A DNA stretch of 32,000 nucleotides from Nitrososphaerota archaeon (GCA_028867785.1 JAGWFS010000002.1:146678-178677), one strand, 5' to 3'. Counted from the stretch's first letter, positions 1 through 32,000 are shown. Numbers and translations: made by a program. The notes: a model not told the origin generated them from the sequence alone.

Positions 1-719
1 GGTTCGTCTTCTGACGACATGGATTCGTATTTGAACCTGCCTGCATATCTTCGCAGAGGCTTCCACAAGATGAGGTCAACAAATAATATAATGCATACAA
101 GAACCGCCAGACCGAAGATGGTTCCTTGATAATCTCCCGCAGAGGTGGACTTGGCAAGATAGCTGCCTATGCCAGGCAGTGTATATTGTTTTGATCCAAT
201 GGAAATGAGCTCTGCCGCCACGAGGTAATACCATCCGGTCGCCCAGGATAGGATGCCGTTGTAGATGAGCTTTGGTATGGCTGCCGGAAGATACAAAGTC
301 TTGAATTTTTTCCAACCCTTGACACCAAATGAACCTGACGCCTCTTCCAAGTCTGACGGTATGGAAGAGACGGATTCGTACACTGCAAAGGCCAGGTTCC
401 ATGCTTGGCTTGTAAAAATAAGAAATATTGCAGCCATTTCGACGCCTACCCAGCTCTGATTGAAAAGTGCGATGAAGAAGAAGATGGCTGCTGGGAAGAA
501 TCCGAGGATTGGAACCGATTGTAATATGTCAAGAATTGGCATCATTATTTTTTCAGCCTTTTTGTTTCTTGCAGCTACGACTCCATAGGATATGGCAAAG
601 ATATACGATACTATGATGCCTATGGTCATCCTGACAAGAGAATACCCAGAGTCAACTAAGACATGCACAAAGTCTTTTGGAAGAAAGCTTGACAGAATTG
701 GATCTAGGACCATGTTCAT
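1..719 (-). CDS. ABC transporter permease, NitT/TauT (SsuC/TauC)-like; C-terminal part runs off the window
   Basis: Not in the ORF track because it has no stop inside the window. My translation of the minus frame from the ATG at 719 gives MNMVLDPILSSFLPKDFVHVLVDSGYSLVRMTIGIIVSYIFAISYGVVAARNKKAEKIMMPILDILQSVPILGFFPAAIFFF...SSIPSDLEEASGSFGVKGWKKFKTLYLPAAIPKLIYNG. This is multi-TM and carries an EAA---G---------LP permease loop. The frame stays open to position 1. Confidence 0.75.
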   Translation of the reverse strand, partial: MNMVLDPILSSFLPKDFVHVLVDSGYSLVRMTIGIIVSYIFAISYGVVAARNKKAEKIMMPILDILQSVPILGFFPAAIFFFIALFNQSWVGVEMAAIFLIFTSQAWNLAFAVYESVSSIPSDLEEASGSFGVKGWKKFKTLYLPAAIPKLIYNGILSWATGWYYLVAAELISIGSKQYTLPGIGSYLAKSTSAGDYQGTIFGLAVLVCIILFVDLILWKPLRRYAGRFKYESMSSEDE

Positions 720-909
720 CCTAGGGCACAGTGAATGGGTTTATACGCATTGTGTTTTGGCAAACTCGAAGGATCTTCATATGATACTTGATCAAATTTG
801 CCTGATGACTGTTGGATGGTATGTCTGGAATCATTCTCAATATGTTTTTCATAGGCGCGCAAAGATCATATGGTAAAAATATGCTTCGTTCTGACCAACT
901 TGTAATAGC

Positions 910-1191
910 ATGAAGGTACTGGTAGATGAAATGTATGATGGGATGGATGTAAGGCTGAAGGAATTTGGATACGAGGCATTTAGCGTAAAAAAACTGATTA
1001 TGGAAGGAAAGAAGCTTGCCAGCGACTATTCTGTGATAAAATATGCTGAAGAAAACGGGATGGTGATGATAACCGGAGACATTGAAATCGGCAAGGCCTG
1101 CAAGGAAAATGGCATTCCATGCGTGCTGCTTGACACTGACGCGTTGTTTAAAATCATCTTGGAAGAACTGGGAAACTTTAAGAACCGCTGA
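910..1191 (+). CDS. PIN-like / DUF5615 (Mut7-C-like) small protein
   Basis: 93 aa. The pattern VLVDEMYDGMDVRLKEFGYEAF...ASDYSVIKYAEENGMVMITGDIEIG resembles the DUF5615 layout (acidic N-terminal strand, ...D..i...A...g.ilvT.D.dF). This is recognition by pattern only. Confidence 0.5.
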   Translation: MKVLVDEMYDGMDVRLKEFGYEAFSVKKLIMEGKKLASDYSVIKYAEENGMVMITGDIEIGKACKENGIPCVLLDTDALFKIILEELGNFKNR

Positions 1192-1795
1192 CTTTTCTTT
1201 TCTTCCAGTATATGATTATGCCGATGACCACGACTGCTATGACCATAGCATCAACATAATCCGAGTATCTTCTGATGCTGTCCCATTCTTGGCCCAACTT
1301 TATGCCCACAAATGCCAGGGCTGTATTCCATATTGCAGAGCCAATCAGGGTAAATACTGAAAACTTCTTCAGGCTCATCTTGGCAGCCCCTGCCGGCAGG
1401 GAGACGTATGTTCTTATGGCCGGAAGCAGCCTGCTGATGAAAATGGATCTGTCCCCGTATTTTTTGAAATAAGACTCGGCAAGCTCCAGATGGGATTTTT
1501 TGAGTAATACATACCTGCCGTATCTTAACACAAAACCTCGTCCAAGATATGCGCCTACTGCGTAGGCAATCAGAGATCCGACAAGATTTCCTATTGTGCC
1601 TGCAATTACGACTGGTACGACATCAAACTTGCCAGTTGAGACAAGATAGCCTGAGAATAGCATGATTACCTCACTTGGTATGGGTATGAGCGCGCTTTCT
1701 GCAACCATGAGGAAGAAAACCCCCAGATATCCGGAATTTGATATGGTCTGAATTATGAAACTAGTCAGACTGCTAAGAATCTCAAGTGTAACCAA
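1178..1795 (-). CDS. DedA / SNARE-associated family membrane protein
   Basis: 205 aa with the DedA signature GYLGVFFLMVAESALIPIPSEVIMLFSGYLV and several TM segments. The start appears to be TTG, with no usable ATG upstream of the conserved block. Confidence 0.85.
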   Translation of the reverse strand: MVTLEILSSLTSFIIQTISNSGYLGVFFLMVAESALIPIPSEVIMLFSGYLVSTGKFDVVPVVIAGTIGNLVGSLIAYAVGAYLGRGFVLRYGRYVLLKKSHLELAESYFKKYGDRSIFISRLLPAIRTYVSLPAGAAKMSLKKFSVFTLIGSAIWNTALAFVGIKLGQEWDSIRRYSDYVDAMVIAVVVIGIIIYWKKRKVSGS

Positions 1796-1843
1796 CTTCT
1801 AGTATGAAGCCGTTTGAATAGTGAATTATACCTATCGAGAGAT

Positions 1844-2011
1844 TTACCACATGCCGCCAGTTGTAAAACCTTGTTCGTCAGACTTGCGTTGTGGGGCATG
1901 ACGGTGAGCCTTTTTCATGTGTCTGTCTAGGCGCACAGGATCGTGGAACTCTTGGCCGCATTCCTTGCATTTTGTTTGAGGCTGCTCGTCTTTTTTCTTA
2001 AACAGGCCCAT
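1844..2011 (-). CDS. Small C2H2 zinc-finger protein
   Basis: KCKECGQEFHDPVRLDRHMKKAH matches C-x2-C-x12-H-x4-H. I prefer the ATG at 2011 (MGLFKKK...) over the TTG at 2026 used by the ORF track. Confidence 0.7.
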   Translation of the reverse strand: MGLFKKKDEQPQTKCKECGQEFHDPVRLDRHMKKAHRHAPQRKSDEQGFTTGGMW

Positions 2012-2122
2012 GCGTAGATCTAGCAAAATTGCGCTAATATTTCTTTTCCATGTTGCACGTATGCCTTGAAAAAAATCTATCTGTCAGAAAATACGATACA
2101 GTATGTTGTGATAAAATGGCAC

Positions 2123-2146
2123 CTGCGTAGAAATTACGCTACGCAG
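2123..2146 (-). terminator. Stem-loop (8-bp stem, 8-nt loop) followed by a T-run, downstream of the methyltransferase gene
   Basis: CTGCGTAG-aaattacg-CTACGCAG. On the minus strand it is followed by gtgccATTTTAT. Confidence 0.3.
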
Positions 2147-2214
2147 TGGGTAACCAGGTAACTGGTATTACAAAGTGAATTGGATCACGCCACAAGATAA
2201 GGCTTTGTTTGCAG

Positions 2215-3117
2215 TTATGCGACAGACTTTAAAAGTACGTAATCGATGGTCCTGCTCTCGGAGACTTCCCGCATCTTTAGCAGTGATCTGAAGAGGATCT
2301 TCTCTACGTATGACGGGTACCTCTCCAGTATCTTTGGCCTCAAAAATTTCCTGTTTTTTACATAATAGTTGGCAAGCGGCTCATATACCTTTGAGCCTAT
2401 GAGATCTACGGACTGGATCCTAAAACCAAAGTCACTGATGGCCTTCTTGAGATCCTCGAGCCCATGGTGTTCAGATGACCATGTAAATGACAGTATCCCA
2501 AGCTTGAGCATCTCAAGAGATCTTGACTGCGACATGACAGGCACTGCCAGCGCAAGTATGCCGTTTTCTTTTAGCACACGCCTGCTTTCTGACACAAACT
2601 CTGAAAATGGTTTGAAATGTTGTGCTGATTCCAGTGCGATTATTCTGTCCATTGATTTATCTGCAAACGGAAACTTTGTGGCAGTAGAGTTGATTAGGTT
2701 GATTGTTTCTGATGCATGATTCTGGTGCGATGATTGTGAGTTTTCTTTGAGAATACTTGAGGCAAATCCAAGCTGGGTTCTGTTTACGTTCAGGCAGGAC
2801 ATCTTGATGTGCGGGAAATTTGTCTTCCAGATTGTGGCAGGCTCTGAAAAGCCGCTTCCAACGTCCAGAACGTTTCTAGCTGTATTCAATTCTGCCATAT
2901 CTGCAATCCTCTTGCAAAGCTGGACCTGTGCCTTGTGCGGATGAACCGTGTCATCATCCCAGTATCCAAAGTTAAGCATGTTGCCTTCTGTGGAAATCTG
3001 CATCAGCGAGGAAAGTGAATCATAGAGATTCACCACATCGTCTTCGTTTCGGCGAAACGTCCAAAGAAGAACATCTACCGGATTTATGCTTGCCAGCCTC
3101 TGACTGTGCTTTGACAT
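2215..3117 (-). CDS. Class I SAM-dependent methyltransferase
   Basis: 300 aa with motif I VLDVGSGFSEP, an upstream NFGYW box and a post-I acidic/hydrophobic pattern (RIIALESAQHF, LKENGILALAV). ATG start at 3117. Confidence 0.8.
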   Translation of the reverse strand: MSKHSQRLASINPVDVLLWTFRRNEDDVVNLYDSLSSLMQISTEGNMLNFGYWDDDTVHPHKAQVQLCKRIADMAELNTARNVLDVGSGFSEPATIWKTNFPHIKMSCLNVNRTQLGFASSILKENSQSSHQNHASETINLINSTATKFPFADKSMDRIIALESAQHFKPFSEFVSESRRVLKENGILALAVPVMSQSRSLEMLKLGILSFTWSSEHHGLEDLKKAISDFGFRIQSVDLIGSKVYEPLANYYVKNRKFLRPKILERYPSYVEKILFRSLLKMREVSESRTIDYVLLKSVA

Positions 3118-3202
3118 TTACAAAAGTATGTTACAATTCAGTTTTAAAACTCTTCCACAAAAAGAGTTCATCTTTTTATTTGGGGTGTGAGTGTGGTATG
3201 CC

Positions 3203-3457
3203 ATGGATGCCTGCGATGCAAGAACCCGCGCATACAAAAACGGCAAAACATTTGACCAGTGCAGACAGATTGCCCAAAACCTTTCCGCTGATCTTGCAAA
3301 GAAGATAGAAAAGACTGGGATGGTACAGTGGAGCGAGATTCTCCAAGTATCTGATCATGACGAACTGGTCTACAAACTAACTCTCAAGTATCTGCGGCAA
3401 AATGGTTACAACATAGGAGATTGGAAGACCCCTCGTGTTACAAAATCTACTGTTTAG
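3203..3457 (+). CDS. Hypothetical small soluble protein
   Basis: ORF 3191..3457. The ATG at 3203 gives MDACDARTRAYKNGKTFDQCRQIAQNLSADLAKKIEK... The composition looks protein-like, unlike the overlapping antisense 60-aa ORF. I recognise no family. Confidence 0.4.
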   Translation: MDACDARTRAYKNGKTFDQCRQIAQNLSADLAKKIEKTGMVQWSEILQVSDHDELVYKLTLKYLRQNGYNIGDWKTPRVTKSTV

Positions 3458-4289
3458 ACTCTAGCGCACAGCTGCCACTTTGCTCTTTTCTTATCTTTCT
3501 TGCCATTATGTATGGAGTGGCAAGCAGAATGGGAATTGAGACAGCTATGAACATTGTCTGTAACTGCGCCTCGTAGCTTGTCAAAAACAGCGTCACGCCT
3601 GTCGCGCTTGCCCCAAGCCCGAAAAGCATTGTAAACGCAGTGCCTGCACAGGTCGGGCATCCGACAAAGAGTCCAGTCACTGCACCAAACGTGCCGAACC
3701 TGCCTGCGCTCTTGGCAGCCGTAAAGGTGGTTGCGGCAAGTGCAAAGTTAAGCCCTACAAGAAAGGAGACTGTAACCAGAAGAACCAGGTTCAATGGTAC
3801 AATCTGCAACCCAACATGCTCTGTGAAAAAGGCAAATATCATCGGCATGTATCCCGGCAAATCGCAGCATGGGGAAAGCTCTATGTGTGGAGGGGTTGGA
3901 AAGCCATAATCTGTTGCATTGAGCTCGGGTTTGTAGAGGATAACTCCTGATGTCAGCCCGAAAAATATTCCGTATCCTATGGCACTTATGACAAATATGC
4001 GCTTTGCCCTTTTGCTGTTCAAAGAATTTGAGATTATGGATGAAATTGATGAATCGGGAATTTCTATCTTGGACTTGAAAAATTTGTACAGGCCCCATCC
4101 TATGGCGCCAAATGATGCAAATAAGATGAAATACGTCGCATATGCCAGATTTGTAAGTGCGGGCATGGCTGCAGGGGTTACAGTGATCTCATTGTTTCTT
4201 GCGTACGCAAGAAATGACACTGTTATTGCCAAAAAGCCTACTATGATGAGCGCCCGGTGTGATCGACGTACCGTGCTTTGTTTTTCCAA
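3447..4289 (-). CDS. Polytopic membrane protein with SPCC and CPTC motifs
   Basis: 280 aa with at least 6 hydrophobic segments. Motifs are LSPCCDLPGYMP and GLFVGCPTCAGTAF. The start appears to be TTG. Confidence 0.7.
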   Translation of the reverse strand: MEKQSTVRRSHRALIIVGFLAITVSFLAYARNNEITVTPAAMPALTNLAYATYFILFASFGAIGWGLYKFFKSKIEIPDSSISSIISNSLNSKRAKRIFVISAIGYGIFFGLTSGVILYKPELNATDYGFPTPPHIELSPCCDLPGYMPMIFAFFTEHVGLQIVPLNLVLLVTVSFLVGLNFALAATTFTAAKSAGRFGTFGAVTGLFVGCPTCAGTAFTMLFGLGASATGVTLFLTSYEAQLQTMFIAVSIPILLATPYIMARKIRKEQSGSCALESKQ

Positions 4290-4375
4290 CGAATAAAACG
4301 ATGCATGGTGACATTAAATTCTATCTGTCTTTTTCCAAAGTGTTTATCTCAGATGAAGCTTGATAGAGATTTATC

Positions 4376-4801
4376 TTGAAGATAGACGAGCCTCAAGACT
4401 CTGACTATGCGGAAACTAAAATCACACATGTGGGATTTGTCGATCCTTATGGCGTGGAAGGACTTGTAATTCTGCGATCTGACGACGAAAAGGAATTTCA
4501 CATGCGCGCCTTTTCGGGCGAGGTTGCAAGACACATTTCAAACTTTGTCGAGGGGGATAGGGGCGCCATACCTACGATATACAACATGATTGAGGAAATA
4601 TCTGAGATCAACGAGCTTGTGCTTGTTAGAATTAAGGTGTATGAGAGCGGAAGCGTGTTGAGGGCAAACCTCTACTTTACGGGAAAACACGACATTGTAA
4701 TGCGCAACTATAGGGCATCTGACGCAATCGCGCTTGCAACGTTTTACAACGTGCCTATACTTGTCAGAAAAAATCTCTTGAAAGAAAAGATGGAGGCCTA
4801 G
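4376..4801 (+). CDS. Bifunctional nuclease (DUF151/BFN) family protein
   Basis: 141 aa. LVILRSDDEKEFHMRAFSGEVARHISNF...IPTIYNMI...YRASDAIALATFYNVPILV matches the DUF151 layout (R.SDAIALA....PI.V). TTG start immediately after in-frame stops. Confidence 0.75.
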   Translation: MKIDEPQDSDYAETKITHVGFVDPYGVEGLVILRSDDEKEFHMRAFSGEVARHISNFVEGDRGAIPTIYNMIEEISEINELVLVRIKVYESGSVLRANLYFTGKHDIVMRNYRASDAIALATFYNVPILVRKNLLKEKMEA

Positions 4802-5889
4802 GTCACTATATGTTCCAGCTTTCCTTCCTGCTGTGCCTTTCTTAGTTCCATTGCTATCCTTCTACCCACGCCAAAAGTTTCTCCATACTTGTACTTTGTA
4901 TACGGACTGGTGGTGGCAAGAATTGGGTTTCCGGGAACCCTGAGAGACACGTCATACACAACTATCTCAAGATCCTTTGTGATTACACTTTGAAGTGAGA
5001 ACGGGCCTATGATTCCCGGGGCGTATTCTCTTTTCACAGCTGCTACAAACTTGTCTCCTGCCTCTATGACTTTTTCAAGCAGCGACTCTCGTATGCTTGC
5101 AGGAGTGTGTCCAACCTCTATGTTTTGCAGCTCTATGTTTGTCTCAAGCTGCTGTTTTGCAGGCAATGAAACAAAGTCATGTACATTTGTCTGCAGCCTC
5201 CTCTCGATTCCAAGAAAGTCTACCTCATCTGATATGGGCGTGTGAAAATAATTGAAGTTAAAGTATGTGCCTACCACAAACTCCTCAATACTTGCAATCT
5301 TTAGCGCTTCCCTTGAAATCAGGTCCTGCCTTATCTTTTTTTCAGCCTTGTCCTTATAGTCTGCATGTGATGTTGCAATGAAAAATGCCCTCTCAAGCTT
5401 GCGGGACTTTTCCTGCACCTTTACTATGACAGGCCTGTCTATGTCTTTTGGGCTCTTGAATATTCTAGGACGCCTTATCTTGGCCTTTTGAAGAAGATAG
5501 TACTGGTTTTTCTTGTGCGAGCGCTCTTCTGCCTGAAAGAGTGCCCGGTTGCCAAACAGGGGAACCTTGAACCTGTTTTCTACTGCATCATATCCAAGAT
5601 ATGCGGTAAGGGCCCTGTGTGGAATTATGACTATATTCTCTGACCTCAATTTTGACTGAATCTTGGGCGACAGCATGTCTTTGAATTTGTTTACTATGAT
5701 TATCTCGTCTGCAATCCTTGAAAATCTCTTGTATGGTGCCTCCCTGCCTTTCTGGCATATCACAGACGTTCTAAAGTTCTCATCCTTTGCCCCGTCCATA
5801 ATCTCTAGGGCAGAGTGGCTTCCAAGCGCGCCTATGGAAAGATCAGTGTACTCTCTTGCTATTTTTTGAATCTCTGATCTTTTGATCAT
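4798..5889 (-). CDS. purP: 5-formaminoimidazole-4-carboxamide ribotide (FAICAR) synthetase, archaeal ATP-grasp PurP
   Basis: 363 aa. The N-terminus IGALGSHSALEIMDGAKDENFRTSVICQKGRE and the overall length and organisation are typical of PurP. Confidence 0.9.
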   Translation of the reverse strand: MIKRSEIQKIAREYTDLSIGALGSHSALEIMDGAKDENFRTSVICQKGREAPYKRFSRIADEIIIVNKFKDMLSPKIQSKLRSENIVIIPHRALTAYLGYDAVENRFKVPLFGNRALFQAEERSHKKNQYYLLQKAKIRRPRIFKSPKDIDRPVIVKVQEKSRKLERAFFIATSHADYKDKAEKKIRQDLISREALKIASIEEFVVGTYFNFNYFHTPISDEVDFLGIERRLQTNVHDFVSLPAKQQLETNIELQNIEVGHTPASIRESLLEKVIEAGDKFVAAVKREYAPGIIGPFSLQSVITKDLEIVVYDVSLRVPGNPILATTSPYTKYKYGETFGVGRRIAMELRKAQQEGKLEHIVT

Positions 5890-5925
5890 GCGGAATCTAT
5901 TTTTGAATGGGTAAAAAAGCGTTCT

Positions 5926-6102
5926 TTACTTGAGCTCTTCCTTGTCCTTGAATTCTTTCAGCTCTTTTTCGGACTCGATCCTGCCTTTCTCGTATTCGCC
6001 CTTGGCCTTGCCAAATGTTCTAGCCAGCTCTGGGATCTTCTTTGCTCCGAAAATCAATACGCCGATAATTACTACGGCAATTATTACATTCTCATATGCC
6101 AT
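5926..6102 (-). CDS. tatA: Twin-arginine translocase subunit TatA/E
   Basis: Below the ORF-track length cutoff. My translation is MAYENVIIAVVIIGVLIFGAKKIPELARTFGKAKGEYEKGRIESEKELKEFKDKEELK (58 aa): one TM segment, the FG.KK(I/L)PEL hinge and an amphipathic tail. It lies 21 nt downstream of tatC. Confidence 0.85.
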   Translation of the reverse strand: MAYENVIIAVVIIGVLIFGAKKIPELARTFGKAKGEYEKGRIESEKELKEFKDKEELK

Positions 6103-6123
6103 GAGTGCTATTAATGCGGCAGA

Positions 6124-6945
6124 TCAAGATTTAAGTGTTCCAATCTTGTTTGCACGTTTCTCTGAGAGAAACATGCCTATGAGGTAGAGGCCTATCAGAG
6201 GTCCTGCAACGAACCACATTGTAACCCCGCTGCCGTCTGGAGTTATCGCAGCTCCTAAAATCACAATTCCAATCACGGCCCACTTTATGTTGCGCCTCCA
6301 AAATTTTTCCTCAACCATGCCTGATGCGGTGACTGCATACATTATGAGCGGCAACTGGAACGATACTCCAAAAGCCAGCATGAACTGAAGTATGAATGTG
6401 ATAAAATCTACAATGTTAAGAAAGGTTAGAAGACCTGCAGATTCCCCGTACTTGTAAAGAAATGCGAGCATGTATGGGGTGACGACAACGTATGAAAATA
6501 TGCACCCTGCTGCAAAAAGACCGATTGCGGGAAGGGTAATTGATTTTATTATCTGGACCTCTTTTTTGGCAAGGGCCGGGGCAAGAAACCCCATGAATTC
6601 TTTTACTATTACGGGCATTCCTATTACGATGCCAAGCATGACTGCAACATAGAACTGGGCAAAAAATGCCTGGGCCGGAGCAGTCTGAATCAGCTGTACA
6701 TATGAAGGGAGCAAGTGATGCTTCATTGATTTCATGGCCTGTGCAGCCATGTTGTCAAACGGACTAAAGGATGGGTAGTACAGATGAACTCCATTGTAAA
6801 CAAACGGGGTCAGGTGAAATCCTAGGATGACAAACGTGATTATGCCTACAGCAATTACCATCCTGAAGATTCGCTTTCTTAGCTCATCAAGATGCCCCAT
6901 GATTGTCATTGACATATCTAGAGATCTTGAATTTGTCAAAACCAT
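6124..6945 (-). CDS. tatC: Twin-arginine translocase subunit TatC
   Basis: 273 aa with HLDELRKRIFR near the N-terminus and 6 TM segments. Internal ATGs at 6915, 6909 and 6900 are alternative starts. Confidence 0.9.
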   Translation of the reverse strand: MVLTNSRSLDMSMTIMGHLDELRKRIFRMVIAVGIITFVILGFHLTPFVYNGVHLYYPSFSPFDNMAAQAMKSMKHHLLPSYVQLIQTAPAQAFFAQFYVAVMLGIVIGMPVIVKEFMGFLAPALAKKEVQIIKSITLPAIGLFAAGCIFSYVVVTPYMLAFLYKYGESAGLLTFLNIVDFITFILQFMLAFGVSFQLPLIMYAVTASGMVEEKFWRRNIKWAVIGIVILGAAITPDGSGVTMWFVAGPLIGLYLIGMFLSEKRANKIGTLKS

Positions 6946-7239
6946 AATTAACAGTATCTTTATGGAACGTATCTAGTCTCAATGTGGTCGCTTAGATTAT
7001 TCTTACAACATGAATTTCCTTTTTGTCTTGAAATATGGCATGCTCTAAAAACCTGCTCTCGCTTTTCTCGGTAATAAAATAATGCGAGATAAATGGTGAT
7101 ACGGTATGTAGACACATCCACTGTTCAGACCAGTAGCAATATGGGTTAAAGGTGTAATTGCAAAATCATTCCAATCTAACCCCTCTTGCCAAAAGTAGAT
7201 GATTTCATGATATGATCAAAGTATGAATTGACAAAACCG

Positions 7240-7698
7240 TTACTTGCCGGGTATCGGAAGGATCTTGCTTGAGGGAAGGTTGCTCTGCTCTTGTTCCGGG
7301 ACTGTAAAGTTCTCTAGCTCTACGGTCAGTTCAGTACTTGCCTCGAACGTGTCTCCAAGCTGTACTGCCAGATCTGCTATCTCGCCTGGCTGGTAAATCT
7401 CGCGTGAATTCTTCAAAAATATTCTGCTGCTCTTCTCTGCAGGTTCCCCGCCAAACTTGTCCTTTAGGAACTTGGTTATCTTGCCTACCTCTTCTGTCGG
7501 TATCATGTTGTGGTAAAAGACAATTCCGTGAATTGATGCATAATCCCAGGGCGTTCCATTTCTGTAGCAGAAAACTCCAAAATGCGTTCCTTGATCATCT
7601 TTGGAACATTTTATCTCCCAGATCAGAACTTTTTTTGGATCATATTGTGCCTTTCTGAGATCATCTACTGTTAATTTCCAGTATCGTAATCTACTCAT
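7240..7698 (-). CDS. Hypothetical protein
   Basis: 152-aa ORF with balanced composition. The overlapping antisense ORFs look spurious. I recognise no family. Confidence 0.6.
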   Translation of the reverse strand: MSRLRYWKLTVDDLRKAQYDPKKVLIWEIKCSKDDQGTHFGVFCYRNGTPWDYASIHGIVFYHNMIPTEEVGKITKFLKDKFGGEPAEKSSRIFLKNSREIYQPGEIADLAVQLGDTFEASTELTVELENFTVPEQEQSNLPSSKILPIPGK

Positions 7699-7738
7699 CT
7701 GGTCATTGAAATAAATATGCGATTATAAAATTGTGTCC

Positions 7739-8227
7739 ATGGAACTCATTCCTGCAGGCCGTCTTGAACTCTTGTCTGAAATGGAAGAAAGATACGAAAA
7801 AAAAGACAAGGAATATTTTGTCAAGCTGCTCAATAATGAGGATTTTGTGATCAGGTGCAGGGCAGTCTGCATACTTGTGGACATGGGTGGAGAGGATGTC
7901 GTTCCGTATATTTCCGGTATTCTGAAGAATGATTCTAATGAGTTGGTAAGACATGAAGCTGCCTTTTCACTTGGCCAGATGTGTCTTCGAAGCGGGATAA
8001 AGCCTCTCGAGGACGCAACGCGCAATGACTCCAGCCTGTTTGTCAGACACGAAGCGGCAGTAGCCCTTGGCGTGATTGGCTCTCAGGATGCAAGAGAGAC
8101 TCTACAAAGAGCACTTCTGGATTCAAGCGAACAGGTAAGGGACTCTGCAGTCGTAGCGCTATCCAACCTGAAATTCATGGAAAGTCTCTGCAAGAACGAA
8201 AAATTTGCAAAACTTACTGGCGGCTAG
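7739..8227 (+). CDS. HEAT-repeat (PBS-lyase-type) protein
   Basis: Repeats VRCRAVCILVDMG, VRHEAAFSLGQM, VRHEAAVALGVIGSQDA and VRDSAVVALSNL. I prefer the ATG at 7739 over the GTG at 7733. Confidence 0.8.
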   Translation: MELIPAGRLELLSEMEERYEKKDKEYFVKLLNNEDFVIRCRAVCILVDMGGEDVVPYISGILKNDSNELVRHEAAFSLGQMCLRSGIKPLEDATRNDSSLFVRHEAAVALGVIGSQDARETLQRALLDSSEQVRDSAVVALSNLKFMESLCKNEKFAKLTGG

Positions 8228-10308
8228 ATCGGAACTACCTGTGTTCCTTCTGGATTTGATCTGAAATCATATATCGCATCGATGTTAGAGTTTTCAAATA
8301 TTTCAGAGTCATGCGTTATTATGATGAACTGAGATATCGCATCGACATTTGATTCAAAAGCCTGCGAAAGTACGTTTACAAGGGATTTTCTTCGTTCATG
8401 ATCCAGGTGCGTGGTAGGCTCGTCAAGTATTATGAAATTGAGGTGGGACGAGCCCATGAGATGTGCCATGCCAAGACGCAATGCAAGTGCAACGCTTACC
8501 TTTTCTCCGCCGCTCAAAGATTCCAATTCGAGCATAGAGTTTCCAGAATAGCATGCGATTCCAATGTCACGTGCCTTGTCCTCCAAGCTTATTCTCTGAA
8601 TCTTTACGTTAAATGTGGAGAGATACTCTGAAGCTTTCTGCGATATCATACCCAAGGCCCATGAGCGAAGGCTTGTGGCAACGGGGCCGTCTCTGTTGTA
8701 AATCTGGCTGCGTATGGTCTCAAGTGTTGATACGTATTGCTGGACATGATGCAACTCGCCTAGGATTTTTGAAATTTTTTCAGATTCTTCCTTGTAAAGT
8801 TTCAATCGAGTTGTTACAGCACCGAGTTCCTGGTCCATGGTGCTGACAAGCGCGCGCTGTCTGTCTAGTCTTGACTTGAGGTCTCTGAAAGCAGTGATAT
8901 CAAAACCTCTTGTTTCCTCTATCAGGGAAGATATTGTTTTTATTGCATTGGTTGAATGCTCGTCAATTGCAAACTGTGTTAGGTTTCCAGAAGAATTTGC
9001 TTCCAAGGATACATCCCTGACGTTTGTTTGCAAGCTGGATATCTCTTCTCCGAGTCTTGAAAGATCCTCTTGGTTTTTGATGTTGTTTGAAGCCAATATG
9101 CTTTCCGCTTTAACAATCTGCTGTAGTTTCAAATCAATCTCTTTTTTCTTGCTCTGGGATGCCGCCTCTTCTTTTGATACTACTTCCATCTTTTTTGTCA
9201 GTATGTCAAGTTCTGCGCGCAGATGTTCCTGTTCAAATAACGGATTTATGCGGTCTACTTTGGAGTCGCAAACAGGACATTTCCCGTCAACTAGACGTAT
9301 TCTTCCTGCAATCTCTTGCTGCCCGCTTATCCTGGCTATCTTCTCCCCGGTTTCTTTTGATTCTATCCGTATCTCCTCAATCTCTTGCTGTGTCTGTTTA
9401 CTGTCTGTCTCCGCTCGGGGTTTGGCTGCCACAATGGACAAACTGCTTGAACATTCGGAAAACTTTCTTTCTTTTTCCGCAATATCTTTTTTGATTGATG
9501 TTACCGCATTTCTGAGATATTTTGAAAGATCTTCTTTTCTGCTTTCAATCTCTTTCATCTTGAGTTCCTTTGGTGCCTCTACCTCTATCTTTTTTTGAAG
9601 CAAAATAAATTCCTGCTCCTTTGCTCTTTTTTCCTCCTCGATCTTCTTTTTTTGTGGCTCAAGTGACGCAATTTCTTTTGATGTTGTCTCTACCTTGTTT
9701 TGTAGCATCCCAACGCTTGTGTCATCATAATCAAGCCTTGTCCTTACAGATGCCCTAAAGACATCGATTGTTTTTTTCATGATCTCGTACGCCGTATCAA
9801 GCTTATCTATTCCTATTATTGCATTGACAAGTTCCTTGAATTTTCTTGGGTCTGCATCGATGATTGATTGCAACTCTCCCTGCTGTACAATTGATGCCAC
9901 TTTGAGTTTCTCAAAATCCAGGCCTATGAGAGACTCTATCGTCTGAGTCATGGACTCGCCAAATTGCCTTCTCTCTCCTGCCGCAAGAGGGACTGGTTCC
10001 CCGTTTGTTTTTTCGCACAACTGGGCTGAGACAGTTCCCTTGGCATCTATCTTGCGAACTGCCTCAAACTGTCTGCTTCCTATGGAAAACTCTACCTTGG
10101 AATATGCTTGGCTGCATCCTCTGCGCAACAATCCTTTTGTCGACTTTCTTATGTGCTCTCCAAACAATGCAAATGTTATTGCATCAATTACGCTTGATTT
10201 GCCGGCCCCGTTCGGGCCTACAAATACCGTTACGCCGCTGCCAAAGTCAAGTTTGGTGTGCCCGTGAGAGAGAAAATTTTCAATCTCAACTGACTGTAGC
10301 ATTCCCAA
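8224..10308 (-). CDS. rad50: DNA double-strand-break repair ATPase Rad50
   Basis: 694 aa. Walker A GPNGAGKSS, a long E/K-rich coiled coil, the zinc hook GKCPVCDS, the signature SLSGGEK, Walker B FIILDEPTTHLD and the H-loop ITHD. Confidence 0.95.
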   Translation of the reverse strand: MGMLQSVEIENFLSHGHTKLDFGSGVTVFVGPNGAGKSSVIDAITFALFGEHIRKSTKGLLRRGCSQAYSKVEFSIGSRQFEAVRKIDAKGTVSAQLCEKTNGEPVPLAAGERRQFGESMTQTIESLIGLDFEKLKVASIVQQGELQSIIDADPRKFKELVNAIIGIDKLDTAYEIMKKTIDVFRASVRTRLDYDDTSVGMLQNKVETTSKEIASLEPQKKKIEEEKRAKEQEFILLQKKIEVEAPKELKMKEIESRKEDLSKYLRNAVTSIKKDIAEKERKFSECSSSLSIVAAKPRAETDSKQTQQEIEEIRIESKETGEKIARISGQQEIAGRIRLVDGKCPVCDSKVDRINPLFEQEHLRAELDILTKKMEVVSKEEAASQSKKKEIDLKLQQIVKAESILASNNIKNQEDLSRLGEEISSLQTNVRDVSLEANSSGNLTQFAIDEHSTNAIKTISSLIEETRGFDITAFRDLKSRLDRQRALVSTMDQELGAVTTRLKLYKEESEKISKILGELHHVQQYVSTLETIRSQIYNRDGPVATSLRSWALGMISQKASEYLSTFNVKIQRISLEDKARDIGIACYSGNSMLELESLSGGEKVSVALALRLGMAHLMGSSHLNFIILDEPTTHLDHERRKSLVNVLSQAFESNVDAISQFIIITHDSEIFENSNIDAIYDFRSNPEGTQVVPI

Positions 10309-11437
10309 CTCCCTTTTTGAATTGAATGTAGTTTTCGTTGATTGCGTGAACTGCTTCCTCCGTGTTGCCCTTTGTGAGAAGCGGCAACAATTCGTTTATT
10401 GCAAAGCTTGCAAGCTCGACAGAGCCCAAGATGTCTCTTGCTATTTTGTGCATCTCTTCTTCTATCTTCGCCGGCCTTTCCATGAATACCGAGCCATTGG
10501 CCTGCTCAGAAGCGATGTGCTTCCAGAAACATCGTAAAGTAATATCTGACAGCTTTGCAATCTGGCCATGGACGAATCCGGATTCGGCCTCTCCTGTTAT
10601 CTTTATCTCAACTATTGGCTTTCTACTGCATGTCTTGATCTTCTCGGAGAGTGCGTTTATCTCGTCTGGGAGATTGTCAATGGATGTCCTGACAGACATT
10701 TGCGGTCTGGTGTCAAGCTTTATCCAGTTTGGAGAAGCTTCTGCACGGGATATGTCCACCTGGTAGAACCCCTTCTGGGTCTCCTTTATTGTCTCACTTG
10801 ATGTCATCTCTATGGAGCCGGGATATGCCAAAGGGCCTCCTAGGTGCGGGTATCTTTTCAGTTCCTGCTCGTGCAGATGGCCCATGGCATAATACGTAAA
10901 GTTTTTTGGAAGTTCAGTGGAATTTATCTCGCCTGCAAACTTGTTTATTTCTGATATTCCTTGATGCAGTACCAGTATCTTGTGCCCTCTGTGATCTCTT
11001 ACCGTTGCATCAGCAGCGGCAAAATCGCTTTCAAACGTATGAATCTCGCTTCGTCTCCGCTTGTCAAAGCCCATGATTAGGACATCCTTGTAAAAAACCG
11101 GCTTGCCTCTTCCGATATATTTTGAAAAATCAAGATTGTGGTATACAAATGGAACCGGTGTAGCCCTTATCCTGCTAATGTCATGCTCTCCCAAGACAAA
11201 AAATGATTCTATGTTGCTCTGTCTTAGCCTCTTTAGTGCATTTGCCAGCGTGACAATTGCCTTGCCGCTTGGGTTTGGCACATGAAAAACGTCTCCTGCA
11301 AATATGACAAAATCCACATGATCTTTTATCGATGTATCTATTGCCTGGTTGAAGGCCAGATAGACGTCCTCTTCGCGCTCCTCTGAGTGGTACTGCAAAA
11401 ATCCAAGATGCGTGTCAGAAATATGTGAAAAGATCAT
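10286..11437 (-). CDS. mre11: DNA double-strand-break repair nuclease Mre11
   Basis: Phosphoesterase motifs HISDTHLG, FAGDVFH, LGEHD and GHLH. The true start is the ATG at 11437 (MIFSHISDTHLG). The 32-aa upstream extension in the ORF track overlaps herA. Confidence 0.95.
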   Translation of the reverse strand: MIFSHISDTHLGFLQYHSEEREEDVYLAFNQAIDTSIKDHVDFVIFAGDVFHVPNPSGKAIVTLANALKRLRQSNIESFFVLGEHDISRIRATPVPFVYHNLDFSKYIGRGKPVFYKDVLIMGFDKRRRSEIHTFESDFAAADATVRDHRGHKILVLHQGISEINKFAGEINSTELPKNFTYYAMGHLHEQELKRYPHLGGPLAYPGSIEMTSSETIKETQKGFYQVDISRAEASPNWIKLDTRPQMSVRTSIDNLPDEINALSEKIKTCSRKPIVEIKITGEAESGFVHGQIAKLSDITLRCFWKHIASEQANGSVFMERPAKIEEEMHKIARDILGSVELASFAINELLPLLTKGNTEEAVHAINENYIQFKKGVGNATVS

Positions 11438-11438
11438 C

Positions 11439-12959
11439 TCAATCAAGCAGCAAGTCTTTCTGTACCAGTCCCTGTGTAGTTTCCTTGGCAATGTCTTTGA
11501 ACTTGTCTGTCTGACTCCATTCTGACACTGCATTCAAGTCCGAGCCTGAGCGTTTGCCCTTTACCTCGTCTATGTGAACTATGGACGGAAGGTTTACCCA
11601 CTGGCCTATGAACAGGGCGTCTCCTATGTTCAAAGACGATAGCTGGGATATGAGGTCCCTGCTTAGTGATTCTGCGGCAGATGCTATCTGTTGCTGGTCG
11701 TCGTCCTGCACAATCTTCATTATGGCAAGCGAGCCCATCTGGCTGAGTACGTTTGGATCTATGTTTCTTGGCCTCTGGGATACGACCCCCAGACCAATTC
11801 CAAACTTGCGCCCTTCTCTTGCCACCTTGGATGCCCAATACTTGGTATCAGTATGCTCTCCCTTTGGTATGAATACGTGTGCCTCTTCTATTATGACAAA
11901 GATTGGGGCAAGAAACTTGTAGCTTCGTCTGTGGGCCGTCTTGCCTTTTCTTTCCCAGACTGACTCTTTTCTCTGCTGTAGCAATTCCTGTAAATAATAT
12001 GACAGTCCGGCATTTGCCTGCCGCTCGCTGAGCTCTGCAATGTTTAGCACGTTTACCCTGCCTTCCTTTATCATGTCTACCGGGTCTCCACAGTCGGGAT
12101 CGAGTATGTCTGAAAACCTGTGTTTTGCATCGTCTATCTTGTCAAGCACCCTGCTTGCGCTGTCAGCATATCCCTTTGTTGTGCGGCCAAATGCGGCAAC
12201 GTTTTCTTCAAGCGACGTCCAAAACTCTTTTGACTGTTTAACCGATTCCGTAAATGATTCCCTGAGAACCCTCTGCTGCTTGTCTGCATTTTCTCGAAGC
12301 TCGATTACCTCGGCAAGCTTGTCCGCTGGCAAGAGCCTTGGATTTATCTTTGCCAGCATATAGTTCATCTTGGAGACATCAAGATTCTCGTAATCATTGT
12401 GATAGTCAAAAATGACAAGCGTGCCGTTCAGAGATGCGACATGTTTTGCTATCAGTGATACGAGATTGCTCTTTCCCATTCCAGTCATTGCAAGTATTGC
12501 CAGGTGTCTTGACACTATCTTGTTGATGTTTATCTTGGCCTCTGTGCTGGTGTTTCTCAGAAGCGAGCCTATTCTAATCCACTCGCTTCCTGACGGGCCA
12601 AATATCATTCCAAGGTCCTGCTGTGTTGCTTCAAGCACGGATGTACCGGGCAGCGGGGGGACTGCGGGAATCAAGACATGGCCCTTTTGCAGCTTGTCCA
12701 AAAATCCCAGTATGCCAATTTTCACCTTGTAATTTTTATCCCTTGAATTAATCTCTGCAACTTCCTTGCTCTCTATTGCCTCGTCAAAGTTTCTGACATC
12801 TGTCAGGGCTTCACTTGATATTGCAGACTTTTCCACAAGGCCCAGAATCTTGCCGTCTTGCGAATCAATGATGACATATTCTCCTACGGAGAGGGGTTTT
12901 GAAGACTGGGCAGTTACCTCGGTTGGCTTTGACTCGCCAATTATCACTCCAATTATCAA
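11439..12959 (-). CDS. herA: HerA hexameric DNA helicase/translocase
   Basis: 506 aa. Walker A AMTGMGKSN, Walker B FVIIEEAH and an N-terminal barrel-like region. Its stop lies 1 nt before the mre11 ATG. Confidence 0.95.
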   Translation of the reverse strand: MIIGVIIGESKPTEVTAQSSKPLSVGEYVIIDSQDGKILGLVEKSAISSEALTDVRNFDEAIESKEVAEINSRDKNYKVKIGILGFLDKLQKGHVLIPAVPPLPGTSVLEATQQDLGMIFGPSGSEWIRIGSLLRNTSTEAKININKIVSRHLAILAMTGMGKSNLVSLIAKHVASLNGTLVIFDYHNDYENLDVSKMNYMLAKINPRLLPADKLAEVIELRENADKQQRVLRESFTESVKQSKEFWTSLEENVAAFGRTTKGYADSASRVLDKIDDAKHRFSDILDPDCGDPVDMIKEGRVNVLNIAELSERQANAGLSYYLQELLQQRKESVWERKGKTAHRRSYKFLAPIFVIIEEAHVFIPKGEHTDTKYWASKVAREGRKFGIGLGVVSQRPRNIDPNVLSQMGSLAIMKIVQDDDQQQIASAAESLSRDLISQLSSLNIGDALFIGQWVNLPSIVHIDEVKGKRSGSDLNAVSEWSQTDKFKDIAKETTQGLVQKDLLLD

Positions 12960-13795
12960 CTCAGTACCTCCCTTGAACCAATCTCGTTTGATAGTCCGTA
13001 CAGGCTGACAAGTCTTGACAGGTCAGAATTTGTTATCTTGCAGTTCTCGTGAGCAAGTTTTAACGCATAAGGATATCCGCCAACGCTGTTCTTTGTCAAC
13101 CTGTCAAGAAGCAGTTTTATCTCATTTTCACTAATGCCGGAGCCGAGCATCTCAATCTTGATGAGTGGCGTAGAGTCCCTGAGTCTTGCATAGACGTATG
13201 AGACAACTTTTCCCGGGCCAAGATCCTTATCCACAAATATCTTGCTAAAGCCAGGCCTTTTCAACGCATGATTATAATAGAATATGTCTCCTGCAACAGA
13301 GCCTAGTTTTTCAAACTGCTTTCTTGCAGATGATGTCTTTGATATGAATACGACATTGTTTCTCTTTTTTATTGCAGACGTAATGGTGTTTCCAAGAGAT
13401 ACCTGTCTTGTAAGAAACTGTGAATAGAGAGAACCGTCAAGTGCCACCAAGTCTGCCTTGTCAACTGAAGCAGCACAGGCGTCAACTTCCATCCTGCTTG
13501 CCTGCGTCTCAAGTTCAGGTGCGGGCTGCCCGAGTCCTTGGTTGTGAGCTTCCGTTATTACCGTGCCGTCTGATTTTACCGATACTCCTGTGACCACCCA
13601 TAGTTCCAACCCCTGAAATTTTGTACTGTTGTAACTGCTATCTATGCCTGCAATGTCTGCATCCTTTTTCTGTGGCTCGTAATCTATCCAGTTTTCTCGC
13701 GCGGTCTGTATTATAAGCTCGAATTTTTCTCCCTTGAAGATGGATCTTGCCTCTTCCCGTTTTTTTATAGCGTCCCGATATACCGTATTGAGCAC
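12956..13795 (-). CDS. nurA: NurA 5'-3' nuclease
   Basis: 279 aa with the GIDSS catalytic-Asp motif and a later ALDGSL motif. Its position next to herA supports the call. GTG start. Its stop overlaps the herA start. Confidence 0.85.
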   Translation of the reverse strand: MLNTVYRDAIKKREEARSIFKGEKFELIIQTARENWIDYEPQKKDADIAGIDSSYNSTKFQGLELWVVTGVSVKSDGTVITEAHNQGLGQPAPELETQASRMEVDACAASVDKADLVALDGSLYSQFLTRQVSLGNTITSAIKKRNNVVFISKTSSARKQFEKLGSVAGDIFYYNHALKRPGFSKIFVDKDLGPGKVVSYVYARLRDSTPLIKIEMLGSGISENEIKLLLDRLTKNSVGGYPYALKLAHENCKITNSDLSRLVSLYGLSNEIGSREVLS

Positions 13796-13814
13796 AAGAC
13801 ACCTTTTGTTTGTA

Positions 13815-13851
13815 AGGATAAAATGTTTCGCGTTTGAAACGGATTTATCCT
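13815..13851. promoter_or_regulatory. Nested inverted repeat / mirrored TATA-like boxes in the nurA - P5CDH divergent promoter
   Basis: AGGATAAA (13815-13822) pairs with TTTATCCT (13844-13851). An inner GTTTC (13825-13829) pairs with GAAAC (13836-13840). Each outer arm reads TTTATCCT toward its gene. Confidence 0.4.
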
Positions 13852-13904
13852 AAAGCTAACGCGCAATCAAACAATTTTAATGCAGTAACTGGATAGTCAT
13901 ACTG

Positions 13905-15470
13905 TTGTTCAAGAATGAAAAGACATGGGGGACATTTGTAGAAAACAACTCGACTGACGAGTTTCATAAAAAATTTGATGGTGCTATTGAGGAAATCAGG
14001 AAGGATTTTGGCAGAAACTACCCTGTGATAATAGGTGGAAAGGAAGTCTTTTCAAACAACCAGTTTCAGGTACGCTCTCCCGCGGACAAAAATCTGATAC
14101 TTGCAAATTTTCCACTTGCATCAAAGGAGGATGCACTGCATGCAATAGGGACCGCCAAAGATGCCTTTTACAAATGGTCGCTTGTAACCTACGAGAAAAG
14201 GGTGCAGATATTTCGAGAAGTGGCAGACATTTTCGCCCAAGACAAGTTCCGCCTTGCGGCAATACTGAGCTTTGAAAACGGCAAGAACAGGCTAGAGGCC
14301 ATGGGGGATCTGGATGAATCAATAGACTTTATGAGGTTCTATGCAGAGCAGCTTGAGGAAAACCAAGGGTTCTCAAAGGAGACGCATAGTGCAAACAAGA
14401 ATGAAAAGACGCGCAGCGTGCTAAAACCATATGGAGTCTGGGGAGTGATATCCCCGTTCAATTTTCCGTCTGCAATATCAATAGGAATGAGCGTAGGTGC
14501 TCTAATCATGGGAAACACTGTAGTACTAAAGCCCTCAAGTGACTCGCCGATTTCTGCATTCAAGTTTGTTGAGGCAATATATAGCAAGCTTCCTCCGGCT
14601 GCAGTAAACTTTGTTACGGGCTCTGGAAAAATAGTGGGGCAGACCATACTTGAGAGCCCGCTTGTCAGCGGCATTGCATTTACAGGTTCCAAGGAGGTTG
14701 GAATCTCAGGCTTTAACACGTTTGTAGGAAGTACTCCTCGTCCGTTCATCTCGGAAATGGGGGGAAAGAATCCTGCCATAATTGCAAAAACTGCAGACTT
14801 GGAAAAGGCAACAGACGGGGTACTGAGGGCCGCATTTGGCTACAGCGGACAAAAATGCAGCGCATGCTCTAGGGTCTATGTTCAAAAAGACGTGGCAGGC
14901 CAGTTTGTAGAAAAACTTGTTGCAAAGACCAGGCTGCTGAAGATCGGCAAGCCGTGGGAGAAGGACTCGTATGTAAGCCCCGTGATAAACGAGTCTGCGA
15001 TGAAGAAATTCCAAAAGGCGGTAGACCTTGCAAAAAAAGGTGGCAAGATAGTTTGCGGTGGGTCCATCCCGTCTGATCCGCAACTCAAGAATGGAAATTT
15101 TGTCGAGCCAACAATTGTTGTAGGGCTTCCAAAAGATCACGAGCTTGTAAGGGAGGAACTGTTTGTACCGTTTGTCTGCGTTGAGGAGTTTGATTCGTTC
15201 GATGAGGCAATTGCAGAATCAAACAAGAGCAACTATGGTTTGACTGCGGGAATTTTCAGCCAGGACAAAACGGAGATTGAGTCATTCCTCAACAAGATAG
15301 AGGCAGGCGTGACATATGTAAACAGGTCTGCAAGTGCCACCACTGGAGCCATGGTAGGGGCCCAGCCGTTTGTAGGGTGGAAGGATTCCGGGATCTCGGG
15401 CAAGGGGGCAGGCGGTGCCTACTATCTCTTGCAGTTTGTGCGGGAGCAGACTCAGACCCGATGCGAGTGA
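13905..15470 (+). CDS. 1-pyrroline-5-carboxylate (L-glutamate gamma-semialdehyde) dehydrogenase, ALDH superfamily
   Basis: 521 aa with FTGSKEVG, EMGGKNP and the catalytic Cys in GQKCSACSR. The N-terminus is RocA/PruA-like. The only available start after the in-frame stop at 13878 is TTG at 13905. Confidence 0.9.
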   Translation: MFKNEKTWGTFVENNSTDEFHKKFDGAIEEIRKDFGRNYPVIIGGKEVFSNNQFQVRSPADKNLILANFPLASKEDALHAIGTAKDAFYKWSLVTYEKRVQIFREVADIFAQDKFRLAAILSFENGKNRLEAMGDLDESIDFMRFYAEQLEENQGFSKETHSANKNEKTRSVLKPYGVWGVISPFNFPSAISIGMSVGALIMGNTVVLKPSSDSPISAFKFVEAIYSKLPPAAVNFVTGSGKIVGQTILESPLVSGIAFTGSKEVGISGFNTFVGSTPRPFISEMGGKNPAIIAKTADLEKATDGVLRAAFGYSGQKCSACSRVYVQKDVAGQFVEKLVAKTRLLKIGKPWEKDSYVSPVINESAMKKFQKAVDLAKKGGKIVCGGSIPSDPQLKNGNFVEPTIVVGLPKDHELVREELFVPFVCVEEFDSFDEAIAESNKSNYGLTAGIFSQDKTEIESFLNKIEAGVTYVNRSASATTGAMVGAQPFVGWKDSGISGKGAGGAYYLLQFVREQTQTRCE

Positions 15471-16327
15471 AGAAACGAGCTGCCAAGAAGCAGTATGTTG
15501 CGCTTTCTCTCCTTTAACCGCCTAATCGAGTAGGGAAGCCAGTTGGTTCCGTACGGGATGTATTCGGATATTGCGAATCCTCCCTTGATCAAGAGTGGCT
15601 TGAGCTCGTCGCGTATCCCCTTTAGCATCTGAAACTCGAATTTTTTTTCATGATTTTTTGAAAGGCTCGTGGCAAGCTCAATCATCCTGGAATCATGCGT
15701 CGCTATGGCAAACTCGTTGCCGTCTGAAAATAACGTCTTTACAAGTTTTTTATAATTTTCATCAACCTCGTGCCTTGTCTTGTAGGCAGTTTTCTTGCTT
15801 TCGCGATATGCCCCCTTTACGAGCCGAACCTTTGCGCCGTGTTCTAGTAGCATCTTGAGGTCTTGCTCTGTGCGCTTGAGGTTTGCCTGCACTGCTATCC
15901 CGAGCCTTTCGTATCTCTCAAATAACTCTAGATAGATCTTGATTGTCTCATCTGTATACTCCGACGATTCCATGTCTATCCAGACAAAGGACTGGGAGGC
16001 AGATGCCTTTTCAATGATTTTCTCAAGGTTCTCAGCACAGTATTCGAGACTCTTGGAGAGGCCTGCCTGGGTTGGCTTGACTGATATGCCGCCTGAGATC
16101 TTTGCCCTGCGTAGGTTTGATACAAGCGTGAGATATTCTGATACCGTATCAGAAACCTGGTCCTTTGAAACCATGTGCTCTCCAAGCTTGTTGATTATGG
16201 CATCCATGCCTCTCTTGTTTGCGTCTCTTGCAGAGCGCAGGGCCTCTTCCATCGTATCTCCTGCAATCCACTGCTTTGCTATCCTGAAAAGGAATTTCTC
16301 TATGAGCGTAGATTCATGAGTTGCCAT
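15452..16327 (-). CDS. Proline dehydrogenase (monofunctional PutA-like TIM barrel)
   Basis: I use the ATG at 16327 (MATHESTLIEKFLFRIAKQWIAGDTMEEAL...). Other supporting stretches are VRLVKGAY, IATHD and IPYG..W.PY..RRL.E. The 63-aa upstream extension in the ORF track is low-quality sequence. Confidence 0.85.
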   Translation of the reverse strand: MATHESTLIEKFLFRIAKQWIAGDTMEEALRSARDANKRGMDAIINKLGEHMVSKDQVSDTVSEYLTLVSNLRRAKISGGISVKPTQAGLSKSLEYCAENLEKIIEKASASQSFVWIDMESSEYTDETIKIYLELFERYERLGIAVQANLKRTEQDLKMLLEHGAKVRLVKGAYRESKKTAYKTRHEVDENYKKLVKTLFSDGNEFAIATHDSRMIELATSLSKNHEKKFEFQMLKGIRDELKPLLIKGGFAISEYIPYGTNWLPYSIRRLKERKRNILLLGSSFLHSHRV

Positions 16328-16389
16328 TTTCAAAATCCCATCTTTGTTTTGGCAAACTATGTAATTCAATTTTATGCTGACTGCAAATA

Positions 16390-17253
16390 ATGCCGATAAC
16401 AGATTTAACGTGGTATGATGGCAAAAGAAACATCTTGAAGAGAATCGGGCTTTTGGGGTGCGGTGCAATTGGAACCGAGATTGCAATCGCAGTAGACTCG
16501 GGCAAGATTCCTGCAAAGCTTACGCACGTGTTTGACTTTTCAAAAGAGTCGTCTGAGCTTCTAGTCTCAAAGCTGAAAAACAAACCCGTGATAACCGAAA
16601 ATGCGGGGCTGCTTGCCGCATCCCCTGTCGACCTGATAGTGGAGGCAGCATCACAGGATGCAGTAAGGGATAACGCACTTTCCATACTGCAGAACAGAAA
16701 AGACCTGATGATAATGAGCGTAGGAGCGTTACTTGATGAATCAATATTTGACATTGTCGTAGAAGGCTGCAAGGATTTCAACAAGCGTGTCTATCTGCCG
16801 TCTGGGGCAATAGCAGGCCTTGATGCAATACGCGCAGTAAAGGACGAGCTGGACTCGTTGACACTGGTCACAACCAAGAACCCAAGGGCACTCAAGGGGG
16901 CCAAGTTTTTTGAGACTTCAAAGATAAACCTTGACAGTATGACCGGGCCTGTCGTGATATACGAGGGGGAGGCACATGATGCAGTAAAGATGTTTCCTGC
17001 AAACATAAACGTCGCAGCACTCCTAAGCCTGGCGGGAATCGGGAGTGCAAAAACTAGGGTAAAACTTGTGGCAGACCCCCAGACTGACAAGAACACGCAC
17101 GAGATAGAGGCTCGTGGCAAGTTTGGCAAGATCTCAATCAAGGTTGAAAACGTTCCAAGCCCAAGCAACCCAAAAACAAGCAGGCTTGCAACACTTTCTG
17201 CAATAGAGTGCCTGAGAAAGATTTGCGGCAGCGAAATCAATGTGGGAACATAA
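16390..17253 (+). CDS. nadX: L-aspartate dehydrogenase
   Basis: 287 aa with the Rossmann motif IGLLGCGAIGTEIA and a C-terminal region containing PSGAIAGLDA and NINVAA. It sits near nadA and nadC. Confidence 0.85.
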   Translation: MPITDLTWYDGKRNILKRIGLLGCGAIGTEIAIAVDSGKIPAKLTHVFDFSKESSELLVSKLKNKPVITENAGLLAASPVDLIVEAASQDAVRDNALSILQNRKDLMIMSVGALLDESIFDIVVEGCKDFNKRVYLPSGAIAGLDAIRAVKDELDSLTLVTTKNPRALKGAKFFETSKINLDSMTGPVVIYEGEAHDAVKMFPANINVAALLSLAGIGSAKTRVKLVADPQTDKNTHEIEARGKFGKISIKVENVPSPSNPKTSRLATLSAIECLRKICGSEINVGT

Positions 17254-17313
17254 ACCGCAGTGTTTCAAACCAGAGTAAAACATCTTCAACCGTCATTTTC
17301 ATAACTCCATTTG

Positions 17314-17928
17314 TTATTGTTTTTCTGCAACGTACTTGTCATAGTATGGACTATTTGGAGAACAACGTTCACCTTGAATTATACCTGCAGTTTTGTTATT
17401 GTCAAACCAACTAGTTTTAGAAGGGCAAAATATGCCGCCGCAACTTAGATTTTCACACATTTGTATCACTTTCGGCATTGTATGACCGATCCAACATGCT
17501 GTAAGTGATTTGACCTGACCATCTGGAAAAGTAGCTATAAAATGTCGTGTCTCATTTATCTTGAAGTATCCATCATAGTTTACAATTAGTGGATGATGAC
17601 CGCTAGTAGAATTTATTGCTCTTGGAAGCACGTTATTGCAATTTATCCCATCAACTTCTGGTGTACTACTACCCGTGTATGCGAATTTCACACCGTCAAA
17701 TTCAACAGGTTTGTTTACTTCAGTAGTAATGGGAAATCCATCATAAATTCTGCTTTCGTTGTCTACTTCCATGTTTAAACTATAGATGCAGTTAGTCGAA
17801 TTGCCTTGGCATTCTTGAGGTCGTATTGATTCATTTTGGAATAAAAGAAAAACATACACTGAAATGGTAATTGCCAAGACAGATGCCGAAATTATAGTAA
17901 GAAGATGTGTCTTCAAATGCACTATCAT
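17314..17928 (-). CDS. Membrane-anchored Cys-rich extracellular protein with many N-x-S/T sequons
   Basis: 204 aa with an N-terminal TM/signal anchor (LLTIISASVLAITISVYVFLLF), about 10 Cys, and the sequons NES, NST, NES, NST, NET, NLS and NKT. I recognise no family. The coding region is AT-rich. Confidence 0.6.
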   Translation of the reverse strand: MIVHLKTHLLTIISASVLAITISVYVFLLFQNESIRPQECQGNSTNCIYSLNMEVDNESRIYDGFPITTEVNKPVEFDGVKFAYTGSSTPEVDGINCNNVLPRAINSTSGHHPLIVNYDGYFKINETRHFIATFPDGQVKSLTACWIGHTMPKVIQMCENLSCGGIFCPSKTSWFDNNKTAGIIQGERCSPNSPYYDKYVAEKQ

Positions 17929-18067
17929 TCATTCTTCAAACTTTAAAAAACTGGCGTAGATTCTCTCCGCTCACTCGTTTGCAGCTATTTCTCAAAATAA
18001 CAAGTTCTGTAAACTTGGAATTCTTCCATATGGATGAAAATGTTATGCCTGAAAAACGAACCCGTGC

Positions 18068-18955
18068 CTATCTGAGATATCTCTTGTACTCCTTGATGTA
18101 TCTCTTGACAAACCATTGCAGAAAGATCCTGTCATTTTCTTTCATCTGTGATCTCTCAAGTGCGTTATAGTAACTGTCTCTATACTCGTATGGAATATCC
18201 AGCATCGGATATTTTTTTTTACCAAGTATGAAATTCATGACAAGCCTTGAAACCCTACCGTTGCCGTCCCCAAATGGGTGTATTGTGACAAATTTCAAAT
18301 GGGCAATTGCCGCCAGCTCAACAGGATGCAGCTTGTTTTTGTTCTTGTTGTACCACTGGAAAAATTCCGTAAGCATTGGGGAGATCTCTATAGGTGACGG
18401 TGGCATGAACTTACTGCCACCTATCTTTACTTGATACTTTCTTGTCTTTCCAGCAATGTCCGGTTTTGTTTTGTTAAAGAGTCTCCAATGCCAATCAAGA
18501 ACTTCCTGCAGAGATATGTCCTTGTTTGATTTTAAGATGTCAAAAAAGAGGTCCCTGTGGCTTTGAGCTTCATACACATCCCTCATCGGCTTGCTCTTTG
18601 GGGTAATGTCCCTTTCCAGGAGGTCGGCAGTTTCTTTATGCGTTAACGTGGAACCTTCTATCCTCTGCGTATCGTAGGTAAAATTTGTTGCAAAGATCTC
18701 GATCTCCTTCTTCCTCACGGATTCCGGCATCCTCTTCTGGTTTTTTGCATAGCTTCTGCTTATCTTGTCAATATCTGCATACCATTTGTTTCTGTATATG
18801 TCGTCAAGCAGCCTTTGTTTTATCTCGTTGATGTTCTTTGGTATTTTTGTACCTAGGTAGATCTCTTTTTTTTGTACCTTGTTGCCTTCTCTTGTACTGT
18901 GCTCAAGATAATGGTATGTCTTTCCATTTACGCTTTTTTTCCTTATCGTTACCAT
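18068..18955 (-). CDS. Fic-domain protein (putative AMPylase) with an in-chain inhibitory helix
   Basis: 295 aa. The canonical Fic motif is HPFGDGNGRVSR. The upstream stretch TQRIEG in YDTQRIEGSTLTHKET matches the (S/T)xxxE(G/N) inhibitory motif. Confidence 0.9.
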   Translation of the reverse strand: MVTIRKKSVNGKTYHYLEHSTREGNKVQKKEIYLGTKIPKNINEIKQRLLDDIYRNKWYADIDKISRSYAKNQKRMPESVRKKEIEIFATNFTYDTQRIEGSTLTHKETADLLERDITPKSKPMRDVYEAQSHRDLFFDILKSNKDISLQEVLDWHWRLFNKTKPDIAGKTRKYQVKIGGSKFMPPSPIEISPMLTEFFQWYNKNKNKLHPVELAAIAHLKFVTIHPFGDGNGRVSRLVMNFILGKKKYPMLDIPYEYRDSYYNALERSQMKENDRIFLQWFVKRYIKEYKRYLR

Positions 18956-18963
18956 GGGTATAG

Positions 18964-19015
18964 TTACCCCTACATAATTATATAGTAATCGTATTTATTG
19001 AATATGTAGGGGTAA
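18964..19015. promoter_or_regulatory. 13-bp perfect inverted repeat bracketing the TATA-like box of the Fic gene
   Basis: TTACCCCTACATA (18964-18976) and TATGTAGGGGTAA (19003-19015) are separated by 26 nt that contain tatataat on the Fic strand. A third GGGTA half-site lies at 18956-18960, next to the ATG. Confidence 0.5.
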
Positions 19016-19081
19016 TCAAAAACATGTAGCCTGAGATAGCACGCCCTCTAGGTCTGCTGGTTTTCAAAGATGCGGCAAATC

Positions 19082-19098
19082 GTGGCAAATATTGCCAC
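19082..19098. promoter_or_regulatory. Palindrome GTGGCAA-ATA-TTGCCAC upstream of nadA
   Basis: The arms are 7 bp. A direct GGCAAAT repeat lies at 19075-19081 and 19085-19091. The site is about 80 nt upstream of the nadA start. Confidence 0.3.
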
Positions 19099-19174
19099 CA
19101 CGCATTTGTCATGCCGTTAAATTTGTCTGTATCATGACACTTTAAATGGAAAGGAAGACCAGCTTTACTCTGAA

Positions 19175-20113
19175 TTGGATTTAAAATCAGAAATCCTAAA
19201 ACTAAAGGAGCAAAAGGACGTATTGATTCTGGCCCACAACTATCAGCTGCCCGAGGTTCAGGATGTTGCAGACTATGTGGGAGACTCGCTTGGCCTTTCC
19301 CGCCAAGCTGCAAAGACTGGACAAAAGATAATTCTATTTTGCGGAGTGCACTTTATGGCAGAAACCGCAGCAATCACATGCCCAGACAAAAAGATTCTGA
19401 TTCCCGACCTTGGTGCCGGGTGTTCACTTGCTGATACAATAAACGCAGACCAGGTGCGCAAGTGGAAGAGCGAGCACCCGGGTGCAGTAACCGTAGGATA
19501 TGTAAACACATCTGCAGAGGTAAAGGCAGAGCTTGACTATTGCTGTACATCGTCAAACGCAGTAAACGTAGTACGCTCAATCCAGTCTGACAAGGAGATT
19601 TTGTTTTTGCCAGACATGTTTCTTGGCTCGTATGTGGCAAAGATGACTGGAAGAAAGAACATGTACATCTGGGCAGGAGAGTGTCACGTGCATGCAGGGA
19701 TAAGGCCACAGGAGGTGCAGGAAAAACTGTCACAGTATGCAAATGCCGAGTTTCTGGTCCATCCTGAATGCAGCTGCACGTCTTCTATCATGTATGACGT
19801 GGCATGCGGTGATTATGATACAAGGCAGGTACAAATTTTGTCAACCGAAGGAATGATGAACCACGCAAAAAATTCCACCAGCAAGAAATTTGTGGTAGCT
19901 ACTGAGACCGGAATACTGTACAGAATGAGAAAGCAAAACCCGGAAAAAGAGTTTATCGCAATGTCGGATTCTGCTGTCTGCAAGTACATGAAGATGATAA
20001 CGCTTGACAAGGTTTACGCATCGCTCAGGGAAGAAAAGTACGAAGTCAAGGTGCCAAGAAATGTTGCCCAAAAGGCACAGCTTGCAATAGAGCGCATGCT
20101 TGCAATCAGCTAA
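19175..20113 (+). CDS. nadA: Quinolinate synthase
   Basis: 312 aa with ILAHNYQ, ILFCGVHFMAETA, VHPEC and VATETG. The start appears to be TTG. Confidence 0.95.
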   Translation: MDLKSEILKLKEQKDVLILAHNYQLPEVQDVADYVGDSLGLSRQAAKTGQKIILFCGVHFMAETAAITCPDKKILIPDLGAGCSLADTINADQVRKWKSEHPGAVTVGYVNTSAEVKAELDYCCTSSNAVNVVRSIQSDKEILFLPDMFLGSYVAKMTGRKNMYIWAGECHVHAGIRPQEVQEKLSQYANAEFLVHPECSCTSSIMYDVACGDYDTRQVQILSTEGMMNHAKNSTSKKFVVATETGILYRMRKQNPEKEFIAMSDSAVCKYMKMITLDKVYASLREEKYEVKVPRNVAQKAQLAIERMLAIS

Positions 20114-20934
20114 ACTTCCATGCTCAGGTCAAGCCCGAGAACCGAGCTTGTCAGCTTGCCAACTGATATCATGTCAATTCCAGTCCTTGCATAATTTTTC
20201 ACATTAGAGGCATCGATTCCCCCGGATGCCTCGATTCTCACTCTGTCACGAAGGCCTAGATGTTTTAGCGTCTTGATTATGCGCAAAATCTCTCTTGGAG
20301 GTATGTTGTCAAGCATTATGATGGATGCACCTTCTCTTGCTGCCATCACGGCATCGTCAAGACTTTCAACCTCGATTTCAAACCTCCTGTGGCGTTTTTT
20401 TGCAGCACGAACTATATCCAGCAGCGAGCCTGACACTGCAAGGTGGTTGTCCTTTATCATGACCATCTGGTCAAGCGAGACGCGGTACCTCTTGCCTCCG
20501 CCGATCTCAACTGCCTCCTTGTCAAAGATGCGCAGACCGGGGGCTGTCTTTCTTGTAGAGTAGATCTGGGTCCTGGATTTTGTACTCTTGACAAGTTTTA
20601 CAAAATAGTTTGTCCTTGTGGCAATGCCGCTCATCCTGGAAAGAAGGTTGAGCGCAGTCCTCTCACATGAAAGAACAGAGTATGCAGGACCGGTGATTGT
20701 CATGATGGTATCGTTTTGATTTACCTTGTCGCCGTCTTTTTTTAAAATCCTTACCTGACACTTTCTTGAGGAAAATATCTCTCTTGCATATTGTACTCCT
20801 GCGACGATTCCGACTTGACGGGATATTATTCTGGCAGATATTTTTTTTCTTGGAAGAAGCTTACTTGTAATGTCGCCTCTGCCAATGTCTTCTTTGAGAA
20901 ATATTTCTAGTGCTTTTTTTGCACGAGCGTGCAA
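20110..20934 (-). CDS. nadC: Nicotinate-nucleotide pyrophosphorylase (quinolinate phosphoribosyltransferase)
   Basis: 274 aa with EDIGRGDITS, ERTALNLL, TRKT.PG.R, IMLDN and EASGGI. TTG start 1 nt after the spt4 stop. Confidence 0.95.
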   Translation of the reverse strand: MHARAKKALEIFLKEDIGRGDITSKLLPRKKISARIISRQVGIVAGVQYAREIFSSRKCQVRILKKDGDKVNQNDTIMTITGPAYSVLSCERTALNLLSRMSGIATRTNYFVKLVKSTKSRTQIYSTRKTAPGLRIFDKEAVEIGGGKRYRVSLDQMVMIKDNHLAVSGSLLDIVRAAKKRHRRFEIEVESLDDAVMAAREGASIIMLDNIPPREILRIIKTLKHLGLRDRVRIEASGGIDASNVKNYARTGIDMISVGKLTSSVLGLDLSMEV

Positions 20935-20935
20935 T

Positions 20936-21124
20936 CTAAGTTACCTTGAGCGCGTATTTTCCCTTCTCGGTTATTCCTAAAGATTTTGCAACTATCGAAT
21001 TCGTAGGATCTACTATGAGTACGGCGCCGCGCCAGTCCGGCGTCAGGTCTGACGATTTGCAAATCGGGCACACCTTTCCAATTGTTACGCCTTTGCACTT
21101 GCGGCAAGCCATCTCTCTGACCAT
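20936..21124 (-). CDS. spt4: Transcription elongation factor Spt4 (RpoE'')
   Basis: 62 aa with the zinc ribbon ACRKCKGV...CPICKS followed by W.G..IV. It lies immediately downstream of rpo7. Confidence 0.85.
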   Translation of the reverse strand: MVREMACRKCKGVTIGKVCPICKSSDLTPDWRGAVLIVDPTNSIVAKSLGITEKGKYALKVT

Positions 21125-21130
21125 GTCTTA

Positions 21131-21760
21131 TCACTTGGTCTCTGCAGGCTTTTTAGATTTTTCAGCCTGCTGTGGGGGGCTCTTTGCTTTTTCAGCCTGC
21201 TGTCCTGCCGGATTCTTTGCTTTCTTTATCTCCTCTGCAATCCACTCGTCTGCGCCAAGGAACGGCTGTCTGCAGGTGATTCCTACCTTCATTGCAGCTG
21301 TCTTGCCAAGCGATACTGCGGTAATTCTTGCCCGCAGGGTGGTGCCTATCTTCATGCTTCTTCCGCTCTGATTAGCTAAAATCATGCCAGACTTTACGTC
21401 GCTCTTCAGGTAATCGTCCATTATCTGTGACAAGTGTAGTAATGCATCGGTTGCGCCAATTCTTACAAATGCGCCAAAGTCTGTAATCTCGACAATCTCC
21501 CCCCGTACGATCTCCTGCAGCTTTGGATAGAATGTGAGTGCGGTAAACTCTACCCTGTGATAAGTTCCTCCATCTCCTGCGATTATCTTGCCCATTTTTT
21601 CCACCTTGGTATCCATTATCATGATGACATAGCCAAGCTCCGGGTTTATCATGGACTCGTACTTTTCCCGCAGTATTGTGATGGCTGCCTTTTTGAGCGA
21701 CTCTCCAAACAGTTTGGGGGGTACTCTAACTACATCAGTAAGGGTTGATATAGAAAACAT
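21131..21760 (-). CDS. rpoE: RNA polymerase subunit Rpo7 (E') with S1 domain and a K/A/Q/E-rich C-terminal tail
   Basis: The ATG at 21760 gives MFSISTLTDVVRVPPKLFG... followed by an S1 fold (GEIVEITDFGAFVRIG). The tail is KKAKNPAGQQAEKAKSPPQQAEKSKKPAETK. The 32-aa upstream extension in the ORF track is unlikely to be real. Confidence 0.9.
   Translation of the reverse strand: MFSISTLTDVVRVPPKLFGESLKKAAITILREKYESMINPELGYVIMIMDTKVEKMGKIIAGDGGTYHRVEFTALTFYPKLQEIVRGEIVEITDFGAFVRIGATDALLHLSQIMDDYLKSDVKSGMILANQSGRSMKIGTTLRARITAVSLGKTAAMKVGITCRQPFLGADEWIAEEIKKAKNPAGQQAEKAKSPPQQAEKSKKPAETK
21158..21203. repeat. 16-nt direct repeat with a 30-nt period inside the rpo7 3' end
   Basis: tttttcagcctgctgt occurs at 21158-21173 and 21188-21203. 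It encodes the QQAEK(A/S)K repeat of the C-terminal tail. Confidence 0.6.
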
Positions 21761-22009
21761 CCAAAAAAAGTGATTAAATTTGAATTTATGAATCTTTGGA
21801 TGTGCAAGATCGTAAATTGTGCGCAATCTGGACACTGATGATACTTTCCATGCCACTGCCTCCTACCATTTCCTACACGATGGATCTAAAAAGAGGCGCC
21901 AGTCTTCCAAGGTCTGTGAGTGGAGCAGCGAAATCTTCTATCCCAGATGTCACTCCGGTACAGTCATCTGCAAGGAACAACAATATTCTACATTATGAGC
22001 AAATATGGT

Positions 22010-22432
22010 TTATTTTGCTGGAGGCAGAACCTGCTCCTTTTTCAAGTCACGCAACAGTATGACAGATATTACAACTATTCCTACCTGTATGACTTTGGTC
22101 AGAATATCCATGGCGCCAATGTCATTTTGTATGCCTACTACCGGCAGGCTGACAGTCCTTGATATGACATACAGTATAATCAGAAAGGCCGAGACCAGAA
22201 TTGAAATTACGTAAGGCGCCCTGCTGTGCAGCCTGTTCTTTAGCATCCATATTGAGAGGGGAATGCATACTATTCCGGCAGTTGCAAAAAACATCGTCTG
22301 CACCTGCGACCCAACATCATTGGATCCTGCAGATTCGGCATACGACGACGCAAGATAGATCATTCCACTTGCTGCCATGAGAAACGATGTTATCAAAATT
22401 GATGATCTGGTTGATCTCTTCATGATATTCAT
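22010..22432 (-). CDS. Four-TM membrane protein
   Basis: 140 aa with four hydrophobic segments. It lies downstream of the wHTH gene on the same strand. Confidence 0.65.
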   Translation of the reverse strand: MNIMKRSTRSSILITSFLMAASGMIYLASSYAESAGSNDVGSQVQTMFFATAGIVCIPLSIWMLKNRLHSRAPYVISILVSAFLIILYVISRTVSLPVVGIQNDIGAMDILTKVIQVGIVVISVILLRDLKKEQVLPPAK

Positions 22433-22483
22433 AGGGCTTTCTTTCTTTAATAGGCATCCACCGTTCCTACATCTGGGAATGGA

Positions 22484-22825
22484 TTATTTTTCTCCAAACT
22501 TTTGCCAGAGCCTTACTATCTTGTCATCCATTTTGATGCGCTCTATCTTGTATGATATCTTTCCATCCTTGAACCGTATCTCAATCTCGGAAACAAGCCC
22601 CCTGTAATATCTCTCGTCCAGCCCTTCAAGTGTACGCACAACCTTTGTTTTTTTTATCATGTTCATGTACTCTAGGAACTTGATCTTCCTGTATGCGGTA
22701 GAAGCTGGCATACCAAGCTTTGCAGCAATCTCCTGCGTGGTCATCTCGTTGCCTTTTAAAAGTATGATTATCTCTCTGCTGTATCTGTCCCCAAGTACTG
22801 AAAGTATGTCGTCATCGCTTTCCAT
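22484..22825 (-). CDS. ArsR-like winged-helix transcriptional regulator
   Basis: 113 aa. SVLGDRYSREIIILLKGNEMTTQEIAAKLGMPASTAYRKIKFLEYMNMIKK is an HTH plus wing. Confidence 0.8.
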   Translation of the reverse strand: MESDDDILSVLGDRYSREIIILLKGNEMTTQEIAAKLGMPASTAYRKIKFLEYMNMIKKTKVVRTLEGLDERYYRGLVSEIEIRFKDGKISYKIERIKMDDKIVRLWQKFGEK

Positions 22826-22826
22826 T

Positions 22827-23099
22827 TCAGCTTTTCTTGACTGCCAGAATAAGCACTAGGAACCCCGCTATCTCAAACCCCTCTTCAATGATTTTTTGCA
22901 AGTCCTCGCTTTGAAGGAAGGAAAAGGTGTCTTCGATAACTGTCTCACCTATGATTAGAAGCGTGAATCCTATCACCAGTAGCAGCATGGGCGGATATCT
23001 TGTCCTCTTAAACGCCCTTGCGGCAAAAAATACAAGCAAAAACCCGACTATCAGATGTGCTGCCAGCAGAACATAGTGAGTAGTGGATGGATCTAACAT
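22827..23099 (-). CDS. Small three-TM membrane protein co-oriented with the wHTH regulator
   Basis: 90 aa. Its stop lies 1 nt before the wHTH start, so the two are likely co-translated. Confidence 0.7.
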   Translation of the reverse strand: MLDPSTTHYVLLAAHLIVGFLLVFFAARAFKRTRYPPMLLLVIGFTLLIIGETVIEDTFSFLQSEDLQKIIEEGFEIAGFLVLILAVKKS

Positions 23100-23259
23100 T
23101 TCTCATCTAATCCGGATACCGTGGAACCATGAAAGCCGGACTTGACATGCAACGGTATCATCTTTTATCTGGTGTTGTTTTCCGTTTTTAAATTAATGCC
23201 CGTTCCCAACAACGAAAACGGTAACCAGACTCTTATAAGATAATGAGAAAGTATCTGTC

Positions 23260-23487
23260 ATGAACAAGAAGATTGTCGCAGGGGCAGGCATTGCAGTGCT
23301 TGTTGTTGTGATGGCAGTTATAGGTGTCAAGACAATTGCAGGAGACAAGGCTGCAGAGGTTCCCGGAGAGGAACACATGGAAAATGCATTACACATACAA
23401 GAGTCTCACACAACAAACGCAACTACATCCGCAGAATCTGGATCTGCCGAGTCTGGATCTACAGAATCAAGCGAGTCTGGACCATAA
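23260..23487 (+). CDS. Small membrane-anchored protein with an acidic (A/S/T)ESGS-repeat tail
   Basis: 75 aa with the TM segment AGAGIAVLVVVMAVIGV and the tail SAESGSAESGSTESSESGP. Confidence 0.5.
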   Translation: MNKKIVAGAGIAVLVVVMAVIGVKTIAGDKAAEVPGEEHMENALHIQESHTTNATTSAESGSAESGSTESSESGP

Positions 23488-23629
23488 ATCCGCAACCTGT
23501 CTTAACTATTGCGATGTTGTGAAAAAAGGTGCACCTCAAGTTTTGATGATTGGCGCATTCTGTTGCAGATCATCATGGCATGACAGGGACTCCCAGCGCA
23601 CCTTCTGCAAGGGCCGATTTTCTTGATTT

Positions 23630-23929
23630 TTAAAACTCTGCCTTTTTCATCTTGGAGCCGCATCTTGGACAGAGAATGCCATTGAACTTGTTGCTGCACA
23701 CAAGGCAGACATATCTTATACCGTTGCCGAGAAATCCTCCGCCTGTGCTGCTGCCCATGCCGCCGCCCATTCTCTTCAGGGTTCCATTTCTTAGGATTAG
23801 CGGATAGAGCATGAAGATTGCAATTGCCGCAACCAAACCAAAAGGCCATGGCAGGATCATCTGCAGCCCGATGCTGATTGCAAGCGAGACAAAGATTGAA
23901 ACGACATAACTTCTGTAGAATGGCTGCAT
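23630..23929 (-). CDS. Two-TM protein with a Gly-rich linker and C-terminal zinc ribbon
   Basis: 99 aa with CLVCSNKFNGILCPRCGS (CxxC-x9-CxxC). Confidence 0.65.
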   Translation of the reverse strand: MQPFYRSYVVSIFVSLAISIGLQMILPWPFGLVAAIAIFMLYPLILRNGTLKRMGGGMGSSTGGGFLGNGIRYVCLVCSNKFNGILCPRCGSKMKKAEF

Positions 23930-23958
23930 GATATTCGTATGGCATAATGCGATTTAAG

Positions 23959-23980
23959 TCATGTTGTACTGACAACATGA
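23959..23980. promoter_or_regulatory. 9-bp inverted repeat, TCATGTTGT-ACTG-ACAACATGA
   Basis: The arms are perfect and are extendable by A-T and G-T pairs. It lies 30 nt upstream of the zinc-ribbon membrane gene (minus strand), adjacent to its ttaaat box. It lies 118 nt upstream of the ParB-like gene. Confidence 0.4.
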
Positions 23981-24097
23981 TTTGTCTGATTGTATCCACC
24001 CATATGCGTGCACTTTCTGCAGGACGGATTTTCTTGTTTGCTGGTCTAACTTGACCAACCATCCAGTTTAAAAAAAGCAGACAGGTGGTAAGAGCAG

Positions 24098-24907
24098 TTG
24101 ACACGATACCGTCATGCTATATCATACAGGCTGCGCGAGGTACCGATAAGGCAGATAAAGGTGTGGAGCAGTGCGCAGGCAAGAAAGCTTGACAGGACAG
24201 GAATTGCCGAGCTTGCAAGGTCAATCAGGAGCGAGGGCCTCCAGAACCCACCGATGGTCCAGCAGGACGGCAAGAACTCGTACCTTCTCATGTCGGGCCA
24301 GAGGAGGCTTGCGGCCCTCAAAAGGCTTAGGACAAGAAAGGTTCCTGTCCTTGTCCTGACAAAAAAGACAGCGTACCAACTTCAGGATGCAAAGGCGGCA
24401 TCTGTAATAGAGAACATTCACCGCCGAAACATGAATACAAGGGATGTTGCATCGGCGTGCAGTTTTCTTGCAGCAAGGATTGGCAGGTCAAAGGCCGCCC
24501 AGTCACTTGGCATGTCGGCAATAACGTTCCGCAGGTACCACGGCTTTGCAGGAGTGCCAGAAAGACTGAAGGAACTTGTCCCGAAAAAACTCTCGAGGGA
24601 CCAGGCAACAAGACTTTACACGGCAGTGCCAGATCTTGCACGTGCATTGAGGATTGCAGGGAGGATGTCAAGACTTGACTCATCCTCACGAAGAACATAC
24701 CTTGAATTGTTGTCGCGCAACCCGAACCTGTCACACAAGACCCTGATGAAGAGGCTCAGGCTGCATCACATACAGAAAACCATACTGCTCAAGATCCCAA
24801 AGGGAAAGGCGCACGGTCTTGCCGTGCAGTCAAGGCGTCACGAGATGGAGCCACAGGAATTGGCAGGCAAGATCCTGTCGGACTGGCTCAAGAGAAAGGG
24901 GTACTAG
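24098..24907 (+). CDS. ParB/Srx-domain protein (ParB-like nuclease/CTPase fold plus HTH); no ParA neighbour
   Basis: 269 aa. IRQIKV...R, ELARSIRSEGLQNPPMV and the arginine box LMSGQRRLAALKRL are followed by an HTH-like segment. The start appears to be TTG. By eye the gene is more GC-rich than its neighbours. Confidence 0.85.
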   Translation: MTRYRHAISYRLREVPIRQIKVWSSAQARKLDRTGIAELARSIRSEGLQNPPMVQQDGKNSYLLMSGQRRLAALKRLRTRKVPVLVLTKKTAYQLQDAKAASVIENIHRRNMNTRDVASACSFLAARIGRSKAAQSLGMSAITFRRYHGFAGVPERLKELVPKKLSRDQATRLYTAVPDLARALRIAGRMSRLDSSSRRTYLELLSRNPNLSHKTLMKRLRLHHIQKTILLKIPKGKAHGLAVQSRRHEMEPQELAGKILSDWLKRKGY

Positions 24908-24958
24908 ATACCATTGCACGCCATGATTCCAAAAACCGAGGGAGGGAAATAAGAGAAT

Positions 24959-25171
24959 ATGTCAGCAAGCCCAGTACGATATGCACTAAAGCAAGAAATA
25001 AAGCAAGAACTTGCTGAAGAAATCTACACCGAAACCAAAAAACTGCATAAAGTTACAGATAAAAAAACAAATAAAATGATAAAAAAAATAAAAAAGGCTT
25101 TTGCGTCACAAAAGTCAGGCAGTGCCAAGGCAAAACCCTCAACTCGATCCCCTGCAAATTCAACGAAATAG
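24959..25171 (+). CDS. Lys-rich small hypothetical protein
   Basis: 70-aa ORF with low-complexity basic sequence. The coding status is uncertain. Confidence 0.4.
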   Translation: MSASPVRYALKQEIKQELAEEIYTETKKLHKVTDKKTNKMIKKIKKAFASQKSGSAKAKPSTRSPANSTK

Positions 25172-25186
25172 GCTTCGGTGTAAATC

Positions 25187-25561
25187 TTGGGGTTATTCAA
25201 TAAAAAGAAACTGGCGTTTGAAAAAATAGAACTTTCTAAATCGAAAATAAATTCGGATGAAACTGCAACAATTACAGTTAATATTAAAAACTTTAAGGAA
25301 AAAGTAGATGATATCTCAGTAGTAACAAAGACTGAGGATGCAAGTAATCAGTATTTGACTATCAACAAACCCTCTCTTAGGCTTCCTTCTCTAGTTTTCC
25401 CAAATAGTAATACCGGAGATCAAGAGATTACAATAAATCCTTACAATATTCCTATTCATAAAATGGAATTTAAGATAAGTATTGAAGTATACACAGATAG
25501 TTCTAAAAAACTAATGCTCAAAAAAGATTTTAATTTAACTGTAAACAAAAAAAAGATGTAG
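25187..25561 (+). CDS. Hypothetical protein, probably beta-rich, in a strongly AT-rich region
   Basis: 124 aa with alternating polar/hydrophobic strands (ATITVNIKN, EFKISIEVY). TTG start directly after a stop. Confidence 0.5.
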   Translation: MGLFNKKKLAFEKIELSKSKINSDETATITVNIKNFKEKVDDISVVTKTEDASNQYLTINKPSLRLPSLVFPNSNTGDQEITINPYNIPIHKMEFKISIEVYTDSSKKLMLKKDFNLTVNKKKM

Positions 25562-25648
25562 GACCCACTAAGAGATTTTTATTTTCAGTTCAACGCACAA
25601 CGAATTTTTTAGATTTTAAAAAATTAGGTTCAAAGTTTAAATAATAAA

Positions 25649-25738
25649 ATCTGAACGAGACGAGCTCAAAGGGCTAGAGGTTGTCGACGGCAGCCGTATC
25701 TTTCTACTCCAGCATGGGTTCGAGTCCTAAGAGTTCTG
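25649..25738 (+). other. tRNA-like remnant (D-arm-like and T-arm-like elements without a canonical cloverleaf)
   Basis: ATGGG-TTCGAGT-CCTAA at 25713-25729 fits the T-arm consensus (GG-TTCGAnT-CC, 4 of 5 stem pairs). GCTC-AAAGGGCTA-GAGG at 25663-25679 is D-arm-like, with A14, GG and A21 equivalents. I could not build an acceptor or anticodon stem. Confidence 0.25.
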
Positions 25739-25769
25739 ACAGATCTGTAATGGACATAGCCACAATTTT

Positions 25770-26882
25770 TTATCTGAATTTAATTCTGTAAAAAATAATC
25801 AGGAAGAAAAGGCTGATTATTAAAATTGGAATTGCAAATGGAAATTCCGGTACAGATGCAGGAAGTACCTTTATGATTCCAAGCGTGTTTGAGCCGTGGT
25901 CCACAAACAGAATGTCTCCGTCCGAGTCACTTGTCAGCCACTGAACCAATGAACCCTGCGGCAGGTCGAATAGTTTTATTTCCCCTGTTGCTGTATCAGT
26001 TGCTGCAATCCTGTCAAGAGTATGCTGCGATACCCACAGGTTGTCATAGTTGTCAAAAGTCAGACCTGCTGGAAAACCGCCAAAGTCCATGTTGTATCTT
26101 TTGAATGTCTTGGCTACCGGGTCAAACTGTGAAACTGTGTACGCATTGTGTTCCGAGAAATAGACCTTTCCTGTAACTGGATCAGACAATATGCTGACAG
26201 GAACGTCAAACGTAAGCCGGGCCGGGCCAAACTCGGTGATATCGTGATTGGCAGGATCAATGCTTGCTATTTTCCCCAAACTTTCGGCTATCCACACCCT
26301 GCCGTACTTGTCAGACGTAATTGCAAGTGGAAAAGAACTTGTTGGCGGAAGATTGACTGCATTGAACTTGTCTACCTTGGTGTCAAATTCCAATATGGTG
26401 TTTTGATCAGGAATGGCAATCCAGACATTGTCCAGATCATCTAGGGCTATTCCTGACGATGTCTCGTTACTGGGAATTGGATAGATTCTGTTTGAGCCGT
26501 CATCTGGATTGAATTCACCAAGGGAGTTTATGCCTGGGTCGGCATACCATAGGCGGCCTTTTGAATCCATCGCAATGTGAGTCACAAAATCGACTCCCGG
26601 CAGGCTTCGTATTACGAATCTACTAGAGTTCAATTCAAATTCCAGTATCTTGCTGCTGTTAGCCGTGATATCGCCGGTCCATATTGCATTTCTGTGATTG
26701 TCGTAGAATAGAAATGGTGACAGCCTTGTCTTTTCTGGAGGGTTGATCTCTGTTATGTTTATAGCTAATTGGTCTAGGCTTGATGAATCAGAGCTGGCTT
26801 CAAATGAATCTCGAATCCCGGCCATGCTTGAAAGAAAAAAGATGGCAAACACTATCAAAAAAATTTGAAGCAACTTTATCAC
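25770..26882 (-). CDS. Secreted beta-propeller protein (Vgb/streptogramin-lyase-like repeats) with a PEF-CTERM archaeal sorting signal
   Basis: 370 aa with an N-terminal signal peptide and repeats such as GRVWIAESLGKIASIDPANHDITEF and GRLWYADPGINSLGEF. The C-terminus is VPEFPFAIPILIISLFFLIIFYRIKFR (PEF, then a TM segment, then basic residues). Confidence 0.85.
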   Translation of the reverse strand: MIKLLQIFLIVFAIFFLSSMAGIRDSFEASSDSSSLDQLAINITEINPPEKTRLSPFLFYDNHRNAIWTGDITANSSKILEFELNSSRFVIRSLPGVDFVTHIAMDSKGRLWYADPGINSLGEFNPDDGSNRIYPIPSNETSSGIALDDLDNVWIAIPDQNTILEFDTKVDKFNAVNLPPTSSFPLAITSDKYGRVWIAESLGKIASIDPANHDITEFGPARLTFDVPVSILSDPVTGKVYFSEHNAYTVSQFDPVAKTFKRYNMDFGGFPAGLTFDNYDNLWVSQHTLDRIAATDTATGEIKLFDLPQGSLVQWLTSDSDGDILFVDHGSNTLGIIKVLPASVPEFPFAIPILIISLFFLIIFYRIKFR

Positions 26883-26904
26883 AATTTTATCAACTCTGCT
26901 CGTG

Positions 26905-27441
26905 TTATTTGCCGATTATGCCAATGTCCTCATGATTGTTCATCATTGACATCATAGACCTTCCTGCCGGGATCACGTGGGTGTGCATTGTATAGTATCC
27001 TTTTTCTGGCAGATCAAACTGCACTAGATATTTTCCTGAACCAATGTTTTCTGCGCTGAACATGGGTCCTATCATGTCCATTGTGCTCATAGGTGACCCT
27101 CTTTCAATTCCTACTATTACCTGTGCGTTGGTCAGGGGCTCCTTGGTTTCCTTGTCCGATACCAGAAGAGTGATGGACTGTTCTTTGCCTGCAGATACCA
27201 CCTGGCTGGAACTGGTCTTGATTATGACATCTTGTGGTACATCACTCATTGAATTGCGATTCATTGTAGAGCCTGAGTTCATCGAGCCCCAGCTCATCAT
27301 CCCGCCCATCATGGAGCCCATGCTACCAGAATCCATCATGGAATACGCTTCTATATTGTTCTGTGATGCGACATAGACAATGGCGCCTGCTGCGGCAAAT
27401 ACTCCCAAGGCAGTAATTAATACCATTACAAGTTTTCTCAT
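26905..27441 (-). CDS. Secreted Met-rich protein with an Ig-like (FixH/YtkA-like) C-terminal domain; putative Cu(I) binder
   Basis: 178 aa with a signal/TM segment followed by MMDSGSMGSMMGGMMSWGSMNSGSTMNRNSM, and a C-terminal HTHVIPAGRSMMSMMNNH. It ends 22 nt upstream of the beta-propeller gene on the same strand. Confidence 0.75.
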   Translation of the reverse strand: MRKLVMVLITALGVFAAAGAIVYVASQNNIEAYSMMDSGSMGSMMGGMMSWGSMNSGSTMNRNSMSDVPQDVIIKTSSSQVVSAGKEQSITLLVSDKETKEPLTNAQVIVGIERGSPMSTMDMIGPMFSAENIGSGKYLVQFDLPEKGYYTMHTHVIPAGRSMMSMMNNHEDIGIIGK

Positions 27442-27485
27442 TCTGACGATCTTTCATAGTCATGTCAGATATATGAATCCGATAT

Positions 27486-27499
27486 TTTACAAATGTAAA
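27486..27499. promoter_or_regulatory. Dyad site 1, TTTACAAATGTAAA, in the divergent Met-rich / YHS promoter
   Basis: A perfect 6+2+6 palindrome. TATA-like boxes lie 7 nt away on both sides: ctttatctatc toward YHS and attcatatatc toward the Met-rich gene. Confidence 0.6.
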
Positions 27500-27538
27500 G
27501 TACTCGCTTTATCTATCACTTTTTCGTCTATCTGTACC

Positions 27539-27676
27539 ATGGCTAGAGATCCAGTATGCGAAATGGAAGTAGACGAAAAGAGTGCACCGTCATCAAAACA
27601 CGGAGGTCAGACCTACTACTTTTGCTGCCCATCTTGCAAAGGCGAGTTTGAGAAGAATCCTACCAAGTATGCTTGA
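27539..27676 (+). CDS. YHS-domain metal-binding protein
   Basis: An internal ATG of ORF 27380..27676 gives MARDPVCEMEVDEKSAPSSKHGGQTYYFCCPSCKGEFEKNPTKYA (45 aa). This matches the YHS pattern DPVC.M.V...YYFC...C...F. Confidence 0.85.
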   Translation: MARDPVCEMEVDEKSAPSSKHGGQTYYFCCPSCKGEFEKNPTKYA

Positions 27677-27781
27677 GCGTATCTCTTTCCCAGCAGGCAA
27701 AAGTAGTGAGCTTAGAGGGATTTGTTTTATGAATCTATTACTGGACTAGCCAAAAATAAATGTAGAATGCTTATCGCAATA

Positions 27782-28270
27782 CTATTTTGTAGTAATAGAT
27801 AATATTATTTTGTCATCAGGTTCGAGGATATGATTTTTGTAATCTGATACTGGCTGACCGTTGACTGTCATGGTTACTTGCTTGTAGCCATCCAGATTCA
27901 TCCCCCATATGCTAAGAAACTCGCCAAAGGTATAGTATCGGTTTGCATAAGACTCTACATGGATGGTGCCAGAAGTATCATGGGTGTGCAACGGGGCCAT
28001 ACCCTGCATGCCATACGAATCAAGCGAGTGATCATTCCACAAGGCAGGATCTATTCCTATCTGTGCGGGCACTGTAGCCTGCTTGCCATCCGCTACAAAT
28101 GTAAGCTGTGGATGAAAGTGCATCATGCCCATAGAGTCCATTGGAGGGTTAGAGTAGGCATTACCGGTCAGGGTTTTTGTTGGTTGCTGTGTCATCACTA
28201 CTGCGACCCCGACAGCTATTGCTATTGCCACGCCTATTGCAATTAATTTAGGCTTCTTTGATCTTGTCAT
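27782..28270 (-). CDS. Membrane-anchored secreted protein with HFH / HTHD / H motifs; putative metal-binding
   Basis: I prefer the ATG at 28270 (MTRSKKPKLIAIGVAIAIAVGVAVV...). The GTG at 28324 lies upstream of the TSS predicted from the TATA-like box at about 28346. Conserved-looking blocks are MMHFHPQL, VPAQIGID, PLHTHDTSGTIHVES and TFGEFLSIWG. Confidence 0.75.
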   Translation of the reverse strand: MTRSKKPKLIAIGVAIAIAVGVAVVMTQQPTKTLTGNAYSNPPMDSMGMMHFHPQLTFVADGKQATVPAQIGIDPALWNDHSLDSYGMQGMAPLHTHDTSGTIHVESYANRYYTFGEFLSIWGMNLDGYKQVTMTVNGQPVSDYKNHILEPDDKIILSITTK

Positions 28271-28353
28271 GTTCTCTGAATTCTTGTCTTGTTTTATCTT
28301 CTCTGACCTCTCTTCAAGTGTCACTTGTTATGAGGGATATAAAATATCAGCAG

Positions 28354-28367
28354 TTTACAATTGTAAA
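28354..28367. promoter_or_regulatory. Dyad site 2, TTTACAATTGTAAA, upstream of the His-motif secreted protein gene
   Basis: A perfect palindrome. On the minus strand it is followed after 7 nt by tattttatatcc. Confidence 0.6.
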
Positions 28368-28393
28368 ATCTAAACAGCAGGTAACGCGAAAAA

Positions 28394-28606
28394 CTATCCT
28401 TGTAGAATGAACATACATTCCTGATTGTCACACTTCCAAAGCATTGACGGCGTAGATTTTTCTCCAAACTTGATTCCTTTTGTAGAATAATGAAGCTCTA
28501 TTCTGCCTTTCTTACAATGCGGGCAAAGATCTCCTATTCTGATTTGATCGTGATTTAAGATATTTGGGTATTGAAGATCAGCATTATCCTGTGAATTTAA
28601 CAGCAA
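28394..28606 (-). CDS. Small zinc-ribbon protein
   Basis: 70 aa with CPHC...CDNQEC. Its TTG start overlaps the last codons and stop of the upstream TRASH-like ORF (TGTTGCTGTTAA), which suggests translational coupling. Confidence 0.6.
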   Translation of the reverse strand: MLLNSQDNADLQYPNILNHDQIRIGDLCPHCKKGRIELHYSTKGIKFGEKSTPSMLWKCDNQECMFILQG

Positions 28607-28770
28607 CAGCCGCCGCCCCGATCCTTGTCTTCCTGCTGCCTTGTCATTTGTGCATCTGCATATTTTTGCGCATGTTCATCTGAGCAGAAATACTTGCCAA
28701 AACTCTTGATGCTGGATTCCTTTTTGACATCCATTCCACAGATGGTACAATGTTTTGTTGATCCGAACAC
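28597..28770 (-). CDS. TRASH/YHS-like small metal-binding protein with a C-terminal GGGCCC tail
   Basis: Not in the ORF track. My translation from the GTG at 28770, which follows an in-frame TAA two codons upstream, is (M)FGSTKHCTICGMDVKKESSIKSFGKYFCSDEHAQKYADAQMTRQQEDKDRGGGCCC (57 aa). It shows the pattern C-x2-C-G-M-x-V...YFCS-x2-H. Confidence 0.65.
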   Translation of the reverse strand: MFGSTKHCTICGMDVKKESSIKSFGKYFCSDEHAQKYADAQMTRQQEDKDRGGGCCC

Positions 28771-28807
28771 GTTTTACGTGGAAATTGATGATATTTTAAT
28801 ACCATAG

Positions 28808-28821
28808 TTTACAAGTGTAAA
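28808..28821. promoter_or_regulatory. Dyad site 3, TTTACAAGTGTAAA, between the divergent TRASH genes
   Basis: Perfect half-sites. On the minus strand it is followed after 7 nt by attaaaatatcatc, then by the GTG at 28770. Confidence 0.6.
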
Positions 28822-28911
28822 AAAATCAGTTGTGCTTTCTCTTAGGCGACCATCTCTTCATGGCAAGCAGCGATATGAAAAGCTGGTTGGCATAGGACTG
28901 ATCAAGGGGTA

Positions 28912-29187
28912 ATGCCCGTCATTGACCTTGGCATGATCGAGAACAAGACAAGTGAAAAGCTGGACCAGTTAAGGCTCAAGACAATCAGGCATCATGATAT
29001 CAAGATAAGCAAGGATATGATAGTAAAGATGGTATGCGGCTATTGCAAGGGCCCAGTACACGACAAGCCGCATATGCTAAAGATAGCAAATCTTGAAAGA
29101 TCCTCCTGCTGTACATCATGCAGATCGCTATACAAGGAAAAGTACAAGGGGAGGATTGACTCGCTTGCAAGTAGAAACAATTTCTGA
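28912..29187 (+). CDS. TRASH-domain protein with a short N-terminal beta-alpha-alpha (possibly ribbon-helix-helix) region; candidate metal-sensing regulator
   Basis: 91 aa. CGYCKGPV-x16-CCTSC fits TRASH (C-x2-C-x20-C-x3-C). The N-terminal 40 aa (PVIDLGMIENKTSEKLDQLRLKTIRHHDIKISKDMIVKMV) has a strand-helix-helix pattern. The RHH assignment is an inference. Confidence 0.75.
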   Translation: MPVIDLGMIENKTSEKLDQLRLKTIRHHDIKISKDMIVKMVCGYCKGPVHDKPHMLKIANLERSSCCTSCRSLYKEKYKGRIDSLASRNNF

Positions 29188-29195
29188 GAGGTTTG

Positions 29196-29771
29196 TCATA
29201 ATGGTGGGATCAGCCAATGCAATATTTCTGGAGATGGAATGCCAAGACCGTAGATTATCAATGGTATTGCCGTACTAGTAAGAAGTATTCCTGCTACTAG
29301 TCTTGTCATTCTCAAGGGAATTTTCTTTACAACTCCTCCTCGTAACAAACCTATCAGCAAGCCTATCGCAATAAAGAATCCGATCAACGCACTTGTTACC
29401 TCAATTAGACTAAAGGTAGCTAATGCAACAGAATTTTCTACGGCCTCTAGTATGGCTATGTAAAAGTATGTTACTTTGTATTTTGAGATGTCTTCTTTGG
29501 TTTCATTTTCAAAGAACTCCTTGAACATTGTTCCACTGAAAAATAATAATCCTGCACCCAGGGCAATCTCAAGCGGCTTTGTAGGTACAAACCCTGCTAC
29601 TTTAAGAAAGACAAAGTAAAGAATTACTCCCATTATCAAACCAAGAATTGTTATCTTGATCGTCTGTCGCAGTCCGATTCTACTTGCAGTTCCTATGCCT
29701 ACAAGAACCTGTTCTCCTCCCTCTACAAAGATGTACTTGAACGATGTGAAAAATACGATTAATTCAAACAT
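29196..29771 (-). CDS. Six-TM membrane protein with two E-x-x-E motifs (distantly GDT1/UPF0016-like); possible cation transporter
   Basis: I prefer the ATG at 29771 (MFELIVFF...) over the TTG at 29828. Two halves carry FVEGGEQV and ILEAVENSV at equivalent positions. The family assignment is tentative. Confidence 0.7.
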   Translation of the reverse strand: MFELIVFFTSFKYIFVEGGEQVLVGIGTASRIGLRQTIKITILGLIMGVILYFVFLKVAGFVPTKPLEIALGAGLLFFSGTMFKEFFENETKEDISKYKVTYFYIAILEAVENSVALATFSLIEVTSALIGFFIAIGLLIGLLRGGVVKKIPLRMTRLVAGILLTSTAIPLIIYGLGIPSPEILHWLIPPL

Positions 29772-29890
29772 TGCTTGGTTAGCAATTGTTCTTAATATTA
29801 ACAGTCGATTCCGCTGATAGAAATTCAAAGCTACTGCAAAAAAATCTCATGGCATATGATTTTAATAGTAAAATGTTCAATGTATAATCC

Positions 29891-30568
29891 ATGAAATGTG
29901 CTGACTGTCAATGCGTTCCAGAACTGTGCAGCAAGCAGTACTTGGCAGATTGCAAATTTTGTGTCAAGGATGACTGTTGCTGTGTAGAAATTCACCTCAA
30001 CGGCAACAAGGCTACTATTGTGAAATTTTTTTGGAATGCAAAGAACATGTATGCGTCTGCACTTGCAATTGAGATCCTATGCATAATGTCGGCGGAGATT
30101 GGCCAGAACAGCAGCTTCTTTTTGTTCGGATACAAAAGTCCGTTTGGAGTTGCCATGTCATACATCTTGGGTTACGGTCTGGCAGGATTTACAACGTTTG
30201 TAACTATACTTGGAAGATACAACCTGGAACGTGTTATGGATGGGTGCTGTTCTGTCTTGGAGAATGAAAATGATGGATTTGTCTCTAGCCTCAAAATCAC
30301 TTTGAAAAACTTTGCAATTGGAATTGAGAAAATCCCTCAGATATACAAAATGCCAGACTTTAGGCAGATAATGAGATCAGGCCTTTGTGTCTTGATTACA
30401 GGCGAGAGTGTCTGCATTCTGACTGCAGAGACCGTTAATCTTGCGTTCTTTAGACATGCCTTGTGGTTGTCAATACCGTTATCATTACTTGCTGGTGCCT
30501 TTGCAATCACAATAATGGAGGCCTATAGAAAAACCAAAACCCAGACCACGCTAAAATGCTGTAACTAA
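29891..30568 (+). CDS. Membrane protein with an extremely Cys-rich N-terminus and a C-terminal KCCN
   Basis: 225 aa. MKCADCQCVPELCSKQYLADCKFCVKDDCCCVE has 11 Cys in 32 residues. At least 4 TM segments follow. The protein ends in LKCCN. Confidence 0.7.
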   Translation: MKCADCQCVPELCSKQYLADCKFCVKDDCCCVEIHLNGNKATIVKFFWNAKNMYASALAIEILCIMSAEIGQNSSFFLFGYKSPFGVAMSYILGYGLAGFTTFVTILGRYNLERVMDGCCSVLENENDGFVSSLKITLKNFAIGIEKIPQIYKMPDFRQIMRSGLCVLITGESVCILTAETVNLAFFRHALWLSIPLSLLAGAFAITIMEAYRKTKTQTTLKCCN

Positions 30569-30600
30569 TGCATAAATAATTTCGTATTACATATGGTACC

Positions 30601-30996
30601 ATGTCTGATGACATTGCTGTAGACGAACTAGAAAATATGCGAAAAATGATGCAGTCTTACATAGGCGAATTTGACGAAATCGACGGTAAAATTTCCAATC
30701 TAGTAAAAAATTCCATGACCAAGACAAAAGGTATACTCGAAGAATATCCGGAGGAGACCCAAAAATCCATACTCGACGGGCGCGACAAAGCCATGTCCAT
30801 AGGATTCATTGCCATATCAACAATGGCACTCATCATCAGAAGATTCCGAACTGCGTCAAAGCTGGTTGATCTGTTTATTCAATTGATCAACCGTTTTGTT
30901 TCCCTTATTACAAGACATGAAAAACTTTTCAAGATAGACTCTGTCCAGGTTACAATAAGCCTGACGCCTTCCGTAGTAATAACATTCAAACCGTAA
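30601..30996 (+). CDS. Hypothetical protein with one central TM segment
   Basis: 131-aa ORF with an acidic helical N-terminus and the TM segment MSIGFIAISTMALII. I recognise no family. Confidence 0.55.
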   Translation: MSDDIAVDELENMRKMMQSYIGEFDEIDGKISNLVKNSMTKTKGILEEYPEETQKSILDGRDKAMSIGFIAISTMALIIRRFRTASKLVDLFIQLINRFVSLITRHEKLFKIDSVQVTISLTPSVVITFKP

Positions 30997-31054
30997 AAAT
31001 CTTCTGATGCGATTTTGCACAAGCATTATTAACGAGTAAAAGACAGCATAGCTT

Positions 31055-31282
31055 ATGATGTCATGCGGCACTGGAAGAATTTCAAAGAAGAAAATTGCAG
31101 TCTTCTCAGGGGCCGGTGCTGGGGCAGCGGCAGTCTTTTACCTTGCATTTGCGACTCACAACCCCACCATTGCAGCAGTGGCGCCGACGTTTCTGACGCT
31201 CGGTCTGTGTCCTGCAATGTGTGCTACCATGGGAGGCGCCATGTGGTTTGGCAACAAGTTTTCAAAGAAAAAGAAAACCTAG
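31055..31282 (+). CDS. Small two-TM protein with SCG and CPAMC motifs
   Basis: 75 aa with MMSCGTG, GLCPAMCATMGG and Lys-rich ends. Confidence 0.55.
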   Translation: MMSCGTGRISKKKIAVFSGAGAGAAAVFYLAFATHNPTIAAVAPTFLTLGLCPAMCATMGGAMWFGNKFSKKKKT

Positions 31283-31286
31283 TTTT

Positions 31287-31300
31287 TTTACAAATGTAAA
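31287..31300. promoter_or_regulatory. Dyad site 4, TTTACAAATGTAAA, upstream of the rhodanese gene
   Basis: A perfect palindrome followed after 7 nt by attaaaatatcatc. The ATG at 31339 lies 39 nt downstream of the dyad. Confidence 0.6.
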
Positions 31301-31338
31301 GGTCTGCATTAAAATATCATCTGTGCCTAGGTAAAAGT

Positions 31339-32000
31339 ATGACATATGCACATCCTGAGGTTTTAATTGATACAGAAACAGTTTCTAAAAATCTAGACAA
31401 CAAGGCAATAAAGATAGTGGAGGTAGACTATGATCCAGAAAATGCATATCGCCAAGGCCACATCCAAAACGCATCTCTGATCTGGTGGAAGCGAGATATC
31501 AATGACCCAGTCACTCGAGATGTTGTATCTAAATCTCAATTTGAAGAATTGATGTCTAAAAACGGAATATCTACTGGCTCAGAGGTCATCCTTTACGGAG
31601 ACTTCAACAACTGGTTTGCCGCCTTTGTTTTCTGGATATTCAAATACTATGGGCATGAGAAGGTGAAGATAATGAATGGTGGAAGGAAGAAGTGGGAGAT
31701 TGAGAAACGACCATATGCAAAGGAAGAATTGCAGATTCAAAGAACAAGGTACGTTTCACAACCTCCAAACGAAGGAGTAAGGGCTTATCTCTTTGACGTA
31801 AGGCGCGCACTTGAGAAGAAAGACTCTGTACTGGTAGATGTCCGATCACCCAAAGAATTCACAGGCGAGATCACTGCACCGCCTGAATATCCTATGGAAA
31901 ATGCCCAGAGAGGAGGACACATTCCAAGTGCAAATAACATTCCGTGGGCCACTGCCGTAAATGACACAGACGGAACTTTCAAGGTGGTAGACGAGTTAAA
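31339..32000 (+). CDS. Two-domain rhodanese (thiosulfate/3-mercaptopyruvate sulfurtransferase-like); 3' end outside the window
   Basis: Not in the ORF track because there is no stop in the window. My translation is MTYAHPEVLIDTETVSKNLDNKAIKIVEVDYDPENAYRQGHIQNASLIWW...VILYGDFNNWFAAFVFWIFKYYGHEKVKIMNGGRKKW...VLVDVRSPKEFTGE...RGGHIPSANNIPW. The frame is open to 32000. Confidence 0.9.
   Translation, partial: MTYAHPEVLIDTETVSKNLDNKAIKIVEVDYDPENAYRQGHIQNASLIWWKRDINDPVTRDVVSKSQFEELMSKNGISTGSEVILYGDFNNWFAAFVFWIFKYYGHEKVKIMNGGRKKWEIEKRPYAKEELQIQRTRYVSQPPNEGVRAYLFDVRRALEKKDSVLVDVRSPKEFTGEITAPPEYPMENAQRGGHIPSANNIPWATAVNDTDGTFKVVDEL

Follow-up and report, generated by a model that had tools for sequence, protein, structure and literature searches.

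The closest described counterpart of the system analysed here is CopR of P. furiosus (PF0739), which recognises the motif TTNNCAWWWTGNNAA immediately before BRE (Grünberger et al. 2021, PMC7830388), in the spacer that separates the divergently transcribed copR and copA, and activates copA (PMC7830388). The sign of this regulation is disputed within the Thermococcales, with CopR being an activator in P. furiosus and a reported repressor in T. onnurineus. More broadly, archaeal cop clusters (Saccharolobus, Thermococcus, Ferroplasma and Halobacterium) conserve copR/copT, copA and a copM/copZ chaperone gene, and the archaeal Lrp/AsnC proteins (FFRP; Ss-LrpB, FL11, LysM and Ptr2) pair an HTH_AsnC-type domain with AT-centred palindromes, a position upstream of BRE being typical of the activating members. 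In bacteria, the CopY/CopR 'cop box' of Firmicutes, TACAnnTGTA, has been refined to RNYKACANNTGTMRNY (O'Brien et al. 2020, PMC7253601). For the ammonia-oxidising archaea (AOA), two copper-limitation motifs have been reported in N. viennensis, TTCSGSMTTTGWACYANT and RATTTAAABATAGATTTAAATAATAAS (Reyes et al. 2020, PMC7785015), and both differ from the element described below; the same study of copper homeostasis involves gene families that overlap with those found here, namely DsbD, a 'sialidase'/BNR protein, and CopA2 beside CopZ and CopT, and notes that Cop gene regulation 'remains an open question' (PMC7785015). We found no earlier description in the literature of a CopR regulon in the Thaumarchaeota lineage.

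The 32-kb stretch of DNA analysed here (the window) contains four exact matches to the dyad TTTACANNTGTAAA, which start at 27486, 28354, 28808 and 31287, span 3.8 kb, and are all intergenic in our ORF map:

27486..27499, no strand assigned: dyad 1, TTTACAAATGTAAA, putative common operator at the centre of the 97-nt divergent Met-rich/YHS region
28354..28367, no strand assigned: dyad 2, TTTACAATTGTAAA, putative operator of the His-motif gene promoter (exact match)
28808..28821, no strand assigned: dyad 3, TTTACAAGTGTAAA, putative operator of the TRASH-57 promoter (exact match)
31287..31300, no strand assigned: dyad 4, TTTACAAATGTAAA, putative operator of the rhodanese promoter (exact match)

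Only 0.02 such matches are expected by chance in the window, none of 100 dinucleotide shuffles of it reached four, and its remainder holds no further exact copy. Allowing up to two mismatches adds just two sites (15309 and 25779), each within a coding ORF, and the resulting total of six against 2.06 expected is near chance. These results bear out the initial annotation, which had reported four perfect intergenic dyads within 3.8 kb, no other in the intergenic DNA of the window, and a frequency far above the chance level of much less than one per 32 kb. No change is seen at any of the 48 arm positions in the four dyads, whereas the DNA flanking them is only ~78-84% identical to that of the related locus L001. 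Similarly, the arms of dyad 1 are invariant and its flanks variable in the orthologous regions of five relatives (L001, L002, L003, L005 and L056), and dyad 2 is kept 79-93 nt upstream of the His-motif orthologues in L001-L012 and L056.

The dyads are linked to the following genes, directly or through a neighbour:

25770..26882, minus strand: beta-propeller protein, 370 aa (Pfam Vgb_lyase/NHL-like; C-terminal PEF sorting signal)
26905..27441, minus strand: Met-rich membrane-anchored YtkA-like protein, 178 aa (Pfam PF13115 YtkA)
27539..27676, plus strand: YHS-domain protein, 45 aa (Pfam PF04945)
27782..28270, minus strand: His-motif protein, 162 aa from the ATG at 28270 (family alignment)
28394..28606, minus strand: zinc-ribbon protein, 70 aa, overlapping the TRASH-57 gene end
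28597..28770, minus strand: TRASH-57, a 57-aa Cys-rich CopM/TRASH chaperone-type protein (ORF map, Pfam)
31339..32000, plus strand: rhodanese (sulfurtransferase) gene, ending at the window edge (Pfam PF00581)

Start codons lie 44 nt from dyad 1 (Met-rich gene), 37 nt from dyad 3 (GTG of TRASH-57) and 38 nt past dyad 4 (ATG of rhodanese), the last dyad beginning 4 nt past the stop codon of a 75-aa membrane-protein gene; the YHS ATG is 39 nt past dyad 1 and, therefore, its mRNA is probably leaderless. The beta-propeller gene comes after the Met-rich gene at a distance of 22 nt, lies behind it in L001 as well, and has a dyad of its own in 0 of 17 homologues; the two probably form one operon. The zinc-ribbon gene, which directly follows TRASH-57 both here and in L001, L002, L003 and L005, also lacks its own dyad (0/5), consistent with a putative operon with TRASH-57. 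The His-motif protein has an N-terminal membrane anchor and five invariant histidines (H51, H53, H95, H97 and H104) in the family alignment, and matches no Pfam or NCBIfam family; its AF2 model (pLDDT 82) gave no significant PDB match, just weak ThiS-like (beta-grasp-type) ones.

Five of the six gene-facing flanks carry a TATA-like box at fixed spacing from the dyad, as originally proposed:

27469..27476, minus strand: TATA-like box TCATATAT, Met-rich promoter, +10 to +17 from dyad 1
27509..27516, plus strand: TATA-like box TTATCTAT, YHS promoter, +10 to +17 from dyad 1
28337..28344, minus strand: TATA-like box TTTTATAT, His-motif promoter, fitting the cross-genome profile
28791..28799, minus strand: TATA box TTAAAATAT, TRASH-57 promoter, fitting the cross-genome profile
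31309..31317, plus strand: TATA box TTAAAATAT, rhodanese promoter, fitting the profile and part of an inverted-repeat module

In that profile, built from 159 dyad flanks of relatives, TTAAATATC at +10 to +18 past the dyad is the sole strong information peak; that is, 9 nt past the dyad the AOA loci have a TTAAATAT TATA box, and the start codons, mostly leaderless, come ~39 nt past it (clustered at +37 to +40). AOA genes in general, including those without a dyad, show an AT-rich peak at -28 to -25 from the start codon, and the position of the Met-rich box agrees with both this peak and the profile. In no case does the dyad overlap the TATA box or the start site. The TRASH-57 and rhodanese promoters, previously described as near-identical modules, indeed form a 72-nt inverted repeat with 72% complementarity (28772-28843 vs. 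31265-31336). The sixth flank, toward a 91-aa ORF, has no TATA box and, judging from the alignments described below, consists of what is left of the 3' end of copA after its deletion.

The dyad is conserved across the AOA. About 1 Mb of related loci holds 87 exact dyads, 86 of which are intergenic, falling outside the long ORFs that make up 68% of the sequence (P = 3.5e-41). In the window plus 77 related loci there are 81 exact dyads within 975 kb, compared to 0-1 in Markov simulations, and the 2-nt spacer is specific: every other spacer of 0-8 nt, as well as the everted arrangement, yields 0-1 sites. Counting dyads with at most one mismatch within 170 nt upstream of a gene, we found them at 14/15 Met-rich, 22/26 YHS, 12/12 TRASH-57 (31-39 nt upstream), 8/9 rhodanese (38-45 nt upstream) and 37/89 His-motif genes, so that the units that had been proposed as co-regulated (the Met-rich gene with the propeller presumably behind it in one operon, YHS, the His-motif gene, TRASH-57 with the zinc ribbon, and rhodanese) are dyad-linked in relatives as well. 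A metagenome scan with the dyad plus a TATA-like box as query, i.e., without any gene anchor, returned 120 loci, in which all flanking families recurring at least three times were copper/thiol families: CopA/YHS (23), CopR (10), YtkA-like (8), BNR propeller (7), DsbA-like (5), DsbD-like (4), His-motif (4) and TRASH-57 (4). It is important to note that two-thirds of these loci (80/120) are unrelated single sites in low-GC DNA, which counts against the reading that we favor below.

In relatives, the dyad also lies between copA, which encodes a CopA-type P1B copper ATPase with an HMA or YHS N-terminus, and the gene of a ~145-aa regulator that combines an Lrp-type HTH with a TRASH domain, i.e., CopR/CopT (HTH_AsnC-type and Arc_trans_TRASH in Pfam). 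Among the copR-family genes of the loci anchored on the His-motif gene plus L077 (Nitrosotenuis sp. DW1, retrieved with copR as sole anchor), 21 of 27 have a dyad (at most one mismatch), mostly exactly 38-39 nt upstream and common to the divergent copA, and the three additional loci retrieved like L077 (L078-L080) all have an exact dyad in the copA-copR spacer. The six copR-family genes that lack it count against our main reading and are probably paralogues with other specificity. CopR is the sole DNA-binding family that recurrently flanks the dyad. No RAM/AsnC_trans_reg domain is detectable in its common AOA form (~141-148 aa), which, unlike Lrp/AsnC proteins, has a poorly predicted linker and TRASH in place of this effector/oligomerisation domain and presumably senses Cu(I) rather than an amino acid; the 208-aa form of L028 retains AsnC_trans_reg, and its gene has the 2-nt-spacer dyad too, 132 nt ahead of its predicted start.

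Hence, we consider it likely that TTTACA-WW-TGTAAA is the operator of a thaumarchaeal CopR/CopT with an Lrp/AsnC-type HTH and a copper-sensing TRASH domain. The sites, their spacing, conservation and gene associations are observed. Co-localisation and analogy point to CopR as the partner of the dyad, and we infer the identity of the protein, the metal to which it responds and whether it activates or represses. The comparison supports placing the dyad system, as a putative CopR regulon of Thaumarchaeota, within the known archaeal CopR type: like P. furiosus CopR, it has an N-terminal HTH and C-terminal TRASH regulator, divergent copR and copA with the site in between, a semi-palindrome of the form TTnnCA...TGnnAA directly upstream of BRE, and a regulon reaching beyond copA to small metal-binding proteins, with small TRASH/YHS proteins standing in for the CopM chaperone. 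The earlier statement that no archaeal regulon with such an operator had been described was therefore too strong. The AOA system differs in its 2-nt centre (a 14-bp even palindrome vs. 3 nt in P. furiosus), in single, near-perfect rather than extended, weakly conserved sites, in a regulator whose common form has no detectable RAM domain, P. furiosus CopR forming Lrp-like octamers, and in adding YtkA-like, His-motif, rhodanese, DsbA-like, DsbD-like and BNR-propeller proteins to the regulon; the differences in centre, sites and regulator count against our main reading. The AOA system also belongs to another phylum and is described here from sequence.

Under this model, a full-length CopR dimer, the predicted binder of TTTACAWWTGTAAA, would occupy the 14-bp palindrome at about -52 to -39 from a mostly leaderless start, with TATA at -29 to -22, and the palindrome would therefore directly abut the BRE/TATA region, in line with the single dimeric factor just upstream of BRE/TATA originally envisaged. 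Each dimer would control one promoter, or two divergent promoters with a common dyad, and the regulon would comprise the copper exporter CopA, small Cu(I)-binding proteins rich in Cys (YHS, TRASH-57), Met- and His-rich proteins that are secreted or anchored in the membrane, and enzymes of the sulfur/thiol type (rhodanese in the window; DsbA-like and DsbD-like elsewhere). By position and analogy, CopR most likely stays DNA-bound, with Cu(I) on TRASH turning it into an activator that would aid TFB/TBP loading.

Alternatively, the same operator and protein might act as a classical repressor that hinders TFB/BRE contact until released by Cu(I), which we regard as rather unlikely. CopR of T. onnurineus is reported to repress copA and itself, and copper frees P. 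furiosus CopR, which represses its own promoter, from DNA in gel shifts (PMC7830388). Occlusion of BRE is also sterically possible because just 9 nt separate the dyad from the TATA box. However, knock-outs in P. furiosus, S. solfataricus and H. salinarum indicate positive control of copA, and TATA boxes and start sites are always free of the dyad. Archaeal activators, moreover, typically bind immediately upstream of BRE. It is improbable that the primary signal is persulfide/thiol stress or a thiophilic metal other than copper (Ag, Cd, Hg): the thiol theme noted initially is real, given the rhodanese gene and the DsbA-like and DsbD-like genes preceded by the dyad in other AOA, but the regulon core consists of CopA-type P1B ATPase, YHS, TRASH and YtkA-like proteins, characterised HTH+TRASH regulators respond to copper, and the copA-copR location makes copper the best-supported signal. 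More doubtful still is that CopR is only a target and another factor, such as an unlinked winged-helix or CopY/BlaI-type repressor, binds the dyad. The dyad does fit the inner 14 positions of the CopY consensus (TTTACAnnTGTAAA fits YKACANNTGTMR), CopY likewise controls a copper-exporting P-type ATPase, the metagenome locus L153 adjoins a genuine Penicillinase_R/CopY-type gene with a C-terminal CxC...CxC motif, and the window encodes a 113-aa wHTH protein (22484-22825). Yet this wHTH protein has no homologue in L001-L077, no PF03965 protein was found among the window ORFs scanned with Pfam, the family is not recurrent among the dyad-flanking ORFs and family representatives checked in archaeal loci, and CopR alone recurs beside the dyad. 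CopY, a BlaI/MecI/CopY winged-helix (PF03965) repressor of bacterial sigma-70 promoters, is unrelated to the Lrp-type HTH plus TRASH of AOA, and convergence is the best explanation of the similar sites.

No intact CopR is encoded in the window, a point against our main reading. As read from the alignments, a ~2.6-kb deletion removed copA, the copA/copR operator and the HTH of copR, leaving two remnants:

28822..28868, minus strand: copA remnant, its last ~45 nt, with the deletion junction (blastn, three-way alignment)
28861..29187, plus strand: copR remnant, 5'-truncated and without HTH (blastn, three-way alignment)

A microhomology, TGGCAAGC, is present at 28861-28868, and window positions 28821-28868 match 9300-9253 of L001. 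The 91-aa ORF (28912-29187), proposed initially as the DNA-binding regulator of the dyads, adjoins dyad 3 and has weak TRASH matches in Pfam, yet it has next to no probability in this role: it aligns with residues 55-145, covering linker and TRASH domain, of HTH+TRASH proteins that are 145 aa long in relatives, and cannot be the regulator because the HTH of its parent protein is deleted. Further, Pfam and NCBIfam detect no HTH or other DNA-binding domain in it, its flank lacks a TATA box, the loss of 1 nt from the G-run at 28906-28909 shifts the frame upstream, and the family-invariant D97, F118 and F119 are replaced by G, S and S. Rejected as regulator, the HTH-less protein is for this reason also expected to fail in EMSA.

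With the local copA-copR pair deleted, the four operators are served either by another copR located outside the window, or by nothing. It is thus possible, if on the unlikely side, that in the source genome they are orphaned relics of a regulon no longer under copper control, as the extent of the deletion and the decay of the copR remnant would suggest. Against this stand the intact arms amid diverged flanks, which are not decisive, and the plausibility of a second copR copy, since N. viennensis has three CopT genes (PMC7785015) and L030 and L035 have two copR-family genes each. An orphaned state in this one genome is compatible with CopR control of the dyad in the lineage as a whole.

Exactly four copies of the dyad TTTACANNTGTAAA occur in the 32-kb window, vs. 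0.02 predicted by dinucleotide shuffles, and all four are intergenic:

27486, dyad 1, linked to the genes for a Met-rich YtkA-like protein and a YHS protein
28354, dyad 2, linked to the gene for a His-motif protein
28808, dyad 3, linked to the gene for TRASH-57
31287, dyad 4, linked to the gene for a rhodanese

The count, the intergenic position and the TATA-box spacing described in the initial annotation were all reproduced, and allowing <=2 mismatches added just two further window sites, both within ORFs, for a total close to chance. The His-motif family alignment (A1) was used to retrieve 76 loci (922 kb) from one-genome-per-species archaeal assemblies, and these loci contain 76 exact dyads; the closest relatives carry 5-6 each, usually ~100 nt upstream of the anchor gene, and the high-GC Thermoplasmata, Bathyarchaeia and Nitrososphaera loci of this set carry zero. 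Across the window and 77 loci (975 kb), 81 exact dyads were observed vs. 0-1 in Markov simulations, and 50 one-mismatch sites vs. 4-13. The enrichment is restricted to the 2-nt spacer (81 sites, vs. 0-1 for each other spacer of 0-8 nt and for the everted form), with no 3-nt-spacer version in the loci searched, and the central dinucleotide is almost always W-W. With three loci added, 86 of 87 exact dyads fell outside long ORFs (P = 3.5e-41), which make up 68% of the sequence; apart from L077-L080, genes in the retrieved loci were called by ORF heuristics. Alignments of orthologous promoters show the dyad arms and both TATA boxes to be invariant while the remainder drifts; that is, the proposed operator is kept in the relatives. 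Some spacers have two exact dyads 38-44 nt apart (L004, 3757/3795; L079, 9909/9953), and the pair in L079 may represent one dyad per divergent promoter, since the copA-copR spacer is longer there (132 nt). As for an RNA element, no Rfam family scored above threshold in the window, and a 6-bp A/U-rich stem with a 2-nt loop would not be a plausible hairpin.

On the five flanks facing intact window genes, a TATA-like box lies at +9/+10 to +17 from the dyad, and the start codon is 37-44 nt from the dyad in 4/5 of these genes; in the fifth, the His-motif gene, 83 nt separate the dyad from the first in-frame ATG. Over 159 dyad flanks, TTAAATATC at +10 to +18 is the sole strong information peak, and flanking genes tend to have their start codon at +37 to +40 after the dyad. 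In dyad-less genes of ammonia-oxidising archaea (AOA; n=52), the AT-rich box has its peak in the same place, -28 to -25 relative to the start codon, and therefore the box next to the dyad is the ordinary TATA box and the mRNAs should mostly be leaderless. Given this TATA/start spacing, the dyad spans about -52 to -39, and 9 nt (the BRE region) separate it from the TATA box. The TRASH-57 promoter module (28772-28843) and the rhodanese promoter module (31265-31336) form a 72-nt inverted repeat, 72% complementary. The window rhodanese module is closer to the TRASH-57 promoter of the related locus L001 than to the rhodanese promoter of L056, and this resemblance suggests promoter duplication or capture inside the copper island.

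In relatives, the dyad is found within the spacer, about 86-132 nt, of a divergent copA-copR pair (L001, L003, L005, L009, L011-L014, L017, L024, L056 and L076-L080). The copA gene on one side encodes a CopA-type P1B ATPase with an HMA N-terminus, YHS-fused in Nitrososphaeraceae, and the gene on the other side, starting 38-39 nt from the dyad, encodes a ~145-aa protein that consists, by Pfam, of an HTH_AsnC-type and an Archaeal TRASH domain, which in domain content is the architecture of CopR/CopT. The same combination (PF13404/PF13412 plus PF08394) was found in dyad-flanking proteins of 145-174 aa and in the precomputed Pfam assignments of 240 homologues; the relatives' regulator has the HTH at its N-terminus and TRASH at its C-terminus, and the HTH is missing from the window's own copy. 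When the His-motif-anchored loci are taken together with L077, a locus of the completely sequenced Nitrosotenuis sp. DW1 that was retrieved by copR alone, a dyad accompanies 21/27 copR-family genes. An exact dyad also lies between copA and copR in all three further loci retrieved by copR only (L078-L080). Short AOA CopR has no PF01037 match at E <= 0.01, and in its AF2 model HTH and TRASH are predicted with confidence and the linker between them (residues 53-93) with low confidence; hence, it may work as a plain dimer on one strong site. Compared with full-length Lrp/AsnC (FFRP) proteins, that is, the C-terminal RAM/AsnC_trans_reg domain is missing from the short form and present in a 208-aa AOA form (L028; PF01037), whose predicted start lies 132 nt downstream of a copy of this dyad. 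Multiple copies of copR-family genes occur in L030 and L035, and multiple CopT genes have been reported in N. viennensis (PMC7785015); no cultured Nitrososphaera CopT locus was among the best 120 protein-search matches. Two of the three copies of a 14-mer, CTTAATATTAACAG, in the 975 kb lie ~28 nt upstream of dyad-less copR paralogues (L030, 8616; L035, 1410) and the third, in the window (29791-29804), upstream of the gene for a Cys-rich membrane protein; this 14-mer may serve a second regulator, as its site or promoter.

The divergent pair is absent from the window because of a deletion. Relative to L001, L003, L005 and L056, ~2.6 kb are missing: window 28821-28868 corresponds to the final ~45 nt of copA and 28861-29189 to copR from codon ~38 on, and the junction is a microhomology, TG(G/T)CAAGC (TGGCAAGC at 28861-28868 in the window). 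The deletion took out copA, the operator it shared with copR, and the part of copR that encodes the HTH. The initial annotation had proposed what is left of copR, a 91-aa ORF at 28912-29187, as the regulator, which was not borne out: besides the missing HTH, there is a 1-nt deletion just upstream of the ORF, residues D97, F118 and F119, invariant in 28 homologues, are G, S and S, and the flank facing it has no TATA box. With these signs of decay, the ORF is a remnant, not a regulator. The 113-aa wHTH protein of the window (22484-22825) was rejected as the regulator as well, with no homologue in the related loci (L001-L077). A tRNA integration site near dyad 3, where 'GGCCCGATTC' is conserved in relatives, was likewise discarded, as there is no tRNA in the window or L001-L006. 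Between the copR remnant and dyad 4 (29196-31282), the genes for a 210-aa membrane protein, a 225-aa Cys-rich membrane protein, a 131-aa protein and a 75-aa membrane protein are present, absent or moved among L001, L005, L056 and L006, and the copper island is a mosaic.

Pfam identified the Met-rich window protein as YtkA-like, the 45-aa protein as YHS, the product of the last gene as a rhodanese and the 91-aa ORF as a weak TRASH match. A gene was counted as dyad-linked when a dyad with <=1 mismatch lay within 170 nt upstream.

Table. Dyad linkage by gene family (dyad-linked/total).
TRASH-57: 12/12
Met-rich YtkA-like: 14/15
Rhodanese: 8/9
YHS: 22/26
CopR: 21/27
CopA: 18/28
~280-aa membrane protein with CC and CPTC motifs: 9/13
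75-aa membrane protein: 9/17
His-motif: 37/89
Propeller (370 aa): 0/17
Zinc ribbon (70 aa): 0/5

Neither the propeller nor the zinc ribbon has a dyad of its own, and both lie directly behind a dyad-linked gene (checked in the window and L001 for the former, and in the window, L001, L002, L003 and L005 for the latter), which suggests that each is in an operon with the preceding gene. The window belongs to a thaumarchaeal MAG, and its His-motif protein is NCBI KGI27_03365 (100% identity; the closest named relative, at 82%, is from Ca. Nitrosotalea sp. TS), and its AF2 model (pLDDT 82) had no PDB match; any role of this protein or the rhodanese in copper handling is a guess. At L056 ~6131 (minus strand), the rhodanese is cut to a 56-aa stub behind an exact dyad, i.e., a gene is decaying beside an intact operator.

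Since these loci were picked via regulon genes, we added a search without a gene anchor, scanning a metagenome collection for TTTACAWWTGTAAA-N9-WWWWATAT. The scan returned 120 loci, 40 of which have Cu/thiol neighbours (57/154 dyads), and every flanking family seen >=3 times belongs to the Cu/thiol set: CopA/YHS (23), CopR (10), YtkA-like (8), BNR propeller (7), DsbA-like (5), DsbD-like (4), His-motif (4) and TRASH-57 (4). The other 80 loci are mostly single matches in unrelated low-GC DNA. The list of units in the initial annotation, and its label of metal/thiol handling, hold up, and copper is the organising theme. In other AOA, the dyad is also upstream of BNR/Sortilin-like propellers (~310 aa, HGLG motif; L085, L121, L128, L159, L184, L186), DsbD-like proteins (~330 aa; L125, L138, L168) and DsbA-like thioredoxins (L106, L090); DsbD and a 'sialidase' are among the top copper-limitation genes of N. 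viennensis (PMC7785015).

The dyad system probably belongs to the archaeal CopR/cop system, as its thaumarchaeal member, rather than being a regulon of a new kind. The ChIP-seq motif of P. furiosus CopR, TTNNCAWWWTGNNAA (PMC7830388), and the AOA dyad are alike in the half-sites TTnnCA/TGnnAA and in their place upstream of BRE, and differ at the centre (3 nt vs. 2 nt in AOA); further, P. furiosus CopR is an octamer, whereas short AOA CopR may be a plain dimer. New are the exact operator, the 14-bp even symmetry, the short regulator, the regulon content and the two promoters on one dyad; no prior description of the operator in AOA was found in the open-access literature searched, and the published N. 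viennensis motifs are different sequences. The site also resembles the Firmicutes CopY cop box, consensus RNYKACANNTGTMRNY (PMC7253601), in that TACAnnTGTA is present in each of the four window dyads and the dyad agrees with the 16-mer consensus over its inner 14 positions. However, the CopY/BlaI regulator is a Penicillinase_R protein (PF03965), unrelated to the HTH + TRASH CopR of AOA, and PF03965 had no match among window ORFs scanned against Pfam and did not recur among dyad-flanking ORFs in the archaeal loci. Membership in CopY/BlaI was therefore rejected, the likeness being confined to the DNA site, and since the regulator families are unrelated, it looks like convergence. The sole PF03965 protein found, a Penicillinase_R/CopY-type repressor with a C-terminal Cys motif, adjoins the site on a separate metagenome contig (L153, ~1221).

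As to mechanism, a CopR dimer would bind the palindrome and TRASH would sense Cu(I). The dyad lies immediately upstream of BRE and in no case over the TATA box or start site, a position that favors activation; knock-out phenotypes of P. furiosus, S. solfataricus and H. salinarum point the same way. CopR as a Cu-released repressor is a live alternative, given that the T. onnurineus protein has been reported to act in this way (PMC7830388). In a broader picture, one perfect 14-bp palindrome would be wedged between back-to-back leaderless promoters and read by a minimal CopR (HTH, linker, TRASH) acting as a simple dimer. The regulon would tie copper export to extracytoplasmic Met- and His-rich proteins and to the rhodanese, DsbA-like and DsbD-like proteins; that sulfur/thiol enzymes share the regulon suggests that AOA handle copper partly by sulfane-sulfur/disulfide chemistry. 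The loss of copA and copR next to four intact operators implies, for the window, either that a paralogue acts in trans or that the regulon was orphaned only recently. Taken jointly (a RAM-less ~145-aa CopR dimer on one palindrome, a Cu-plus-sulfur regulon, convergence with the CopY site, and operators that outlast copA/copR loss), this picture is tentative, and we would sooner expect some part of it to fail than all of it to hold. If true, few of the bidirectional metal switches known in archaea would be as compact.

AOA depend heavily on copper enzymes and are, to our knowledge, a group without genetic tools. A transcriptomic study of a soil AOA stated that Cop gene regulation 'remains an open question' (PMC7785015). 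This regulation becomes testable with a precise operator (TTTACAWWTGTAAA, 9 nt upstream of the TATA box), which predicts the regulator and from which the regulon can be read in any AOA genome or metagenome. The operator also nominates the His-motif protein, the YtkA-like Met-rich protein, the CC/CPTC membrane protein, the BNR propeller and the rhodanese for copper handling, offers the dyad promoter as a natural, compact candidate copper-responsive module for AOA, and would carry the P. furiosus CopR model, in a form with a simpler regulator, into a second archaeal phylum.

Elsewhere in the window, the 24000-26000 region has a GC-rich kilobase (51%) with a ParB_N-domain gene (24098-24907), followed by 34.6% GC at 25001-26000. 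The ParB gene, the wHTH/DUF7521 pair (22484-23099) and a 124-aa ORF (25187-25561) have no homologue in L001-L077, and this stretch is possibly foreign DNA. A complete NurA-HerA-Mre11-Rad50 repair cluster and a Fic/DOC-family gene (8224-13795 and 18068-18955) are ordinary archaeal content with no tie to the dyad.
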